Positions 1-64,000 of a DNA stretch of 64,000 nucleotides are shown here, piece after piece (within the stretch, counting starts at the first letter, position 1; the number at the start of each line of letters is the position of its first letter). The translations under genes and the position numbers were made by a program. Under the pieces are notes generated by a model. That model ran no database searches. It was not told where the DNA came from and worked only from the letters and a program-made list of their open reading frames with translations. The stretch comes from an uncultured Acidobacteriaceae bacterium (GTDB taxonomy: Bacteria; Acidobacteriota; Terriglobia; Terriglobales; Acidobacteriaceae), in NCBI GenBank assembly GCA_963813205.1, contig CAWEYI010000028.1, positions 1,038-65,037 of the forward strand, read 5' to 3'.

Positions 1-169
1 CGCGCACGATTCTTCCAACGTTGCGAAGGTCTGCAGGCTCACCCCGAAACACATGATAGTCAGCGGGCGAATGCCCGTGACGGATCAGATATACAGTCCC
101 GCCGAGCAGCACTACTGCTGCCGACAGAAGCACCCCGGCGCGCAGCAGTTGTCCAATCAAAATTTCCAT
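1..169 (-). CDS. DUF1634-like small membrane protein, N-terminal part (C-terminus lies beyond the left edge)
   Basis: Complement ATG at 167-169. Translates MEILIGQLLRAGVLLSAAVVLLGGTVYLIRHGHSPADYHVFRGEP... with one TM helix. Sits 35 nt downstream of a TauE/DUF81 permease, the usual partner of this family. Too short for the ORF track. Confidence 0.5.
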   Translation of the reverse strand, partial: MEILIGQLLRAGVLLSAAVVLLGGTVYLIRHGHSPADYHVFRGEPADLRNVGRIVR

Positions 170-203
170 CCGGTGATCGGTCCAACCTTGTTCCTGGGCC
201 ATC

Positions 204-1040
204 TTAGATCCTTCCCGTAATTCCCTTGTAGAGCATCTCGCTTCCGAGAGCCACAATCACCACACTGAATATTCGCCGCAACCATTTCGGGTGCACCTTG
301 ACCAGCACCCGCGTGCCCAGCAACGATCCCGCAAGAACGCCCAGCATGACCGGCATGGAAAGCCCAGGATCAATATAGCCGCGGGATAAATAAATTCCCG
401 CGCTGGCCGCGGCCGTCACCCCGATCATGAAGTTGCTGGTTGTAGTCGAAACCTTGAACGGAATTCTCATGGCCAGGTCCATAGCCAGAACCTTCATTGC
501 GCCCGAGCCAATCCCGAGCAATCCGGATAAGGTTCCAGCGCCAAACATCAGGCCCCAACCTAGCGGTACACGCCGCACGTGGTATTTTCGAATGCCGCCG
601 CCTTCCGGAAAACTTCCATTCAGCCGCAATCGCGTGGCAAGCGCGTCCGGCGAATCGTCCCTGGCGTCTTTCACCCGGGGACTCCAGGAGAGAAAGGCTG
701 AACTGATCAGCACCAGTCCAAAAACCACGGAGACTGCCCCGGTGGAGATGTGCGTTGCGAGAGTTGCGCCCGCAATCGCCCCCAGAGTGGTCGCGATCTC
801 GAGAAACATTCCGATCCTGATGTTCGATATACCTTCTCTCACATAGGCTGCGGCCGCTCCCGAGGAAGTGGCGATTACCGACACCAAGGACGCCCCGATG
901 GCGTAACGGATGTCCACACCCAAAAGCAGGCTGAGCATCGGGACAATAACCACGCCGCCACCTAGCCCGGTCAGCGCTCCCAGAAAACCGGCGACCAGCG
1001 AACCCGCTCCTACAATCAAGCTAAACTCGAGAACACTCAT
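204..1040 (-). CDS. TauE/SafE (DUF81, TSUP) family anion exporter
   Basis: 278-aa ORF that is hydrophobic throughout. Gly-rich motifs GALTGLGGGVVIVP and GLLGIGSGAM fit the duplicated 4-TM TauE fold. Confidence 0.85.
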   Translation of the reverse strand: MSVLEFSLIVGAGSLVAGFLGALTGLGGGVVIVPMLSLLLGVDIRYAIGASLVSVIATSSGAAAAYVREGISNIRIGMFLEIATTLGAIAGATLATHISTGAVSVVFGLVLISSAFLSWSPRVKDARDDSPDALATRLRLNGSFPEGGGIRKYHVRRVPLGWGLMFGAGTLSGLLGIGSGAMKVLAMDLAMRIPFKVSTTTSNFMIGVTAAASAGIYLSRGYIDPGLSMPVMLGVLAGSLLGTRVLVKVHPKWLRRIFSVVIVALGSEMLYKGITGRI

Positions 1041-1167
1041 CGACTTTCCTTGGACTTCCGAGAGATGTACAGCTTGGCGTCGCTGTTGCCTGTCTTATCG
1101 CCGCTTAATCTACTAATCGATTTCCTGTTTTTCTGTTAAATCCTAAATGGACGTTGGTCGGTTCTCT

Positions 1168-1184
1168 CTTTATTGCCAATAAAG
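1168..1184. promoter_or_regulatory. Perfect 8-1-8 palindrome CTTTATTG-C-CAATAAAG (candidate operator)
   Basis: Read directly. Lies in an AT-rich intergenic region about 130 nt upstream of the TauE start. A half-site-like TTGTCAATA follows a few nt later. Confidence 0.25.
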
Positions 1185-1245
1185 ATTTGTCAATAGCTAA
1201 CCAAAACGGCAGTACAATAATCAAAGTACGGTGTGGGGTGAACGC

Positions 1246-1578
1246 ATGGCGCCTTCGCGGCGCACTTCGAAAAGCCTGTGCAGCCTGATCACGTACCGTG
1301 CTGCAATCATGTGTGTCGCCGCGCTCAGCATGTTATGGGCCCGCAGCGCCCCTACGCATTTTGCCTACAGCGCCCATAGTCTGACTTTCCACACCGCAGC
1401 TGACCACGACCATCGGCAATGTTTTGATCACGAAGACTCTCAGTTGGCGAGTGCTCCGAGCGGTCCGCGAATTGCTCCGCCGCCGGCCGTTTCCTCTCAC
1501 GCCATTTATGCAGTAGCTAGTTTTGTCGAACTCGAAAACGACGGTTGGCATTACAACCGTCCTCCTCCTATCAACTGA
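1246..1578 (+). CDS. Hypothetical protein (weak call)
   Basis: ORF-track frame 1231..1578, internal ATG at 1246. Hydrophobic N-terminal stretch ITYRAAIMCVAALSMLWA. No recognisable family and no clear RBS. Confidence 0.2.
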   Translation: MAPSRRTSKSLCSLITYRAAIMCVAALSMLWARSAPTHFAYSAHSLTFHTAADHDHRQCFDHEDSQLASAPSGPRIAPPPAVSSHAIYAVASFVELENDGWHYNRPPPIN

Positions 1579-1665
1579 TCCTTCTTCCTTGGCGCGTTGC
1601 TAACCTCGGCTAGTGCCAGCAGCAATATTCCACATAGAAGCCAATAGTTCTGGAGGAAATGTACC

Positions 1666-1848
1666 ATGCTTGAGCAAGACAATAGGAATTGGAAAGAGTT
1701 GTGTTGCGCCGCGCTGGAGGCTAAAGATCCCAACAAATTACTGGAGATCGTTCAGAGACTCAACAACGCTCTTAAGCGCGAAGAGCAGGTCAACCGCGAT
1801 CCGCAAAAAAACCGCGCCAGCAAAATTTCCGAGGAGGCTCAATGTTGA
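1666..1848 (+). CDS. Small helical hypothetical protein (60 aa), first gene of a 3-gene overlapping unit
   Basis: GGAGGA 8 nt upstream of the ATG. Its stop overlaps the next start (ATGTTGA at 1842-1848). Charged helical sequence NWKELCCAALEAKDPNKLLEIVQRLNNALKREEQ. Confidence 0.55.
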   Translation: MLEQDNRNWKELCCAALEAKDPNKLLEIVQRLNNALKREEQVNRDPQKNRASKISEEAQC

Positions 1849-2372
1849 GCGCCGATGCTCCCGAGCACCGAGTCACGCCTCGGTGGATCCGTGTCCCGGA
1901 GCTGAGCGCAGTTCGAACCACGCTTCGGATGGAGCCAAATTCGCGGCGCTTCGTTCTGTTCGCCGCACTCGGGGTAGGGGTTGTTTCTTTTCTCGCGACC
2001 GAACTGATGCACTCCCTGCTCGTGCCCGATATTGGACCGCATCCCGAGAGACTTCTGGCTGAGGGCCTATCGGCTTTGGTGGTTAGCTGCCTGGTCGCGA
2101 AGGTAGTCCACATGAGCCGCGAACGGCACCGCCTCGTTGTGGCGCGGATGCAAGTGATTGCGGAAATGAATCATCACATCCGAAACGCGCTGAGTCCCGT
2201 AGCTCTTTCGTTGGACGCAACCGGCAATCAGGCCCTCAATCGTGTCATCGTCGAAGCAGTCGACCGCATCGATTGGGCTCTCCGCGAAATATTGCCGCGC
2301 GAACTGCCGTTAGGCGAGGGGCAAAGACATCAGCTCGGATATTTTCAAAAACGAAGGAGCAAGGCGCAATGA
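1842..2372 (+). CDS. Membrane-anchored histidine-kinase-like DHp (HisKA-type) protein lacking an ATPase domain
   Basis: GAGGAGG 5 nt upstream. Two hydrophobic helices (FVLFAALGVGVVSFLATELM, GLSALVVSCLVAKVV), then an H-box-like segment IAEMNHHIRNALSPV. The ORF ends after about 60 more residues, so there are no N/G1/G2 boxes. Confidence 0.6.
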   Translation: MLSADAPEHRVTPRWIRVPELSAVRTTLRMEPNSRRFVLFAALGVGVVSFLATELMHSLLVPDIGPHPERLLAEGLSALVVSCLVAKVVHMSRERHRLVVARMQVIAEMNHHIRNALSPVALSLDATGNQALNRVIVEAVDRIDWALREILPRELPLGEGQRHQLGYFQKRRSKAQ

Positions 2373-2713
2373 GCGATATAAGAGTTCTTTGCATTGAGAA
2401 TCACCCTGAATACATGGGCGAGCTGAAATTCATGCTGGAAACCGCCGGCTACGAGGTTATCGCCGCAACTCGCGCAGATCAGGCCCTACATCTGCTGAAA
2501 ACCCGCCGGGTCGATGGCGTTCTTCTTGAGTACGACCTGCCGGATGCCACCGGCGCCGCCCTGCGGGCGGAGATAAATCGCATCAAGCCCGACGTTCCAG
2601 TGCTGCTGTTTGCCGGTGTGAGCAGCCAGATGCCGTCTCTACTTCGCTTTTTCGATTCGTATCTGAGGAGTTCCCACGCGCCTGAATTTGCGTTGCAGGA
2701 CCTTGAAGCGTAA
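2369..2713 (+). CDS. Response-regulator receiver-domain protein, atypical (pseudo-receiver-like), stand-alone
   Basis: ATGA overlap with the upstream stop (2369-2372), AAGGAG at about 2354. CheY-like pattern, but the acidic pocket reads IENHPE and the phosphoacceptor position aligns to Glu (VLLEYDLPDATG). Confidence 0.8.
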   Translation: MSDIRVLCIENHPEYMGELKFMLETAGYEVIAATRADQALHLLKTRRVDGVLLEYDLPDATGAALRAEINRIKPDVPVLLFAGVSSQMPSLLRFFDSYLRSSHAPEFALQDLEA

Positions 2714-2883
2714 GCGGATATTCGCGACAATACCTATGAATTCGCGGCCGATTCATGCACAATCTTGATGTCCCAAATTGCAACTCTTGGCATCTTTACG
2801 TGTTTATACGCGGTATCGAGAGATAAGGCATGAACATAAAAACGATTTCACGTCCCCGAAGCTGTGAACGATTAGGAGAACCT

Positions 2884-3996
2884 ATGAAATCCGAATGGAT
2901 TGGGAAATCATTCCCCGCAGCTGTTGCCAGTGTTTTGTCATTAGCTATGCTGGCAGGCTGCCTGCTGGCCGCACCGGCTTGGGCGCAAGATCAGCCCCAA
3001 GAGCAGGCGCCCCCGCCTCCGCAGGGTGGACCCCAGAACGCCCCCTTGACGCCCGACCAACTGCAGCAGTTGGTCGCGCCAATCGCGTTGTATCCCGACG
3101 CTCTCGTAGCGCAAATACTCGCTGGGTCTGCCTATCCAACGCAAATTGTCGAGGCGGAACGGTTTCTCGAGGAAAATCCCAATCTGAAAGGTAAGGACCT
3201 GGGTGACGCCGTCAACCAGCAGGACTGGGATCCCAGCGTCAAGGCTCTTTGTCAGTTTCCCTCAGTCTTGGCCAATCTGAATAAGAATCTCTCCTGGACT
3301 TCCGAGTTGGGCGACGCAAATTACAACCAGGAAGCGGATGTTATGCAGGCCATCCAGTTCATGCGCAAGAAGGCGCAACAAGCGGGACATCTGCAGACCA
3401 CGTCTCAGCAGACGGTGACCGACCAGGGGCCCGACGTTGACATTGCGCCCACAGATCCAGACGAGGTTTACGTTCCGGAGTACGATCCCGAAGAAATCTA
3501 CGGATACCCAGTCGGACTGTGGCCAGGCTTTAATCCCTGGTGGGGAGTTGGCGGCCCGTATCTCTCTTTCGGCCTAGGATTCGGCGTTGGCCCCTTCTTT
3601 GGATACGGCTGGGGCTGGCGTGGATGGGGCCTTGATTGGGGTGGAGGTTACCTGCGCTATGGAGGCGGCCGTTATGGCTTCCACAGTCACGCATTCTATG
3701 ACCGCAACGCTTACTTCCATGGCAATTATCGCGGATTCGCGCCTTATGGCCGTGGCGATCGCGGCGCACGCGGTTTCGCCGGCGGCGGCGCCCGTGGATT
3801 TAACGGCGGTGCGCGAGGTTTCGCAGGCAGACCTCAGGGTGGCGCCCATGGCGGCGCCTTTGGTGGAATCAGCCGTGGTGGCGAAGCCAGGGGCTTCTCC
3901 TCCCGAGGCAGATCCAGCTTCGGTGGCGGCGGAATGCACGGCGGGGGTGGAATGCACGGTGGTGGCGGCGGACACGGCGGTGGCGGCAGGCGCTAG
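2884..3996 (+). CDS. DUF3300 family secreted protein with Gly/Arg-rich C-terminal tail
   Basis: AGGAG upstream of the ATG at 2884 (ORF-track frame opens at 2830). Signal-like AAVASVLSLAMLAGCLLAAPAWA. Family hallmark LVAPIALYPDALVAQILAGSAYPTQIVEAERF. Tail GGGMHGGGGMHGGGGGHGGGGRR. Confidence 0.85.
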   Translation: MKSEWIGKSFPAAVASVLSLAMLAGCLLAAPAWAQDQPQEQAPPPPQGGPQNAPLTPDQLQQLVAPIALYPDALVAQILAGSAYPTQIVEAERFLEENPNLKGKDLGDAVNQQDWDPSVKALCQFPSVLANLNKNLSWTSELGDANYNQEADVMQAIQFMRKKAQQAGHLQTTSQQTVTDQGPDVDIAPTDPDEVYVPEYDPEEIYGYPVGLWPGFNPWWGVGGPYLSFGLGFGVGPFFGYGWGWRGWGLDWGGGYLRYGGGRYGFHSHAFYDRNAYFHGNYRGFAPYGRGDRGARGFAGGGARGFNGGARGFAGRPQGGAHGGAFGGISRGGEARGFSSRGRSSFGGGGMHGGGGMHGGGGGHGGGGRR

Positions 3997-4073
3997 CCAT
4001 TCGCTGAGTCAACGGAAGTCCATTCCACAACGAATCGGCCACAGGAATCATTGGCCTCAGGAAAGGAACGAAC

Positions 4074-5099
4074 ATGAAATTCGAAACACGCAATTCGAAA
4101 ACGTATCCGGCGGGTATTCTTCCGCGATTTGCTCTTGCTTTCGCCGCTTTGGGCCTCTGCGGAACCTTCGCGGCAGCCCAATCCAGCACCCAAAAATCTA
4201 CTCCCGCCTCGCCATCCTCTTCGTCCACGCGAGCCAGCGTGAACCCGCCGCAGCCGGGACAACAAACCTTCTCCTCTGCCGAACAGGCGACCCATGCTCT
4301 CATTGCCGCCATTAAGGAAGACGACCAAGCCGCCTTACTCAAAGTGCTGGGACCGACCGGTAAGACCATCGTCTCCTCCGGCGACGATGCCGAAGATAAA
4401 AACGACAGAGATCAGTTCCTGAACAAGTACCAGCAGATGCATCGCCTGGTCATGGAACCGGATGGCACCACCTCCCTCTACATCGGCGCGGAAAACTGGC
4501 CCACGCCCATTCCACTCGTACACAAAGGCAGCTCCTGGTACTTCGATACGGCTGCCGGGAAACAAGAAATTCTTTATCGAAGAGTCGGGAAAAATGAGCT
4601 GGCCGTAATTCAAACTTGCGGTGGACTGGTCGACGCGGAAAAAGAATATTACTCGCAGTCGCATGATGCGCAGAAAGAGCAGGAATACGCTCAGAAATTC
4701 TTCAGCGATCCGGGCAAACAAAATGGCCTGTACTGGGAGACTACTTCCGGTGAGACCAACAGCCCAATCGGTCCCCTGGTCGCGGTGGCCGCCATTGAAG
4801 GTTATCCGCAGCCTCCAGATCGAAACCTGGAGCCGTTTCAGGGTTATTACTTCCGCATCTTGAAAGCCCAGGGAGCCAAAGCCCCGGGCGGCGCACACAG
4901 CTACATCGCCGATGGAAAGATGACCCGCGGTTTCGCCTTCGTTGCGTACCCGGCAGAGTACCGCTCATCCGGCGTTATGACGTTCATCGTAGATCAGGAT
5001 GGAATTGTCTACGAAAAAGATCTCGGCCCCAAAACCGCCGCGATCGCCAAAGCCATGACCAAATACGATCCAGACTCAACCTGGCGCAAAGCGGATTGA
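4074..5099 (+). CDS. DUF2950 family secreted protein
   Basis: Signal peptide. Motifs WPTPIPLVHKGSSWYFD and GYYFRILKAQG...GFAFVAYPAEYRSSGVMTFIV are typical of DUF2950, which commonly follows DUF3300. Confidence 0.85.
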   Translation: MKFETRNSKTYPAGILPRFALAFAALGLCGTFAAAQSSTQKSTPASPSSSSTRASVNPPQPGQQTFSSAEQATHALIAAIKEDDQAALLKVLGPTGKTIVSSGDDAEDKNDRDQFLNKYQQMHRLVMEPDGTTSLYIGAENWPTPIPLVHKGSSWYFDTAAGKQEILYRRVGKNELAVIQTCGGLVDAEKEYYSQSHDAQKEQEYAQKFFSDPGKQNGLYWETTSGETNSPIGPLVAVAAIEGYPQPPDRNLEPFQGYYFRILKAQGAKAPGGAHSYIADGKMTRGFAFVAYPAEYRSSGVMTFIVDQDGIVYEKDLGPKTAAIAKAMTKYDPDSTWRKAD

Positions 5100-5123
5100 G
5101 CTGGATTTAAGCTCGAACTGTCG

Positions 5124-5804
5124 TCAGCGCGGCGGATGCTTGGATTTTGCCTTCAGGCTGATCGCTATCTTTAAAACTGCGCCATCGACGGGATCGATTT
5201 CGAATATTGCTTTGCTCGTGTAGTCCCGGCTACTAAGCCGGTACTTAAAAACGCTATACATCTGAAAGATATCGGTATCGTACGGTGCGCCGTATTTCGC
5301 TTGCACTTGCGCTGCAGTGTAGCTGCGGTCGGCTAGCGCAAGAATGAAGTGCGCGTCCGGGTGCTTCTCGCTCTTAAAAGCCGCGATCTCAGAGAAAGGA
5401 AATCGCTGGCCAGCCAATGAGTAGTCGACCCCTGCCATCGTTTTCTGACGGATGATCTGTTCCTCCACGATCCCGTCGATTCGCTTGTTGACTTCCCCTT
5501 CCAACGCAAATCCCTCGCCTTTTGCCGCGCACCGGCCTTTATCCGGATTGCACTCTGCTCGAATTTCATTCGCAACATAGGAGCGCAGCACCCGGGAGTT
5601 TTCCAGCACCGTTTTAATTCCTTGTTCTCCGGGTAGAGCGGACGCAGAAAAAAGATAGGGAACGATCTCGCGCCAGTCAAAGTCGTCGGCGGAGGAAATT
5701 GTCTGACTACCTGAGCCGGAGGGCTGGGCGCCACCCAACGCGTTACCGGGCGATGAAGCGAAGATCGAGAGCCACACGAGCACCACAAACTTTGAATATT
5801 TCAT
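5124..5804 (-). CDS. Hypothetical secreted protein
   Basis: Internal ATG at 5804 gives MKYSKFVVLVWLSIFASSPG, a signal-like N-terminus. No family recognised. Confidence 0.55.
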   Translation of the reverse strand: MKYSKFVVLVWLSIFASSPGNALGGAQPSGSGSQTISSADDFDWREIVPYLFSASALPGEQGIKTVLENSRVLRSYVANEIRAECNPDKGRCAAKGEGFALEGEVNKRIDGIVEEQIIRQKTMAGVDYSLAGQRFPFSEIAAFKSEKHPDAHFILALADRSYTAAQVQAKYGAPYDTDIFQMYSVFKYRLSSRDYTSKAIFEIDPVDGAVLKIAISLKAKSKHPPR

Positions 5805-5999
5805 ATCCGCGAATGGAGCCGAAATCATAGCCGATGTTCCTTAAAAGAACTAGTCGCTCGCGCCCTCGAAGAGTTCACACACAAACTCCACAGCTGGGCG
5901 AGGAGCGGGTGAGCGCAAGCAAGCAAAGGGCGTTGTATGAAGGCAACTGGGATGTAATAGTTTCGTAATGTATCCGGGATCACCGCAAACTTTCTTCCG

Positions 6000-6535
6000 G
6001 TGTTGCACGTAGCCCACGTTTTTTCTGATTCCACCTTGATGCTCATGACGGGCGGAGCCGACAACGCTAGTTTTGAAGTTCTATACGAGGACGCGCGGAG
6101 CTTGGCGCAGCAGAAAGTCGATCAGATCGCCGCTCGCTTGAGAGATACTCCGACGCGTACTCACGTACGGCACGGGGAAGTCTGGGACAAGCTTAGTCCC
6201 ATCGTCGCAGAAAATGGAATCGACCCGATCGTCGTTGGAACGCGCGGTCGTGGCGGATTAGGAAAGTTTCTGCTGGGGTTCGGTGGCTGAAGATATTTCG
6301 CGGCACACACCTTGTCCGGTGCTCACGGTTGGGCCCGGAATCTGCGGTCCTGCCAAGCTCCCGCAATTTTCCGCGAGCGGGCCAGCTCCTGTCGAATTCG
6401 AGTTGCGTCATGTCGTCTATGCCACGAACCTTTCCGCTGAGTCGCTGCGAGTTGCGCCAGTCGCTTTTTCGTTGGCCGCGCAATTCCAGGCTCGACCTCG
6501 TTCCCACTCGTGACCTTTCAGAGTCACGAGTTTAG
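6000..6535 (+). pseudogene. Universal stress protein (tandem UspA-type) remnant, truncated at both ends and frameshifted
   Basis: VVGTRGRGGLGKFLLG at the end of frame 1 continues as (S)VAEDISRHTPCPVLTV in the next frame; an extra T near 6279-6280 breaks the GSVAE motif. The first beta-strand/N-terminus is missing (in-frame stop at 5958-5960). The second domain stops after about 40 aa with another frame change near 6495. Confidence 0.6.
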
Positions 6536-6693
6536 GTGATCCGGGTCACTGCGCCCATTGCACTTAGCGTTGAAAATCTCAACTAGGCAGCGAAGCCCTT
6601 GCTGAGTTATTAAATGCTTTGCGAGCGTTTTTTTGGGCGTTCATCATCGCTGCCTTCATAGATTGCAAAGTTTCACGAGGAGAGAATGAAATC

Positions 6694-7011
6694 ATGAAGA
6701 CAACGAAACTGGTGATACTGGTAATGACAATTGCCGTAGCCCTGTTCATCCTGATCCCCAATCTGTCATGGGCCGCCGACGATGGGGCGAGCCTCTACAA
6801 AGCAAAATGTGCAATGTGCCACAGCGCTGATGCAACCGGTAGGCCCGCAGCCAAGATTCCGAGCCTGGTTTCGGAAGATGTCAAGAAGGCCTCGGACGAC
6901 GACCTGACGAAATCGGTCGCTACAACCGCCAAGCATCCCGGAACCGTAAAGAGTCTGGCCCCTGATCAAGTGAAAATGATCGTGACCTACATCCGTAGCC
7001 TGCAGAAGTAG
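6694..7011 (+). CDS. Small secreted c-type cytochrome (class I)
   Basis: GAGGAG upstream of the ATG at 6694. Signal peptide MKTTKLVILVMTIAVALFILIPNLSWA. Heme motif CAMCH. Confidence 0.85.
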   Translation: MKTTKLVILVMTIAVALFILIPNLSWAADDGASLYKAKCAMCHSADATGRPAAKIPSLVSEDVKKASDDDLTKSVATTAKHPGTVKSLAPDQVKMIVTYIRSLQK

Positions 7012-7270
7012 CTGTTGGCAGCAGTTATTGGCTGTTCCACCTTGCGCACCGCCGCTGTCGCAAATCGCTGATAGCAGTCGTGGAAGGCGGGAGGGCGCTA
7101 TGAACATGCCTGGATCAATCCGGCGGAAGGGAATACAACCCCGCCGATTCGTTGTCATCCCAGGCTCTCGCCCTATCTCCGTTTGCCAGGGGGAACAGCC
7201 CATCCGGGTCCGGATGTTCACCACTCCGGACCCGGACCTTTCTTGCCCAACAGGTCGTCAGAGATTTTCT

Positions 7271-7534
7271 CTACCGTACGCATATCCGTTCGATCACAGC
7301 GTACGTCGGGCCGCCGATCGATAGCGCTTTGCGAACGCTGTTCATCGCCTGCAGCGGGTATGAGATAGAAATGGTTCCTACATACTTCACTGTGGGATGG
7401 CCAACCAGCATCAGCGGCACCAGGTTCTTTTTCCAGCGGTGATTCATGATCCGCTTTACTTTTCCGGGCGTACTGAACGAGGTGTTGACGTACGCGCGGG
7501 CGACCTTGGAATCGAGGAAGACTCGCGTTTTCAT
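7271..7534 (-). CDS. Hypothetical protein or gene fragment inside a decayed island
   Basis: 87-aa ORF only. No motif recognised. Lies in a region with remnants of mobile-element genes. Confidence 0.2.
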   Translation of the reverse strand: MKTRVFLDSKVARAYVNTSFSTPGKVKRIMNHRWKKNLVPLMLVGHPTVKYVGTISISYPLQAMNSVRKALSIGGPTYAVIERICVR

Positions 7535-7652
7535 TGTTTAGCGACCTGCCGGTACACCTAGTTTCTCGGGATGGCCTGGAACTCAACGCTAGCTGATTCA
7601 GTGTCGAGCATCGGAATTGGTCTGATGACTGACCACTTCATTTCAGCCCTGA

Positions 7653-7825
7653 ATCAAAAACAACACAAGGAAACAGATCACCGTTCCACGTGACATTCTG
7701 GCCAGAATCGGGAAGCACGTTTAGTGTTGGTTTCCCGCTCCATCCCGGATGCCGAATTGATAGCAGCCTTCCGCAAGGAAGCCATTACGGCGGCTGCTGA
7801 GGCGTTCGACGAATCCCTTAGCTAG
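7653..7825 (+). pseudogene. Possible AbrB/SpoVT-type antitoxin remnant (no start codon, frame change)
   Basis: Frame a reads ...TRKQITVPRDILARIGKHV* (the swapped-hairpin motif of AbrB-type antitoxins). Another frame continues ...SIPDAELIAAFRKEAITAAAEAFDESLS*. Confidence 0.25.
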
Positions 7826-7906
7826 ATCGATTACCCGCGCATCCCCAGCGCGGCCAGAAAGCACGTAACAACCCCTCCGGTAGTGAATCCAACACAAGGA
7901 ATGTGT

Positions 7907-8167
7907 TTAGGCAGATGGTGGGAGTCTCTTTGTCTGGGCGGCGAGTTTAGCGTCTGCCCATCGGCTTTCTTTTTCGTACTCTGACATCATGCTTGGATAG
8001 TCCAAGATGTTCGTTGAATCGGGGCAAAGGAGACCAACGCGGCAGTCCTCATGTACTGGGTTACCAGTATCGTCGCTTGTCCCTGTTTCCAACGTGAGAG
8101 GCTCATTACATATACAGCAATTGATACGGCAGGATCGTGCCAAGGGGGTACCTCCTACACTTAGCAA
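7907..8167 (-). CDS. Hypothetical Cys-rich (zinc-ribbon-like) small protein
   Basis: 86-aa ORF with CRINCCICNEP...NPVHEDC. No family recognised. Confidence 0.3.
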   Translation of the reverse strand: MLSVGGTPLARSCRINCCICNEPLTLETGTSDDTGNPVHEDCRVGLLCPDSTNILDYPSMMSEYEKESRWADAKLAAQTKRLPPSA

Positions 8168-8440
8168 GGAGTTCCAAATGCCGCTAGCCTACCACGGCTG
8201 AAAAGCTTTTGTCGGTGCGCTGGGCGACATTGTGTATATAGTGCAGTGTCTACAGGCATCGACGACATTGCCGACACATCGCACGAAAATTAGGCGACAT
8301 GGCGACGTGGAAAGCGACGTGTAAACGCTCGCACGCGCAAACATAGTCTCAATTCGCGATGTCTACAGACCATTCTGTCATATCAGAAGTGTCTGTATTA
8401 CGCATTTTGGATTTTCGCATCGCCCGTTAAGCTTGGCCGA

Positions 8441-8701
8441 TTGCCGTGGTCATATCCTCACATCTTGAAAACCTTTCACGCTGCAGCAACCAAGGCGAGA
8501 GTTGGCAACGTCGCGACACACACGATCCGGCACACTTTCCGGTCATGGCTGGATTCGGTCGGTACTCCGGTCGGATTACAGCAGGAGCTTATGCGCCATG
8601 CATCGATCACCACGACGATGGACCACTACGGCGATGTAGCTACGGCAGAAATGAGCGAAGCCCACGGCAGGATTGCAGGGTTAGCCCTCAACGGCAGGTA
8701 A
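8441..8701 (+). pseudogene. Tyrosine recombinase (phage-type integrase), C-terminal fragment only
   Basis: Contains the catalytic-domain end HTIRHTFRSWL...LMRHASITTTMDHYG (H-x-x-R ... H ... Y). About 250 N-terminal residues are absent. Ends 35 nt from the 3' end of tRNA-Ser. Confidence 0.75.
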
Positions 8702-8736
8702 AAACGGCAGGTAAACCCGCTAAGTCATTGAAATTA

Positions 8737-8826
8737 TGGCGGAGAGGGTGGGATTTGAACCCACGATACCCGTTAAGGTATGTCCGCTTTCGAGGCGGAT
8801 CGTTTCAACCACTCACGCACCTCTCC
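8737..8826 (-). tRNA. tRNA-Ser (anticodon CGA), CCA encoded
   Basis: The reverse complement folds as a cloverleaf: acceptor GGAGAGG/CCTCTCC, anticodon stem CCGC/GCGG with loop CUCGAAA, long variable arm, T-arm GTGGGTTCAAATCCCAC, 3' GCCA. Confidence 0.9.
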
Positions 8827-8877
8827 GCATGAAAAAGCTGTCAGATGTCGACTTTCAGGAATATTGGCACCGCAAAC

Positions 8878-9327
8878 TCAGCGGCGGCTTCTAAAAAATT
8901 CCTGCAAAACCTCCGCGCCACGCCCCGCCAGCACTCCCCCGCGAACTTCGATGCGGTGATTTAATTCAGGATGTTCCAGCAGCTTCATCACCGACCGAAC
9001 TGCGCCCGCTTTCGGATCGTCTGCGCCGTAAATCAGGCGTTTGATCCGCGCATGCACCATCGCGCCCGTGCACATCGCGCACGGCTCAATTGTAACAAAC
9101 AGGTCACACTCAGCTAGGCGATGGTTTCCTACGGCTGCACCCGCCTCGCGCAGCGCAACAATCTCCGCATGAGCGCTTGGATCGCAATCTGTAATGTTCC
9201 GGTTCCATCCCCGGCCAATGATGCGTCCTCCGCATACCACCACTGCCCCAACCGGAACTTCGCCCGTCTCCAGCGCGCGCTGCGCTGACCGCAAAGCCTC
9301 TTCCATCCAAAGCTCGTCGTTGCTCAT
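8878..9327 (-). CDS. tadA: tRNA adenosine(34) deaminase
   Basis: CDA-fold zinc motifs HAEIVALREAG and PCAMCTGAM. 149 aa, typical size. Confidence 0.9.
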   Translation of the reverse strand: MSNDELWMEEALRSAQRALETGEVPVGAVVVCGGRIIGRGWNRNITDCDPSAHAEIVALREAGAAVGNHRLAECDLFVTIEPCAMCTGAMVHARIKRLIYGADDPKAGAVRSVMKLLEHPELNHRIEVRGGVLAGRGAEVLQEFFRSRR

Positions 9328-9457
9328 CGGTTATGGGTTATGGTTCTGTCGCTGATGAATGAACAACGGGTTGTTGGCAGTGATCAACCAAAGGCCCTGC
9401 GCGCAGAGTATCACTCATGCGCGTCCAGTGGCTGGACAGACGCTACCGGCGGAAAGT

Positions 9458-9613
9458 TCAGAGCAGGCTCAACACGGATCGCACTACATCGGGCACGATC
9501 GCATGAATGATTGCCGGCACCAGAATCATCACCACAGGATATGCGATTAGGATCAGCGGCAGCACTAGGAGCATCCGGGCTTTCGGCGTCAATCTGGCAA
9601 GATAACCTTGCAT
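9458..9613 (-). CDS. Possible 51-aa hydrophobic membrane peptide
   Basis: Own translation: MQGYLARLTPKARMLLVLPLILIAYPVVMILVPAIIHAIVPDVVRSVLSLL*. Below the ORF-track cutoff. No family known to me. Confidence 0.3.
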   Translation of the reverse strand: MQGYLARLTPKARMLLVLPLILIAYPVVMILVPAIIHAIVPDVVRSVLSLL

Positions 9614-9743
9614 AACATCCTCTGTGCTTAACTACGCGCACGCACCCGCGAAAGTTCCCCAAATTTCTTCACTTACTTGAACCGGGGCGAAATGCCAGGG
9701 TGCCCTATGTCTCGCTGCCTTAGCGAGACATGGGTACAGCGAG

Positions 9744-10244
9744 ATGCAAACAGCGACGGCCAAGTGGTATGCTTACCCCGTTATGGGGATTCCCAACCTG
9801 CTCCGCAAAGTTTTCCTCGTCGACCTGCTGCAAGGTTTGAAGGTCACATTCCGTTATCAGGATCCCAAGGAGATTTATACCGAGCAATATCCCATGGAGC
9901 GGCCACGAGTGGCCGAGCGTTACCGCGGCGCGCCCCGGCTGAATGTGAATCCCGATACCGACGAGACCATGTGCATTGCCTGCGATTTGTGCGCGCTGGC
10001 GTGCCCGGAAAATCTGATCGTCGTCTCCAGCGCCCGCAACGAGCAAACCCGCCGCAAAGAGCTCACCAACTTCACCTACGATCTAAGCCGCTGCATGTTC
10101 TGTGGCCTGTGCGAGGATGCCTGTCCGGTCGATGCCCTCGAACTCACTCAGGATTTCGAACTCGCCAGCTACACTCGCGAAGGTTGGATCTGGGATCGTA
10201 AGACGCTGGAAAAAGGTCCGCAGCCAACACTCTATAAAAAGTGA
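9744..10244 (+). CDS. nuoI: NADH-quinone oxidoreductase subunit I (2x[4Fe-4S] ferredoxin-type), not next to other nuo genes
   Basis: Two clusters, CIACDLCALACP and CMFCGLCEDACP. NuoI-type N-terminus LLKGLKVTFRY...YPMERP. Alternative start at ATG 9783. Confidence 0.85.
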   Translation: MQTATAKWYAYPVMGIPNLLRKVFLVDLLQGLKVTFRYQDPKEIYTEQYPMERPRVAERYRGAPRLNVNPDTDETMCIACDLCALACPENLIVVSSARNEQTRRKELTNFTYDLSRCMFCGLCEDACPVDALELTQDFELASYTREGWIWDRKTLEKGPQPTLYKK

Positions 10245-10455
10245 TTCGCACGGCGTTCCAGCTCTGATTGCGCTTCCTTCACATTGCATTCGCTGGAATT
10301 TCTTCTTCTTACTAAGGAATCCCATACTCCTGCCTACCGCATCCGCTGGATATTCATTCCACGAACCTGCGCTCAAACTCTAGCGATGGATCCCTTGAGC
10401 CAGCCGGTTCGCCGGCATTGAAAGGGACCGCAAATTCAATGCTGGAGGCTTCACA

Positions 10456-10971
10456 ATGTCAGCGAAAAAACTTACGTTATTGTCTGTGATTTTGTTCTGC
10501 GCGACATGGGTCGTGGCGCAAGCAGCGCCCGGCGGAGGAGCAGGATCACCAGGCGGAGCCGCCACACCCGGTCAAGCATCGCCCTCAACTCCCCCCACCG
10601 GCAACACTGGCGCACCGCCCACCGGCAGCACCGCGCAACCACCGACGGGCAGCACCACCGCGCCCCCAACTGGCTCGACTGCTCCAAACACTGCGCCCGG
10701 AGCGAATCCGTCGAACCCGAACGGCAGCGCCCAGCCGTCGACGAACCCGAATAACCCGAACCCGAATCCCAGCACCAGCCCCAACGCCAATCCGACTACG
10801 CCGGGATCGCCTTCGAACCCAGGCGCGTCGCCGAACGGCGGAACAAATCCTGGCTCTACGAATCCCGGTTCTACAAATCCAGGCACCTCGAACCCAGGCT
10901 CGAACCCGGGAACTTCGAATCCCGGCGCCTCTGGCTCTGGCAGCACTTCGCCTTCCGGTCCCGGCCGCTAA
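10456..10971 (+). CDS. Secreted low-complexity Pro/Thr/Asn/Gly-rich repeat protein
   Basis: Signal peptide MSAKKLTLLSVILFCATWVVAQA. Tandem PPTGS(T) and (S/T)NPGS units. Followed by a strong terminator. Confidence 0.6.
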   Translation: MSAKKLTLLSVILFCATWVVAQAAPGGGAGSPGGAATPGQASPSTPPTGNTGAPPTGSTAQPPTGSTTAPPTGSTAPNTAPGANPSNPNGSAQPSTNPNNPNPNPSTSPNANPTTPGSPSNPGASPNGGTNPGSTNPGSTNPGTSNPGSNPGTSNPGASGSGSTSPSGPGR

Positions 10972-11002
10972 CCACCAGAAAGTTTTTACTCCCCCGCAAT
11001 TC

Positions 11003-11033
11003 GCGGGCCCAGTTCACGGGCCCGCTTTTTGTT
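11003..11033 (+). terminator. Rho-independent terminator
   Basis: GCGGGCCC-AGTTCAC-GGGCCCGC followed by TTTTTGTT, 32 nt after the stop at 10971. Confidence 0.65.
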
Positions 11034-11147
11034 GCGGGCAAGAACCTCTTCGACTCCCTACAACAAGCGTTGCACCTTCCCGCTCCAAAGAGAAATGGCC
11101 CGGGCTTTCACCCGGACCACCATCCCAAAACAAATCCTCAAACAACT

Positions 11148-11546
11148 CTAGTGCTTGCCCACTGCGTGTCCGCGCCCGTCCCGCACTTCATTTCCCTTGA
11201 AGTGCTGCACGTGTCCCGGAGGCCGCGCAGGATCTGGTTTTTCGCCGCGAGCCGGCATGGGCCCGTGATAGCCGTGCTCAGGATGGAAGTGATTATTTAC
11301 GTGGCCGCGGAACCCTTCCGGTCCGTGAAACCACGGCCCCACCCCAATGAATACTCCGCCGTTGAACCACTCCGGCCCGTAGTAGCCGTAAGGCGCGCAA
11401 TCGTAGGGTGCGACGTCATAGTACCCATAGGGACAATCAGGCGCGACTCCAATGCTCACACCTACCTGAGCCTGTGTTTTTGGGGCGATTACCATAAAAC
11501 AGATTGCAGCAACGGCAGCTACCGCAAACAGCTTCAGTCCATTCAT
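11148..11546 (-). CDS. Secreted hypothetical protein (Gly/Pro/His/Tyr-rich)
   Basis: Signal peptide MNGLKLFAVAAVAAICFMVIAPKTQAQ. No family recognised. Confidence 0.6.
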   Translation of the reverse strand: MNGLKLFAVAAVAAICFMVIAPKTQAQVGVSIGVAPDCPYGYYDVAPYDCAPYGYYGPEWFNGGVFIGVGPWFHGPEGFRGHVNNHFHPEHGYHGPMPARGEKPDPARPPGHVQHFKGNEVRDGRGHAVGKH

Positions 11547-11688
11547 TCGATTCTCCTCAATAAGTTTTGTGCGCGTTCGGGCCTGCTAGGTCTACAGCGT
11601 TGACCGTAGTTTGATCATCTGGCAAGAAACTATGATTCCATTTTCTCGCAAAGGGTTGACTTTTGAAAGGCCATAACCCGCCCGTGCG

Positions 11689-12267
11689 CTACTCGCCAAA
11701 CAATTTTTTTTCCGGCAGGAAGTACATTGCGGGCAGCAGAGCGAAGATGCAGAATGACGCGTAAATCGTAAGGTACGCCAGCGGGACAGAGAGCAGATAA
11801 AGCGCCGCGGCAATGGCGTTCTTGTGCTGGATGCCCTTGTGATATTTAACCAGCGCCTTATCCTCCTGGCTCTGGTGGATCAACTCCACCCGCAGAAAAT
11901 AAAACCCGGAAGTACACAAAAAGAGAACAAGCCCATAAAGCGCCACCGCCAACGGCTCGCGGTAGTCTCTGCCTAGAAACTCAGTCACAAAGGGAACGAA
12001 CGACATCCAGAAGAGCAAGTAAAAATTTGACCACAAAAGTCGCGCCGTGGGCGCGCGGGCAGCCTGAATGAGAGGATGATGATTCACCCAAATAATGGCA
12101 ATCACCACAAAGCTGATTGCATAAGTCAGAAACTCCGGAGCGATCTTGAGCAGTCCGCCCAGCGTAGGCTCCGAGGGAGCCCGCAGCTCAAGCACCATGA
12201 TGGTAATGATGATGGCAATCACTCCATCGCTGAACGCTTCCAGTCGGCTTGTGCTGGGCTCCGCCAT
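11689..12267 (-). CDS. TMEM175-family (DUF1211) potassium channel
   Basis: Hallmark RLEAFSDGVIAIIITIMVLEL close to the N-terminus, six hydrophobic helices. The ORF-track frame opens at 12366, but upstream codons run through a repeat element, so ATG 12267 (or 12309) is preferred. Confidence 0.8.
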   Translation of the reverse strand: MAEPSTSRLEAFSDGVIAIIITIMVLELRAPSEPTLGGLLKIAPEFLTYAISFVVIAIIWVNHHPLIQAARAPTARLLWSNFYLLFWMSFVPFVTEFLGRDYREPLAVALYGLVLFLCTSGFYFLRVELIHQSQEDKALVKYHKGIQHKNAIAAALYLLSVPLAYLTIYASFCIFALLPAMYFLPEKKLFGE

Positions 12268-12301
12268 GAAAGAAGCTAATCTATCACCCTTGTCATCCAG
12301 C

Positions 12302-12360
12302 GTTGTCATCCTGAGGCCGAGAATTCCTCGGCTTCGCCGAGGAATTCCAGCGAAGGATCG
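12302..12360. repeat. GTCATCCTGAG...GAAGGATC-type palindromic intergenic repeat
   Basis: GTTGTCATCCTGAGGCCGAGAATTCCTCGGCTTCGCCGAGGAATTCCAGCGAAGGATCG. Its ends resemble the element at 37751-37825. Confidence 0.6.
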
Positions 12361-12437
12361 ATGCAAATGGTTCGATCACTGATCCCAACAATTTCAGATC
12401 TTCTTCACGGACCCTTCGGCCTGCAAAAACACGCTCC

Positions 12438-13589
12438 TCAGAACGACAGCTCACCCACCGCCGGCTGCTGTTGGGTCATACAATGCATGGTGCCGAGCCC
12501 CCACACGAGATCACCAGAATAAATGGGGACAATTTCACGCGTCGGGAAGAGCTCCGCCAGAGTGTGGAGCGCAACCCGGTCGTTAGGATCGTTGAACACC
12601 GGCACAAGAACAATTCCATTCGCAATATAGAAATTAGCGTAGCTCGCGGGCAGTCGTCGCTGCTCGAACACGGCCGGGCCGGGCATGGGAAGCTCAACAA
12701 TGTTCAGCGGCTTGCCCGCCTGATCGCGCGCAGCCCGGAGTCGCGCAAGATTATCGCGCAGCGGTTTGTGGTTCACATCTCGCGGATTATTCTCCACCAC
12801 CGTGACCACGGTGTCAGCGGCAACAAAGCGTGTGAGGTCATCGACGTGGCCATGCGTGTCATCGCCAAAAATGCCGCGCCCCAGCCAAATCACATGCGGT
12901 GCGCCCAGGTAGTCTGCGAACATTTTCTCGTAATCTTTCCGACCCATTCCCGGATTCCGCTGCTGCACCTTGCTAAGCAGACATTCTTCGGTAGTGAGCA
13001 ACGTGCCCAGACCATTCACATCGATCGATCCGCCCTCGAGCACGACACGTCGATCGTGGCACAGCGGACGAATTTCCTGAGTCGCGGCAGCGTCTGCCAT
13101 CAAGCTGCCAATTTTTTCATCATGCCGCCAGTTAGAGTACTTAGCCCAAGCGTTGAAGCGAAATTTCATGGCGATCACTTTGCCTGCCGGGTGGCCCATC
13201 CTAGCCGCGTTCTTTGCGGCTAGGGTGGGGAACTGAGTCGGAGTCAAGAATACACAGCCGGAGTCGCGCATCCATACTCGATTCGTCGGCCATCGATGAA
13301 AACAAACATTTGCCAGCGCCGTGCTAGCCTTCTCCAGCAGCTTGCGAACTTTGCGCTCCGCCGCGGCATCATTGACGACCAACTCCACCCGCTCATGCCG
13401 GGCCAGATTGCGAATGATCTCGGTATAAACCCACGGAATCGGCTCAAACTTTCCCGGCCAATCCCCGTGATAATGCGGCCACGCCAGCCAGGTCGCGGTA
13501 TGCGGCTCCCATTCAGCCGGCATGCGGTAGCGGAGGGTTGCCGGGGCGGAATCCAAAGCATTACCTGAAGAAATCGATCGGGGCATCAA
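12438..13589 (-). CDS. aguA: Agmatine deiminase
   Basis: MPAEWEPHTATWLAWPH, VWMRDSG, C-terminal GTMHCMTQQQP (catalytic Cys). Carries an in-frame hairpin element at 13189-13230. Confidence 0.9.
   Translation of the reverse strand: MMPRSISSGNALDSAPATLRYRMPAEWEPHTATWLAWPHYHGDWPGKFEPIPWVYTEIIRNLARHERVELVVNDAAAERKVRKLLEKASTALANVCFHRWPTNRVWMRDSGCVFLTPTQFPTLAAKNAARMGHPAGKVIAMKFRFNAWAKYSNWRHDEKIGSLMADAAATQEIRPLCHDRRVVLEGGSIDVNGLGTLLTTEECLLSKVQQRNPGMGRKDYEKMFADYLGAPHVIWLGRGIFGDDTHGHVDDLTRFVAADTVVTVVENNPRDVNHKPLRDNLARLRAARDQAGKPLNIVELPMPGPAVFEQRRLPASYANFYIANGIVLVPVFNDPNDRVALHTLAELFPTREIVPIYSGDLVWGLGTMHCMTQQQPAVGELSF
13189..13230 (-). repeat. REP-like hairpin element inside the aguA coding sequence (in frame)
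   Basis: Coding strand CCACCCTAGCCGC-AAAGAAC-GCGGCTAGGATGG-GCCACCC (13-bp stem, one G-U pair), encoding FPTLAAKNAARMGHP. Same architecture as the REPs that flank the RAYT genes. Confidence 0.7.
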
Positions 13590-13654
13590 GGTAGTTTATT
13601 GCATGGGATCATAAACCGCGGATCAATTCCTGAGCCGAGACATTGATGTCGACA

Positions 13655-14653
13655 TCAATGTGCAAGTTTGAAGTTGATTCGTAGCTGAGTCTCGACTGCC
13701 ACAGGCTGGCCTGACGAATTATAGGGTCTGTACTCCCACTGTTTGACTGCCGTGATAGTCGCTGGGATTAGCTCTGTCGGTCCAGAAATCGGATTAACCT
13801 CAACGACGTGTCCACACTCGTCGATGATGGAATCTACAACAACTACGCCTTGTACTTTGCTTTGTTTCGCAGAATCGGGATAGATGGGCTGGACTCGGTG
13901 AATAAGCAAGCCCGCCATTATTCCCGGCGAAACTTGCACGCTCTTGAGAGGGTCTGATGGTGCAGCCTTACATGGCAGTGTAGTTGCGCTGGATTCTGGA
14001 ACGATGGTGCCACGAAGGAATGAGTCGTAGGGTGGCTCCAAGAAACCGACCACGACAATCGCCCCGTCGGTAAACTGATTCTTCCAAACTGCCGCAAGCA
14101 CTCCATCGCGTTCCCATCGCATCTCTTGAAGCGGAGGCCAACCAACACGAGCGACATAGTCTTTCCGTCCCTCTGTTCCGAATCGCCGCGCCATGTCCGC
14201 GACTGTATCATCATATGAAGAATCCACCGTCAAATTGAAGGCGCTGAGCCGCCCTGAACTGAACAGCGCCGAACCTTTACCTAGCTCCGAAGCAAGTCTG
14301 GCCCCCACATTTGCTTGTTCGCCTCTAAGAGCCGCCGTCATCTGGTTGCAATTTCCTACGTCGAGTACGGAGAAGTCCTTTTTCGTGAGAGTGAAAACAC
14401 CGCCACTCTTGTCCACATCGTCTTTTTCCTGCGCTTTCTCCTTAACCTTGGGGGCATCGAGAAGCGTTTTGCAATAATCCTTGGCTAGCTGCTTGGATTG
14501 GGCCACTCTCGCGGTCAAAAAGAAGATATCCGCTGGCTCCCCCAGTGTGTGACCACCGAACCTCAAGTCTGGTGAGGGAGACTGGGCTAATAAGCTGAAC
14601 TGCGCGAGTAGAAGAGTGCAGAGGACTAGCAGTCTTTTCGCCGTGGTTTTCAT
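13655..14653 (-). CDS. TonB C-terminal-domain protein (secreted/periplasmic)
   Basis: ATG 14653 gives signal peptide MKTTAKRLLVLCTLLLAQFSLLAQ. C-terminal PIYPDSAKQSKVQGVVVVDSIIDECGHVVEV...AVKQWEYRPY is a TonB_C fold signature. Confidence 0.75.
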   Translation of the reverse strand: MKTTAKRLLVLCTLLLAQFSLLAQSPSPDLRFGGHTLGEPADIFFLTARVAQSKQLAKDYCKTLLDAPKVKEKAQEKDDVDKSGGVFTLTKKDFSVLDVGNCNQMTAALRGEQANVGARLASELGKGSALFSSGRLSAFNLTVDSSYDDTVADMARRFGTEGRKDYVARVGWPPLQEMRWERDGVLAAVWKNQFTDGAIVVVGFLEPPYDSFLRGTIVPESSATTLPCKAAPSDPLKSVQVSPGIMAGLLIHRVQPIYPDSAKQSKVQGVVVVDSIIDECGHVVEVNPISGPTELIPATITAVKQWEYRPYNSSGQPVAVETQLRINFKLAH

Positions 14654-14739
14654 GCTCCCACTTTCGGGGAGCAGATTGTAACACCACCTTGTCCGCGTCA
14701 AATGGCGAAATCAAGGCGTTAGCACTCATTGACCCAATC

Positions 14740-15672
14740 TCACCCTCCGTCCAGCAAACGATTGGAAATCGGTGCATACGCATCAATCCGCCGGTCGCGG
14801 AGAAACGGCCAGTTCCGTCGAATATCTTCGAGTGCTTTCAAGTCCACGTCGCCGATCAGGATTTCTTCTCGATCATGCGAGGCCTCAGCGACGACCTTGC
14901 CAAACGGATCGCAGAAAAATGACCCACCCCAAAATTCGAGCCCGTGCCCCGGAGTAGATTTTCCCCGCACATTTCCCGTTTCAAAGCCCACTCGATTCAC
15001 CACGGCAACGTAAACTCCATTCGCAATCGCATGAGCTCGTTGAATGGTGCGCCAGGCATCGTGCTGCACCTCGCCGAACTCCGCTTTCTCCGCAGGATGC
15101 CATCCAATCGCCGTCGGATAAAACAGCACAGATGCTCCCTGCAACGCAGTCAGCCGTGCACCTTCGGGGAACCACTGATCCCAGCAAACCAGTGTGCCCA
15201 ACCGGCCTGCCGTAGTATCGATCGCGCGAAATCCCAAATCGCCCGGCGTGAAATAAAATTTTTCGTAATAGAGCGGATCATCCGGAATATGCATCTTCCG
15301 GTAAAGCCCTGCCAGCGATCCGTTCGAATCAAAAATAGCCGCTGTATTGTGATAGATCCCCGGCGCACGCTTCTCAAACAACGATGCGATCAGCACCACG
15401 CCATTCTGCTTGGCTGCCGCGGAAAGTTTATCGCTGGTCGGCCCCGGAATCGGCTCCGCCAAATCGAACAGCGAATGATCTTCGCGCTGGCAGAAATATT
15501 GTGTTTGAAAAAGTTCCGGCAGGCAAACCACTTGCGCGCCGCGTCCTGCAGCATCGGCCACTCTCTCCAGAGCCTTGGCCAGATTTTGTTCCGGCTCCGG
15601 CCCGCACGACATCTGCACCAGCGCTACGCGAAATTTGTCAGGAGGCACGTGGTTCATCCCTCTGCCGATCAA
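14740..15672 (-). CDS. aguB: N-carbamoylputrescine amidase (nitrilase superfamily)
   Basis: FRVALVQMS, CLPELF, YRKMHIP and LVCWDQWFPE (the E-K-C triad context). Alternative start at ATG 15657. Confidence 0.85.
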   Translation of the reverse strand: MIGRGMNHVPPDKFRVALVQMSCGPEPEQNLAKALERVADAAGRGAQVVCLPELFQTQYFCQREDHSLFDLAEPIPGPTSDKLSAAAKQNGVVLIASLFEKRAPGIYHNTAAIFDSNGSLAGLYRKMHIPDDPLYYEKFYFTPGDLGFRAIDTTAGRLGTLVCWDQWFPEGARLTALQGASVLFYPTAIGWHPAEKAEFGEVQHDAWRTIQRAHAIANGVYVAVVNRVGFETGNVRGKSTPGHGLEFWGGSFFCDPFGKVVAEASHDREEILIGDVDLKALEDIRRNWPFLRDRRIDAYAPISNRLLDGG

Positions 15673-15753
15673 TATAGCATTCGAGAAGAGTTAGCTGATC
15701 GCGCCGCATGAGCGTCGCCACGATGCGATCGGATCCAATCGGCGACCCCGCTC

Positions 15754-17739
15754 TCAGTAATGCAATCCGAATCCAATCGGGTACAGAGGAGATTGCGAAT
15801 CGTGCGGCAGATCGCTCTTCTGTTGTCGCACCGCTTCGACAGAGGATGGAAGTTCGAACCGGAGACGCCCCTGCGGAGACGCCTTGCCGCTGATCAGAGT
15901 CAGCAGGGCTTCGTCTGAGATACCGAAATCACCCAGCAGCGCCGTAACATGCGGACGAACATTCGTCAGGACCAACGGCCGCTCCAGCGTGGTCACAAAC
16001 ACGGTGGGAACCATCGCGCTCACGCGAAGAAGCTCGGCATAGCCTGGATCAGTTTCGAGGTAAACAAGCCTCCCCTCGTGTTGTCTCGATCCGAAAAAGT
16101 AGTTCGGATGCTCGCTCTGGTAAGGAGCAGGGGCGCGCACAAGAGCGAAATCAGCTTGCGCGGGATCGGCAACCACGGTAAATCCAGCGGCCTGTGCGGC
16201 ATTAGCCGCAACGCCGAACAAGTAAATCTTCTTGCCTGAAGCAGGTAGTAAAGCTTTCCCGGTTGAAGCCGCTGGCTTATTTTCAAGTAAAACAACTGCT
16301 CTGGCTTGCGCGGCTTCTCCCTCGCTAACAAATTGCTTACTGCCGGCTACCGCAGCCGCTTGTGCCTCGTCCACATAGGGCTGTTCAAAAAGACCAAGCT
16401 GAAATTTCTGCAGCAGAATCCGGCTTGCCGCCTGCCGCACCCTCGCCTCCGAAATTGATCCATTATGAACGTCTTCCACGATGGCGCTCGATCGCTCGGT
16501 CCCGCCAATCTGATCCACCCCCGCATTGATCGCCTTGGCAAAGCGTTGCGCCACGGTCAGGTCTTCCACGCCCCATGGCATGCCAATGTCAGAAACCGCG
16601 GGCTTGTTGCCGGCGCTCGCTCCATTGCGGCAGGTCGCAGGGCAATCGTTGGTGATCGCCCAGTCGCTCAAAATGACGCCGTCAAATCCGTATTTGTTTC
16701 GCAGCAGATCGGTCAGCAATTGATGATTGAATCCAGCTCCCACCTGCTCCACCGGCTTCCCATCGAGCGTGAGGTTCTGCAGGATCGAGTAAGTCGGCAT
16801 CACGCTTCCCACGTGAGCCGCGAAAGCTCCAGTAAAAGGAATCAGGTGTTGCGAGAAGTTGTTCCCGGAAAACTCTGCGTAGCGCCCGTAGTAATTGTGG
16901 CTATCCCAACCATCCTTCGCGGCGCCGTAACCGGCCCAATGCTTCACCACGGCCGTTACGCTCCCTGAGTTCAAACCGTTCGGACCATTTTGTATGCCGG
17001 TCACGTACGCTTCGACCATTCGTTTCGCAATCTCAGCATCTTCCCCGAAAGTTCCATTGATGCGCGCCCATCGCGGCTCCGTGGCCAGATCAGCCTGTGG
17101 CGCTAGGGATTCGCGAATGCCCACCGCTTCATACTCCTGGCGAACAACATCCCCAAACCGGCGGGTCAGTTCCGCATCATTCAGCGCGGCAAAACCCAAT
17201 GGCTCCGGCCACATGGAAAACGCCTTGCTCTGCGTGCCCGCTCCCAGAACCTGATCAAAGTGATTGCGCGGGTCCGACGAAATAGTGACGGGAATGCCCC
17301 ACCGCGAGGACTCTGCAATAGCCTGCACCTCATTATTCTGCCTCGCAAAACTCTCAGCGCTTCCATTGAGCCGGGTGATGAAAGTGTTGACGTGGTCTTC
17401 GTCAATCATCTGCCGAACTTTTGCCAAGTCATACACTTCGCCCACACCGATTGCCCCCGTAGGCCCGACGCTCGGCAGAGTTCCGTGGACCATCAGCCCA
17501 GCCAATTCCTCCATGCTCATCTTTTGCACCAGGTCGGCGGTTCGCGCCTCCGCCGGCAATCGCCAGTCTTCATAAGGATCCAGCTTTCCGTTTCGGTTGA
17601 GATCCTTGAAGGTGAGCCCATCCACCGTGAGCAGAGGAACGGAACGATGCCCGAGGGCTGGTTGTTTTGGGGTATCTCCGCCCGAAGCCGAACAGGCGAG
17701 CAAGATCAAAGCGAGTACTGCATAGCCGTTGGTAAACAC
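15754..17739 (-). CDS. Glycoside hydrolase family 3 (beta-glucosidase/BglX-like), secreted
   Basis: Signal or lipobox-like N-terminus. GH3 motifs KHWAGYGA and VILSDWA (nucleophile Asp). 661 aa. Confidence 0.9.
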   Translation of the reverse strand: MFTNGYAVLALILLACSASGGDTPKQPALGHRSVPLLTVDGLTFKDLNRNGKLDPYEDWRLPAEARTADLVQKMSMEELAGLMVHGTLPSVGPTGAIGVGEVYDLAKVRQMIDEDHVNTFITRLNGSAESFARQNNEVQAIAESSRWGIPVTISSDPRNHFDQVLGAGTQSKAFSMWPEPLGFAALNDAELTRRFGDVVRQEYEAVGIRESLAPQADLATEPRWARINGTFGEDAEIAKRMVEAYVTGIQNGPNGLNSGSVTAVVKHWAGYGAAKDGWDSHNYYGRYAEFSGNNFSQHLIPFTGAFAAHVGSVMPTYSILQNLTLDGKPVEQVGAGFNHQLLTDLLRNKYGFDGVILSDWAITNDCPATCRNGASAGNKPAVSDIGMPWGVEDLTVAQRFAKAINAGVDQIGGTERSSAIVEDVHNGSISEARVRQAASRILLQKFQLGLFEQPYVDEAQAAAVAGSKQFVSEGEAAQARAVVLLENKPAASTGKALLPASGKKIYLFGVAANAAQAAGFTVVADPAQADFALVRAPAPYQSEHPNYFFGSRQHEGRLVYLETDPGYAELLRVSAMVPTVFVTTLERPLVLTNVRPHVTALLGDFGISDEALLTLISGKASPQGRLRFELPSSVEAVRQQKSDLPHDSQSPLYPIGFGLHY

Positions 17740-17975
17740 TTCCTCATTCTCCTCAGCTGGATGTCCGCCGTCAACGGCGTCACGTTATGCACCCAGATCA
17801 GACCGAGGTTCATGAGAGGAATCCGAAACCAAGCACCTTCGTGATACTTTGTGCCCTTCGCGGTCTATCTGTCCCCGCCTGCAGTCAAACTGACCCGTTC
17901 CGCGCTCCTCAGACGCGTGGCGTACTTTAACATTGATCCTGTAAAGTATTTGATTGCGGCGGTGGTGAATTTTGC

Positions 17976-19151
17976 TTGGAGGCACTCATCTTGAAAAACG
18001 GCAATCATCACAACAAAGTAGGACACTCGGCGGAAAAATCTCATACCACTGCAGGTCACGAGGGTGAGGGAAAAGATCGTCACCTGCACAATCCGATCGA
18101 AGACCGTCTGATCCCGCTCGAGCCGCTCGATCTGGGTAAGGTCAAGTCGATCGACGATCTGGTGCGTGCCATGTCGAAGACCGCGTTTACCGGACGCCAA
18201 TTGGGCGAGGCCGCCGACGTCCTCGAAGCCATGGCCCGCGACGAAGAATGCTTCGTCGTGATGACTCTCTCCGGCGCAATGACCGTGGCCAAACAAGGCC
18301 TCATCGTGACCGAGTTGATCGACCGCGGCATCGTCAATGCTGTCGTTTCCACCGGCGCGCTGATGGCCCATGGCCTGGTCGAAGCCACCGGCCGCGCCCA
18401 CTTTCGCTACAATCCCGAAGTTTCGGATGAAGAACTCTACGAGCAGGGCTACAACCGCGTCTACGACACGCTCGAGCCTGAGCAGAACCTCGACGACGTG
18501 GAAGAAGTGATGTCTGCAGTGCTCGAAGGTTGGGATCACAACGAAGTGATGTGTTCCTACAAACTGAATCACGCGATCGGCGCGTATCTGGCCAAACACT
18601 CAGGAGAGCAGCGCGGGATTTTGAAATCGGCGCATGAGATGGGCGTCCCCGTATTCGTGCCGGCTTTCAGCGATTCGGAGATGGGCCTGGACACCGCGCT
18701 GAACAATCGTCTGCGCGAATCCACCGGCCGGCATAAGATTCGCTTCGATCCATTCGAAGACCTGGAGCACTTTGCTGCAACGCTGCTTCGTCAGAAAAAG
18801 CTCGGCATCGTCACTATCGGCGGAGGCGTGCCGCGCAACTGGTCGCAGCAGTTCGGTCCATTCTGTGAACTGCGCCATCGCCGTCTGGGTGAGAACGTAG
18901 CGCTAAAGCGCTATCACTACGGCCTGCGCATTTGCCCCGAGCCCGTCTATTGGGGAGGGTTGTCCGGCAGTCCCTACAGTGAGGCGGTTTCGTGGGGAAA
19001 ATTCGTGCCCCCCGCTGAAGGCGGCCGCTTCGGCGAGGTTTTCGTCGACGCCACTGTCGGATTGCCCCTGATCGTCGCCGCCGTTCTCGAACGCTTGGAT
19101 AAGAAGGGAAGCAGGGCGACCAAGAATAAGCACGCTGCAGTAAGGAAATAA
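17976..19151 (+). CDS. Deoxyhypusine synthase family protein (homospermidine-synthase-like)
   Basis: LSGAMTVA, VSTGALMAHG, PAFSDSEMG and GGGVPRNW, typical of the DHS fold. The exact start is uncertain. Confidence 0.85.
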   Translation: MEALILKNGNHHNKVGHSAEKSHTTAGHEGEGKDRHLHNPIEDRLIPLEPLDLGKVKSIDDLVRAMSKTAFTGRQLGEAADVLEAMARDEECFVVMTLSGAMTVAKQGLIVTELIDRGIVNAVVSTGALMAHGLVEATGRAHFRYNPEVSDEELYEQGYNRVYDTLEPEQNLDDVEEVMSAVLEGWDHNEVMCSYKLNHAIGAYLAKHSGEQRGILKSAHEMGVPVFVPAFSDSEMGLDTALNNRLRESTGRHKIRFDPFEDLEHFAATLLRQKKLGIVTIGGGVPRNWSQQFGPFCELRHRRLGENVALKRYHYGLRICPEPVYWGGLSGSPYSEAVSWGKFVPPAEGGRFGEVFVDATVGLPLIVAAVLERLDKKGSRATKNKHAAVRK

Positions 19152-19249
19152 CTTCTGACCTGCTGAAGACTGCGTTCCGGATCGCCGATCCGCGAGGAGG
19201 ATTTCCTGACCGTCGATAGTGTCGCGGAAGGCAAGTCGCCGCCCGCAGT

Positions 19250-19313
19250 GCCGTGGAAGAGCGGCGCTTTCAGCGCCGCGTTAAGGAATCAAAATCAGCG
19301 GGCTTTAGCCCCA
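19250..19313. repeat. Family B dispersed repeat (two hairpins: GCGGCGC-loop-GCGCCGC and GGGCTTTAGCCCC)
   Basis: CCGTGGAAGAGCGGCGCTTTCAGCGCCGCG...GGGCTTTAGCCCC. Copies also at about 52003-52073, 52192-52264, 53255-53326 and 63846-63912. Confidence 0.7.
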
Positions 19314-19323
19314 GTGGGGCCAT

Positions 19324-19614
19324 CTAACTAGCGCCAGCCTCTGAGCCGCAAGCATCGGCCAGAGCAAACTGCGCATTCTCCGAATCCACGTTCTCTTCAT
19401 TCGATGAGCCGTTTTCTCCGCGGCTCTTCCGGTAAAGCGGCGCAAGAATGCTGTTCTCCAGCACGCGCGATTCCGCCTCCACCCAGTCTTGCAGCGCAAG
19501 ACCTTCCTCCTGCCCGCGCTGATCATAAAGATGTTGCGCGTGCAGCCGGATCTTTCTTTCAATTAATTCCGTCATCAACTCTTGCTGCTTTTTTCTACGT
19601 GTATCGTTATCCAA
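19324..19614 (-). CDS. DUF2934 domain protein
   Basis: IRLHAQHLYDQRGQEEGLALQDWVEAE matches the DUF2934 core (R.RAY.L...RG...G....DWL.AE). Confidence 0.65.
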   Translation of the reverse strand: MDNDTRRKKQQELMTELIERKIRLHAQHLYDQRGQEEGLALQDWVEAESRVLENSILAPLYRKSRGENGSSNEENVDSENAQFALADACGSEAGAS

Positions 19615-19801
19615 AACTACTCCTTGGGTCTAAATAGGTCTTTCCTAACAGTTCTATGATAAGGGAAGGATGTTAACGGAAGGTTACATTCGGGAGGGCT
19701 TAGGGGTTACTAAAGTATTAAGTATAGCACGCCTTCCTTCCGGAATTTCGCTTCTATCTCAAGGTAAGGAACTTGTGCTAGAGTAAGGAAACGAGGCGAA
19801 G

Positions 19802-20041
19802 ATGCAGAAGCAGGCCAAAATCACCAGCAAGGGGCAAGTCACGGTTCCGCTCGAAGTGCGGCGGATTCTTGGCGTGCACGCGGGAGACAAACTGCTTTTC
19901 GAAGATGATGCGACTGGCATTCGGGTTCTTCCCATTCGCAGCCAGAACTCATTCTCCAAGTATCGCGGGATCGGCAATCCCGGCATTGGCTCCGGCAGGA
20001 AGGGCATCGCCCGCTGGCTACGTGAAATGCGCGGTCAATAA
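19802..20041 (+). CDS. AbrB/MazE/SpoVT-family antitoxin (VapB-type)
   Basis: ITSKGQVTVPLEVRRILGV motif. Lies immediately upstream of a PIN gene. Confidence 0.8.
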   Translation: MQKQAKITSKGQVTVPLEVRRILGVHAGDKLLFEDDATGIRVLPIRSQNSFSKYRGIGNPGIGSGRKGIARWLREMRGQ

Positions 20042-20070
20042 GCGGTAAATACACAGAGGCAGAAGGAATA

Positions 20071-20493
20071 GTGTCAACGGCCATCGATACCAACGTCATC
20101 GTCGCCTTGTGGGACAGCGATGCTGCCCTCAGTCGCGACGCGGAGACCGCCTTGGATGCGGCCTTCAAACGTGGAAACCTTATCGTCGCCGCCCCGGTCT
20201 TCGCCGAACTCATTGCCGCCCCGGGTCGCTCCGAAGACTTTGTCAGTTTGTTTCTGGAAGAAAACGGAATCGCGGTCGATTGGAATTTGAATGAATCCAT
20301 CTGGCGCTCGGCCGGCCGAGCGTTCCAGTCCTACGCGGAACGGCGGCGTAAACAGCGTAATCACGGCACGCGCCGCTTACTCGCCGACTTCCTGATTGGC
20401 GCCCATGCCCTTGTCCGCGGCTATCGGCTGCTCTCGCTGGATGAACGGCTGTACCGCGCAGCATTTCCGACGCTGAAAATTGAAACCGTCTAG
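20071..20493 (+). CDS. vapC: PIN-domain ribonuclease toxin (VapC)
   Basis: N-terminal AIDTNVIVAL (first acidic residue). Size and partner are typical. GTG start. Confidence 0.8.
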   Translation: MSTAIDTNVIVALWDSDAALSRDAETALDAAFKRGNLIVAAPVFAELIAAPGRSEDFVSLFLEENGIAVDWNLNESIWRSAGRAFQSYAERRRKQRNHGTRRLLADFLIGAHALVRGYRLLSLDERLYRAAFPTLKIETV

Positions 20494-20508
20494 CTCGGCG
20501 CCGATTCC

Positions 20509-21054
20509 CTAATCAAAAATCAACACCGCCGAGGCAATCACAGTCGTCCACAACCCCCGCTTATCCCCCACCGCAGATTGCGTCACATTCGCTGTCCGAA
20601 CGATCTTGTTCGAGAGCCGGTAAATCTGTTTCTTCTCATCCCAGGACCGGTCGGGATCAAACTCCACATTCAGCGTGGTCGCCAGCATTTCCGCCGCGAG
20701 TTCTTCCGCGTATTCCCCAGCCGCATCTTCCGTCTCGCCAAAAGAGTGGTGCTCGCTGAGATATCCGTAGGTATTCTTATCCGCCGGAATCGCTACGCCG
20801 ATCGACGAAGCCAGCAACCGGTGCGCCTCATGCGTGGAGTTTTCCGCCACCACCGCAAACACCACTTCGCCCGGACTCAGGTATTTCACGCCTTCTTTGC
20901 GCGCCAGCATTTTGCAATTGGGTGGAAAGATGGAAGAGACTCGCACCAGATTCTGGGCGGCGATACCGGCGTCCCGTAACGCCAATTCGAAGGATGTTAA
21001 CCGCTCACGGTGCTTTCCGACTCCCTTGGTGAAGAACATCTTCTTGGGAACCAT
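20509..21054 (-). CDS. pdaD: Pyruvoyl-dependent arginine decarboxylase
   Basis: [31 protein letters not shown]...[10 protein letters not shown] (self-cleavage Ser-Ser region). The ORF-track frame opens 30 nt upstream. Confidence 0.9.
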
Positions 21055-21158
21055 ATCTTTGCCCAACGCTCTAGCCTCCGGCACGCAAATTTATGAGAGT
21101 GAGAATGCACAATTTAACACAATGGTTTGTAAAGAAAGTGTGAATTTAAGGCAATCGC

Positions 21159-21190
21159 AAAAAAATGGGAACCCGCTGGCGCAGGTTCCC
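21159..21190 (-). terminator. Rho-independent terminator (minus strand) downstream of the POTRA gene
   Basis: Minus strand reads GGGAACC-TGCGCCAGCG-GGTTCCC followed by ATTTTTTT. Confidence 0.55.
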
Positions 21191-21410
21191 ACTTGTGCCC
21201 GGTCCTGATTGGGGGAGGGCCTCGGGCAAAATCGCGTCACAATGTAACACGCCGCGCGAGAATTTCAACAAAAGAGTTTTAGATTTCGGTTTTCCGAACA
21301 AGCGGCCTTTCCATCACCCCAACCCTCGCTTGTCTTCTATTCAATTTAATCCTAAGCATGGGGGCCTGGCCCACACGAATGGACGATGCTGCGACACCAG
21401 ACCCGATGGC

Positions 21411-22787
21411 TTATTGTGGCGCCTTCGCCGTATATTGCAAATCCACATCCACCGTCTTGTCCCGAGCCATCGCCGTCACGTGAGGCGCGACTTCCCAGTC
21501 CATGTTGGCCGGCAATAGTTTTCTCGCCTGAACCAGAAATCCTTTCAGGTAAGTAGCATCGTAAACGTCGCCCGGACGAATCTTCCACGCTTCCCGCAGC
21601 CTCGCCGTCAGGGCATTGTCGATGCCGCGAAACTCCAGCTCACCCATGTGAAAGACGGAACCCTCCGTCACCAGCAGCAGGTAATCGACCATGGCCGCCC
21701 CATCATCGTATTGAGCGTCAGCCTTGATGCTGGCAGTGACATAGCCGCGCGAACCATACAGCTCCTGCACCGCGCGCAGATCATCCTCCAGCTGAACCGT
21801 ACTCGCAGGTTTCCCCGTCTTGGCGTGCAGTAGCGCCTGTAGTTCGTTGGTAGGAATGTTTTTGTTTCCCGACCAGCTCCATCCTTTGAGTTTGTACTGA
21901 ATTCCCGGCGTTATTTGGAGCGCAACATCCACCGTCGTTACCGTCTCCTGATCGCCTTCCTCTGGGACAACCGCCTTGATCACCTTCGGCTGCGGCGCCG
22001 AGCACGCCGCCTTCAAATAGCCACGATCGTGGTAGATCGGCATGACCGCATGTTGCGTAAACGAAGCCAACAAAGCGCGCGAATAGTCACGCCCGCTAAG
22101 TTTTTTGCCTGCATCCTTCAGCAGCTCCAACTCATCCGGTCCTGCGCCAGTAAACTCGATGTCTCGGATCCGGATTCTAACGTTTGAGACACTATATTCG
22201 ATCGCCGCCAGTTGGCCGTCCTTTCCAGGCGTGCGGAGATAGTCGACGTGGCCAGGTATGCCATTTTCCACCAGCATCGCCTGCAAAATGTCCGATACTT
22301 GATCCGGCAAGCGTCCGGTAGCCGGCAATTCTCCGTTGAACAGTGGAGCCCGTTGATGCAGTTTCTGGAGCAGTTCCTTATCCGAGAACCAAACGAAGTC
22401 AGCGAAGTGAGCCGGTACGAACTTTTCTGCGTCCGTCACCTTGAACACCAGTTTGGTGCCTGCCGCTGAGTACGAAAAAGTGTAGGAGATCGCGTCGAAA
22501 GCTCCGGTCTCGCCCAGTTGCCGGGCGGCTTTGCGGAACGTCTCGTCGTCCACAACCGTACCCACCATCAGTCCAGTCGCAGCCGCCACTTCCTCCTCTG
22601 TGAAGCGTTGGCTTCCGGTTGCCTTCACTTCAATCAGCTTGGCATCGGCCGCAGGAACCGGCTGAGCCCCAACCGATGTCTGCACTTGTGCTCTGGCTGA
22701 CGTGAAGAAAATACTAGAAAAAAAGAGGAGCAAAACGAGCGCGTAAAATCGCAAACGCCACAAACCGTTTGAAAACAGAACCTTCAT
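21411..22787 (-). CDS. Secreted multi-POTRA-domain protein without an obvious beta-barrel
   Basis: ATG 22787 gives a signal peptide. Repeated about 80-aa modules of the type IxFxGN..i....L......G..y....L..D...L...Y...GY (for example IEFTGAGPDELELL, ELEFRGIDNAL). Confidence 0.7.
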   Translation of the reverse strand: MKVLFSNGLWRLRFYALVLLLFFSSIFFTSARAQVQTSVGAQPVPAADAKLIEVKATGSQRFTEEEVAAATGLMVGTVVDDETFRKAARQLGETGAFDAISYTFSYSAAGTKLVFKVTDAEKFVPAHFADFVWFSDKELLQKLHQRAPLFNGELPATGRLPDQVSDILQAMLVENGIPGHVDYLRTPGKDGQLAAIEYSVSNVRIRIRDIEFTGAGPDELELLKDAGKKLSGRDYSRALLASFTQHAVMPIYHDRGYLKAACSAPQPKVIKAVVPEEGDQETVTTVDVALQITPGIQYKLKGWSWSGNKNIPTNELQALLHAKTGKPASTVQLEDDLRAVQELYGSRGYVTASIKADAQYDDGAAMVDYLLLVTEGSVFHMGELEFRGIDNALTARLREAWKIRPGDVYDATYLKGFLVQARKLLPANMDWEVAPHVTAMARDKTVDVDLQYTAKAPQ

Positions 22788-23016
22788 CTGCCGTGCGGAA
22801 TGCATCGCTGAATGTATGTTACGGCAGATGCTGTCGAAATGGACGCCAGCCTTAGCCGCCAAAGGGATTCCGCTTCCTGCTTCAACGGAGGCTTTGAATC
22901 AGAGGGTAATGGCCCGATCCGACGTGACGCAACTGGGGAATTGTAAATTCGATGTCTGCTGAGATGCTCCCGGAAAGAGAACGAATGATTTAGGCGCAGA
23001 TTACAACCCGCACCTC

Positions 23017-23355
23017 TCAGGCGGAACTGCTTAATGCGGCATGCTTCGTATTCTGCTTCACGACCCTCTCGACCAGCTTGAACGCCTTTGCCGACTCTGT
23101 TCGACAACAGGCCTCATGATTCGTCGCGTCCGTCAGGCCCTCTTCAATCGCGTCCAAGGCCGTGCACGAACGGTCCAATACAAGTTGCAGGTATTTCTGG
23201 GCGATGGGCCGGTCGGCAGGGTGAATGAGTTCCCACCAGCGGCGGATCGATTCCTGCACCTCGACCTCCGATTTATCCCCAACCACGAGGGTGTCAATCA
23301 GCCGATAAACCTTACTTTTTATAGCCTGATACGAAACCGACACTTCTTGAGGCAT
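23017..23355 (-). CDS. Hypothetical protein
   Basis: 112-aa ORF with protein-like composition. No family recognised. Confidence 0.45.
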   Translation of the reverse strand: MPQEVSVSYQAIKSKVYRLIDTLVVGDKSEVEVQESIRRWWELIHPADRPIAQKYLQLVLDRSCTALDAIEEGLTDATNHEACCRTESAKAFKLVERVVKQNTKHAALSSSA

Positions 23356-23704
23356 GATTTTAGGGAACTTCTAGCCACTATGAGCAATCGGCCATCCAAA
23401 CCGTAGGTGCTTGAGACTGCAAGCCCTTGCGACATTGCCACAGGGCGACCCATCCTATGAATGGAATAAATCCGAATACTGGATATGGATTCTGGAAGCG
23501 CCCGTGCAGATCCGAAGGACCGTTCAGTTGCCCCCGACTAGATTGCGCTCTTCGCCCGCAACGATTCTCCAATCCCCGCCGGCAACGGTTACAATGTTCC
23601 GCTCTCTCAAACCCGATCTACGTGATTTGCGGGCGGTGACGAGCGTGACTTGCGGCGGCAGCGCCTGTAGTCGATTTCAACAGAGGCACGTTCTCGGAGG
23701 CTGG

Positions 23705-24316
23705 ATGAAAAGATTCATGTGGATTCTTGCAGCTAATGTATTGCTTTCTAGTTTAAGTCTAGGCCAGGCCCAAAGCTCGGCCTCCGCCTCCGCAACCGCC
23801 CCTCCGGACTCCACACCGTCGGACTCCGGACAGCAAGAACGGATGTTTTTTCCCCGCGATATGCTTTGGGGATGGGCGCAATTCGACTTGGCCCCTCCGC
23901 ATAACGAAATCGACCCGAACATCTGCGCCGGCAACGCCGGTCAGTATGGCGGCGTTAACGCGCCGTGCAGCATGTTCGCCCGTTACATGCTCTCCGGAAT
24001 GCTCGAGGTTCGTCCCTTCGGCCGGGGGCAGTTGCGGCGCTTCATGGTATTCGGTGCGCCCGCATTCCTCTTCGGCAAAACCATTCCCCAAACCCTCTAC
24101 ACCTGGTCGCCGGATGCCATTGGCATCGAGCACTCCTGGGGAGTAGGAATCTATATCGACAAGGGATTCGAGTTTCGCGTGACCCAGCACTTCCTGTTCG
24201 ATCGCCTCGGCGCGCGCGATACTTATCTCGGCATAGCCGACCTCGGCAACAACGGCCCTTGGGGACGCTACATGACCGTCGGCGTGCGGAAGTATTTCGG
24301 CACCCGGCGATGGTGA
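23705..24316 (+). CDS. Hypothetical secreted protein
   Basis: ATG 23705 gives MKRFMWILAANVLLSSLSLGQAQ. The upstream part of ORF-track frame 23411.. looks non-coding. Confidence 0.6.
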   Translation: MKRFMWILAANVLLSSLSLGQAQSSASASATAPPDSTPSDSGQQERMFFPRDMLWGWAQFDLAPPHNEIDPNICAGNAGQYGGVNAPCSMFARYMLSGMLEVRPFGRGQLRRFMVFGAPAFLFGKTIPQTLYTWSPDAIGIEHSWGVGIYIDKGFEFRVTQHFLFDRLGARDTYLGIADLGNNGPWGRYMTVGVRKYFGTRRW

Positions 24317-24431
24317 CCCAGTCACGCAAAGGGGTGATGAGGGAATTAGTCAGCGTGCGGGCTCCGGGGGTATTCTCTATAATTGAAAGTTTTCACAATC
24401 GGTGTTGCGAAATTCTATAGGGAGACTCATC

Positions 24432-25851
24432 ATGGCAGGCTCTTATAACGGCATCGCCGTGCCGTCAAACGGAAAGAAAATCGGCTACGCACCCGGTAAG
24501 TACGATGTCCCGGATAATCCAGTCATCCCCTTCATCGAAGGCGACGGAACCGGCCGCGACATCTGGAAGGCATCGCTGCGCGTGTTCGACGCCGCGGTCG
24601 AAAAAGCATACAGCGGCAAGCGCCGCGTTGCCTGGTACGAAGTTTTCGCCGGCGAAAAGGCCAAGGCAAAATTCGATAATTGGCTGCCCGATGACACCGT
24701 CGACGCCATCCGCGAATTCCGCGTCGCCATCAAAGGCCCGCTCACCACGCCCGTCGGCGGCGGCATTCGTTCCCTGAACGTAGCACTTCGCCAGATTCTC
24801 GATCTCTATTGCTGCGTTCGCCCGGTTAAGTATTACAAAGGCGTGCCTTCGCCGGTAAAGAATCCCGAACGCATGAACATCGTCATCTACCGCGAAAATA
24901 CTGAAGACGTTTACGCCGGCATCGAGTGGGAGCAGGGAACCGCCGAATGCGCCACGCCTCATCGAATTCATCAACAAAGACATGCTGAAGGGCGGCAAGA
25001 AACAAATCCGCCTCGACTCCGGCGTCGGCATCAAGCCGATTTCCGTTACCGGAACCAAACGCCTCGTCCGCATGGCAATTCTGCACGCCCTCGAAACCGG
25101 CCGCAAAAGCGTGACCCTCGTACATAAAGGAAACATTCAAAAATTCACCGAAGGCGCATTTCGCAAGTGGGGATACGAACTCGCCACCGAAGAATTTCGC
25201 GACAAAGTGGTCACCGAGCGCGAGAGCTGGATCCTCGACAATAAAGACAAGAATCCAAATCTCACTGTCGCGCAAAATGCCGAACTGGTCGAGCCCGGCA
25301 TGGAATTCGCACAGCCGGAATTTCGCAAGGCGGTTGAACAGGAAGTGAAAGAAGTTCTCGACCGCATCTACGCCACCCACGGCAAAGGCCAGTGGAAGAA
25401 AAAGATAATGATCAACGACCGCATCGCCGATTCCATCTTCCAGCAGGTCGTCACGCGAGCCGACGAATATTCAGTCCTCGCCTGCCCCAACTTCAACGGC
25501 GATTACATCTCTGACGCTTGCGCCGCCCAGGTCGGCGGCCTCGGCATCGCTCCCGGCGCCAACATCGGCGATGGCTATGCCATCTTCGAAGCCACCCACG
25601 GCACGGCTCCGAAATATGCCGACAAAGACGTGATCAATCCCGGCTCGGTGATGCTCTCTGGGGTAATGATGTTTCGCTTCCTGGGATGGAACGAAGCTGC
25701 GGATCTCATCGAGCGCGGCATGGAACAAACCATCCTGCAGAAAAAAGTTACCTACGATTTCGAACGCCTCATGGAAGGCGCGACCAAAGTAAAAACCAGC
25801 CAGTTCGCCGACACCATCATCGACAACATGAGCGTCGCGGTGCTGGTATAG
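24432..25851 (+). pseudogene. icd: NADP-dependent isocitrate dehydrogenase, interrupted by a +1 frameshift near 24948
   Basis: [22 protein letters not shown], then EWEQGTAE | (A)[31 protein letters not shown] continues in the next frame (ORF 24982..25851 with [19 protein letters not shown]). Removing one T at about 24948 restores a single ORF. Confidence 0.85.
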
Positions 25852-25862
25852 AAAATTCATAG

Positions 25863-25941
25863 ACCACGAAGGACGCGAAGGTCCACGAAGTAGATCATGT
25901 TGTCTTTTCCTTCGTGAACCTTCGTGCCCTTAGTGGTTAAA
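25863..25941. repeat. Family C imperfect inverted repeat (CACGAAGG / CCTTCGTG arms ending GTGGTTAAA)
   Basis: ACCACGAAGGACGCGAAGGTCCACGAAG...CCTTCGTGAACCTTCGTGCCCTTAGTGGTTAAAA between the icd stop and the mdh start. Related copies at 31901-31980, 40581-40628 and 50553-50585. Confidence 0.65.
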
Positions 25942-25971
25942 ACATTCCTGCGAATTTGAAAGGACTCATTC

Positions 25972-26901
<930 letters not shown>

Positions 26902-26971
26902 ACCGCTTCCTTAAGGACAGAACTTTAACGCGCCGGACCCTCTCGAAGTCATTCAATCCTAGGGACTGTCT

Positions 26972-27403
26972 TTAGATTTCATCGGGTGCGCGTCCAAAGG
27001 GATTGACAATCACCAGGCCATCCAAATCCTGATCCGCCTGCAGATCTTCGGTCAGCAAATAACGACACGAAGCTGCCTTCGCCGCAGCCACGATCAGGGA
27101 ATCCCAGAAAGAGAGTTGGTAGCGCTCCTGAACTTTCCACCCAACTTCAAGAATCTCTGCATCAATAGCAACCGGTCGCCAATCGAGCAAATCGCGGATC
27201 TCGGCGCGAACTTCTTTGCTCAACGCGGGCCATTTTCTCGTCGCCGTCGAGTAGAACTCCTGCAACACCTGGAAGCTGATGCGCCCCTGGCGGCTCTTCC
27301 ACAGTTCCGCCAGCCACAGGCGCGAAGCCTCGAACTTCTTTAGGTTCGCTTCATCCAGATAGTAGATTAAAACGTTGGTGTCAACGAAGACGGGCGCGAT
27401 CAT
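26972..27403 (-). CDS. vapC: PIN-domain toxin (VapC)
   Basis: MIAPVFVDTNVLIYYLD... Overlaps the stop of its upstream antitoxin gene. Confidence 0.8.
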   Translation of the reverse strand: MIAPVFVDTNVLIYYLDEANLKKFEASRLWLAELWKSRQGRISFQVLQEFYSTATRKWPALSKEVRAEIRDLLDWRPVAIDAEILEVGWKVQERYQLSFWDSLIVAAAKAASCRYLLTEDLQADQDLDGLVIVNPFGRAPDEI

Positions 27404-27629
27404 GCGTCTCCTCGCGCGTCATGTACCGTCCGTCCGTCTTGGGGAACGGCTTGCGATCCAGGAACCGGCGCATGGAGCTTTCGTAGCTGCTTTTCGCTTT
27501 CATGCGTTCTTTCAAAATATTGGCCAGCAGTTGTGACACGCTTGTATCCTGGCGCGCCGCTTCCATGCGCGCCCAGCGCGCCACGCTCTCCTCCAGAGTG
27601 ACGGTAACATTTCGACGATGATTTTTCAT
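27381..27629 (-). CDS. Antitoxin (ribbon-helix-helix-like) of the adjacent PIN toxin
   Basis: ATG 27629. RNVTVTLEESVARWARMEAARQDTSVSQLLANILKE fits a beta-strand plus two helices. 23-nt overlap with the toxin start. Confidence 0.65.
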   Translation of the reverse strand: MKNHRRNVTVTLEESVARWARMEAARQDTSVSQLLANILKERMKAKSSYESSMRRFLDRKPFPKTDGRYMTREETHDRARLR

Positions 27630-27729
27630 AACACAGACCCAGTGTAGCACGGAACCCGTGGAACAAATAAGCGCGAGCGATCATCCATGGAAAGTTGACC
27701 ATAGTCATTGACCATGGTATAAGTTACCC

Positions 27730-27972
27730 ATGAAGGAAATCGCCATCTCCGAGTTCAAAGCCAAGTGCCTGGGCATCCTGGAAGAAGTTCGCAAGACGCG
27801 CAAGCCGATTCGAGTGACTCGCTTCGGCAAGCCAGTGGCCGAAGTCGTGCCACCATCTCCGGGAAAGTCTAAGGGAAGCCGACTTGGCTGCATGGTCGGC
27901 ACCGCCGAAATCCTAGGCGATATCGTTGGCCCCACCGGGAGTCTGGACGACTGGAAAGCCTGGCGGGAGTGA
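27730..27972 (+). CDS. Phd/YefM-family antitoxin
   Basis: MKEIAISEFKAKCLGILEEVRKTRKPIRVTRFGKPVAEVVP. Confidence 0.8.
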   Translation: MKEIAISEFKAKCLGILEEVRKTRKPIRVTRFGKPVAEVVPPSPGKSKGSRLGCMVGTAEILGDIVGPTGSLDDWKAWRE

Positions 27973-28364
27973 AATTACTTCTCGATACCCACATTTGGCT
28001 TTGGATGGCCCTCGATCCGGATCGCCTGGCTTCTCGCGTAGGTAAGGCTCTTGACGATCCTGAGAATGAACTATGGCTGTCCTCAATTAGCGTCTGGGAA
28101 TTGACCGTCCTTTGCCGCAAAGGGCGATTCAGAACCCTACCAGAACTCCCGGCGTGGGTTTCCAACACGATGGAGGAACTAAGGCTCATAGAGGCGCCTC
28201 TCACCGTTGAGGTCGCACTGGCAGTATCCGCGTTGAACCTGCCCCACAACGATCCGGCAGACGGCTTTATCGCCGCCACTGCGAAGATATTCGGTCTCAC
28301 GTTGGTGACCGCCGACGAGCAACTGGCCAAGCTGACGGATATCACCGTGCTCCCGAATCGCTGA
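27969..28364 (+). CDS. vapC: PIN-domain toxin (VapC)
   Basis: GTGA start/stop overlap with the antitoxin. LLLDTHIWLWMALDP... typical N-terminus. Confidence 0.8.
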   Translation: MKLLLDTHIWLWMALDPDRLASRVGKALDDPENELWLSSISVWELTVLCRKGRFRTLPELPAWVSNTMEELRLIEAPLTVEVALAVSALNLPHNDPADGFIAATAKIFGLTLVTADEQLAKLTDITVLPNR

Positions 28365-28391
28365 ACGCACTCCGCCTCACCTGCTCCCCGT

Positions 28392-29252
28392 CTACTGCCA
28401 CACCCCCGTAATCGTCGTCACCGACGAACTCTTCCCAACATAAGGAAGCCCATACATCGCCTCCAAGGTTCGCAACACGTTGTAGTGCGATATCTTCACG
28501 CTATATTTTCCAGGCTTGACCATCGGCCCCACAAAGATCGTCGGAATCTTATTGACGGTCGTGTCATCGTCCTCATCCCACGTAACGATCAGCAGACTAT
28601 TATTCTTCTTCGCCCAGGTCACATACTCCTGCAAGTGAGCCTGTAGCCAGCTATCCCCCTGCTGAATCGTCCCATCATGCATGTCATCTTCGAGATCAGG
28701 AATCACCCAGGAGATCGTAGGCAGATCGGCAAAGTCGCCAGGAAATTTGGTGAAAGGCAGATTGTCTTTCGATGGAACGTCGGAAAAATCCGTCCACGGA
28801 GAATGCTTGCGCGCATATTCGCCCGAGTCGCAAACCTCCGATCCCTCAGACGGCAGTCCCTCGGAAAATCCGGTAAAGGACTTGCCAGCCGCAATCAGCT
28901 CACTTCCTAAATTCGCCGCCGAGAATTCGTGCGGGCACGAGTCGCTGGTCACCCCCTGCGTCGAGCCAGAAAACAATGCCAGATAATTCGGCTGGCTCGG
29001 ATGCGTGATGGCATAAGACTCCGTGAACAAAGCCCCTTCGCTAGCCAGCGTGTTGATATAAGGAGCCTCCGGCGATCCGATAATCTGTGAGTAGGCGTGA
29101 TTCTCTTCCATCACGACCACTACATGCGCTGGTCGCGGCAGGCTCTGCGCGCGTGCATTAGAGACGACAATGAATATTGCGAAGCAAGTAATCGCTGCAA
29201 AAACCGCCCACGAGAATTTCGGACAGCAGAATTTCCGCCTGATGACTTTCAT
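28392..29252 (-). CDS. Secreted phosphoesterase-family protein (AcpA/PLC-like acid phosphatase fold)
   Basis: VVVVMEENHAYSQIIGS, APYINTLASEGALF, HPSQPNYLALFSGS. Confidence 0.75.
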   Translation of the reverse strand: MKVIRRKFCCPKFSWAVFAAITCFAIFIVVSNARAQSLPRPAHVVVVMEENHAYSQIIGSPEAPYINTLASEGALFTESYAITHPSQPNYLALFSGSTQGVTSDSCPHEFSAANLGSELIAAGKSFTGFSEGLPSEGSEVCDSGEYARKHSPWTDFSDVPSKDNLPFTKFPGDFADLPTISWVIPDLEDDMHDGTIQQGDSWLQAHLQEYVTWAKKNNSLLIVTWDEDDDTTVNKIPTIFVGPMVKPGKYSVKISHYNVLRTLEAMYGLPYVGKSSSVTTITGVWQ

Positions 29253-29394
29253 AGATTTAAGTTTTCAGCTTTCCTGGATTGGACGGTGGCGGACGTCTAT
29301 TTTCTTAGTTTAAGTATAAGCCGGCCCGAGAGGGAAGGAGCCGCCATGCCGCAGAAATGCCTCTAGATTTATTCCGCCTTGAGCCTTTTTGCAA

Positions 29395-31860
29395 CTATTG
29401 TGATCTCTTGGCCAAAAAATCATCCCGGCAATTCTTCGCTTCTGAGACCAGCTCCGCAAACTCCGGCGTCCCCCGCAGCTTCGCCCATGACGAATCATTC
29501 TGCAGGCCCGCGTAAGCGCAAAAGTGATTGGCAACTGAACTCTTCAGCATATTCATCGCCAGCTCCTTCTGAGCGCAGAAGAGAATGTCCTGGGCAGCCA
29601 CGTAACGCACCTCAGGATCGGGGTCGGCCAAAATCGCGGCCGCCGCGGCGTGTGACTGTTGAACGCTGTCCTCTGACGATGGGTTATTCGTACAGGTAAT
29701 CATTAACCGGGCCCAGGGTAGGTCGTGAAAGTTTTGCGCTATTTCCTTGGCCTTCGCCAATTGCCCACCGCGAATGTACTCCCGCATCGTGTTGCTCGAG
29801 GACCACTCGGTCCCGGCATCGAGTTGCAGGAATTGTATGGCGCGCGCGTAGTTGCCCAGCTGATCGAATGTGAAAGAGCAGGAGCGGAAGCGATAATTTC
29901 CCGGATCCAAAGACAGCGCGGTGTCGCACTCGTGGGCGGACTCCTCGACGGCCCCGCCGTAGCGAAGCACGTAGGAGAGAGCGAAGTGGGCATACGCATT
30001 CTCCGGATGCCGCGCCAGCAAGGCTTTCCCGCTCTGATAAGCCTTGATTACCTCCCCTCGTTCCACCTCGCCAAGCATCATTTCAGCCGCCGGATCAATG
30101 TAGTCGGGATCGAGAGACAATGCTCTGGAGAACGCGGCGACCCCGCGCTGAAAGGCCGCATCCCCACCGTCCGCGTAAGCAGAATCGTAATGGTAGCGAA
30201 CTCCGAGAGCATTCCACGCGGGCGCGTAGTTTGGGTCGAGCCCCACCGCACGCTCCAGCATCGTGATCGCCTCCTTGTTAGGAGCCGGATCATGCGGTAT
30301 CGCAATACTGCGCAGGTATAAATCGTAAGCCTCTTCATTCTTGGGCCGCGTCGCGCCATCCCCGGAATCCGTTCCCACCCCCAGCGCCGGAACAAGTTCC
30401 TGCCGCACCTTGGCCGTAATCTGCCCACGCATCGCAATCATGTCCGGCGCAGCCACAGTCATCGTGTCGCGCCAGATCGTTCGATTGTCCGCAATGTCAA
30501 TCGCTTCGAGAGTGATCTGCAGCTGCGAACCTTCCTTCAGAAAATGTCCGGTCACCACATCGGTCACGTGCATCGCATGACCGGCCTCCTGCAAATCAAC
30601 CGAGGGCGAATCATACTTCTGCGTCGTCGCAAACGGACGGATCGTCAGGTCACGCACATAACTCAGCGAGGTCGCAATTTCATCCGCCAGCGCCAGCCGG
30701 AGAAAATCCAGATCCTTGTCTGCTCCCAAATTTTGCAAGGGAAGCACAGCCAGAGTTCGCGGCGCAGCGGATCCCGCGGCAGGCGCAGTCCGGTGCCGCA
30801 TCTGCCACAATATAAAACCCAACACAATCGCCGCCACCGCTCCAGCGGCCAGCGCAATCTTTCCGTAGGTCCACTTGGACGCCGCAATCGTCACTACCCC
30901 GCTCTGTGCCACTGCGCTGCGCTGTCCGGAACTTGCCGCAGCTGCTGCGGCACCGGCCGCGCTTCCCGCATCCATCGGCAGCTGGCTCCGTCCCGAGTCC
31001 GTGTCCCGCTTCAATCTCTGCAGATCGCTGCGCATCTCCGACGCGTGTTGGTAGCGCAGCCCCGCATCTTTCTCCAGCGCCTTGTTGATGATCTCTTCCA
31101 GCCGTGCAGGAACATCGTGATTCAGCCGCACCGCCGGCACCGGCGCGCGATTCATGATAGCTTCGCAAATTACTGCCGAACTTTCCCCGTGAAAGGGAAC
31201 ATCGCCCGTAGCCATCTCATACAGCACGGCGCCAAACGAAAACAGATCGCTGCGCGCATCCAGTTCGCGCCCGCGCACCTGTTCCGGCGACATATAGGCC
31301 ACCGTCCCCAACATCGTTCCGGGGCTGGTTAGGTGAGGTTCATCCAAAGTCTGCGCGTTATCACTCACGCCTTTCGCACCGCCGCGCCCGGCTCCTACTT
31401 TCGCCAGACCAAAGTCCAGAATCTTGGCGTGTCCGCGTTTGGTTACAAAGATATTTGCCGGCTTAATGTCGCGATGCACAATGCCTTCCGCGTGGGCTGC
31501 GTCCAGCGCATCTGCAATTTCAATCGCCACGTTCAGCAGCATGTCGTTGTCCATCGGTCGCGAACCGATGGCATGCTTCAGCGTGCGCCCGTCCAGGAAC
31601 TCCATCGCAATGAATGCTTGGCCGTCGTGCTCGTCAATCTCGTAGATGGTGCAGATATTGGGATGATTTAACGCGGATGCCGCCTGCGCCTCGCGTTGAA
31701 AGCGGGCCAGCGATTGCGGATCTTTGGCAACTTCATCCGGCAGAAATTTCAGCGCGACAAAGCGCCGCAGCTTCAGGTCTTCTGCCTTATAAACCACGCC
31801 CATTCCACCACCGCCCAGCTTTTCAACCAGTCGGTAGTGGGAGATAGTTTGCCCAATCAT
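29395..31860 (-). CDS. Ser/Thr protein kinase with TM segment and C-terminal TPR-like domain
   Basis: Kinase subdomains [36 protein letters not shown]. Hydrophobic helix [17 protein letters not shown]. 821 aa. Confidence 0.9.
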
Positions 31861-31900
31861 TCGAGAAGAATGCTACGTGGCCAATTTGGGCAAGTCAATG

Positions 31901-31980
31901 AACCACAAAGGACAAAAAGTGTCACGTCGGTCTTCATCGGAAGGTTTCCTTCGTGTAACTTCGTGTCCTTCGTGGTTAAA
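31901..31980. repeat. Family C repeat copy
   Basis: AACCACAAAGGACAAAAAGTGTCACG...CCTTCGTGTAACTTCGTGTCCTTCGTGGTTAAA, 40-120 nt upstream of the kinase start. Confidence 0.6.
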
Positions 31981-32017
31981 CGGTCTTTCGAATTGACGAC
32001 TATCACGCCGCAATCGA

Positions 32018-32545
32018 TTACACTTTCTCGATCGCAACTTTCTTGAGCACCACATCCTTATTCGGCTTGTCCTGGCGTCCGCGCGGAGCTTCGGAAATTT
32101 TCTTCACGATATCCTGACCTTCGACTACTTCACCGAAGATCGTGTGCTTACCGGTCAGCCAGGTCGTAGGCGCAACCGTGATAAAAAATTGCGAACCATT
32201 CGTGTTCGGACCGGAATTCGCCATCGCCAAAATTCCAGGCCTGTCGAGCTTATGCGGCGAGCCCTTCGTCTCATCTTCAAACTGATATCCCGGCCCTCCC
32301 ATGCCGGTGCCCTGCGGATCGCCTCCCTGAATCATGAAGTCCGGAATCACCCGATGAAAAATCGTTCCATCATAAAGGCGGTCTGTCGATTTCTTGCGCG
32401 TCGAGGGATGCGTCCACTCCCGCTTGCCCTCGGCAAGTTCCACAAAATTGGCTACAGTTTTCGGCGCTTCTTTTTCAAAGAGCCGGCATACGACATTTCC
32501 TTCGCTAGTCTCAAGTGTGGCGTAAAGTCCCGGTTGGCGAGTCAT
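32018..32545 (-). CDS. Peptidyl-prolyl cis-trans isomerase, cyclophilin type (cytoplasmic)
   Basis: FHRVIPDFMIQGGDP, ANSGPNTNGSQFFIT. Confidence 0.9.
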   Translation of the reverse strand: MTRQPGLYATLETSEGNVVCRLFEKEAPKTVANFVELAEGKREWTHPSTRKKSTDRLYDGTIFHRVIPDFMIQGGDPQGTGMGGPGYQFEDETKGSPHKLDRPGILAMANSGPNTNGSQFFITVAPTTWLTGKHTIFGEVVEGQDIVKKISEAPRGRQDKPNKDVVLKKVAIEKV

Positions 32546-32673
32546 GGATTCCTTTCAGTATTGTTCTTGCCTTATGTAACGACAGCTCCCCAAGCCTGCC
32601 CTGAGCGTAGTCGAAGGGACTGTCCAGCCTGGCAGAGCCAGGCAATTACATGAAGTAAAAGTAATGAGTGTCG

Positions 32674-33372
32674 TTACTCCGGCTTGGTTGCTGCCGCCGC
32701 GGGCTTTTTCGCCGGCGTCGCGGACTTCGCTGCCGGCCCCGCCCGCACAATCTTAATGTGAATAATCTTTACGGGACGAAACGGCCGGTCATTATTTGGA
32801 TCAGTCGCCATGTGCGCGATTTCTTTCACCAACGCAACCGTTGCATCATCGCACTGTCCAAAGATCGTGTAGTTCCCGTCAAGATGCGGAGTGGCTACCT
32901 CTGTGATAAAAAACTGCGAACCATTCGTATCCGGCCCAGCGTTCGCATAAGCAAGTCTTCCCGGTTTATCGAACGTCAGATCGGAGGAAACCTCATTCTT
33001 AAACTTATACCCCGGATCGCCCGACCCATCGCCTTTCGGATCTCCTCCCTGAATCATGAACCCGGGAATCACCCGATGAAAAATTGTCCCATCGTAAAGC
33101 GGCACTCCATGTTTGGTGCCGCCGCTGGCCGGATTCTTCCAGTCCTTTGTCCCCGTGGCCAGCCCAATAAAATTCTGCACGCCGGTCGGTGCCTTGTCAG
33201 GAAACAAAGTGCAAGTCATGTTTCCCACGCTGGTTTGAATAATCGCCGTAGGCTCGCCCGTCGCCGCGCGATGCACCGGAGGCTTGGCGGGTGCAGCACT
33301 CTGAGAATTCGTCTGAGTAAACGCCATCGCTGCAGTGAATAGCAGAACGCCGGCAAGAAAAACATTACGCAT
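32674..33372 (-). CDS. Peptidyl-prolyl cis-trans isomerase, cyclophilin type (secreted, Ala/Lys/Pro-rich tail)
   Basis: Signal peptide MRNVFLAGVLLFTAAMAFTQ. FHRVIPGFMIQGGDP, ANAGPDTNGSQFFIT. Confidence 0.9.
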   Translation of the reverse strand: MRNVFLAGVLLFTAAMAFTQTNSQSAAPAKPPVHRAATGEPTAIIQTSVGNMTCTLFPDKAPTGVQNFIGLATGTKDWKNPASGGTKHGVPLYDGTIFHRVIPGFMIQGGDPKGDGSGDPGYKFKNEVSSDLTFDKPGRLAYANAGPDTNGSQFFITEVATPHLDGNYTIFGQCDDATVALVKEIAHMATDPNNDRPFRPVKIIHIKIVRAGPAAKSATPAKKPAAAATKPE

Positions 33373-33466
33373 GATTGCTCCTCGCGTAGCGAACGCGCAC
33401 GAAATGTTAAACGCAACGTTGCATTGTACGACAGGGAACTAGCGCAGGAGAAGCGGCCGATGCCAT

Positions 33467-34733
33467 TTAATACTGCGGTGCCTGCATTTCCTTGCTCACA
33501 CGCTCGACCTGTCCGAATACTCTCAGTAAATTCCCGCCGAGAATTTTCTTGATGTCCTCAGCGCTATATCCGCGATCCAGTAACCCTTGTCGTAATCTTG
33601 GGCAAATCCGCCGCCGAATCCATCCCCTGCGGCGTCGCCCCGCTCACGCCGTCAAAGTCCGATCCCAGCCCCACATGATCCACTCCCGCAACTTTGGCAA
33701 TGTGATCTATATGGTCGATCAACACGCTGAACGGCGGACGCGGGATCTTCGCCATCCATTCCCGCTCAATGCGGTCAATCTCAATGTAGCTGACCGGTTT
33801 GCCCTGCGCCTTCAGTGAATCAATATATTTCTGAATTGCCGCCGCCTGATCCCTGGCCTGAGCCTGCTCAGCCTTGCGAAAATTCTCATCGTCGAAGCCG
33901 GAGAAAAAGTTCACCTGCACCACGCCGCCATTCTTTGCCACCGCGCGCAACATGTCATCGGTCATATTCCGCGGCGCATCCACCAGCGCTCGCGCCGATG
34001 AGTGCGAAGCAATCACCGGAGCCTTCGTCGTGGCAATGGCGTCCCAAAACGTCTTGTCGGCCACATGCGAGATATCGACCATCATCCCCAGCCGGTTCAT
34101 CTCCAGCACTACCTGCTTGCCGAAATCCGTTAGCCCGTTGTGATGCTGAATCTTCGGATCGTCAATGTCGCCAGAGGAATCCGCCCACTCATTCGTGTTC
34201 GACCACGAGAGCGTCATGTAGCGCACGCCCAGCCGGTAATAATCGCGCAGCAGATGCATGTCGTTCTCGATCGAATGTCCGCCTTCGATTCCCATCAGCG
34301 CGGCCAGTTTGTGTTCGCGGTGCGCGCGCTCAATGTCAGCGACTGAAAACGCCATCATCATGCGGTCCGGATGTCGCGCCGCCTGCTCATAAACCGAATC
34401 GATCAGATCGAACGTATGCTGCGCGAAATGTCCCTGATTCGTCTCCGGATCCACCCAGATAGAAAAGAACTCCGCTCCCAAATTACCGCGCCGCACCTTA
34501 TCGAGACTCAGATGGCCAACATCATTCGGATCGGTTGATCCGATGTCGAAGCCCTCGTCGAGAAACCGTTGCGGCGTATCCGCGTGAGTATCCACCACAA
34601 TGGCTGACCTTTGGATCGCTAGCGCCTGTGCGCTGACCGACGGTCCGGAAGGTTTTGTGGAATTTGTAGCTTGCCCTGCCGAAAATGTAGCCAGGGCCGT
34701 GCACGAAAACAAAATAATGCCGAAACGAGTCAT
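33467..34733 (-). pseudogene. Membrane dipeptidase (peptidase M19), C-terminus displaced by a frameshift near 33590
   Basis: VVDTHADTP, SIENDMHLL and MVDISH motifs. The ORF stops at 33564 after ...DLPKITTRVTGSRI*. The next frame reads QGLLDRGYSAEDIKKILGGNLLRVFGQVERVSKEMQAPQY* (the canonical M19 end) down to 33467. Confidence 0.8.
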
Positions 34734-34807
34734 AAATGTTATAGGTTGCAGAATCTCGATTGAACGCGAGCACGATTGTATAGGAAAGCGCCGCCCGGCA
34801 ATGCCTT

Positions 34808-35317
34808 TCAGCGAAGCGCCGCGAGCGCCTGCTGCACACATTCTTCAATCGGCTTATCGGTATCGATCACGGTCTTCGGCAAAGTGATGGCCTCGAATCT
34901 CGCCCGCACTTCCAGATAAAGTTGAAAGTCTCGATTTGCCGCCGGATGCTCCAGACCCTTGTCTTCAAATCGCCGCTTTACCACTTCCTCCGCGCACACG
35001 CATTCTAGAATCCGCCATTCCTGATGCAGGGACTCGGCGACGTTCGCAACGTTCTCGATCTGATAGCGTCGGGAAAATGGCCGCCCATCCAGAAAAATGA
35101 TTCGCTCTCGATTCTGCTGGAACAGAAAGCCCGCGGTCTCCAGCATAACCTGCAAACAGAAATCATCCTGCCGTGAAGAATATTCAATTTCTTCCGCGGA
35201 AAATAGTGCATGGCGCACTTCATCTTTGCTCAACACGCGACCTGACATTCGCGCCGCCAGTTCTCGTGCCAACGTGGTTTTGCCGGCCCCAGGTAAGCCT
35301 GCCATCATCACGATCAT
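34808..35317 (-). CDS. P-loop ATPase/kinase (AAA_33-like)
   Basis: Walker A MAGLPGAGKTTLAREL at the N-terminus. 169 aa. Confidence 0.65.
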   Translation of the reverse strand: MIVMMAGLPGAGKTTLARELAARMSGRVLSKDEVRHALFSAEEIEYSSRQDDFCLQVMLETAGFLFQQNRERIIFLDGRPFSRRYQIENVANVAESLHQEWRILECVCAEEVVKRRFEDKGLEHPAANRDFQLYLEVRARFEAITLPKTVIDTDKPIEECVQQALAALR

Positions 35318-35446
35318 CGTCTCATTAAAGCATGATCCTTCCAGCCCGCAGACACGTTTCGTGAATCCTGCCAGTCCGCGAACTCATCCATTCGAAAAGC
35401 GACACGTCTTTCTGAATCAAATGAGTTTCTATCACAGGAGGCAGCA

Positions 35447-35833
35447 ATGCCGCTGGTAAGAATTTCGTTGCGCGAAGGGAAGTCGGAACAATACAAAAAA
35501 GCTCTGGCCGATGGCGTCCACCGCGCCATGGTGGAAGGCGCCTCCGTTCCTGAGCAGGACAGATTCCAGGTGATCACCGAACACCCGGCCGGCGGCCTGA
35601 TCTACGATCCTACCTACCTGGGAATACAGCGCACCGACGACGTCGTCTTCGTCCAAATCACGCTCTCCACCGGCCGCAAACTGGGACAGAAAAAGAAGCT
35701 GTTTCAACGCATGGCGGAAATTCTCGCAGAGAATCCAGGCCTGCGGCCGCAGGATCTCGTGATCAATTTAGTGGAAGTTGCCTGGGAGAACTGGTCGTTC
35801 GGCAACGGCGAAGCGCAATATGCCGTCGGATGA
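35447..35833 (+). CDS. Tautomerase-superfamily protein (Pro-1)
   Basis: Starts MPLVRISLREGKS..., with two beta-alpha-beta halves. 128 aa. Confidence 0.7.
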   Translation: MPLVRISLREGKSEQYKKALADGVHRAMVEGASVPEQDRFQVITEHPAGGLIYDPTYLGIQRTDDVVFVQITLSTGRKLGQKKKLFQRMAEILAENPGLRPQDLVINLVEVAWENWSFGNGEAQYAVG

Positions 35834-35834
35834 G

Positions 35835-36611
35835 TTAGTTCGATGCCGCGGCGTCAGCCGTTACCGCTGCGGGTTCTGGACGCTCCATCGGAACAATATC
35901 CTGCGACTCGCGCCAATCCGCGTAGCGCCCGGAAACCATAATATGGAACACCCACTGATGCCGTTCTTCTTCCGGTTCCACCAGGCCCAAAGCCTTCATG
36001 TAGAACAGATAATGCTCCATCCAGTGAATCTGCTCCTGCGTCATCCCACGCCGCTGCAGGTCGACCGTCAATCCCGCCAGATGGGATGATGCCGTATCTC
36101 CCTCAAACGGAGCCGCATTCCGATTGTGCCGCCGCAATTTTTTCTGCACCTTCACTGTACGCACCGCAGAGTTCACCTGAATCTGCTCGTGAAAGCGGTG
36201 ATAATACGCCTGCGAAATATCCTGCACAAAGTCCCGCGTCCACGGACGGCAGTACCGCCGCGAAGGATCCAGCCGCGGATCGAAGCGCAACGACTCCCCG
36301 GCGATAATCGGTTGCAGCGCGCCACTCGCCTTCAGCGCTTCCAATTCATCGTCATCCTGAATGCGCGGCAGTTCCAGCCGGTCGACTTCCGCATTTTGTA
36401 TCAGAAGAGATTCATGCGACGGACGAAACATCGGATTCCATCGCGTCCAATGCAGCCGCGGACGCCGGAAGCGGTGGACACGCTTATGCATGCTTGCGGT
36501 GGTCGTAGCCGCAAACATCGGGCTGCCCATCGAGGCCAGAAATAAAAACAATATCAAGCGGCGCTGCAATCGTGATTTCAGAAATTCTCCGTAGCCGGCC
36601 ACAGTGCTCAA
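35835..36611 (-). CDS. Hypothetical secreted protein with VanY/M15-like metallopeptidase motif
   Basis: Hydrophobic N-terminus LILFLFLASMGSPMFA. SSHLAGLTVDL resembles the H-x(3)-G-x-A-x-D zinc site of D-Ala-D-Ala carboxypeptidase-type folds. Assignment is tentative. Confidence 0.45.
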   Translation of the reverse strand: MSTVAGYGEFLKSRLQRRLILFLFLASMGSPMFAATTTASMHKRVHRFRRPRLHWTRWNPMFRPSHESLLIQNAEVDRLELPRIQDDDELEALKASGALQPIIAGESLRFDPRLDPSRRYCRPWTRDFVQDISQAYYHRFHEQIQVNSAVRTVKVQKKLRRHNRNAAPFEGDTASSHLAGLTVDLQRRGMTQEQIHWMEHYLFYMKALGLVEPEEERHQWVFHIMVSGRYADWRESQDIVPMERPEPAAVTADAAASN

Positions 36612-36967
36612 CCCCGCGACTGTCCGGTCATTCTAAGCCATGCTGTCAAGCCGTCCAACCAATCCTCGAAGAACAGCCGTTACCAGCGTTATCTGGGGCC
36701 ATCTCCAACCGCTGGTTACCTCATGGTTACCATGCCAGCCCCGCAACGGATGCACTGGAAATAGAGCACGCCAAACTCCATCCATGATCGCAGAATTACG
36801 GTTAACTCATGTGCTAACCCAGCAACCAGTTAGCGCTCATTAGATACAGGGCGGGGCGGCTCAGTTGTTGCGCGAGTGACAAAAATCGGCGCTGGCAAAG
36901 CGAAAAACCGCGCAGAACCCGCGCAAATTCCGCTTTTTCAGAGTTTTGATTTACGAGAAATTCCCGG

Positions 36968-37717
36968 TCAGCTCCGGAAAAGGTCGCCCAAAGCCTGCTT
37001 CATCACGTCTCCACCCACCTTGGAGATCGCTTTGGTCAGAGGAATATCCTTGGGGCAAACCTCCACGCAGTTCTGCGCGTAGCCGCATTCCTGAATGCCG
37101 CCATCGCCCATCAGCGCCGCCAGCCGCTCGCGCTGCAGCTCCTTGCCCGTGGGATGCATATTAAACAACCGCACCTGCGCAATCGTAGCCGCGCCCACGA
37201 ATCCCGTCTCTTCGTTAAATTGCGGACAAGCCTCCATGCAGCACGTGCACGATATGCACCGCGAAAGCGGATAAGCCTGCTCCTGCTCCTCCGGACTTAC
37301 CCGCGGGCCCGGCCCCAGGCTATAAGTTCCATCGATCGGAACCCACGCCTTCACGATTTTCAAATTCTCAAAAATCACGCTGCGATCCGTAGCCAGGTCG
37401 CGCACGACAGGGAACTTGGAAAACGGCTCCAACTTCACCGGCTGCTCGAGATTATCAATCAAAGCCGAGCAAGCCATGCGCGCTCGTCCATTGATCAGCA
37501 TGGCGCACGACCCGCAAACTTCCTCGAGGCAATTCGAATCGTAGGTAATGGGCGTGGTCTGTCTGCCATCACGCGTCACGGGATTCGCTGCGATCTCCAT
37601 CAACGAGGAGATCACGTTCATTCCCGGGTGGTGGGCAAGTTCGAACTCCTCCCAGTAAGACTTGGAAGAAGGATTATTCTGCCGCTTGATCTTGATAATG
37701 ACGGATTTATTAGCCAT
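36968..37717 (-). CDS. sdhB: Succinate dehydrogenase/fumarate reductase iron-sulfur subunit
   Basis: Cys clusters CLEEVCGSCAMLINGR, CISCTCCMEACP, CVEVCP. Confidence 0.92.
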   Translation of the reverse strand: MANKSVIIKIKRQNNPSSKSYWEEFELAHHPGMNVISSLMEIAANPVTRDGRQTTPITYDSNCLEEVCGSCAMLINGRARMACSALIDNLEQPVKLEPFSKFPVVRDLATDRSVIFENLKIVKAWVPIDGTYSLGPGPRVSPEEQEQAYPLSRCISCTCCMEACPQFNEETGFVGAATIAQVRLFNMHPTGKELQRERLAALMGDGGIQECGYAQNCVEVCPKDIPLTKAISKVGGDVMKQALGDLFRS

Positions 37718-37750
37718 CAGTTCTGAATTCTTAACCCTAACTCAAATCCC

Positions 37751-37825
37751 TGTCATCCTGAGCGGAGCGAAGGACCTATGTACTCTGCGGGCAAATGCAC
37801 GCATCCTTCGCTCGGCTCAGGACAA
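37751..37825. repeat. Long inverted repeat (18-bp stem, one mismatch) between sdhA and sdhB
   Basis: CCTGAGCGGAGCGAAGGA ...29 nt... TCCTTCGCTCGGCTCAGG, flanked by TGTCAT / GACAA. Ends similar to the 12302-12360 element. Confidence 0.7.
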
Positions 37826-37838
37826 TCTGATTTGGATA

Positions 37839-39627
37839 TCACTTCACCGCGTCATACTTCCTCGGCCTCGGCGGAATCAGCGAAATGTCCACCGGCTCAA
37901 ACTCAAACTTAGGCTCATCCGCATCCGGCGCAAAATACGCCTTGGTTGTCTTCAAGAAATTTCTATCGTCGCGGTCGGGGAAGTCCGGTTTGTAGTGCGC
38001 CCCGCGCGATTCATCGCGCAAACGCGCTCCCTGCGCAATCACCCGCGCCAACTGCAGCATGTTATAAAGCTGCCGCGTAAACACGACGCTGGTATTTGCC
38101 CACTGCGTCCGGTCGCTCAGGTTTACTTTCCGTAAATCTTTCCAGCATCTCCACCAGCTTGGCATCCGTCTCCACCAGATTCTTGTTGTAACGGATAACC
38201 GTGCAATCTTTCGTCATCAACTCGCCCAGCTCGCGCCAGAGTCTAAACGGATTCTCCGTCCCCGAATTGTTCATCAGCAGGGAATTGCTCTCTTCCTGCT
38301 TCTTTTTCTCGGCGTCGAAAACCGCGTTGCCGTCGGGGAGCGCTTGCAGCCCCCGCGCATACTTCACCGCGTTCGGCCCAGCAATCCCTCCGCCGTAAAT
38401 GCACGATACCAGCGAGTTCGCTCCCAACCGGTTCGCTCCGTGATATTGATATTCGCACTCACCTGCGGCAAAGATTCCAGGGATATTCGTCGCCTGCTTG
38501 AAGTCGACCCACAGTCCGCCCATGGTGTAATGCATCCCAGGAAAAATCTTCATCGGCGTGTCGCGCGGGTCATCGCCCACAAACTTCTCATAGATTTCGA
38601 GAATGCCTTCCAGCTTGCGGTCGAGAATCTTGCGGTCGATGTGTGTCAGGTCGAGATAAACCATCGGCTTCCCATCTATGCCGAGGTTGTGCTCGAATAC
38701 GACCTTGAAGATGGCCCGCGTAGCGATATCGCGCGGCACCAGGTTGCCGTACTTCGGATACCACTCTTCGAGGAAGTACCAGCGCTCTTTCTCCGGAATC
38801 GATTTCGGATCGCGCTTGTCCCCCGCCGTTTTCGGAACCCAGACTCGTCCGCCCTCGCCGCGCGCCGATTCTGACATAAGCCGCAGCTTGTCTTCGCCGG
38901 GAATGCAGGTGGGGTGCACCTGAATGAATTCGCCGTTGGCGTAATAACAACCCTGCTGATACAAGGCCGACTGCGCCGATCCGGTGCACACCACCGAATT
39001 CGTCGACTTCCCAAAGATGGCCCCATTGCCTCCTGTCGCGATGATGATGGCATCGGCGGGAAACGTTCTAACTTCCATGCTGCGCAAATCCATCGCGCAA
39101 ATCCCGCGGCAGACGCGATTTCCATCGAGCACAGCCGAAAGAAATTCCCAGTGCTCGTACTTTTTTACTTTTCCTTCGGATTCATACCGCCGTACCTGCT
39201 CATCAAGCGCATAAAGAAGCTGCTGCCCGGTCGTAGCTCCTGCGAACGCCGTGCGGTTATACAAAGTCCCGCCAAAGCGCCGAAAATCCAGCAAGCCCTC
39301 CGGAGTGCGATTGAAGGGAACGCCCATGCGGTCGAGCAGATCGATAATGCCCGGCGCCGCCTCGCACATATCCTTCACCGGCGGCTGGTTCGCCAGAAAA
39401 TCGCCGCCATAAACTGTGTCGTCAAAATGCTGCCAGGTGGAATCGCCCTCGCCCTTCAGATTCTTCGCCGCGTTAATGCCGCCCTGTGCGCACACCGAAT
39501 GCGATCTCTTTACCGGCACAATCGAAAACAGATCGACGTTCGCGCCCATCTCGGCAATTTTGATCACCGCTGAAAGTCCGGCAAGCCCGCCGCCAATCAC
39601 GATAATTTTCGGAGCTGCCATCGTCAC
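37839..39627 (-). pseudogene. sdhA: Succinate dehydrogenase/fumarate reductase flavoprotein subunit, frameshift near 38135
   Basis: VIGGGLAGLSA, HSVCAQGGINAA, RGEGGRV, HGANRLGANS in ORF 38062..39627. The conserved C-terminus ...RKVNLSDRTQWANTSVVFTRQLYNMLQLARVIAQGARLRDESRGAHYKPDFP is in ORF 37839..38165, another frame. Confidence 0.85.
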
Positions 39628-40415
39628 TTCACCGGCTTTCCGTAAGCGGCCGTCGCGTGGTCAGGCGCGGGCTGGGCTCGCATTGCAGGCGTGCCCGGCT
39701 CCGCGGCGGGCTGCGGGAAGCGCTCCCGGAAGGCATACAAACTTGCGAGACCAACCAAGCTCATCACCACAAAAAGTCCCATGCATACCGCCAGAAATCT
39801 CTGCCGCGCCTTCTCGCCCGAAGTGATCCCCCACTTCGCGCAAAATAGCCAGATGCCATACGCAAAGTGCCAGCACGCCGCAATCAGTCCAACCACATAA
39901 AAAGCCAGCAGCTCCGGGTGCATCAACTCGGCTTGAACTTTGCCGAAGGAAGCATTGGGGTACTCGTGCAGATCGATGCCGCTGAAACGCATCGTCCACG
40001 TATGCCACACGATATAGAAGAAGACGATCCCGCCCGTCCAGCGCTGTAGCGTGTACATCCAATTTCCGGCCCACGGATATTCCGCCGCGTTCCCATCGCC
40101 CCGGTACCAGATGTAAAACCCGTAAAGCGCATGGAACGCAATCGGAATCCATATCCCAAACAATTCCAGAAAAAATACCAGCGGAAGATTCGCCAGAAAG
40201 CTGACCTGACGCGCGTAAGCTTCAGGCCCGCTGATGGCAGTGGAGTTGGAAATCAGAATATGCTCGAATAAAAACGCGCCCACCGGAACAATCCCGGTAA
40301 GCGAATGCAGTCGCCGCAAAAGAAACGACGTACCCTGTCCTGCCCGCAACGGCGCCACACCCCGCCTCGCGCCTCGCTTCACTCCGGGAGCAGTCGAACT
40401 GGCTGCTGACGCCAC
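39624..40415 (-). CDS. sdhC: Succinate dehydrogenase cytochrome b subunit (b558-type, 5 TM)
   Basis: 4-nt overlap with the sdhA start. Five hydrophobic helices with conserved His residues. 263 aa, in the sdhCAB order of the B. subtilis type. Confidence 0.8.
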   Translation of the reverse strand: MASAASSTAPGVKRGARRGVAPLRAGQGTSFLLRRLHSLTGIVPVGAFLFEHILISNSTAISGPEAYARQVSFLANLPLVFFLELFGIWIPIAFHALYGFYIWYRGDGNAAEYPWAGNWMYTLQRWTGGIVFFYIVWHTWTMRFSGIDLHEYPNASFGKVQAELMHPELLAFYVVGLIAACWHFAYGIWLFCAKWGITSGEKARQRFLAVCMGLFVVMSLVGLASLYAFRERFPQPAAEPGTPAMRAQPAPDHATAAYGKPVK

Positions 40416-40580
40416 GAATCGCTCCTTATGATTTCTGGTTTACCGTTTGTGTGTCTGCTTGAGCGCTTGAAGATGACAAAATAACTTTTCATTATCCGGC
40501 TGAGAGAGAAGCGAAGTCAAGAACGGCAACGAAGTTAGAGAGCAGTCGATTACCACAATGACTCAAATGTTGAACCTATA

Positions 40581-40628
40581 GTTCGCAAGGACAAACCCTT
40601 CGTGAGACTTAGTGTCCCTCGTGGTTCA
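40581..40628. repeat. Family C repeat copy (partial)
   Basis: GTTCGCAAGGACAAACCCTTCGTGAGACTTAGTGTCCCTCGTGGTTCA, about 170 nt upstream of the sdhC start. Confidence 0.5.
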
Positions 40629-40675
40629 TTGATCTTTCTCCTTCAAAAGTGAGGCTGCGCGGCCGTCAAGTCCTT

Positions 40676-41311
40676 CTACTGCGAATCGTCGGACCACTCC
40701 AGCAATTCTCGGAACGCCGCGCCCCGATGGCTAAACTTGGATTTTTCTTCCGCCGTCAGTTCCGCAAATGTTTTCCCGATCCGCGGAAAATAAAACAATG
40801 GATCATACCCAAATCCATTCACACCCCGCGGCGCTTCAAGAATAATTCCCTCGGCCGTTCCTCGAAACGTCTTCAGCGTCTCACCATCACGCGCCGAAGC
40901 CAGTACGCAGACAAACCTTCCCGTTCGTTTTTCGCGCGGAACATTCTTCAACTCACGCAGAACCCGCGCGTTATTGGCCTCGTCATCGGTGTTCGCATCC
41001 GCCTCATGTGGTTCCTTATTTTGTAAATCTGGGGCAGCATACCGCGCAGAGTGCACGCCCGGAGCGCCATGCAGCGCATCCACCTCCAACCCCGAATCGT
41101 CTGCAACCACAATCTCTCCCGGAACGTAACGGCTGTAAGCCTCCGCCTTCTTCCGCGCATTCTCTTCGAACGTCAAACCATCCTCAACCACGCTGGGCAG
41201 GGAAGCGAAGTCAGGAATGCCAACAATCTCAACTCCATGGTGCAGCGCCGCGCCCGCAAAATCGCGCAGCTTCCCCGCATTCGAAGTCGCAACCAAAATG
41301 CGGGGCTTCAA
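40676..41311 (-). CDS. rdgB: RdgB/HAM1 non-canonical purine NTP pyrophosphatase
   Basis: ILVATSNAGKLRDF, GFGYDPLFYFP, SHRGAAF. Confidence 0.9.
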   Translation of the reverse strand: MKPRILVATSNAGKLRDFAGAALHHGVEIVGIPDFASLPSVVEDGLTFEENARKKAEAYSRYVPGEIVVADDSGLEVDALHGAPGVHSARYAAPDLQNKEPHEADANTDDEANNARVLRELKNVPREKRTGRFVCVLASARDGETLKTFRGTAEGIILEAPRGVNGFGYDPLFYFPRIGKTFAELTAEEKSKFSHRGAAFRELLEWSDDSQ

Positions 41312-42705
41312 GAATGCTCCCCTCTACGCGCCATCTTCCTCAGCGACATCAGCACAAAAACAACTGCCACCATAGAAATCCACGCTCCCAGCGTGCGATC
41401 CCAGGTCCGCACAAAGATAATCTGCACCCGGTTAGCCCCCGCTTCCACCGGAACCAGCATCTGTCCCGTTCCCTCACGAGTTCTTGCTTCCACGATTTTC
41501 CCATTCACTTCCACACGCCACGCCGGATAATTAAACAGATGTAAAACAAGATTGTCCGCTCCCGACATATCCGCACTGAAGACTTTTCCTTCCGCGCTCC
41601 ACTCGAAAATTCGAATTGCCGCGTGAGCCGGCCCATCCACGGTCACGCGGCGGGCGTCCTTGTTCACAGCAGAAGGATCGGCTCCCAGCGGCGTGTATTC
41701 GTCCGTGCCTTCATATCCCACTCCTGTAGTTACGTTATCCTGCATCTCCCGCAGGTCGGCGCGCGTATCCCACCACGGAGCCTGAAAGTGGTGCCACGCA
41801 AAAATGATCACGCACAGCGTCGCCACATAGAAAGCCACGCGCGTCGGCCATCTGCGCACTCCCAGCACAAGGAACAGCGTAAAAGGAACACCCAGACACA
41901 GCGTCCAGCGCCACGGAAACTGCATAAAGCGCATCTTCGGAAGGATATTCCAAAACAAATTCGTGATCGGGAGCATGAGCACCATACAAGCCGCGCCCCA
42001 GATCGCCAGCGCATCCCAGAGTTCGCGGCTAAGTTCGCGATCGCGCCCGCGCCACCCTCGCGCCGCCCACGCCGCTGCCATCGTCAAAACAATCTCTGCG
42101 ACCACCACCCACGAGATTACGCGATTGAAGGCATCATGTTCCGCGTCCGTCGTATGGACGAACAAAAAATTATCCAGCGGACGCGACCCTGCTGAAACCG
42201 CCTGCGCAATATTCGCCCAGCTCTGTTCATAAACCGCGGGAAACAAATAAAACGCGGCCAGCACCGCACCCAAAATAACCGCCATCCCACTCGTCAGCAG
42301 AATGCGTGCCGATCTCCTCTGCCACGCGATCACTAAAACCAGCAAAGCCATCGAATAATGAATCATCACCGCCGCCGGAGCATTCACCAGCCACGAAGCC
42401 GCCAGAACCAACGCCAGCAAAATCGTCCCGCGCGCGCGTCGTTCCTCCGCGTGCAACAACACCAACACCAGCAGTGGCAGCAGGCACGCCGCCAGCAGTT
42501 CGGCGAACGCACTCCGCCAATACACAATCACCAGATGGTAAGGATTCACCGCATACAGCACGGCTGCGAAAGTTGCGTCGCGCCGGCCCAGCCATCGCCG
42601 CGCTAACAAAAACATCGCCGCGCCCGCCGCCACCAGCACCAGCCAAATGTAGATGTCCGAAACTACGACCCAGGGAAAAATCCTGCTCAGTCCCGCTCCC
42701 AACAC
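41308..42705 (-). CDS. Large polytopic membrane protein (PTPS-related/COG5617-like). The annotated GTG start is probably not the native N-terminus
   Basis: More than 10 hydrophobic helices. The frame stays open upstream to 43011 and encodes protein-like sequence (GHDVEFHLYSWLEVLSQW..., YGEPRFIFYPPASW) with no start codon until an ATG at 43035, which is separated by an in-frame TAA (43012-43014). Confidence 0.65.
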   Translation of the reverse strand: MLGAGLSRIFPWVVVSDIYIWLVLVAAGAAMFLLARRWLGRRDATFAAVLYAVNPYHLVIVYWRSAFAELLAACLLPLLVLVLLHAEERRARGTILLALVLAASWLVNAPAAVMIHYSMALLVLVIAWQRRSARILLTSGMAVILGAVLAAFYLFPAVYEQSWANIAQAVSAGSRPLDNFLFVHTTDAEHDAFNRVISWVVVAEIVLTMAAAWAARGWRGRDRELSRELWDALAIWGAACMVLMLPITNLFWNILPKMRFMQFPWRWTLCLGVPFTLFLVLGVRRWPTRVAFYVATLCVIIFAWHHFQAPWWDTRADLREMQDNVTTGVGYEGTDEYTPLGADPSAVNKDARRVTVDGPAHAAIRIFEWSAEGKVFSADMSGADNLVLHLFNYPAWRVEVNGKIVEARTREGTGQMLVPVEAGANRVQIIFVRTWDRTLGAWISMVAVVFVLMSLRKMARRGEHS

Positions 42706-43483
42706 CCACGACGCGGGCGGATAAAAAATGAATCGCGGCTCTCCATATCCGAAGTGCGCCAGCGCCGCCCAGCGCGGATATCCGATCCCATGTTTCCATT
42801 GGGAGAGAACTTCCAGCCACGAGTAAAGATGGAACTCAACATCGTGTCCCGAAGGTGTTCCGAAGAAAAAAAAGGGAATCTCAACCGCGAATGCCGCAGC
42901 TGCGATATAAAAAATCGGATTCCAGGCGAGTTTGCTGCAGCTGGCGAACTCCGCCGCGGGGGCCTTCGAACTTTCAGCCTGTCCGGATTTTCTGCTCGTC
43001 GCCAGCTTCGCTTACCAGCCTCCGTGCGCAAGCATATCCTAAGTGGCCGTCCGGGTTCGTACATCGCATGGAACCGCGCGCGCACGATTCCATGCGGTCT
43101 GCCACCTGAAACCCCATTTCGATTTCATACAGATTTAACATTCCTGAAACCATCGCACAACAATCATCCGCTACCTTTACTTGCATTAGGGGTGGAACAG
43201 ACCACGGAGACAGAAGAGCCCGAGTCATAGACGGGGCTCGGACTCTTCTCTTCTCCGTTGCAAACCCGCAGGCCCGCCGCACATCCCCGCTACCGCTGCC
43301 CAGTTTTTCCCGCCACGCGCTAATCTCGAATTCTCCCGCCGCCTGCCACGAGATTAGCGCCGTGTTGGTACCGAATGTCCGCGAATAATTCGGGCATCTG
43401 CTCGGCAACCGGCATGAAATGTTCGACGAGCCAAGCGGAAGCGATTCAGTTGAAATGAGAGGAAAGAAGAATTAGGGGGGAAA

Positions 43484-44635
43484 CTAAGTAGTGACGGCTT
43501 CGCCCGATCTCTGCCGTCGAAGCTCCTCAAGAAAATCATCCTCTTGCATGCTGCTAGCCTGGCGCAGCAATTCGAGCAAGGGATCCTGCAACTCTTCGTT
43601 CTCCGAAATTGCGCTTGCGGCATCCGGAGCCGGCTCGAACTGGCTCACGTCTGCGACCAAAGCCCGCGGCGAAACGCTCATTTCCAGCATGGATTGCGGG
43701 CACCCGCGGAGAAAGCCGATCAGATTGCCCACTTGGGCGCGTTGCTCGGGCGTGCGCGAAGGAAATTCCACTCCCATCCCGTAGCCGGGATGAGCGACTC
43801 GCACCATTCCTTCCGTGTGCACCGCCATTTCGCCCGCACGCAGACAAAGATCGACCAGCGCGCGTTCCGGGAACGGAGAATCGGTTTCCACGTAGCATCC
43901 GCCCAGGCTTAAATCAGTAAGCTTGCAGTGCGGAACAGTCTCATCCTCACCCGCCCGCAAGGCCGACGCAGCCGAGTGTAGCCACTCCTGAAGTTGCGTC
44001 TTGAGGGCTTCGTCCAGATCCAGAAAGTGCACGCCGGTTTGCCCGTTCGGCTTTGCCCACGCCACTTGCCCATGAGCGTCGATTTCCAGCGATGCATCGG
44101 GCAGCGCGAAGCGGAATTTCAGCAACGCCGCCGGAACCTGGGGTTCGGCGGTCAGAACATCCATACCGGTCTCGCTGAGATCGAGAAGAATTCCCTCCAT
44201 GGTGCGCTTATCCGGCAAGGTCAGCTCCACCGGAGCCTGCACCGGAACCCTGTAGGCGCGCCGGCGTTCGCGATTCAGCAGGGCACTCACCGCCCGCAAT
44301 CCCGCCTTCGCCTTTTCCTCCGACAGCGGCTTATACAGAACAAAGTGCGCTCCGCTGCTCAACACTTCACGCACCTTGGCCCGTTCCGCCACCAGGGCCA
44401 CCGTCACCGGAGCAACTCCCGAATTCAACTTCTGTGCTTCTTCGAACACTTCGGCCGCCGCTTTGGCATCCTCAAAATCGATAATCAGAGCGTCGAATCT
44501 CTGCTGCCGAAGACGATCCACTGCCGTCGCCAGGTCGCTGAAGCGCTCCATCGCGATTCCAGACGCCGGCAGCACTCGGCCCAGGACCTCGCAAGCGGAA
44601 TCATCAGTGGAAATCAGTAGTGCCAGAAGAGTCAT
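43484..44635 (-). CDS. Receiver-like domain protein with two PilZ domains (putative c-di-GMP effector)
   Basis: N-terminal CheY-like fold (DALIIDFED). PilZ motifs RERRRAYRV...LLDLSETGM, and a second ...KLTDLSLGGCYVET. Confidence 0.75.
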   Translation of the reverse strand: MTLLALLISTDDSACEVLGRVLPASGIAMERFSDLATAVDRLRQQRFDALIIDFEDAKAAAEVFEEAQKLNSGVAPVTVALVAERAKVREVLSSGAHFVLYKPLSEEKAKAGLRAVSALLNRERRRAYRVPVQAPVELTLPDKRTMEGILLDLSETGMDVLTAEPQVPAALLKFRFALPDASLEIDAHGQVAWAKPNGQTGVHFLDLDEALKTQLQEWLHSAASALRAGEDETVPHCKLTDLSLGGCYVETDSPFPERALVDLCLRAGEMAVHTEGMVRVAHPGYGMGVEFPSRTPEQRAQVGNLIGFLRGCPQSMLEMSVSPRALVADVSQFEPAPDAASAISENEELQDPLLELLRQASSMQEDDFLEELRRQRSGEAVTT

Positions 44636-44679
44636 AAAGTGGAATCCCCGCCTCAGTCAGGCGAGATTACGGCCCCGAA

Positions 44680-44943
44680 TTAGGGCCAACGAGGCGCCGT
44701 CGGACGCGCTGCCTTGGACGCCGCTCCTCCTGATCCTGCCGCAGCCGCTTTCGCCGCCGAAGCATCGGAGCCCGGCGCTTCGTCCACTTCCATCAACACC
44801 GCGTTATCTTCATCGTCGTTCTCTGCGAGCAAGGGAGCCACCTCTCGGAGTTTCTCCGCCGCCTGCTGGAGCATTTCAATCTGCTTGCCCAGTTGCGCGT
44901 ACCTGGTCTGCTTCTGCCGCAACACCTCATGAATATCTTTCAT
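44680..44943 (-). CDS. Small coiled-coil hypothetical protein
   Basis: 87-aa ORF: MKDIHEVLRQKQTRYAQLGKQIEMLQQAAEKLREV, then an acidic, Ala-rich tail. Confidence 0.5.
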   Translation of the reverse strand: MKDIHEVLRQKQTRYAQLGKQIEMLQQAAEKLREVAPLLAENDDEDNAVLMEVDEAPGSDASAAKAAAAGSGGAASKAARPTAPRWP

Positions 44944-45096
44944 ACGACCCCCTGTGGCGAATGTAAAGACGCTCCCTCGCCACCGTCAACGGTAATCCCC
45001 CTATGCGGGTTACTGGGGTAATTGAAGTTATTTCGGAATGCGTATGCGGGAGGGAGTAGCGGCTGATAAGCGAGGATGCGCCTGCAGGAGGGCACA

Positions 45097-45140
45097 CCAA
45101 AAACAAAAGCGAAAGCCCCGCGGAACGCGAGGCTTTCGTG
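45097..45140 (-). terminator. Rho-independent terminator (minus strand) after the PEP-CTERM gene
   Basis: Minus strand: CGAAAGCC-TCGCGTTCCGCGG-GGCTTTCG followed by CTTTTGTTTTT, about 20 nt after the stop at 45159. Confidence 0.65.
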
Positions 45141-45158
45141 AGGCGGATTTGAAATGTA

Positions 45159-45776
45159 TTACGCTTTCAGCTTACGCCGCAACGCACCGGCCAAACCAAT
45201 CAATCCGGTTCCCAGCAATCCGAGTGTGCCCGGCTCTGGAACCGTACTGATGTTGGTATCGCCGCTGGAGATCATCGTGCTTCCGCTGAAGTAGCCCTTG
45301 CCCGTATTGATCGTCAGCTGAACGGTTGCGCCGTTCACGGTCCCGCCGTTATACCAGGTGCCTTTGATGCTACCCGTAAGGGTGTAATTGTGAGTTCCAT
45401 TGGCCAGCGTTACCAGCGTCCAGGTCACGGGGCCGTTGAATGACCCGTCAAAGATCGTGCCCGTTGGAACGCCGTCCGTTCCGTTGCCAGTAATGTCGAA
45501 AGCGCCGCCGCCAGCGAAGCTCCCGCCCATCTGCAGAGCAGTAGTTCCGCCACTCATCAGTGCGCCGGTGGAAAAGCTTACGCCTCCCAGCCCGCCAGTG
45601 ACCAGGCCCAGACTGCCGAGGCCGTTTACGGCAATCAGCTCAGAGCCGCTAAGGGTCAGCCCCGCCGTACTGCCTGAAAGGACACCGCTGCTGTTGGTGA
45701 AGTCAACCGATGAACTGGCGAACATCGCCATCGGCAGTGCCATTGCCAGTAGAGCCATCAAAACAATCCGCTTCAT
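45159..45776 (-). CDS. PEP-CTERM sorting-domain protein
   Basis: AGGAGGA RBS before ATG 45776. Signal peptide MKRIVLMALLAMALPMAMFA. C-terminal VPEPGTLGLLGTGLIGLAGALRRKLKA. Confidence 0.85.
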   Translation of the reverse strand: MKRIVLMALLAMALPMAMFASSSVDFTNSSGVLSGSTAGLTLSGSELIAVNGLGSLGLVTGGLGGVSFSTGALMSGGTTALQMGGSFAGGGAFDITGNGTDGVPTGTIFDGSFNGPVTWTLVTLANGTHNYTLTGSIKGTWYNGGTVNGATVQLTINTGKGYFSGSTMISSGDTNISTVPEPGTLGLLGTGLIGLAGALRRKLKA

Positions 45777-46215
45777 AAACGTCTTTCCTCCTGAACCTGT
45801 GTAAACCCGAGTAGTGGTCATTGTGGAGGTCGAAACCCCTCCAGGGGGCAGGAGTCCACTGCACCCAGCCAACAATATGCACCCCTTATGCCAAACCCTG
45901 TGGATTAACAAGTCACTGATTACAAGCATGTTGTTCAAGTATCTCGACCGCTTCTCCACCGGGATACTGCAAACCGATGCACACTATTACTTTCGTTTTG
46001 CGTTTTGCCTTTTCGACGAAACTGCCAGACAACTTCATCAGATTCATCAAAATGACGACAATAGCGACTCGCAAAAAGTCGCCAAACGCTGATCCTACCG
46101 AGTAGCACAGAAGTCTATTTCCCCGTCGCCGGGGTTAGCAAGTAATCCATTTGGTACCAGGACAGTTTTCAGGCAGGCGACGACGAATCCAACCGCACGA
46201 TACCCATCCTGACCT

Positions 46216-46980
46216 TCACCGGGAGCTTCCGGGCTCCAGTCCAAGGCCGGACCCGTAATACTCCGCGAGCGCGTGTCTTTCCTCGTCGGTAAGCAGAGAA
46301 GAGATTGTTCGCATCTGCACGTTGATGTCATTGGCGCGACCTCCATCGGCAAATGCCTCGAGCTGGGTCAGAACATAGTCCCTGTTCTGGTTGACCAGAG
46401 AGGGAACTCCGATCTTGTAAGCTACCGGCCCATGACACGATTGGCAGGGCGGAATGCCCCGTTCGCCATCTCCAAACGAAACCAGATGAGACGCCACGCC
46501 TGCGCGAGTGGGGTCAGGCCGCGGCTGCGGAAAATTTCGATTGTCCTGCAAATCTTCGAACACGGGCAACGTCGCATAATAGGCGACTACGTCCGCCACG
46601 TCCCGCGACGTCAGCGATCCCGCAATCCCTTCCATCACTCGCGATTTTCGCTTGTGACTGCGAAAATCCTGCAATTCCTTCCACACCGCCAGCCGATTCA
46701 TACCCGCAAGATTCGGAGTCATACCCACAGCGCTGAAGCCCTCCGCTCCGTGGCAGTGTTCGCAGTGCCGAGCCAGCAGCATTCCACGAAAAGCGTCGCC
46801 CGCGGAAGCCGCCGCAAGGGTTTCCGGCGTCCACGCCACATAAGAAGGAATTTGTTCCGGCGGATTGTCACTCGCCGCCACCAGCAGCGAACCCGCCGCA
46901 ACCACTGCGGCCGCAATCCAGATCACTCTCCAGCTCCGAATTCTCCAGCTCCGAGAGTCCTTGCCCTTATTGCGCCGCAC
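46216..46980 (-). CDS. Di-heme c-type cytochrome
   Basis: Two heme motifs, CEHCH and CQSCH. N-terminal TM/signal WRVIWIAAAVVAAGSLLVAA. Confidence 0.85.
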   Translation of the reverse strand: MRRNKGKDSRSWRIRSWRVIWIAAAVVAAGSLLVAASDNPPEQIPSYVAWTPETLAAASAGDAFRGMLLARHCEHCHGAEGFSAVGMTPNLAGMNRLAVWKELQDFRSHKRKSRVMEGIAGSLTSRDVADVVAYYATLPVFEDLQDNRNFPQPRPDPTRAGVASHLVSFGDGERGIPPCQSCHGPVAYKIGVPSLVNQNRDYVLTQLEAFADGGRANDINVQMRTISSLLTDEERHALAEYYGSGLGLEPGSSR

Positions 46981-47491
46981 AGGTCCCTCTTTCTCCTGCC
47001 TGCAAAGCCGGGAACTGATCGCGTGGCACCACTTTTAATTTGGATCGCATGGCGTAATGTCCGGCCCCGCAGAATTCAGTACAAGCAGTCTTGAACTCGC
47101 CGGCGCTGGGAAACTGCAGTTGCGCCTCGCTGATCGTGCCCGGCAGAACCTTCACGTTATATTTCGTGCCTTCGAAATTCAGCGAGTGAACCGCGTCAGC
47201 ACTCGTGATACGCAGATGAATTGGAACTCCGGCGGGAATCAGAATGCAGTGGGGAACAAACAAATATTGCTGCGCGATCATGCGCACCGTCACCGAGCCG
47301 TCGCTCCCTTGCTCACTTCCCAGATTACTCTCCACGAACTCCCCCGCCAGTTGCAGCGAAAGAGGATCCACCGCCAGCGGCCCTTTCAAAAACCGTATCA
47401 GCGGCACGTCGATCTGGTAGTAGCGCGTGGCGGGGATCAGGCACAGAAAAAAAACAGTAAGCAGAAACGTTCTCAGCTTTCGCCAATTCAC
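46967..47491 (-). CDS. CuA-type cupredoxin protein (cytochrome oxidase subunit II-like), start uncertain
   Basis: CuA ligand pattern AVHSL...CTEFCGAGHYAM. One TM helix. The ORF-track GTG at 47527 lies inside a REP hairpin; in-frame GTGs at 47512 and 47491 are alternatives. Confidence 0.75.
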   Translation of the reverse strand: MNWRKLRTFLLTVFFLCLIPATRYYQIDVPLIRFLKGPLAVDPLSLQLAGEFVESNLGSEQGSDGSVTVRMIAQQYLFVPHCILIPAGVPIHLRITSADAVHSLNFEGTKYNVKVLPGTISEAQLQFPSAGEFKTACTEFCGAGHYAMRSKLKVVPRDQFPALQAGERGTCAAQ

Positions 47492-47516
47492 AATTCGTTC
47501 GATCCTCGGCACCGCC

Positions 47517-47554
47517 GGGTGCCCCACCCTTGCGCGTTCTTGCGCAGGGTGGGG
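47517..47554. repeat. REP-like hairpin (intergenic, between ileS and the CuA gene)
   Basis: GGGTGCCCCACCCTTGCGC-GTTCTT-GCGCAGGGTGGGG. Confidence 0.7.
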
Positions 47555-47599
47555 ATTTTGACGTCCGCTCCAGCCCCCACACTGCGAGGTTTCAAACCT

Positions 47600-50530
47600 T
47601 CAACGGCCGCCGCCAATCCCTTTCAACACCACGCTGCACCGCTCACACACCGTCGGATAATCCTTATCCTCGCCCACATGCGTCGAATAATTCCAACAGC
47701 GCTCGCACTTGGCTCCATCCGCTTTTTTCACTTCCACATGCACCCCGCCCGTGCCATTGCCCGAGCCTTGCGCCAGCGTAACCGCCGAAACTATAAATAA
47801 ATAGCGCAACTGATCTGCATGTCGCGACAACACAGAATAAACCGGATCGGCGGCTCCGATAATTACCTGCGCCTCCAACCCCGTACCGATCAACTTATTA
47901 TTGCGCGCCTCTTCCAGCGCCTTGAGCACTTCGTCGCGCACCGCGCGCAGCGTTGTCCAATCATCGCCGCCGCCGTCCTTCACCGAACTCTCACCCAGGA
48001 TTTCCTCTGCCGACGGAAATAATTCCAGATGCACACTTGGTTTACCCCCTTCGATCTTCGGCAAATAATCCCAAACTTCTTCCGAAGTAAAACTCATGAT
48101 CGGCGCCAGCAATCGCACCAGCGCTTCGCCAATCCTCCAGATCGCCGTCTGCGCGCTGCGCCGTGCCTGAGATTTCGGCGCAGAAATATAAAGCCGATCC
48201 TTGAGCACATCAAAATAAAACGCGCTCAAATCCACAATGCAAAAGTGATTCAGCCGGTGATAAATCCTGTGAAATGCGAACTCCTTGTAAGACGCCCGCA
48301 CCTCATCGGCAAACGCCAATGTCTGCCGCAGCATGTACTGATCCAGCCCTTCCATGCTCTCGAACCGAACCGCATCCGTCTCCGGATTAAAATCTCCCAG
48401 ATTGCCCAGCACATAACGGAACGTATTGCGAATCTTCCGATAATTTTCCGCGATGCGCAGCATCAGCTTCTCCGACCCCACCACATCCTCGCGAAAATCA
48501 ACCGACGCTACCCACAACCGCACCACTTCCGCGCCCAGCCGGTCCGAAATATCCACCGGATCAACGTCGTTCCCGCGCGACTTCGACATGGCCTGGCCCT
48601 TTTCATCCAGCGTCCATCCCGGCGTCACCACTTCTTTATACGGAGGCGTTCCCCGCGTCCCCATCCCGCACAGCAGTGACGACTGAAACCACCCGCGGTA
48701 TTGATCCCCACCTTCTAGATACAAATCAGAGGGCCAAGGATACGTTGGCTCGTCGGAAATCAACGCCAGATAGCTCGCGCCCGATTCCAGCCACACATCA
48801 AAAATGTCCGTCTCTTTCTCAAACTTGGTCGCGCCGCAATGCTGGCACTTTGCACTCGCCGGAAGAATCGAGTTCGATTCCGGCGTAAACCAAGCATCCG
48901 CTCCTGAGCGCGCAAACAACTCCACCACTTTCCGATTCACAGCCGGATCATTCAACGGCTTGCCGCAACTCTCGCAAAGAAACACGGCGATCGGAACGCC
49001 CCACACCCGCTGCCGCGAAATGCACCAATCCGGCCGCGTCGCGATCATGTTCGACATCCGCTCTTCGCCCCACGCCGGGTCCCATTTCACATACTTGATG
49101 TCTTCCAGCGTGCGTTTGCGCAACGTGTCTTCTTCCGACTTCCCGCCCGGCATCGGCGTCTCCATCGAAATAAACCACTGCTCCGTCGCCCGAAAAATTA
49201 TCGGATTATGACACCGCCAGCAATGCGGATAAGAATGCTCCGTCTTCTCCGTATGCAGCAGCGCCCCGCGCTTCTTCAGCAATTCGATGATCGGCTGGTT
49301 CGCATCCCAAACGCGCAGCCCGGCGTACTCCGCCAGTCCGTTACGCAGAATGCCTTTCTCGTCCACATTGCTGGTCGCGTCCAGTCCATACTTCACACCG
49401 GTAATAAAGTCTTCCGCGCCGTGCGAAGGCGCCGTATGCACCACTCCGGTCCCGGTATCCATGGTGACGTACTCCGCCAGCACGCCGAGAATCTTCCGAT
49501 CCAGAAATGGATGCTGAAAATTCAGCCGCTCCATCTTGCGTCCAGGAAAACGCGCAATCTCCCGCGCATCCGCCAGCCCGCACTTCTCCGCCACATCCTT
49601 CGCCAGCTTCGCCGCGACGATGAAAACTTCACTATCTGGGGTGCCCCACGTCTCGCTTCCTTTGCGAGACATGGGAACTTCTAATCCCACATACTCTTCA
49701 TCCGGATGAAACGCCACCGCCATCGACGCCGGCAGCGTCCACGGAGTAGTCGTCCAGATAATGGTCGAAACTTTTTTTCCCGCCAGCGCCGCATCAATCT
49801 TCCCCGGATCATCCAGCAGCGCGTACTTCACATAAACCGTCGGGCTGGTGTGATTCTCATACTCAACCTCGGCCTCGGCCAGCGCCGTCTCGTCATGCAT
49901 GCACCAGTAAACCGCGCGCAGCCCCTTGTAGACGAATCCATTCTCGTAAAACGAAAAGAAAGTCGACAGCACCACCGACTCATACTGCGGATTCATCGTC
50001 GCGTACGGACGATCAAATCTCCCAAAAACTCCAATCCGCTTGAATTGCTGCCGTTGCAAATCCAAAAACTTCTGCGCATACTTCCGGCATTCCGCGCGTA
50101 CGTCGAGCGGCCGCATCTGCAACTTCTTCCCGCCCAGCTCCTTATCCACCTTGATTTCAATCGGCAACCCATGGCAATCCCACCCTGGCACATACGGCGC
50201 ATCAAATCCCGCCATCGTCTTCGATTTGACGATGAAATCTTTCAAACACTTATTCAGCGCCGTCCCCATATGGATGGGCCCGCTGGTATAAGGCGGCCCA
50301 TCGTGCAGAATGTAAGTCGGCGATCCCTTGCGCGCCTCCCGGATGCGCTCGTAGATCCGCGCCTCCTCCCACCGGGCCAGCATTTTCGGCTCATTCTGCG
50401 GCAGATTGGCCTTCATCGGAAAGGCGGTTTTAGGCAGATTAATCGTGGATTTCAGTTCGAGCGGCACTCTTTCGGCTTCTCCCAATGCGTGAATCTCTTC
50501 ATTATAGGGAGCGTCGCCGCGAACGTCCAT
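47600..50530 (-). CDS. ileS: Isoleucine--tRNA ligase
   Basis: PYTSGPIHMGTALNK (HIGH), AMSKSRGN (KMSKS), C-terminal zinc fingers CERCW...CERC. Start set at ATG 50530 (MDVRGD...LPKTAFPMKANLPQNEP), because upstream codons run through a repeat. Confidence 0.92.
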   Translation of the reverse strand: MDVRGDAPYNEEIHALGEAERVPLELKSTINLPKTAFPMKANLPQNEPKMLARWEEARIYERIREARKGSPTYILHDGPPYTSGPIHMGTALNKCLKDFIVKSKTMAGFDAPYVPGWDCHGLPIEIKVDKELGGKKLQMRPLDVRAECRKYAQKFLDLQRQQFKRIGVFGRFDRPYATMNPQYESVVLSTFFSFYENGFVYKGLRAVYWCMHDETALAEAEVEYENHTSPTVYVKYALLDDPGKIDAALAGKKVSTIIWTTTPWTLPASMAVAFHPDEEYVGLEVPMSRKGSETWGTPDSEVFIVAAKLAKDVAEKCGLADAREIARFPGRKMERLNFQHPFLDRKILGVLAEYVTMDTGTGVVHTAPSHGAEDFITGVKYGLDATSNVDEKGILRNGLAEYAGLRVWDANQPIIELLKKRGALLHTEKTEHSYPHCWRCHNPIIFRATEQWFISMETPMPGGKSEEDTLRKRTLEDIKYVKWDPAWGEERMSNMIATRPDWCISRQRVWGVPIAVFLCESCGKPLNDPAVNRKVVELFARSGADAWFTPESNSILPASAKCQHCGATKFEKETDIFDVWLESGASYLALISDEPTYPWPSDLYLEGGDQYRGWFQSSLLCGMGTRGTPPYKEVVTPGWTLDEKGQAMSKSRGNDVDPVDISDRLGAEVVRLWVASVDFREDVVGSEKLMLRIAENYRKIRNTFRYVLGNLGDFNPETDAVRFESMEGLDQYMLRQTLAFADEVRASYKEFAFHRIYHRLNHFCIVDLSAFYFDVLKDRLYISAPKSQARRSAQTAIWRIGEALVRLLAPIMSFTSEEVWDYLPKIEGGKPSVHLELFPSAEEILGESSVKDGGGDDWTTLRAVRDEVLKALEEARNNKLIGTGLEAQVIIGAADPVYSVLSRHADQLRYLFIVSAVTLAQGSGNGTGGVHVEVKKADGAKCERCWNYSTHVGEDKDYPTVCERCSVVLKGIGGGR
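49638..49675 (-). repeat. REP-like hairpin element inside the ileS coding sequence (in frame)
   Basis: Coding strand CCCATGTCTCGC-AAAGGAA-GCGAGACGTGGG-GCACCCC, encoding PMSRKGSETWGTP. Confidence 0.7.
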
Positions 50531-50552
50531 GAACCCCCACTCCTGAAGCTTT

Positions 50553-50585
50553 ACCCCGTGCACCCCTGTGACCTCCGTGTTAAAG
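50553..50585. repeat. Family C repeat copy (partial), upstream of ileS
   Basis: CCCCGTGCACCCCTGTGACCTCCGTGTTAAAG. Confidence 0.45.
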
Positions 50586-50825
50586 ATTTTGATTTCCCTT
50601 TCCAGCACCCCCCGAAATACACTTCGTAAACTACCCAAAGAAGAGGTACAATTTTCCAAACAGGCAAATGGACGTTAACCTTTGCCCAGTGCGGTCGCTA
50701 AATTCCACAACGAGCCGTAGCCTTACAGGCAACTCGCTGGAAAGACTCTTCATCTGTGTTGAGCAGGGCGTCGGGCCGAGCGCAGTGCACTCACCGTCCG
50801 ACCTGGGAAAGCCGAATCGGGGAAC

Positions 50826-51821
50826 ATGTCATCTGTAGAAGTGAATCCGACACCAGCCGAAAAAGAGCCGGAGCTTCATCTCCTGCTCGCTCCCGACACC
50901 TTCGAGCCTCTGTACAAGTCCCTCTTCCGCGGCTTGGACGATTTCTTTTTCCCCAAGAAACTTCCGCCCCTCAAGCTGGAATCGAAGCCCATTCCGGTCA
51001 AGGATATCTGGGGTTTTTACAACTACAAAAAGAATGGCGTCCTCGGTTCCACCGCTGCTCACGTTGTAGTGCTCGCACTCATCATCGGCGGAACCATTTG
51101 GGCCCACCGCTGGGTCACTAAAGCCCAGGCCAAGCCGCAGACCGTCACCACAGCCCTGATCGATCCCGGCGATTACTCGCTAAAGCCCGCCAAAACCCAA
51201 GCCGGGGGCGGTGGAGGCGGTGGCGACCGCGACGTCCTCCAGGCTTCCCGAGGCAAGCTTCCCAAGTTCTCCATGCAGCAGATCACTCCGCCCACTGCGG
51301 TCATCCGAAATTTCAACCCCAAGCTCGCGGTTGAGCCAACGGTCATCGTTCCGCCTGAAATCAAAGTGGCAATGAATAACTTGCCAAACCTCGGCGACCC
51401 CAAATCCTCCGCCATCATCCCGTCGAATGGAACCGGCTACGGCTCTGGAATCGGCTCAGGCAGCGGCGGTGGCGTCGGCTCCGGCAACGGCCCAGGCGTA
51501 GGCCCCGGCGAGGGCGGTGGTATGGGCGGCGGCATTTTCCGTCCCGGCCGCGGAGTCACTCCACCGCGCCCCATCTATTCTCCCGATCCGGAATTTTCCG
51601 AAGAAGCCCGCAAAGCCAAGTACCAGGGCACGTGCACTCTGATGATCGTCGTCGATACCGACGGCAAGCCCACGAATCTCCGCGTCGTGAACTCCCTGGG
51701 CATGGGCCTCGACGAAAAGGCGCTCGAGACGGTCAAAACCTGGCGCTTCGAACCCGGCAAGAAAGACGGCCATCCCGTCAAAGTCGAAATGGCCGTCGAA
51801 GTCGATTTCCACCTGTACTGA
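50826..51821 (+). CDS. tonB: Energy transducer TonB
   Basis: N-terminal TM helix (VLGSTAAHVVVLALIIGG), Gly-rich linker, C-terminal PIYSPDPEFSEEARKAKYQGTCTLMIVVDTDGKP...VKTWRFEPG. Confidence 0.85.
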   Translation: MSSVEVNPTPAEKEPELHLLLAPDTFEPLYKSLFRGLDDFFFPKKLPPLKLESKPIPVKDIWGFYNYKKNGVLGSTAAHVVVLALIIGGTIWAHRWVTKAQAKPQTVTTALIDPGDYSLKPAKTQAGGGGGGGDRDVLQASRGKLPKFSMQQITPPTAVIRNFNPKLAVEPTVIVPPEIKVAMNNLPNLGDPKSSAIIPSNGTGYGSGIGSGSGGGVGSGNGPGVGPGEGGGMGGGIFRPGRGVTPPRPIYSPDPEFSEEARKAKYQGTCTLMIVVDTDGKPTNLRVVNSLGMGLDEKALETVKTWRFEPGKKDGHPVKVEMAVEVDFHLY

Positions 51822-51882
51822 GTTTGAGCTCCAAGTTTTTGGTCCGAGCTTTGGCTCCAACGAACCCAGACTCCTAAATCAA

Positions 51883-52073
51883 CCTGTCATTCCGACCGGA
51901 GCCCGAGCGCCAGCGAGGGCGCAGCGGAGGAACCTGCTTGTCCGGGTCAGAAGCTCAAAACAGCGGTCAGAAGCTCAAAACAGCGGTTTCTCTTGAACGC
52001 CTGCACAACCGTGGAAGAGCGGCGCTTCAGCGCCTCGCTTAAAGAGCAAAGCTCACGAGGGCTTTTAGGCGCC
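51883..52073. repeat. Composite repeat copy 1 (family A head plus family B tail), contains a perfect 20-bp tandem duplication at 51946-51985
   Basis: CTGTCATTCCGACCGGAGCCCGAGCGCCAGCGAGGGCGCAGCGGAGGAACCTGC ... CACAACCGTGGAAGAGCGGCGCTTCAGCGCC... Tandem unit GTCAGAAGCTCAAAACAGCG x2. Confidence 0.75.
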
Positions 52074-52095
52074 AAGCACTCCGACCTCTCCTCAA

Positions 52096-52264
52096 ACTGT
52101 CATTCCGACCGGAGCCCCGAGCGCGAGCGAGGGCGCAGTGGAGGAACCTGCTGTCCTCTACAGCGCCACGAAAGAGCGCTGTTTCCCAAATGCTCGCACA
52201 ACCGTGGAAGAGCGGCGCTTCAGCGCCGCGTAAAGCGGCAAAAAGATGTGGGCTTTAGCCCCTG
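52096..52264. repeat. Composite repeat copy 2 (A head plus B tail), abuts the murI stop
   Basis: CTGTCATTCCGACCGGAGCCCCGAGCGCGAGCGAGGGCGCAGTGGAGGAACCTGC ... CACAACCGTGGAAGAGCGGCGCTTCAGCGCCGCG ... GGGCTTTAGCCCC. Confidence 0.75.
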
Positions 52265-53086
52265 CTACTCCTTCAAATCCACATGCACCACGTTTTCGAT
52301 AGCGCGCCCCAAAAATCGCTCCCCCAACCTTCGAAACTTTTCCACCGAATCCGTAGCAAAGAATTTAATCCGCGGAACCGCCCGCCGCTCCTCGCCCGAC
52401 GCTGAAGCCAAGAGCCCCTGCAGTCGTCCCGCCACCACCCGCGCCGTCGATTCCGCCGAATCCACAATGCTCACATGCTCCGGCGCCGCCCGCCGCAACA
52501 CTGTCTTGAGCAAAGGATAATGCGTGCACCCCAGCACCAGCGCATCCGCGTCATGAAATCCATCGGCAAACGCCTCTGACAAATAGATCCCAGCAACTTC
52601 TTCGGTCACGGGATGCTCCACCCACCCCTCCTCGACCAACGGCACCAGCAGAGGACATGCCTTCTCCCGCGCCTCAACCCCCCGCGCCTCCAGCGCCCGC
52701 TTGTAAGCATGGCTGCTCACCGTAGCTTCAGTTCCAACGACCACCACTTTTTTCTTCTTGCTCACCGCAGCCGCCGCCTCGGCCCCCGGTTCCACCACCC
52801 CGACAACGGGTACATGCGCCGCCGCAACGATTCGATCCAGCGCCAGCGCCGTCGCCGTGTTACAGGCAATCACCAAGACCTGCGCTCCGTGTCTCTCGAG
52901 AAAATGCGCCGCCTCTACCGCATACCGGGCCACCGTCTCCACCGATTTCGACCCATAAGGCAGCCTCGCCGTATCCCCAAAGTAGAGATATTCGGCGTTA
53001 GGAATTAGTTCAAGTAAAGCTTTAAGAACAGTCAGCCCGCCAAAGCCAGAGTCAAATACGCCGATAGTAGGACGCCGAATCGCCAT
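52265..53086 (-). CDS. murI: Glutamate racemase
   Basis: GVFDSGFGGLTV, IACNTA and LGCTHYPL (the two catalytic Cys contexts). Confidence 0.92.
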   Translation of the reverse strand: MAIRRPTIGVFDSGFGGLTVLKALLELIPNAEYLYFGDTARLPYGSKSVETVARYAVEAAHFLERHGAQVLVIACNTATALALDRIVAAAHVPVVGVVEPGAEAAAAVSKKKKVVVVGTEATVSSHAYKRALEARGVEAREKACPLLVPLVEEGWVEHPVTEEVAGIYLSEAFADGFHDADALVLGCTHYPLLKTVLRRAAPEHVSIVDSAESTARVVAGRLQGLLASASGEERRAVPRIKFFATDSVEKFRRLGERFLGRAIENVVHVDLKE

Positions 53087-53139
53087 AGTCGAAACCGATC
53101 ATAACAGTGCTCGAGAATTGCCGGGATGTCTCCAATCAA

Positions 53140-53326
53140 ATTGTCATTCCGACCGGAGCCCGAGCGTCGGCGAGGGCGCAGTGGAGGAACCGCTGTTAGC
53201 CGGCTCGACCGAGTTGCTTGTATGAAGGCCGAAGAGAATTGCTCGCAGGAAGGCTCGCACAACCGTGGACGAGCGGCGCTTTAGCGCCGCGCAACTGCAA
53301 GAAAAATGCGGGGGCTTCAGCCCCCC
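53140..53326. repeat. Composite repeat copy 3 (A head plus B tail), overlaps the last codons of the ABC-DtxR ORF
   Basis: TTGTCATTCCGACCGGAGCCCGAGCGTCGGCGAGGGCGCAGTGGAGGAAC ... CACAACCGTGGACGAGCGGCGCTTTAGCGCCGCG ... GGGGCTTCAGCCCCC. Confidence 0.75.
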
Positions 53327-54600
53327 AGAGTTCTCGAACGCTCCCCGCGCACGGAACTCGTAGTCGCCGCAAACTCTGAACCCGCGCAACACCCCCCCGG
53401 CGGGATCGGCGCCCCATGCGGGCAAGTCCGCGGATGTCCCAAAAACGCGCAAATCTTATCAGTAGCCTCGGGCGACAAAATATGCTCAAACTTGCAAGCC
53501 TGCTGCTCAATTTCCGATTCGCTATCCATCGCCAGACTATCGGTAAACAGCCGCTCCGCCAATCGATGCCGTCGGATAATGCTTCCCGCCCGTTCACGCC
53601 CGCGCTCCGTGAGCTCCACAATCAAAGTTCCATCGCCCAGCGAAGCCGAAACAGGTTTCAACGCATCGTGGCAAGGATTCACAAAAGGCTTGTGTCCATG
53701 CGCCAGCGGAGGATGCGGAGCCGAAACCACCAGCCCCATCTGCATCATCTTCTCAATCGCCAGGCTCACCGGCAGCGCTCCGTGCACCTCCATGCGCTCC
53801 ACTTCTGCGATCTCGCCGTGCTCGCCCAGCACCCACAACTCCTCGAGCACTTCATCGAACTGCTCTTCATCGGCCATCGCAAATACTTCCTGCGATTCGA
53901 TCTTGCCGTGATGAAATTCAATGCGCCGATCGGCCAGCCGCGCCACTACGGGGTCATGCGTGACCATCACAATCGTGCGTCCTTGCTGATGAAACTCACG
54001 CAGTAGCCGCAGCACAATTTCTTCATTCACCGCATCCAGATTGCCTGTCGGCTCATCCGCCAGAATAATCTTCGGATCATTAATCAAAGCCCGCGCAATG
54101 CAAACCCTCTGCTGCTCACCACCCGAAAGTTGCGACGGCAAGTGATGCGCCCGATCGCCCAGTCCCACCCGGGCCAGCGCCTCACTCGCTTCTTTCTCAT
54201 CCGTCATGCTGTGAAAATACTGCGCCAGCATCACGTTCTCCACCGCCGTGAGAAAAGGAATCAGATGAAACTGCTGAAAAATAAATCCAATCTTCTCCGA
54301 CCGGACGCGATTCAGTTCGGCAGCAGAAATCCCCGCCACGTTCTGCCCATCCAGCCAGATCTCCCCCGAGGTCGGCCGATCCAGGCATCCAATCAAATTC
54401 ACCAGCGTCGATTTCCCCGACCCCGACGGCCCCATAATCGAAAGCCATTCTCCCTGCGCCACATGCAGTGAAATATGATCCAGCGCACGAATTGCATCAC
54501 TGGGGGTGCCCCACTTCTCGCTCCTTTTGCGAGAAGTGGGATCATGCGCAGCCGAAGCCTTACCTGGGTAGAGCTTGGTCACGTCTTTGATCTGTATCAT
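53317..54600 (-). CDS. ABC transporter ATP-binding protein (MacB/LolD-like) fused to a DtxR/MntR-type metalloregulator module
   Basis: Residues 1-240: Walker [10 protein letters not shown], signature LSGGEQQR, Walker [13 protein letters not shown]-loop VTHD. From residue about 242: [22 protein letters not shown]... then [27 protein letters not shown]...[36 protein letters not shown], the DtxR-family dimerisation and metal-binding signature. Confidence 0.8.
54502..54540 (-). repeat. REP-like hairpin element inside the ABC ATPase coding sequence (in frame)
   Basis: Coding strand CCCACTTCTCGC-AAAAGGA-GCGAGAAGTGGG-GCACCCCC (perfect 12-bp stem), encoding [13 protein letters not shown] between beta-strands 1 and 2 of the NBD. 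Confidence 0.7.
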
Positions 54601-54601
54601 T

Positions 54602-55741
54602 TCAATCTCCCCGCAAAATAACCGCCGGCTGCACTCGCCGCAACATGGAAATCGGCAGGATCGCCGCCAGCAAAGTGACCGCTATGCTACCAGCCAGAAT
54701 AAAAGGTAAAACACTAAATCGTGGAGCCACCGATGCATGGAAATTTACCCTTCCAATCCATGCCGCAATCCCGATGCCCAAAACAAATCCGATCACCGCC
54801 CCGGTCGCGCCCAGCGCCGCCGCCTCTGCGGCAAAGAATCCATTTAGCATCCCATCCGATGCGCCTAGCGCCTTCAAAATAGCAAAGTCTCGCCGGCGGT
54901 CAAATACCCATCCCATCAACGTTGAGAGTACGCACAGCGCCGCAGTCAAAATAATCAGCGCCGCTGTTACCAGCAGCGTCGCCCGCGTCTTGCCCAGCAC
55001 CCGCGCTTCGCCCTCCATAATCTGCCGCACCGGACGCACCTCCGCCGCCGGAATCGCACTTTGCAGTTGCTGCAGAATCGCGCCGATCTCCTCCGGCGAT
55101 CCGCTCGCCGCAACTTCAATCGTCGAAGGTTGCACTCCAGTCCAGGCAACGAAATCCGCGAGTGAAACATACACCCGGCTGTCTTCCGCCGCGCCTGTCT
55201 CCACCTTGCCCGCAGGTGTCAGCAGAATCTTATGTCCCTGAAACTTAAGATCGAAATTTTGATTCTTCGGCGACACCACCGCGAGCGCCCGAACTCCCAC
55301 CAGTGCCTGCTGCGGACCCGAAGGCCACTGGCTCACCGACCACCAATGATCCAACTGCCGCACCCGCCCAAAGTCCGTTCCCGCCACCACCACCGATTCT
55401 CCGGCATCGGTTCGCGCCACCACCAGCCCGAACGGAGCCACCACCCCACGGTTCCCGAGAACCGATTCCACCTGCGCCAAAGCGTCAGCGGGAAGGGAAC
55501 CGCCGTCCTTTCCTACTACAACAATATTCGCTCCATAGTTGCGGAATTCCCGCCGCAACTTGGCCTGCACATCGACATAAAGATTCAACACGGCAGTTGC
55601 TACCGCAGCCGCTACCACCATGGCAAACAGCGCTGAGAGCGCCCGTCCCCGCCGCAGCACCGCCGCCCGCACCAGCATACGCATCAACATCGACGTATGC
55701 GGAGATCCCTTCCGCCTCGACGCTACTTCCCGCGCATTCAC
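54602..55741 (-). CDS. ABC transporter permease, FtsX/MacB-like
   Basis: N-terminal TM, large periplasmic domain, C-terminal 3-TM FtsX module (DFAILKALGASDG...). GTGA overlap with the upstream stop. Alternative start at ATG 55690. Confidence 0.8.
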   Translation of the reverse strand: MNAREVASRRKGSPHTSMLMRMLVRAAVLRRGRALSALFAMVVAAAVATAVLNLYVDVQAKLRREFRNYGANIVVVGKDGGSLPADALAQVESVLGNRGVVAPFGLVVARTDAGESVVVAGTDFGRVRQLDHWWSVSQWPSGPQQALVGVRALAVVSPKNQNFDLKFQGHKILLTPAGKVETGAAEDSRVYVSLADFVAWTGVQPSTIEVAASGSPEEIGAILQQLQSAIPAAEVRPVRQIMEGEARVLGKTRATLLVTAALIILTAALCVLSTLMGWVFDRRRDFAILKALGASDGMLNGFFAAEAAALGATGAVIGFVLGIGIAAWIGRVNFHASVAPRFSVLPFILAGSIAVTLLAAILPISMLRRVQPAVILRGD

Positions 55742-57002
55742 AACTCACCCCGCAGCGCAAACACCGGATCCATTCCCACCGCCTTGCGAATCGCCGCCGC
55801 ACTCCCCGCAAATGTGACGATCACCGCGATCACCAGAATTACCGGCAACAGCACCGGCGCAATCGTAATCTCTGAACCAAAAATCGATCTTCCAATCTCA
55901 TGCGCCAGCATTCCGCCAGCCGCAAATCCCACCGCTCCCCCAAGCAACGCCAGCAGTGTCGCCTCGGCAAAAAAGATCGACGCAACCGCAAACCTTCCCG
56001 CGCCCAGAGCCTTCATCAAACCCACTTCTGACCGCCGCTCAAAAATCGCCGTAGCCATCGCCGCCGAAACCGCCAGCGCCGAAGCAAACAGCGCAGCCAG
56101 CGTCACTAAAAAGATGAGACCCTCGATGCGCGTCAGCACCGCGCCCTCATTCTGCGCAACTTGCCGAATCTGCTCCGCATGCGAATTCGGAATCGCCTCC
56201 TGCAACTGAAACGCAATCGACTGCGGATAAGGCGAGCAGTACCACCGGTCATAAATCGCGCCCGATAAACTCTTGGGATCACGTCGTGCCAACGCATCTT
56301 CCGGCTTCGTCAGCGCGCTCACATAAACGCGCTTCACCGCGCCCGGCCTTCCCAGAATTTCCTGCGCCAGCGCAATCGACCCCACCACTTGATCGTCCTC
56401 GCTGCCTCCAGTGGAAAGAATTCCACTCACCCTTAACCGCCGACCGTCTAGCGTAATCTCATCTCCCGCTCGCTCCGAAAGCCGCGCCGCCAGCCGCTCT
56501 CCCAGCAACACATCGCGGGACGAATCCTCCGGCCACGCCCCGGAAACTTTCCACCAGGGGTCAGTCGACCGCACCCCAGTCGTAAATTCTTCTTTGCCAA
56601 AAGAAATCTGCTTGGCGAAGTAAGTGCCAAGCAGCGTAACGTCCTCGGTTTTTCCATCGCGCTCGAGCCAGCCTGCACCGGCAACATCGGAGCAAATCCC
56701 GTAATGTTGTTGTGCCAGAACGTGCCTTTGATTTTGGGCAGATCGGCTTCGTTCAGAAAAGCGCCATCGCTCGGCGGCTTCAAATTCACTCCGCCAATTT
56801 CCACATCCAGCGTATCTTCCTGCGGGGTTACAAGTATGTTCGCGCCAATGGTGCGCAGCTCGTGATTCATCTTGTCGCCAATATCGGTTGCGACTCCAAT
56901 CATCGCCGTCGCTACCGTTACCCCCAGCGTGATCGCCGCGCCCGCCAGCAATTTGCGCCGCTTCTGGCGCCGGAACGATTCGTAGACGAGCCGTACGAAC
57001 AT
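55738..57002 (-). pseudogene. ABC transporter permease, FtsX/MacB-like, frameshift near 56670
   Basis: N-terminus MFVRLVYESFRRQKRRKLLAGAAITLGV...NITGFAPMLPV is in ORF 56448..57002. The continuation (A)GWLERDGKTEDVTLLGTYFAK... to the FtsX C-terminus EVGLMKALGAGR... is in the frame of ORF 55738..58257. The span length is 3n+2. Confidence 0.8.
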
Positions 57003-57005
57003 TCC

Positions 57006-58257
57006 TTATTGTTTCTCGAACACGCGGCTGCCCGCCGCAATGTCCGCCTCCTGAATCACCACCGAATCCGCCGTCTCCGTCGCCTTCAACGGAATCGGAT
57101 TGCATCCGCCCGTCGTCCCCACCGATTGCGCCATTGATCGGCGCGGCGCAATTCTTGCAAACAATCCGGTTGCCGGATTTGTAAAAGCCCACCGCCCCGC
57201 AAATCTGGCAAGCATCAAACACCGTCGCAATTTTCCCGTCCGGCTTCTGATACAGCCAGAAACGCACCTCAACCCCATTCTCCTTCGCCTGATAGCGATG
57301 CAAATCTCCATCGGAAACCTTCGCCAACGGAATCGTCACTTTGCCATTCACAAAGCTGACTTCCGTCGCTGGCGACAGCGCGCTCTGGCTCTTGGCATAA
57401 ACAAACTCCGCCGTCAGCATCGCGATAAACATAAAAGAGAACACATACACCGACCCCATCCACAACCGCTCCCGCCGCGCCGACCAAGCTGCCTTGCGTC
57501 TCTCCGCCGGAGAAACCGCATCCGGCAAGGGCTGCCGCCGCTTGGCGTCAAACAAAATCATCAATGCCGCAAGCGCCAGAATCGTGACAAAGAAGAAAAG
57601 ATCATTCCGCACGATCGGCCCAATGATCGACATCTCCGCCTTCGAAGAGGGAAGCACTCCGCTCTCCGAAAGTTCGTGCAACCCAGCAATCACCAACTGC
57701 ACCGCAACCAGGATCAGAATCGCGCTCGTAACCCGGAAAAACTTTTGCAGATTAATCCGCACGCTGCCCTTCACAAACATCACGCCAAAAGCAATCGCGC
57801 ATCCCACGCCCAACAGCGTTCCCAGAAAACTCATCAGCTCGGAGGAATTCAGCGTCACTGCCGAGAGAATAAGCACCGTCTCCGCGCCCTCGCGCAGCAC
57901 CATCAGAAACACAAAAAAGAAAAGCCCAATCCAAGCGTCATTCCCCGCCAGCAGTCCAACTTTGCCCTCAATCTGCCCCTTCAGTTTCCGCCCCGTCTTC
58001 ATCATGAAAATAACCATGGTGACGACGAAGAAGGCGGCCACCAGCATCACCCAGCCCTCAAAAACGTCTTCGTTCAAATTCAGCCGCGAGAGCAGAATGG
58101 CAACCCCGATGCTGCTCACAAAAGCCGCCACCAGCGCGGCATACACCGCCTTGCGCAAATCGTTGCGCCCAATCTTCGCCAGATAGGCCAGAGTGATACC
58201 CACGATCAGCGCAGCCTCAACCCCCTCGCGCAGCGTAATAATGAATGCCTGAAGCAT
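57006..58257 (-). pseudogene. FTR1-family iron permease fused to a DUF2318 Cys-rich membrane domain, frameshift near 57132
   Basis: Two REXXE motifs (REGVEAAL, REGAETVL). After a further TM helix comes CQICGAVGFYKSGNRIVCKNCAAPIN. The end ...AQSVGTTGGCNPIPLKATETADSVVIQEADIAAGSRVFEKQ* is in the frame of ORF 57006..57311. Confidence 0.75.
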
Positions 58258-58277
58258 CTAGAAATCGCCCACCATTT

Positions 58278-58292
58278 TGAAAATGAATTTCA
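58278..58292. promoter_or_regulatory. Fur-box-like 7-1-7 inverted repeat TGAAAAT-G-AATTTCA
   Basis: 21-35 nt upstream of the FTR1-DUF2318 start, in an AT-rich patch with reiterated TTCAA units. 6/7 arm symmetry. Resembles TGATAAT-N-ATTATCA. Confidence 0.3.
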
Positions 58293-58465
58293 ATTTCAAC
58301 TTCAAGGATATGCCGTCTGCGCCGGAGGCGTCAATCCGTTCCGTCACAAGCCAGCGTGATCGGCATCACACGGCGAAAATATGGATTAAACGGAGTTTTC
58401 GGAGACGTCAATCAGGCGGGTGACCCATCCTTCTCTGTATTTGTTCTTTCCCGCTCCTGAACAGT

Positions 58466-58512
58466 GGGTGCCCCGTCCTTGCGTTGTTTGCAAGGGCGGG
58501 TACGATGCTGCC
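58466..58512 (+). repeat. REP (RAYT-associated) copy
   Basis: GGGTGCCCCGTCCTTGCG-TTGTTT-GCAAGGGCGGGTACGATGCTGCC directly upstream of RAYT copy 1. Confidence 0.8.
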
Positions 58513-58530
58513 TGTACCATGTTGCTTGTC

Positions 58531-58911
58531 ATGCCTAGCGGCCTGCATCGCACCTACGGCGCTCATCACCTGCACTTTGTCACTTGTTCCTGCTACCAGC
58601 GCTTGCCGTTTTTCAACACCGCCCGCAGCCGCGACCGCTTCCTCTCGGTTCTGGAACAGACCCGCCAGCGTTATCGGTTTGTGGCCGTCGGCTACGTCGT
58701 TATGCCAGAGCACATCCATCTTCTTCTGAGTGAGCCCGAGGTGGGAAATCCCTCTACGGTGATGCAAGTGTTGAAGCAGCGCACCGCCTGGGCCTTACTG
58801 CCGAAGAGCAAGCGGAAGGACCCGCGCCAGCGGAATCTGTTTGCCAGGGAGCCGCAACGCAGGGCCTTCTGGCAGGCACGCTTTTACGACCTTAACGTGT
58901 GGACCAGGTAG
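58531..58911 (+). pseudogene. REP-associated tyrosine transposase (RAYT, IS200/Y1-type), 3'-truncated copy
   Basis: MPSGLHRTYGAHHLHFVTCSCYQRLPFF...VMPEHIHLLL (HUH) ...FWQARFYDLNVWTR*. Lacks the segment with the catalytic Tyr that is present in copy 2. Confidence 0.75.
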
Positions 58912-58915
58912 TGGG

Positions 58916-59098
58916 CTACTTTGAATTTTCTAGGGCTCGTCGGACTTTCGCCTCAAGTTGATGCCAGTGTTTTTGGTGGTCTTTCCGGGGAGCGATTCCG
59001 AGACGCATTCTGCAATATCCCAAGGCCCATTGCAGCTCGTTGCTATTTTTATGTTCAATCGCATCTTCGATGCGTTTTAGTTCCTTGAACCGCGTCAT
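58916..59098 (-). CDS. Small hypothetical protein (60 aa)
   Basis: Internal ATG 59098 of ORF 58916..59200: MTRFKELKRIEDAIEHKNSNELQWALGYCRMRL... The upstream part of that ORF is REP-derived. Confidence 0.35.
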   Translation of the reverse strand: MTRFKELKRIEDAIEHKNSNELQWALGYCRMRLGIAPRKDHQKHWHQLEAKVRRALENSK

Positions 59099-59189
59099 GC
59101 TACCGCTCTTTCCGCCCTCCGCTGCTCGTAGGCTTCCCAGAGGGCAACTAAATCCTGTACGCTCCACAGCCGATCCGTGACGCCAGGAC

Positions 59190-59226
59190 GGGTGGCCCAC
59201 CCTTGCGCACGTTGCAAGCGGGCGGG
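59190..59226 (+). repeat. REP variant
   Basis: GGGTGGCCCACCCTTGCGCACGTTGCAAGCGGGCGGG. Confidence 0.6.
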
Positions 59227-59273
59227 CGGCTCGCCCTTTCTAATCTGTTTTTTTCTTCCCATTTCGAGACTGT

Positions 59274-59320
59274 GGGTGCCCCGTCCTTGCGTTTTATGCA
59301 AGGGCGGGTACGATGCTGCC
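59274..59320 (+). repeat. REP copy, 5' flank of the intact RAYT
   Basis: GGGTGCCCCGTCCTTGCG-TTTTAT-GCAAGGGCGGGTACGATGCTGCC. Confidence 0.8.
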
Positions 59321-59336
59321 AATACCATGGGCTGTT

Positions 59337-59891
59337 ATGCCCAGCGGTCTGCATCGCACATACGGGGCGCACCACCTGCACTTTATCACTTGTTCCTGCT
59401 ATCGGCGATTGCCTCTGCTGAATTCTGCACGAGCTCGGGACCGCCTCCTATCGATTCTTGAGCAGACTCGCCAACGCTACCGCTTCGTCGTGGTCGGGTA
59501 TGTGGTGATGCCGGAGCATATTCATCTGCTGATGACCGAGCCGGAGGTGGGCAACCCTTCCACAGTCATGCAAGTGCTCAAGCAGCGCACGGCGCGGGCG
59601 TTGTTGCCGAAGAGAAAGCGGCGCGATCCGCGGCAACTAACTCTGTTCGCGGACGGAGCCGGCCATCGGGCTTTCTGGCAGGCACGCTTCTACGACTTCA
59701 ACGTTTGGACAACGAAGAAGCGAGTGGAAAAGCTGAGGTACATGCATCGCAATCCCGTGAAACGGCGACTGGTGGAGTCGCCCGAGCAATGGCGATGGAG
59801 CAGTTACCGGTTCTATTTGCTAGGAGAGGCCGGAGCGGTGCGGGTGAACGTGGGGTGGTCGGAGATCTCGTTTCGGAATCGAGTTGCTTGA
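59337..59891 (+). CDS. REP-associated tyrosine transposase (RAYT), apparently intact
   Basis: 184 aa from ATG 59337. HUH motif MPEHIHLLM. C-terminal helix with Tyr: VEKLRYMHRNPVKRRLV. Flanked by inverted REPs. Confidence 0.85.
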   Translation: MPSGLHRTYGAHHLHFITCSCYRRLPLLNSARARDRLLSILEQTRQRYRFVVVGYVVMPEHIHLLMTEPEVGNPSTVMQVLKQRTARALLPKRKRRDPRQLTLFADGAGHRAFWQARFYDFNVWTTKKRVEKLRYMHRNPVKRRLVESPEQWRWSSYRFYLLGEAGAVRVNVGWSEISFRNRVA

Positions 59892-59921
59892 AGGTGTCTC
59901 GGGACAAAACCTCAAGATTTC

Positions 59922-59968
59922 GGCAGCATCGTACCCGCCCTTGCAAAAAACGCAAGGACGGGGCACCC
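59922..59968 (-). repeat. REP copy in inverted orientation, 3' flank of the intact RAYT
   Basis: GGCAGCATCGTACCCGCCCTTGC-AAAAAA-CGCAAGGACGGGGCACCC is the reverse complement of the 59274-59320 type. Confidence 0.8.
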
Positions 59969-60002
59969 CGCTGTATTGCTGGTGTTAGCGAAATCAAAGG
60001 CT

Positions 60003-60376
60003 GGGCCACCCGCCCGCTCGGCGATGATCGCATCCAGCCCGCGCGTCACTCTGCGGCTGGCGAAACTGGTATCCACTTCCAGCGCCAGACACTCTCGCAT
60101 AAAGGCGTCGACCACGCTCAGCACCCGGATCGTTCGCCCGCACTCCACCGCGTCGTGCACGAAATCCAACGCCCACTCCTCGTTCGCCGAAGTCCGCGCC
60201 AGCAGCGGCTTTCCCTCGCGTACGCAATGCTTCCGTTTCTTCCGTCGGATCATCAACCCCGCCTCGCGATACACCCGATGTACGCGCTTGTGATTCACTT
60301 TCTCTCCCGTGCGCCCCAGCAATACATGCAGTCGCCGATACCCGAAGCGCGGCTTCTTCCGTGCCAAGTCCACCAA
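60003..60376 (-). pseudogene. IS3-family transposase (OrfB/integrase core) internal fragment
   Basis: KPRFGYRRLHVLLGRTGEKVNHKRVHRVYREAGLMIRRKKRKH...NEEWALDFVHDAVECGRTIRVLSVVDAFMRECLALEVDTSF. Truncated at both ends by REP sequences. Confidence 0.75.
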
Positions 60377-60394
60377 CCGTTACTGCACACGTCC

Positions 60395-60438
60395 GTCGTA
60401 CCCGCCCTTCGTACAGAACGCGAAGGACAGGGCACCCC
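60395..60438 (-). repeat. REP variant (inverted orientation)
   Basis: GTCGTACCCGCCCTTCG-TACAGAA-CGCGAAGGACAGGGCACCC. Confidence 0.65.
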
Positions 60439-60461
60439 ATATATCGCAAACGCCAACGAGT

Positions 60462-60575
60462 TCAAAAGCCTAGGCCACCCGCCAGGTTGTTTTCCGTATC
60501 GTAAACGTACTGCGTCTGGTTGTTGGCCGGATCGATGATCTGCGTCAGCTCGCCCAGACTGATGTACTGGGATCT
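60462..60575 (-). pseudogene. Rhs/YD-repeat protein fragment
   Basis: ...LGELTQIIDPANNQTQYVYDTENNL matches the YD-repeat consensus (G.L..i.dp.g..t.Y.YD..nrL). Isolated, with no start and no core. Confidence 0.45.
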
Positions 60576-60577
60576 GC

Positions 60578-60868
60578 TCAGCGACTGAGCCGTCGGATCC
60601 CCCGGATAACACTTCGAAACAGAAGTGCAATTGCTATGTACAGCAAACAGTTGATCGCGACCGAAGCTATAGTCGTCATGATTCCGGGTACGGTACTGCA
60701 CCACCCTCCCGTCAGCATGACAGACGATGGCCACAACACAACCCGCAGGTCAGTGCTACCAACGTTCATAAGGCGCCACACGCCAAATCTGCAAAGAAGG
60801 GCCAGCACTGCTCCTGACACAATCAATCCCAAAGCGCCGCCAACCGCTGCCGTTTGCCGCACAGTCAT
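60578..60868 (-). CDS. Hypothetical 3-TM membrane protein
   Basis: Internal ATG 60868 of ORF 60578..61069: MTVRQTAAVGGALGLIVSGAVLALL...TIASVAINCLLYIAIALLF. The upstream part of that ORF is REP-derived. Confidence 0.35.
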   Translation of the reverse strand: MTVRQTAAVGGALGLIVSGAVLALLCRFGVWRLMNVGSTDLRVVLWPSSVMLTGGWCSTVPGIMTTIASVAINCLLYIAIALLFRSVIRGIRRLSR

Positions 60869-60952
60869 CGAATACAACCTCCAGCCTAACGATCTACCAG
60901 GCGGGTGGCTCGCCCTTTCTAATCTGTTTTTTTCTTCCCATTTCGAGACTGT

Positions 60953-60999
60953 GGGTGCCCCGTCCTTGCGTTTTATGCAAGGGCGGGTACGATGCTGCC
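60953..60999 (+). repeat. REP copy upstream of RAYT copy 3
   Basis: Identical to 59274-59320. Part of a 330-bp duplication (59221-59549 vs 60900-61229). Confidence 0.8.
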
Positions 61000-61015
61000 A
61001 ATACCATGGGCTGTT

Positions 61016-61229
61016 ATGCCCAGCGGTCTGCATCGCACATACGGGGGCGCACCACCTGCACTTTATCACTTGTTCCTGCTATCGGCGATTGCCTCTGCTG
61101 AATTCTGCACGAGCTCGGGACCGCCTCCTATCGATTCTTGAGCAGACTCGCCAACGCTACCGCTTCGTCGTGGTCGGGTATGTGGTGATGTCGGAGCATA
61201 TTCATCTGCTGATGACCGAGCCGGAGGTG
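61016..61229 (+). pseudogene. RAYT copy 3: frameshifted (extra G near 61045) and truncated after the HUH motif
   Basis: Near-identical to 59337-59549. Similarity ends abruptly after CCGGAGGTG at 61229, 15 nt before the IS inverted repeat. Confidence 0.75.
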
Positions 61230-61244
61230 AGGAATCTGGGGACA

Positions 61245-62937
61245 GGAAGCTGTGAAGAAATTGTTTTTTCGTGCAACCGGGACCGACACCACTTACCTGA
61301 GGTGCTGCGGTCTTCCCACATCACCATCGACACACTTTCCGGTGCCCGTTGAAGGATTCTATGCTGGCTGTACTTGCAGTGTCCGCTTTAGGCCGAACCA
61401 TCTCGTCAGGTTGTAACTTAGGCAAGCCCAAGTCGCTTCCATGGCTACTTTCACGCGGCTTCGGCAGCGAAACTGCCGCAGACCACAGCGCTCTTTAATC
61501 CAGGCGTGCGGGAACTCGGCGATCTGCGAGCGTCGCGCGTAGATTTGTTTTGCTTCCTCGGTTGCCATTTTCTGTTTAAACGCAATCGTCGCCGATGGCT
61601 CTTGCAGGCGCGTGATCGAGCGCCGCCACTCCGGGCGCGCCGGTTGCGGCGCGCATTTATCGCGCAGCGGGCAGTGGGGGCATGCCTTCTTCGGTGCGCG
61701 GTAAACGTGGGTACGGACCCCGTGGTCACGATTCAGCAGCGCATGGTGGGTGAGCGTTTGTCCGGCCGGACAGGTAAACCTGTCCTGCGCGGCATCGTAA
61801 GGAAACGCGCTGGCCAGGAACTCGGCGTGCCGCCCGTGCGCATCGCGTTCCCCAGGCCGCCAACTATCCTGCCAAGACCCGTAGAAGTCCACTCCCTGCT
61901 CGGCGGCCGCCCGCACCGAGGCGTGATTGGTGTAGTCGCCATCGGCCACGATCTGTTTGGGCTTGCGTGCCAGCGTGGTTGCGCAGCGTTCCAGCGCCGG
62001 CTTCATCTGCCGGTAGTCGATGGCATCGGTGGTCGCCTCGACGTTCACCACGATTCCGTGTTGCGTGTCCGTAAGCAGTTGCACGTTGTAGCTGGGGACG
62101 GTGCCACCTTCGCCGTTGCGCATTACGTGCGCCTCGGGGTCGCTGCTGGAGGCGCGCGCCACGAAGCCTTTGCGATCGTGTTTCTTCTCCTGCTGCAGGC
62201 GCTCGACCTCGCGCACCGCCGCTTCCAGCCGACTGACTCGTTGCCGTGCGGCACGTCGTTGCGCCGCTACCCGCCGACTCGCGCTCTTCTCTTCTTCCTC
62301 TGCCTGCGCGTTCAGCGCACGCACCTGCTCGCGCGCCAACTCCAGGTGCGCCGCCAGCTTCTCTTTGCGCCGGAAGCTGTTGCCGCCCGCGTTCGCCTTG
62401 ATCTTGGTTCCGTCCAGCGTCACCCGCTCCAGCGTGATCAGCCCCTCGGCGCTCATCATGCCCAGCACCTGCACAAACAGATCGTCCAGCGCCGCTTTAT
62501 GATCGGAACGAAAGCCGGACAGCGTCCGGTGGCTGATCGCCTGCAACCCGCATAGCCATTGGCAGCCCGGCTCGTACTCGCACTGCCGCGCCAACTCGCG
62601 CGCCGAACTCAGGCCACGGCTGTACGCGTAAATCCACAAGCTGATCAACAGCTGCGGGGCGGTGTGCTCCCGCCCCGCGCGCCCTTCCACCGCCTCGATC
62701 TGCGCGTGATACAGGCCCAGGTCCAGACGGCCGATCAGCTGCCAGATCAGACGCGCGCTATGATCTTCGTCGATCAGCTGTTCGACGTCGATGCTGCGCA
62801 GCACAAGCTGCTGTCGATTGATGGAGGCAAGTCGCGGTTCAGCCGGCACGCCGTGGTCGCTCACATCCGCAGTCTACCCACGCTGGCTAATTTCGCAATG
62901 ACATTGTTGGATCGAGCGACATTTCTTCACAGCTTCC
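61245..62937 (-). mobile_element. IS1182-family (IS5-like) insertion sequence, apparently complete
   Basis: Perfect 17-bp terminal inverted repeats GGAAGCTGTGAAGAAAT (61245-61261, and the reverse complement at 62921-62937) bracket a single 501-aa transposase ORF. Confidence 0.8.
61359..62864 (-). CDS. IS1182-family DDE transposase
   Basis: N-terminal DUF772-like region (IDEDHSARLIWQLI...LLISLWIYAYSRGLSSARELAR), coiled-coil middle, DDE region (VTLDGTKIKANA, IVADGDYTN, ...EATWACLSYNLTRW). Confidence 0.85.
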   Translation of the reverse strand: MSDHGVPAEPRLASINRQQLVLRSIDVEQLIDEDHSARLIWQLIGRLDLGLYHAQIEAVEGRAGREHTAPQLLISLWIYAYSRGLSSARELARQCEYEPGCQWLCGLQAISHRTLSGFRSDHKAALDDLFVQVLGMMSAEGLITLERVTLDGTKIKANAGGNSFRRKEKLAAHLELAREQVRALNAQAEEEEKSASRRVAAQRRAARQRVSRLEAAVREVERLQQEKKHDRKGFVARASSSDPEAHVMRNGEGGTVPSYNVQLLTDTQHGIVVNVEATTDAIDYRQMKPALERCATTLARKPKQIVADGDYTNHASVRAAAEQGVDFYGSWQDSWRPGERDAHGRHAEFLASAFPYDAAQDRFTCPAGQTLTHHALLNRDHGVRTHVYRAPKKACPHCPLRDKCAPQPARPEWRRSITRLQEPSATIAFKQKMATEEAKQIYARRSQIAEFPHAWIKERCGLRQFRCRSRVKVAMEATWACLSYNLTRWFGLKRTLQVQPA

Positions 62938-63055
62938 AGACGGGACGTACCCCATTTATTTGCCCACGATTCAAGGGCGGGATTCCCGAAATACGAGCAC
63001 CACAGAATTTTGACTTCGATCGTTCCATCCCTCCGCCCTTCGAATAGAGCGAGGC

Positions 63056-63742
63056 TCACAACCTCTTCAAAAACCCCTCTGCCCGCTCCCACTCCGGAAA
63101 CAACTTCTCCTCCGCCTGGAACTCCGCCGAATGCACGCACCGCCGGCTCCCACGCAACCGCACCGGATGCTTCAAGTGCAGCATCTCGTGGTACACAATA
63201 TATTCCACCGCATACCGCGGCACCGCCCGATGATCAAAAATCCGGCTGATCACAATCGCATTGTGCGCCGGATCGTAGTGCCCTAGAATCCTCCGCGTCT
63301 TCGTCGGACTCCAACTCATGCGCGGCCGCCCCATCAGCCCGTGAAAAAACCGCGCATTCAGATCCTCAAAAATCGCATCCAGATCGTAAACGTGACCCTG
63401 CGGAGAATGCAGCCGCTTCCGTCCCCGCATCTGCCGCACCAGATGCGCCTTCCGCACCACATCATGGCTGCCCACATATTTCCGATACCGCGCCGCCTGC
63501 CCGCGATCAATCGGCTTGCGATACATCTTTGCCAGCAGGATGTGCGCAATCGCCCGCACCACCGCCTCCGGCGCGCCCTCCAGCAAATCCGAAAGCCGCA
63601 CCAGCAGCCGCCCCTCGCGCAGCCGAATCGTATTATTCACATTCGCGAAAGCGAAAAATTCAATTTTCAGTTCAGGCGTCGCCGTCCCGGGACGCAGTTG
63701 CCGGTGCTCTTCCTGAAAGATTTCGAATAATCCCTCGCGCAC
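63056..63742 (-). CDS. HExxH zinc-metalloprotease-like protein (SprT/DUF45-like)
   Basis: YIVYHEMLHLKHP motif near the C-terminus. 228 aa. The family assignment is tentative. Confidence 0.55.
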   Translation of the reverse strand: MREGLFEIFQEEHRQLRPGTATPELKIEFFAFANVNNTIRLREGRLLVRLSDLLEGAPEAVVRAIAHILLAKMYRKPIDRGQAARYRKYVGSHDVVRKAHLVRQMRGRKRLHSPQGHVYDLDAIFEDLNARFFHGLMGRPRMSWSPTKTRRILGHYDPAHNAIVISRIFDHRAVPRYAVEYIVYHEMLHLKHPVRLRGSRRCVHSAEFQAEEKLFPEWERAEGFLKRL

Positions 63743-63845
63743 AATGAGCCCAGATTAGCACGGAACAGAACAAGCAACGCGCCAAAGGAAACCAAATGAA
63801 ATTGAATGGGCTGCCAAGGATAGAAAACGACAACCAAGTGAATGG

Positions 63846-63912
63846 GATCGGGAAGGGCGCGGCTTCAGCCGTGCCGCTTTTAGGCCGACAAAGACGCGGG
63901 CTTTAGCCCCTG
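63846..63912. repeat. Family B repeat copy (diverged)
   Basis: GGGCGCGGCTTCAGCCGTGCCGC...GCGGGCTTTAGCCCC. Confidence 0.5.
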
Positions 63913-64000
63913 AGGTCGCACTTGCCTGCGCCTTCAACTAAAGACGTGATCCGCCTCACTCCGACCGCGCGCCACTCTGCGAATCGCTCCTCTTCTTATG

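Follow-up and report, generated by a model that had tools for sequence, protein, structure and literature searches.

Rickettsia palindromic elements (RPEs) are reportedly found in frame in essential genes, where they are translated, occupy surface loops and decay lineage by lineage (Ogata et al. 2000, cited in PMC3733652). RPE-1 is about 100-150 nt long (30-50 residues) and resides in a reduced, obligate intracellular genome with no dedicated transposase nearby. The REPs of E. coli are not known to be translated.

For GTAG and CGTC REPs, intragenic copies have been catalogued, tRNA synthetase genes included (Di Nocera, De Gregorio and Rocco 2013, BMC Genomics 14:522, PMC3733652). In that catalogue, a minority of REPs lie wholly in known ORFs (tRNA synthetases, DNA repair), where they add about 10-30 residues to loops or linkers and are taken to be tolerated there; the tag variants GTGG and GTRG are known from the same paper, in which the string GTGC has no occurrence. 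An earlier note on the DNA analysed here, which had described REP/RAYT systems as extragenic, overlooks these intragenic REPs. REPINs, which are inverted REP doublets with a short spacer, are described as extragenic (Bertels and Rainey 2011, PMC3116915), and the doublet is regarded as the form that moves.

Here, we analyse a 64-kb stretch of DNA (the window) with a REP unit in frame in ileS. The in-frame ileS REP adds one more case to those known from other bacteria, and it represents no new kind of system. Likened by description, it shares with RPEs an in-frame palindrome in an essential gene, a surface loop and decay across lineages, although the unit spans 39 nt against the 100-150 nt of RPE-1. 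The family of the ileS unit and the catalogued REPs (PMC3733652) are both short hairpins, mostly intergenic and tied to RAYT 'REPtrons'. However, the ileS-type tag is GTGC/GTGG and not GTAG, the stem, at 12 bp, is long, that paper does not include the host group (uncultured acidobacteria around Ca. Sulfotelmatobacter), and one insertion can here be traced across orthologs in differing states of decay. Like REPINs (PMC3116915), the family would be non-autonomous, RAYT-dependent, vertically inherited and persistent in its lineage. Unlike REPINs, the copies in ileS, an ABC ATPase gene and an agmatine deiminase gene of the window are singlets, since the covariance model finds no second unit in the flanking coding sequence.

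An in-frame REP unit in ileS

The ileS gene ends with a stop at 47600 and likely starts near 50530 (uncertain; the ORF is open to 50659). A TonB_C gene lies upstream in divergent orientation, in the same arrangement as at the ortholog locus L121, and ileS is intact and syntenic. Its features are as follows:

47600..50530, (-) strand: ileS (isoleucine-tRNA ligase), TIGR00392, 870 bits against a cutoff of 621
49637..49675, (-) strand: REP unit within ileS, 39 nt = 13 codons, PMSRKGSETWGTP, from covariance model and fold
49675-49664: 5' arm of the ileS REP, CCCATGTCTCGC
49663-49657: loop, AAAGGAA (7 nt)
49656-49645: 3' arm, GCGAGACGTGGG, 12 pairs, one G-U
49644-49639: tag, GCACCC, with CA next

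Preceded by the codon GTT at 49678-49676, the coding strand from 49675 to 49637 reads CCCATGTCTCGC-AAAGGAA-GCGAGACGTGGG-GCACCC-CA, and the translation across the insert is ...EYVGLE-VPMSRKGSETWGTPDS-EVFIVAAKL. The earlier note had reported a hairpin within ileS with a 12-bp stem, one G-U pair and a GCACCC tail, and both its sequence and its position hold. The hairpin folds at -24.1 kcal/mol, compared with -11.2 +/- 2.5 kcal/mol for shuffled sequences (z = -5.1), and none of 200 shuffles equals it. Aligned at the DNA level with an insert-free ortholog, the window gene is longer by 39 nt net; the host gene is conserved, and the insert within it has a length divisible by three and contains no stop codon.

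At the insertion site, IleRS usually has just three residues (SGG), which form the turn that tips a beta-hairpin of the CP1 editing domain. We modelled the N-terminal 463 residues with AlphaFold2 and used only the CP1 part (mean pLDDT of the whole model 57), since truncation of the Rossmann fold leaves the rest poorly predicted. In the CP1 part, the insert (residues 286-300) is predicted as coil at a pLDDT of about 50, sitting between strands 279-285 and 301-306, and the neighbouring CP1 blocks have pLDDT above 90. The proposal that the insert maps to a surface loop is thereby supported, the loop being the beta-hairpin tip in CP1. Putatively, a V-D-S turn was split between V and D. The insert would be translated as 13 extra residues and would be harmless. 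The peptides crossing it are LEVPMSR and GSETWGTPDSEVFIVAAK.

The REP family in the window and in related genomes

When all window copies were aligned together (A2), the 11-bp stems of the RAYT type came to lie out of register by one column, and this alignment was rejected. For this reason, the covariance model (A3) was trained on 20 copies, all from other genomes and with no window sequence used, and matches in the window are thus independent tests. The model identifies the ileS copy at 49636-49679 (60.4 bits, E = 3.7e-14) and, at 24-35 bits (E 2.7e-7 to 1.3e-4), the five RAYT-flanking REPs. These end, like the ileS copy, in GGG-GCACCC, in line with the shared GCACCC tail of the earlier note. 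The ileS segment is a genuine member of a RAYT-associated REP family, of which the model finds about 12 copies in the window. For the ileS element, no Rfam family matched. A separate 12-mer mismatch search with GGGGTGCCCCAC returned 9 matches against 5.1 expected and was set aside as uninformative.

The unit of the ileS-type family consists of a 12-bp hairpin, a 7-nt loop and an invariant GCACCC beside the stem foot. On the opposite strand, the tag reads 5'-GTGC at the hairpin foot, which is the position of the GTAG guide in classical REPs; this foot tetranucleotide is GTGG in the 13.2-kb and 59.2-kb copies. Stem variants show paired changes (ACT/AGT, AGG/CCT, ATG/CAT, ACG/CGT, GCT/AGC). Elsewhere in the window, the following REPs and RAYT-associated features were found, with those in other coding genes given further below:

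9695..9738, (-) strand: intergenic REP upstream of a ferredoxin gene, 5' arm CCCATGTCTCGC identical to that of the ileS copy, 46.8 bits, E 1.5e-10
47514..47557, (-) strand: extragenic REP, CCCACCCTGCGC-aagaac-GCGCAAGGGTGGG-GCACCC, about 45 nt past the ileS stop, 21.9 bits, E 5.8e-4
58463..58504, (-) strand: REP upstream of a C-terminally truncated RAYT (about 58531-58911; Y1_Tnp 42.5 bits), 33.4 bits
59187..59230, (-) strand: degenerate REP, CCACCC tag as in the agmatine deiminase copy, 14 bits, E 0.07, weak
59271..59312, (-) strand: REP upstream of the intact RAYT, stem CCCGCCCTTGC subfamily, 27.2 bits, E 2.3e-5
59337..59891, (+) strand: intact RAYT, 184 aa, HUH motif H-I-H, Tyr in RYMHRNP, NF047646 at 107 bits (cutoff 80), Pfam Y1_Tnp
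59912-60376, (-) strand: IS3-type transposase fragment, Pfam HTH_21 and partial rve
59930..59971, (+) strand: REP following the intact RAYT, in opposite orientation to the copy ahead of it, 34.5 bits, E 2.7e-7
60397..60440, (+) strand: REP adjoining the IS3-type transposase fragment, 24.4 bits, E 1.3e-4
60950..60991, (-) strand: REP upstream of a third RAYT copy (about 61016-61229, frameshifted and truncated), 27.2 bits

The REPs at 59271-59312 (-) and 59930-59971 (+) around the intact RAYT form a REPtron layout. A Y1/HUH homolog between inverted REP hairpins is likewise found in the E. coli REP/TnpA-REP system (Messing et al. 2012, PMC3479197; 4ER8), and the closest solved structure to the window RAYT is 4ER8 (E. 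coli TnpA-REP), to which it is only distantly similar (E = 8e-7), with Y143 aligning with Y115. E. coli REPs and the ileS family further share an imperfect stem with strand-biased G-T wobble. Directly 5' of the foot, each has an own tetranucleotide, which is GTAG in E. coli and GTGC here, and guide pairing would then predict cleavage at a dinucleotide other than CT.

Within the 64-kb window, no RAYT is flanked by an ileS-type stem, and the local RAYTs carry another stem subfamily. The kinship that the earlier note had drawn between the ileS hairpin and the local RAYT REPs therefore holds for the family and the shared tail, but not for the stem subfamily, which differs at 58-61 kb. Among the matches listed, an ileS-type stem flanks a RAYT only in another genome (L014), in which inverted ileS-type REPs lie on both sides (4102-4138 and 5108-5144) of a RAYT at 4509-5024 that scores 103 bits and is 55% identical to the window RAYT. 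As the tag is GTGC/GTGG and not the canonical GTAG, recognition of the ileS-type REP by a RAYT is assumed, and RAYT catalysis presumably accounts for the insertion into ileS. Against this stand the different stem subfamily at the local RAYTs and the singlet state of the ileS copy, as mobility is ascribed to REPIN doublets.

Two further genes of the window carry copies that would be translated, as had been claimed. Neither copy contains a stop, and both are read in one and the same frame of the element:

12438-13589: agmatine deiminase gene, contains AAKNAARMGHP
13186..13233, (-) strand: diverged REP in frame in agmatine deiminase, 14-bp stem, CCACCC tag, FPTLAAKNAARMGHP, 15.3 bits, E 0.03, weak
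53317-54600: ABC ATPase with a C-terminal fusion to a DtxR-type domain, Pfam ABC_tran and Fe_dep_repr_C
54501..54544, (-) strand: REP in frame in the ABC ATPase, codons about 21-33 (13 protein letters, not shown), 60.2 bits

A recognisable REP peptide occupies the same hypervariable loop in at least 15 of 120 ABC ATPase orthologs. The agmatine deiminase insert is common to eight of 120 orthologs, and five orthologs have a 29-residue base state without the insert; nested palindromes extend this loop from 29 to 98 residues. In both proteins, the same loop has been struck repeatedly by different repeat families. Repeat-derived, low-complexity loop peptides also include PxSRKxxEKWGTP, GRLSPH, REGHDFSRA and FDSAQGKL.

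The ileS-type pattern occurs in at least 120 stretches of GTDB representative genomes, and among the matches listed almost all are labelled Sulfotelmatobacter, Acidobacteriaceae or Terriglobales. By a codon-usage test, 123 of 133 evaluable copies from related genomes lie outside long coding ORFs, and the family is mainly extragenic. About 8% of the roughly 133 copies are inside real genes, a lower bound because copies near gene starts, e.g., the ABC copy, escape the codon log-odds classifier, which requires 60 open codons per side. The host genes elsewhere encode an SDR, ThrRS, SMC, GT2, an aminotransferase, a P-type ATPase, a permease and an E1 dehydrogenase, and the inference that a REP family of this lineage enters coding loops is in line with such translated copies in other genes. 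The shared frame and orientation that the earlier note had reported for the three window copies is no rule of the family, since the ten intragenic copies in related genomes occupy five of the six frames (S0, S1, S2, A1, A2) on both strands.

The insert across IleRS orthologs

The REP peptide is absent from 117 of 118 close IleRS orthologs, which mostly read E-SGG-E at this point; a decayed insert is present in one database ortholog, P0006. The solved IleRS structures 8C9E and 1FFY show a 13-residue gap exactly at the insert point. The ortholog alignment, proposed earlier as a check, thus identifies a lineage-specific insert, missing from distant and most close orthologs. We also searched a metagenome collection with a degenerate junction pattern, which gave 12 matches. 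Two of them (L128, L129) were set aside: both are distant IleRS genes of high GC content that lack a REP and natively have a short turn, 'EVP'. The remaining ten ileS contigs have an insert at the same codon, comprising eight distinct inserts with hairpins ranging from intact to decayed, and the JGI metagenome contigs that carry it are independent of the window assembly. As related lineages share the codon, the ileS insert is not a recent private event.

All ileS inserts have the same junctions, with GTY before the element and a Gly/Asp-Ser codon pair after it, and their flanks are conserved while the insert peptides are very variable. Of the nine distinct inserts (that of the window and the eight metagenomic ones), six have retained a length of 48 nt and three or four a near-perfect stem. 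In L124 and L131, a C-G to G-C exchange in the stem looks compensatory. One insert has a second element nested inside, and one has an adjacent tandem expansion. Fold energies of the orthologous inserts extend from -23.9 to -11.3 kcal/mol. The 'strong mRNA hairpin' that the insert had been proposed to add is therefore strong in the window but often decayed in related lineages, which argues against a maintained mRNA hairpin function.

We built an IleRS tree by neighbour joining from 521 ungapped columns with 100 bootstraps. In it, the window gene falls among insert-free sequences, to which it is also closest (P0013, 8.8% distance), and the other seven insert-bearing sequences of the tree cluster. 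The bootstrap values of the relevant nodes are below 50%, and with a tree of this resolution a single ancient insertion, recombination and recurrence are all possible. Around the insert, the window shares the tract TTAGAAGTT...GAAGTTTTCATCGTCGC with L132; further downstream, the window resembles the insert-free L121.

Origin and meaning of the insert

We consider it probable, at roughly 85%, that one REP unit entered an ileS turn in frame and is translated, most likely without function, as a selfish or neutral element. The ileS-type family is abundant in Candidatus Sulfotelmatobacter and related Acidobacteriaceae, where inverted copies of such units flank RAYT (Y1/HUH) genes, and one 39-nt unit would have inserted at the 3-residue beta-hairpin turn in the CP1 editing domain. 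Given a length that is a multiple of three, no stop and a solvent-exposed turn, ileS would stay functional and the element would be translated. Purifying selection may filter selfish or neutral copies, so that survivors would be found only in frame and in permissive loops. That the palindrome is instead a chance feature, part of a native IleRS loop or an assembly artefact is barely credible: beyond the shortness of the element nothing speaks for it, and it is at odds with the covariance score against a model from other genomes, the fold z-score, the same insert in independent JGI contigs and the intact, syntenic gene.

Whether the window copy was gained separately, through recurrent insertion at a preferred target or short-patch recombination from an insert-bearing relative, bears on how many events occurred. 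The proximity to P0013 apart from the grouped insert-bearing sequences, the tract shared with L132 next to sequence like L121, and the repeated strikes on the agmatine deiminase and ABC loops all point that way; we nevertheless regard a separate gain as possible but rather doubtful, because the identical junctions favour one event and the tree nodes are poorly supported. Considerably less probable is co-option, with the insert kept by selection because its hairpin slows ribosomes for CP1 folding or stabilises the transcript, or because the loop alters editing or tRNA contacts. The strength of the hairpin (-24 kcal/mol), the 48 nt and near-perfect stems retained in part of the series and the compensatory-looking exchange are what such selection might leave, and exact 48-nt retention in most lineages together with an intact hairpin in three or four could reflect some constraint. 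However, the insert is missing from nearly all close orthologs and from every solved IleRS structure, in several orthologous inserts a nested element interrupts the hairpin or most pairing is gone (-11 to -15 kcal/mol), the peptide is highly variable, and the same REP family occurs in unrelated genes in any frame. The REP insertion in ileS is tolerated and probably neutral.

A broader and unlikely extension is that Ca. Sulfotelmatobacter and relatives are a free-living, large-genome counterpart of Rickettsia, in which several unrelated palindrome families routinely colonise enzyme loops and RAYT-type single-strand chemistry inserts and seamlessly excises elements at the same codon. If so, insertion and excision would account for the patchy presence and absence in ileS, and REPs, instead of being rare frozen accidents, would provide essential genes with recurrent and reversible variation of their loops.

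For annotation and modelling of these abundant peat and soil bacteria, the finding calls for caution, as loop peptides may come from repeats and not represent functional motifs. REP insertions that are presumably translated are now known from the Acidobacteriota as well, in a family whose tag, GTGC, is unusual, and the ileS inserts, from intact to eroded, provide a natural series for the decay of a selfish hairpin in an essential gene.

REP copies in ileS and elsewhere in the window

The ileS ORF (47600-50659, minus strand; TIGR00392, 870 bits against a cutoff of 621) carries on its coding strand, at 49678-49631, the segment GTT CCCATGTCTCGC AAAGGAA GCGAGACGTGGG GCACCC CA GAT AGT, which forms a hairpin with a 12-bp stem including one G-U pair. 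As RNA, this hairpin folds at -24.1 kcal/mol, compared with -11.2 +/- 2.5 kcal/mol for dinucleotide shuffles (z = -5.1), and 0 of 200 shuffles fold as well. The hairpin that an earlier note had described inside ileS is therefore recovered in sequence, position and fold. Searching one genome per GTDB species with the pattern CCCNNNTCTCGC-N7-GCGAGANNNNGGGCACCC returned at least 120 stretches, and those listed are almost all labelled Ca. Sulfotelmatobacter, Acidobacteriaceae or Terriglobales. Stem positions 4-6 covary in pairs among these foreign copies (ACT/AGT, AGG/CCT, ATG/CAT, ACG/CGT and GCT/AGC). Using a covariance model trained on 20 foreign copies and no window sequence, we scored the entire window with filters off.

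REP copies in the window found by the covariance model
in ileS: 60.4 bits, E 3.7e-14
54501-54544, in the ABC ATPase gene: 60.2 bits, E 4.3e-14
9695-9738, intergenic: 46.8 bits, E 1.5e-10
five RAYT-flanking copies: 24.4-34.5 bits, E 2.7e-7 to 1.3e-4
47514-47557, 45 nt past the ileS stop, previously unnoticed: 21.9 bits, E 5.8e-4
13186-13233, in the agmatine deiminase gene: 15.3 bits, E 0.03
59187-59230: 14 bits, E 0.07

Since the training set is foreign, these scores place the likeness of the ileS copy to the RAYT-flanking repeats well beyond chance; the model finds both, supporting the proposal that the ileS palindrome is a REP akin to them. The GGG-GCACCC ending is indeed shared by the repeats that surround the Y1-transposase genes (58.4-61.0 kb), and the 5' arm is identical in the ileS copy and the intergenic 9.7-kb copy. 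The two further coding copies that had been claimed, in the ABC ATPase and agmatine deiminase, are present and stop-free, and both genes read the element in the same frame; the agmatine deiminase copy is a relative that has diverged, its stem measuring 14 bp and its tag reading CCACCC. The copy at 47514-47557, of the classic extragenic type and followed by a COX2-domain gene, adds a REP in the 3' region of ileS to the internal one. Rfam holds no family for the element; the sole Rfam match at the gathering threshold is a tRNA gene (8740-8826, minus strand), adjoining a tRNA-adenosine/cytidine deaminase-like gene (8878-9327).

Transposase genes and strand bias of the hairpin

Three RAYT copies lie within 3 kb, only the middle one intact and the other two truncated or frameshifted.

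58531-58911: RAYT copy
59337-59891: intact RAYT gene (NCBIfam equivalog model for REP-associated tyrosine transposases, 107 bits, cutoff 80)
61016-61229: RAYT copy, frameshifted by an extra G and cut off
59271-59312 and 59930-59971: inverted REPs bracketing the intact RAYT (covariance model)
59912-60376, minus strand: IS3-type transposase fragment (HTH_21 and partial rve)

The closest solved structure to the window RAYT is E. coli TnpA-REP (4ER8; feature definitions from PMC3479197), with whose H59-M60-H61 and Y115 its H-I-H motif and Tyr143 align. The stretches at 59230-59560 and 60900-61230 are nearly identical to each other. Two REPs (59930-59971 and 60397-60440) bracket the IS3-type fragment, which would fit a role of REPs as IS targets or as recombination sites.

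The local RAYTs associate with the CCCGCCCTTGC stem rather than the ileS-type stem. At a GTDB locus (L014), inverted ileS-type units bracket a RAYT sharing 55% identity with that of the window (103 bits with the NCBIfam model), so the lineage does have a REPtron (a RAYT with inverted flanking REPs) of the ileS type. On the strand opposite the ileS mRNA, GTGC lies directly 5' of the hairpin foot in every copy (GTGG in two copies), the position held by the GTAG guide tetranucleotide in classical REPs. Among the matches listed (L001-L120), about 80 of about 135 foreign copies show C·A at the fifth stem position of the GCACCC strand; the GTGC strand has a G·T wobble there, which gives the hairpin a strand bias like that of other REPs. 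The window ileS copy reverses this asymmetry, with G·U on the mRNA strand.

Position, age and decay of the IleRS insert

The peptide is lineage-specific, as had been proposed: it is absent from 117 of the 118 close IleRS orthologs covering the region, which mostly read E-SGG-EVYIV vs E-VPMSRKGSETWGTPDS-EVFIV in the window, and the remaining one (P0006) has a degenerate, shorter insert there. Alignment to solved IleRS structures (8C9E/F/G and 1FFY) leaves a gap of 13 residues exactly where the insert lies. Aligned with the DNA of an insert-free ortholog (L121), TCG GGC GGA is replaced by a 48-nt segment, a net gain of 39 nt; on the simplest reading, a 39-nt unit (CCC...GCACCC-CA) would have landed in a turn of three codons, between what are now GTT and GAT AGT. 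The AlphaFold2 IleRS model is poor overall, with the CP1 editing domain confident and the blocks beside the insert above pLDDT 90. In this part, residues 286-300 are predicted as coil (pLDDT ~50) between strands 279-285 and 301-306, placing the insert in a loop, as suggested earlier, at the modelled tip of a beta-hairpin in CP1.

Scanning JGI metagenomes for the junction HPDEEYV[AG]LEVP yielded ten acidobacterial ileS contigs in which an insert occupies this same codon; eight distinct inserts are represented. Together with that of the window, six of nine distinct inserts retain 48 nt; the peptides diverge widely and the flanking residues are nearly invariant. The insertion thus predates the window genome and decays. 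Predicted stabilities range from -23.6 (L130) and -20.7 (L123) to between -11 and -15 kcal/mol (L124, L131 and L126), making a maintained function of the hairpin unlikely. In two contigs (L122 and L125) the ileS REP itself contains a further, nested repeat (LRQAQGKL), and in another (L127) a tandem QDQDKDKD expansion follows directly 3' of the REP, which suggests slippage beside the hairpin. A longer peptide related to LRQAQGKL (SETLRQAQG...) occurs in some ABC ATPase orthologs (P0201, P0211 and P0231).

Nearly all database IleRS matches (P0001-P0120) span 400-800 residues, even on long contigs, so many may be stored or called as partial sequences, which limited the tree to 521 shared columns. 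In this neighbour-joining tree, seven other insert-bearing sequences group and the window falls among insert-free ones; with bootstrap below 50% at the relevant nodes, it does not tell apart one ancient insertion, recurrence and short-patch recombination.

Intragenic copies, permissive loops and known REPs

With a codon log-odds classifier trained on long ORFs of foreign loci, 123 of 133 evaluable foreign copies among the matches listed lie outside long coding ORFs and 10 inside. The latter use five frames (S0 1, S1 2, S2 2, A1 2, A2 3); thus the common frame and orientation that the earlier note saw in three window copies do not amount to a rule for the family. For nine of the intragenic ORFs, a check confirmed genuine genes whose Pfam domains surround or span the insert (short-chain dehydrogenase, threonyl-tRNA synthetase, SMC, family-2 glycosyltransferase, class-V aminotransferase, PD40 protein, P-type ATPase, amino-acid permease and E1 dehydrogenase).

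In the ABC ATPase, a hypervariable loop follows a 12-residue segment; a REP peptide is recognisable there in at least 15 of 120 orthologs, and in one (P0130) it is the very ileS peptide PMSRKGSETWGT. In the window, this ATPase has a DtxR-type metal-binding and dimerisation domain (Fe_dep_repr_C) fused to it. Its gene belongs to an apparent operon (53317-58257) that also encodes an FtsX permease and a fusion protein, FTR1-FtrD-MacB/FtsX; the set looks like an iron-uptake module. In agmatine deiminase (12438-13589), WMRDSG and FNAWAKY are separated by 29 residues in the base state. Of the orthologs compared (P0241-P0360), eight have the window's AAKNAARMGHP; most others carry peptides derived from other repeats (GRLSPH-type 42, REGHDF-type 40, EPALSL-type 24, FDSAQG-type 6), with peptides such as GFARPDSRGRLSPH, DREGHDFSRA...ALAPEG, SPFDSAQGKLG and EPALSLPKG. 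This loop is a hot spot filled by several different palindromic repeat families in related genomes and reaches 98 residues, encoded in L134 (1001-2224) by a palindrome chain of -140 kcal/mol over 294 nt; the DNA of a 29-residue loop (L135, 1001-2023) contains no palindromes.

That REPs are normally extragenic agrees with the foreign copies, but the novelty drawn from this was overstated: intragenic REPs of several species had been described by Di Nocera et al. 2013 (PMC3733652), among them copies in tRNA synthetase genes of Xanthomonas oryzae, Erythrobacter litoralis and Sphingopyxis alaskensis. In their discussion these are probably neutral insertions into loops or linkers, and a connection is drawn between CGTC REPs and Rickettsia RPE-4 and RPE-6. 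The ileS REP fits this picture. The coding copies in the window are not REPINs, which are defined as inverted doublets. Of the original interpretation, a lineage-specific REP in a loop stands; the regularity of frame and orientation does not extend to the family, the novelty was overstated, and a maintained hairpin function is unlikely. We consider it quite probable (roughly 0.85) that ileS has tolerated an in-frame insertion of the REP unit, presumably put there by RAYT-type single-strand transposition, and that the insert now evolves almost neutrally at a turn where the IleRS editing domain is permissive. Relative to PMC3733652, the host clade and the long stem of the ileS-type unit are new, its GTGC tag is a string absent from that paper, and one insertion can be traced through different stages of decay.

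Follow-up and report, generated by a model that had tools for sequence, protein, structure and literature searches.

A FetD-type ABC ATPase of Acidobacteriota fused to a DtxR-like module: a possible in-cis iron sensor

The window considered here (the whole 64,000-nucleotide stretch of DNA that was analysed, from a soil acidobacterium) carries an operon on its minus strand with the gene order FTR1::DUF2318 – FtsX – FtsX – ATPase, in which the ATPase gene is last. The order is shared by relatives, where the genes are intact, and also by a second clade (L081). From the promoter to the terminator, the operon and its signals are as follows.

58305 to 58334, minus strand: sigma-70-like promoter match, TTGACG-18-TATCCT, directly upstream of the operator-like box
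58277 to 58299, no strand assigned: Fur-box-like operator, a 23-bp near-palindrome (TTGAAATTGAAATTCATTTTCAA), conserved across loci
57006 to 58257, minus strand: FTR1 iron permease with a fused FtrD-like/DUF2318 domain (FetM::FetA-like), from Pfam matches
55738 to 57002, minus strand: FtsX/MacB-type permease A (FetB-like), with MacB_PCD and FtsX matches
54602 to 55741, minus strand: FtsX-type permease B (FetC-like), with an FtsX match of 64.6 bits
53317 to 54600, minus strand: FetD-type ABC ATPase fused to a DtxR-like module, 427 aa, from the ORF and Pfam matches
53310 to 53325, minus strand: terminator-like hairpin (GGGGGCTGAAGCCCCC) that overlaps the ATPase stop codon and has a T-run after it

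The stop codon of permease B lies 1 nt before the ATG of the ATPase. Both genes further upstream are frameshifted in this genome: the FTR1::DUF2318 gene (FTR1, 125 bits; FtrD-like, 65 bits) has one extra nucleotide near position 57132 when compared with relatives that encode an intact protein of 416 aa, and permease A has a 1-nt deficit near position 56669 when compared with relatives L003, L006 and L009, where the protein is intact at 421-422 aa. The two frameshifts are compensating, and they may mean that the operon is inactive in this genome or may reflect indel errors of the assembly. The operator-like box consists of two overlapping 7-1-7 repeats, agrees with the Fur 19-mer consensus at 14 of 19 positions, and has ≤5 mismatches in 46 of 68 loci despite diverging flanks; it is presumably unlike a DtxR/IdeR operator. 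The sigma-70-like promoter is a consensus match only, of a kind whose count is not above shuffled expectation. A search of Rfam revealed no RNA element near the operon, and only one tRNA (8740-8826). Genes for P19/FetP, for FetE/F thioredoxins or for an FMN protein were not found in the promoter-to-terminator interval of the window; P19/FetP and thioredoxin genes were likewise not found among the called genes of the L081 locus, and they may be encoded elsewhere.

The arrangement is that of the Fet and Fls/Flp clusters. In Campylobacter jejuni (FetD, CJJ81176_1654 / Cj1663, in fetMP-fetABCDEF) and in the Fls/Flp clusters of E. coli, Salmonella and Yersinia, the ATPase likewise comes after two FtsX-type permeases, downstream of FTR1 and DUF2318 (PF10080) genes that lie behind a Fur box. 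The acidobacterial operon differs from these clusters in that FTR1 is fused to DUF2318 and no P19/FetP or thioredoxin genes are present in cis. The ATPases also differ, as FetD homologues are about 230 aa long without a C-terminal extension, whereas the acidobacterial protein has 427 aa. FTR1/P19-dependent iron uptake by Campylobacter requires FetBCD/Fls systems, and E. coli, Salmonella and Yersinia have homologous clusters. Each of fetA-D is required for low-iron growth of C. jejuni, but the biochemical role of the FetBCD ABC system is unexplained even in Campylobacter (PMC10783030).

The ATPase gene is a single open frame with an ATG start. The first-pass annotation, which did not state the strand, had described it as an uninterrupted ORF of 427 aa with a Met at nt 53877; both points hold, the Met being Met242. 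The following features are located within the ORF.

53893 to 54600, minus strand: nucleotide-binding domain (NBD), residues 1-236, matching ABC_tran and bearing all catalytic motifs
53886 to 53891, minus strand: Shine-Dalgarno-like AGGAAG, 8 nt upstream of codon 242
53611 to 53877, minus strand: DtxR domain-1-like winged helix, residues 242-330, from the predicted structure
53626 to 53718, minus strand: His/Cys-rich wing insertion of about 30 aa, residues 295-325, clade-specific
53401 to 53610, minus strand: DtxR domain 2 (metal-binding and dimerisation), residues 331-400, matching Fe_dep_repr_C
53386 to 53424, minus strand: CPHGxPIPxGxCC motif (C393, H395, C404, C405), from the alignment

The N-terminal half had been described as a canonical MacB/LolD-type NBD, and this assignment is upheld by the match of ABC_tran (PF00005) to residues 40-185 (E 2e-37, 129 bits) and by the motifs read in the sequence: Walker A GPSGSGKS (57-64), Q-loop FQQ, signature LSGGEQQR (158-165), Walker B ILADEPT, D-loop GNLD and H-loop VTHD, all invariant in 64 homologues. 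Residues 12-35 form a variable low-complexity insertion. The best NCBIfam matches are MacB and LolD, both under their equivalog cut-offs. Querying with the DUF2318 part alone revealed a fetP-linked cluster on E. coli plasmid pSCU-488-1 (fetP/DUF2318/permease/ATPase), in which the gene order is as in the acidobacterial operon; its ATPase shares 60% identity and 77% positives with the NBD over 202 aa without gaps (E 2e-90), and ends where the acidobacterial extension starts. A tblastn search of plasmids with the whole FTR1::DUF2318 protein mostly returned EfeU. Homology and gene order mark the N-terminal half as FetD-type, the ATPase of a type VII (MacB/FtsX-type) ABC system found alongside an FTR1 iron permease. 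Contrary to the earlier description, the ABC part is not itself an iron importer.

Following a linker of about 5-8 residues, the C-terminal half opens with an acidic helix, alpha1, in which D249, L252, E253, W256 and E260 are invariant in an 11-sequence alignment spanning clades. Residues 242-330 are predicted to fold as the winged helix of DtxR domain 1, and an AF2 model of the C-terminal half (pLDDT 87) was matched by two-domain IdeR/DtxR at TMt 0.73-0.79. A full-length AF2 model built from a 64-sequence MSA (pLDDT 55, pTM 0.41) is unusable for NBD/DtxR geometry. Fe_dep_repr_C (PF02742) matches residues 331-400 with an E-value of 9e-27 (93 bits against a cut-off of 27), and domain 2 aligns to IdeR structures with an E-value of 1e-15, so that the metal-binding and dimerisation signature recognised earlier passes a DtxR-family HMM. 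Fe_dep_repress (PF01325) reached only 13 bits on the winged-helix part (E 0.1; cut-off 26). No FeoA match for a third (SH3/FeoA-like) domain was found, just 22 variable residues following the CC motif, and no NIL or TOBE regulatory domain was matched by Pfam in the ORF. Two-domain members of the family such as MntR likewise have no SH3-like (FeoA) domain. Of the two halves searched with HMMs, the first matches ABC_tran and the second Fe_dep_repr_C, with Fe_dep_repress below cut-off. The description of a 'complete' DtxR module stands for domain 2, is qualified for the winged helix, which is recognisable only in the predicted structure, and does not extend to an SH3 domain, which is absent. The C-terminal half is DtxR domains 1 and 2 only, with a winged helix that is divergent and strongly acidic.

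The ligands of the canonical DtxR metal site are largely retained. C369, E372, H373 and E349 are invariant in the fusions and H345 is nearly so; in a structure alignment, H345, E349, C369, E372 and H373 fall on DtxR H79, E83, C102, E105 and H106. The position of DtxR M10 is occupied by E/H250 and that of H98 mostly by Glu (E365), and metal specificity is therefore not readable from the sequence. Beyond the canonical site, C393, H395, C404 and C405 of the CPHGxPIPxGxCC motif together with C384 and H389 form a conserved Cys4His2 set. This set does not vary among the fusions and is conserved to at least 90% across 85 diverse relatives; solved DtxR/IdeR sequences lack it. The wing insertion contributes H296, H301, H303, C310 and H311, invariant in the Terriglobales clade; the insertion is absent from the Ca. 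Acidoferrum and Polarisedimenticolia clades and has low pLDDT in the model, and the Acidoferrum clade has a further CP..G.CC motif in its linker. The module thus has domain 2, the predicted two-domain fold and the ligands in common with DtxR, IdeR and MntR (e.g. PDB 7B1Y, 2IT0, 1FX7, 2DTR), but it is not a free protein, its acidic winged helix is under the Pfam threshold and carries the 30-aa wing insertion, and it differs from DtxR in the two substituted ligands, the lack of an SH3 domain and the extra Cys4His2 set.

The module also resembles a Cys-rich group of DtxR-like proteins, the 'CPHG...CC' subfamily, with FeoA/SH3 domains (e.g. P0515, encoded directly after feoB), which have the same domain 2, the same Cys4His2 set and the same acidic alpha1 motif (D/E-E-x-L-E-x-L-W); where the module can be aligned, identity is 44-48%. 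As with the fused module, PF01325 matches none of the 85 nearest representatives of this subfamily. In contrast to the fusion, its members are free proteins of 210-260 aa and the SH3/FeoA domain is kept in 53/85. They are annotated as DtxR/MntR transcription factors. The literature yielded no functional characterisation of the subfamily, nor of a DtxR-FeoA protein acting on FeoB.

The fusion itself was observed far beyond this genome. Walker A and the DtxR motif are in the same frame, at a spacing of 286 residues, in 78 of 80 species-level Terriglobia genomes, all 78 having a junction free of stop codons and indels; more than 120 full-length homologue clusters (410-447 aa) have both Pfam domains, divergent versions exist in Ca. 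Acidoferrum, Ca. Solibacter and Ca. Polarisedimenticolia, and a second clade of about 53% identity has the fusion within the same operon. Conservation, as the majority fraction, is 0.82-0.93 for the DtxR module and 0.91 for the NBD, versus 0.25 for the C-terminal tail, a pattern by which the whole DtxR-like module is evidently under purifying selection and as conserved as the NBD. The idea that adjacent ATPase and DtxR-like regulator genes were joined through an error in sequencing or assembly has a negligible probability. Two indels do break neighbouring genes in the window, and some database entries are 182-aa 'standalone' products starting MADEEQ, but the idea is refuted by the continuity of the junction across the 78 independent species genomes and four divergent clades, and by the fragmented state of the contig on which the split form occurs. 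That form (P0029, 182 aa, on a 60-kb contig) was considered as a natural split version and rejected, all operon genes there being fragmented by frameshifts; other short database matches are contig-end fragments beginning within the NBD, not standalone DtxR genes. On comparative sequence evidence, the fusion is genuine. It is conserved rather than split, and has become fixed in several lineages of Acidobacteriota (Terriglobia and Ca. Polarisedimenticolia).

Additional domains that directly follow the NBD, two per transporter, are also found in MetN (C2/NIL), ModC, MalK and FbpC (TOBE), and ZnuC. Compared with these, the acidobacterial extension has an unrelated fold, a whole repressor core including its DNA-binding domain having been transplanted, and its host is a type VII (MacB-like) ABC system rather than a classical importer. 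The Mop/TOBE-type domain of the repressor ModE presumably recurs in the regulatory domain of ModC, and this would show a sensor domain common to a repressor and its transporter. In ModE this domain binds molybdate (PMC11672702). In MetNI and ModBC, C-terminal sensor domains on the ABC ATPases inhibit transport (PMC10710835), and the zinc-sensing domain of ZnuC has the same effect (preprint PMC12236471); in each of MetNI, ModBC and ZnuBC, ligand on the C-terminal domain blocks the transport cycle (PMC10710835; PMC12236471). ABC ATPases with C-terminal sensors are known, but a transcription-factor-derived DtxR sensor on one is not. The view that the architecture is uncharacterised agrees with the literature, in which neither a description of an ABC-DtxR fusion nor an acidobacterial FTR1/DtxR study of relevance was found.

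The best-supported reading, and one that we hold with moderate confidence, is that the metal-sensing fold gates the ATPase directly, and there is perhaps an even chance that it is an in-cis iron sensor exerting feedback inhibition on the FetBCD-type ATPase. A FetD-type ATPase of Acidobacteriota has permanently gained DtxR-family domains 1 and 2 at its C-terminus. In this model, it serves a MacB/FtsX-type ABC system that would work with the FTR1::DUF2318 permease encoded in the same four-gene, Fur-box-preceded operon. We infer that the two ATPase copies of each transporter would pair their DtxR-like modules as a DtxR-type dimer beneath the NBDs. Rising cytoplasmic Fe2+ (possibly Mn2+) would then bind a site formed by E250/E253 of alpha1 and C369/E372/H373 of domain 2 and, as in DtxR, lock alpha1 against domain 2. 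Because alpha1 joins the last NBD strand through only the short linker, the change could be relayed to the NBDs, where the locked helix would restrain ATP-driven closing and opening in a manner similar to the trans-inhibition of MetN, ModC and ZnuC. The outcome would be a fast post-translational stop of iron uptake atop slower Fur-type transcriptional repression, so that, through the fusion, iron in the cytoplasm probably shuts down its own uptake machinery directly. The direction of control could be the reverse, with metal activating rather than inhibiting. Speaking against gating is the observation that MacB-type ABC systems are not importers.

Other roles for the module have been weighed against this model. 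It might still bind DNA and, once loaded with iron, act as a repressor of its own genes or of other genes for iron, either on the ATPase or as a free 186-aa protein started internally at codon 242. Consistent with this are the predicted retention of the winged-helix fold under purifying selection, the conserved palindrome upstream of the operon, and the AGGAAG preceding codon 242, which appears constrained at the synonymous level: the E238 codon is GAA in 76/77 genomes, versus 0.20-0.89 in 20 other conserved Glu columns, and codon 242 is ATG in 72/81. Codon 242 is Leu in the other 9/81, however (CTC, CTT or CTG in 8 genomes), and so cannot be an obligatory start, and there is no Met at the junction in the other three clades. 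The winged helix is very acidic (residues 242-330 have a net charge of -12, with 4 K+R against 16 D+E in 89 residues, and one basic residue in the recognition-helix equivalent) and its wing is interrupted by the 30-aa His/Cys insertion, making DNA binding doubtful. The low PF01325 score and the Fur-box architecture of the operator are further points against a repressor, which we regard as distinctly improbable. The related proposal of a membrane-tethered repressor is weakened by the acidity of the winged helix and by the Fur-like operator.

Unlikely, too, is a non-regulatory function, whereby the module would be a permanent clamp for NBD dimerisation, or a metallochaperone-like cytoplasmic iron acceptor that takes Fe2+ from the FTR1 permease and passes it on, with no control of the ATPase. 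Pfam describes DtxR domain 2 as serving dimerisation, and the extra conserved His and Cys residues of the Cys4His2 set, the wing insertion and the Acidoferrum linker are beyond the need of a simple sensor. Yet FetD homologues outside Acidobacteriota work without a clamp (231 aa; PMC10783030), and the canonical regulatory-site ligands are strictly conserved, which argues against a pure clamp since a clamp would not need them. The invariance of the Cys4His2 set in all fusions, its conservation in the wider subfamily and its absence from solved DtxR/IdeR structures could instead point to C384, C393, C404 and C405 binding an Fe-S cluster or forming disulfides. This we consider very unlikely, as the motif may be merely a structural Zn site and the canonical DtxR site is retained too; the chance that the ATPase answers to Fe-S status or oxidative stress, and not to free Fe2+, is just as slim.

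With regard to the wider family, it can be speculated that the Cys-rich 'CPHG...CC' branch consists of non-repressors that act as post-translational iron (or Fe-S) sensors on iron transporters, with FeoB as the target of the forms that carry FeoA, and FetBCD as that of the forms fused to an ABC ATPase. Although we think this unlikely on present evidence, the acidobacterial fusion would then be a 'Rosetta stone' revealing the function of the branch, and would offer a first handle on the function of the FetBCD ATPase. Gating of the ATPase by the module would make the fusion a clear example of exaptation, with a repressor core turned into an allosteric domain. It would also provide a functional clue for FetBCD/Fls ABC systems, as a built-in cytoplasmic iron sensor would imply that the activity of their ATPase is rate-controlling for iron entry. 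For the acidobacteria themselves, it would represent a new and fast route of iron homeostasis, in which post-translational control is layered on Fur.

The single uninterrupted ORF of 427 aa reported by the first-pass annotation was recovered as such, starting with ATG and occupying 53317..54600 on the minus strand. Its N-terminal half has the canonical nucleotide-binding domain (NBD) claimed for it, with Walker A, Q-loop, LSGGEQQR, Walker B, D-loop and H-loop all present; a Pfam search of the fusion protein places ABC_tran at residues 40-185 (E 2e-37), and the catalytic motifs are without variation in an alignment of 64 homologues. The Met at nt 53877, named as the beginning of the repressor-like part, is Met242 of the fusion. 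With the DUF2318 part as tblastn query, a fetP-linked cluster was located on E. coli plasmids; its ATPase (231 aa) shares 60% identity with the window NBD across 202 ungapped residues and stops at the point where the DtxR-like extension starts. Because of this synteny, identity and shared end point, the N-terminal half is regarded as a FetD orthologue, and the fusion gene is assigned, by synteny and similarity, to the FetD group of ABC ATPases.

The joined architecture is conserved. Searches with the C-terminal half returned many proteins that read straight across the ATPase/DtxR junction, and clustering of the full-protein hits at 90% identity gave at least 120 clusters, every one 410-447 aa in length and with both Pfam domains, with named sources including Ca. 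Sulfotelmatobacter and other Terriglobia MAGs. With the module as query, relatives were found in at least 550 species (one genome per species). In 78 of the best 80 of these (71-95% identity, all but two labelled Acidobacteriota), Walker A and the conserved DtxR motif share one open frame, always 286 residues apart; of the two exceptions, one is truncated by a contig end and in the second the open frame is shorter. The question of whether the fusion is conserved or split is thus answered in favour of the joined form. Of 81 sequences, 72 have ATG at codon 242 and nine have a codon for Leu there (CTG, CTC, CTT or TTG), so the second half cannot depend on it as a start. Divergent fusions occur in Ca. 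Acidoferrum (401 aa, ~53% identical overall, same four-gene operon), Ca. Solibacter (409 aa) and Ca. Polarisedimenticolia (369 aa). That the fusion is a product of sequencing or assembly error can be virtually dismissed. Only one protein on a long contig looked like a standalone form, the 182-aa P0029; it was rejected, since all genes of its operon are in pieces, a pattern that points to indel errors in assembly. A public ENA contig (L085, 1658-6549), on which each operon gene is called as two or more genes, illustrates how frameshift errors produce spurious 'standalone' DtxR-like proteins in databases. Copies in two MAGs labelled Ca. Dormiibacterota and Ca. Aquilonibacter (L014, L026) are 87-88% identical to the acidobacterial gene, likely through mis-binning, otherwise through recent transfer.

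The C-terminal half had been described as a complete DtxR-type module, which holds for domain 2 by sequence and for domain 1 by predicted fold. Domain 2 matches Fe_dep_repr_C at residues 331-400 (E 9e-27, 93 bits), while Fe_dep_repress (PF01325) is unmatched even when the C-terminal half is searched alone (E 0.1; 13 bits, with the cut-off at 26), and solved structures (IdeR, DtxR, SloR, ScaR and others) align by sequence only with residues ~328-401. An AlphaFold2 model of residues 237-427, built on a diverse alignment of 85 sequences (pLDDT 87, pTM 0.82), has in order alpha1, a short alpha2, alpha3, a beta-wing and three helices. Foldseek matched it to two-domain IdeR/DtxR chains with probability 1.0, ~30% identity and TM 0.73-0.79 (normalised to the 137-147-residue targets); the predicted fold therefore contains DtxR domains 1 and 2, and the SH3 domain is absent from it. 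By domain 2, predicted fold and ligands, the C-terminal half is a member of the DtxR superfamily, differing in its lack of a PF01325 sequence match and of an SH3 domain.

Metal-ligand positions of the module, mapped by sequence alignment to solved structures, with DtxR numbering
H345: DtxR H79; nearly invariant
E349: DtxR E83; invariant
C369: DtxR C102; invariant
E372: DtxR E105; invariant
H373: DtxR H106; invariant
E/H250: DtxR M10 position; Glu or His
E253: DtxR R13 position (equivalent to the Mn ligand E11 of MntR); invariant
E365: DtxR H98 position; mostly Glu

Outside this canonical site, every fusion keeps C384, H389, C393, H395, C404 and C405 (ICxFLGHPxxCPHGxPIPxGxCC), and across 85 diverse relatives the conservation of these Cys4His2 residues is 90% or higher. 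In the Terriglobales clade the wing carries a 30-aa insertion (53626-53718, minus strand) with invariant H296, H301, H303, C310 and H311, and the Acidoferrum clade (L081, 9001-10206) instead has an extra CP....G.CC motif in the NBD-alpha1 linker; these clade-specific motifs suggest additional metal sites. Conservation of the module equals that of the NBD, with a majority fraction of 0.82-0.93 in the module versus 0.91 in the NBD; the 22-residue tail (0.25) is not conserved.

The fusion is the last gene of an operon whose order matches the fetM-(fetP)-fetA-fetB-fetC-fetD cluster of C. jejuni, where fetA-D are each required when iron is scarce and the ABC part has no assigned role (PMC6083913, PMC10783030). 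P19 and thioredoxin genes were not seen in cis in the window operon or in L081.

Operon features in the window
58334-58305, minus: promoter-like site
58299-58277: 23-bp near-palindrome, TTGAAATTGAAATTCATTTTCAA, upstream of the FTR1 gene and just downstream of the promoter-like -10 element
First gene, minus: FTR1 permease fused to an FtrD-like/DUF2318 domain
Second gene, minus: MacB_PCD/FtsX permease
Third gene, minus: second FtsX permease, stop codon 1 nt from the ATPase ATG
Last gene, 53317..54600, minus: ATPase-DtxR fusion
Overlapping the fusion-gene stop codon, minus: GC hairpin and T-run

The box noted earlier at 58278-58292 lies inside the conserved near-palindrome at 58277-58299, whose hexamer or overlapping 7-1-7 layout is that of a Fur box and which looks unlike a DtxR/IdeR operator. 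It occurs once in the window, matches the Fur consensus at 14/19 positions, precedes the FTR1 gene in most related genomes, and is kept between species despite diverging flanks (46 of 68 loci differ from the Fur 19-mer at no more than 5 positions). Compared with L003, L006 and L009, loci of three related genomes, the window has one base more near 57132 and one fewer near 56669, so that FTR1::DUF2318 and permease A read as one spurious 839-aa ORF (55738..58257, minus strand). Some 154 out-of-frame codons mid-way cover the FTR1::DUF2318 end, its stop and the permease A start; in relatives they are distinct genes, 416 and 421-422 aa long, that share a frame. The cause is either decay of the operon by pseudogenisation in this genome or indel errors in the assembly; the ATPase-DtxR gene is intact despite these upstream indels.

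Directly upstream of the operon lies a mobile-element cluster (58440-62864). In it, an IS200-like/REP-associated Y1 transposase region occurs three times, whole or in part; two of these occurrences have confirmed ORFs (58420-58911 and 59313-59891), and the third is recognised from the DNA repeat alone. The cluster further has REP-like palindromes of 47-82 nt (GGGTGCCCCGTCCTTGCG...), a truncated IS3-type integrase (59912-60376, HTH_21 and rve) and a DDE transposase (61359-62864). A TonB-family protein (50826-51821, plus strand; TonB_C 77 bits, long Gly/Pro-rich linker) is encoded 1.5 kb beyond the operon, in the same neighbourhood as glutamate racemase (52265-53086) and IleRS (47600-50659).

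DNA binding by the fused module is doubtful. Residues 242-330 have 4 K+R and 16 D+E (net -12); domain 1 of canonical DtxR, IdeR and MntR has 9-11 K+R. The helix at the recognition-helix position of the model has one basic residue, and the wing is interrupted by the Terriglobales insertion. Among the 85 representatives (50% level) of the Cys-rich DtxR subfamily that are nearest to the module, none matches PF01325 at E ≤0.001, and 53 retain the FeoA/SH3 domain; the gene of the nearest free relative, P0515 (255 aa, Fe_dep_repr_C and FeoA), follows feoB after 17 nt (L084, 76-2764). A DNA-binding or internally initiated repressor is accordingly quite unlikely, although an SD-like AGGAAG (53886-53891, minus strand) 8 nt upstream of codon 242 hints at an internal start. 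For Glu238, GAA is used in 76 of 77 genomes, against fractions of 0.20 to 0.89 at the other 20 conserved Glu columns, which preserves AGGAAG before codon 242; this constraint could reflect translational pausing at this site, or an internal start from which a free DtxR-like protein of 186 aa is made. However, AGGAAG is also retained in sequences with Leu at codon 242, and in the other clades Met is missing from that position.

Precedents for C-terminal regulatory domains on ABC ATPases are MetN and ModC (PMC10710835) and the zinc-sensing domain of ZnuC (PMC12236471). The proposed action is like that of NIL/TOBE-type domains, but the fused DtxR module is not homologous to them, and in keeping with the architecture having been called uncharacterised, our literature search found no publication describing an ABC-DtxR fusion. 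A FetD-type ATPase here bears a conserved DtxR core with metal-ligand residues retained, joined to the NBD by a linker of only ~5-8 residues before alpha1. In DtxR, alpha1 supplies one metal ligand and shifts on activation. A structural clamp or iron acceptor is a rather unlikely role for the module, and Fe-S or redox sensing by way of the four cysteines is improbable. The favoured reading, by analogy and held at about even probability, is that two DtxR-like modules would dimerise beneath the NBD pair and that iron binding to them would restrain the NBD cycle, the outcome being feedback inhibition of FTR1-dependent uptake.
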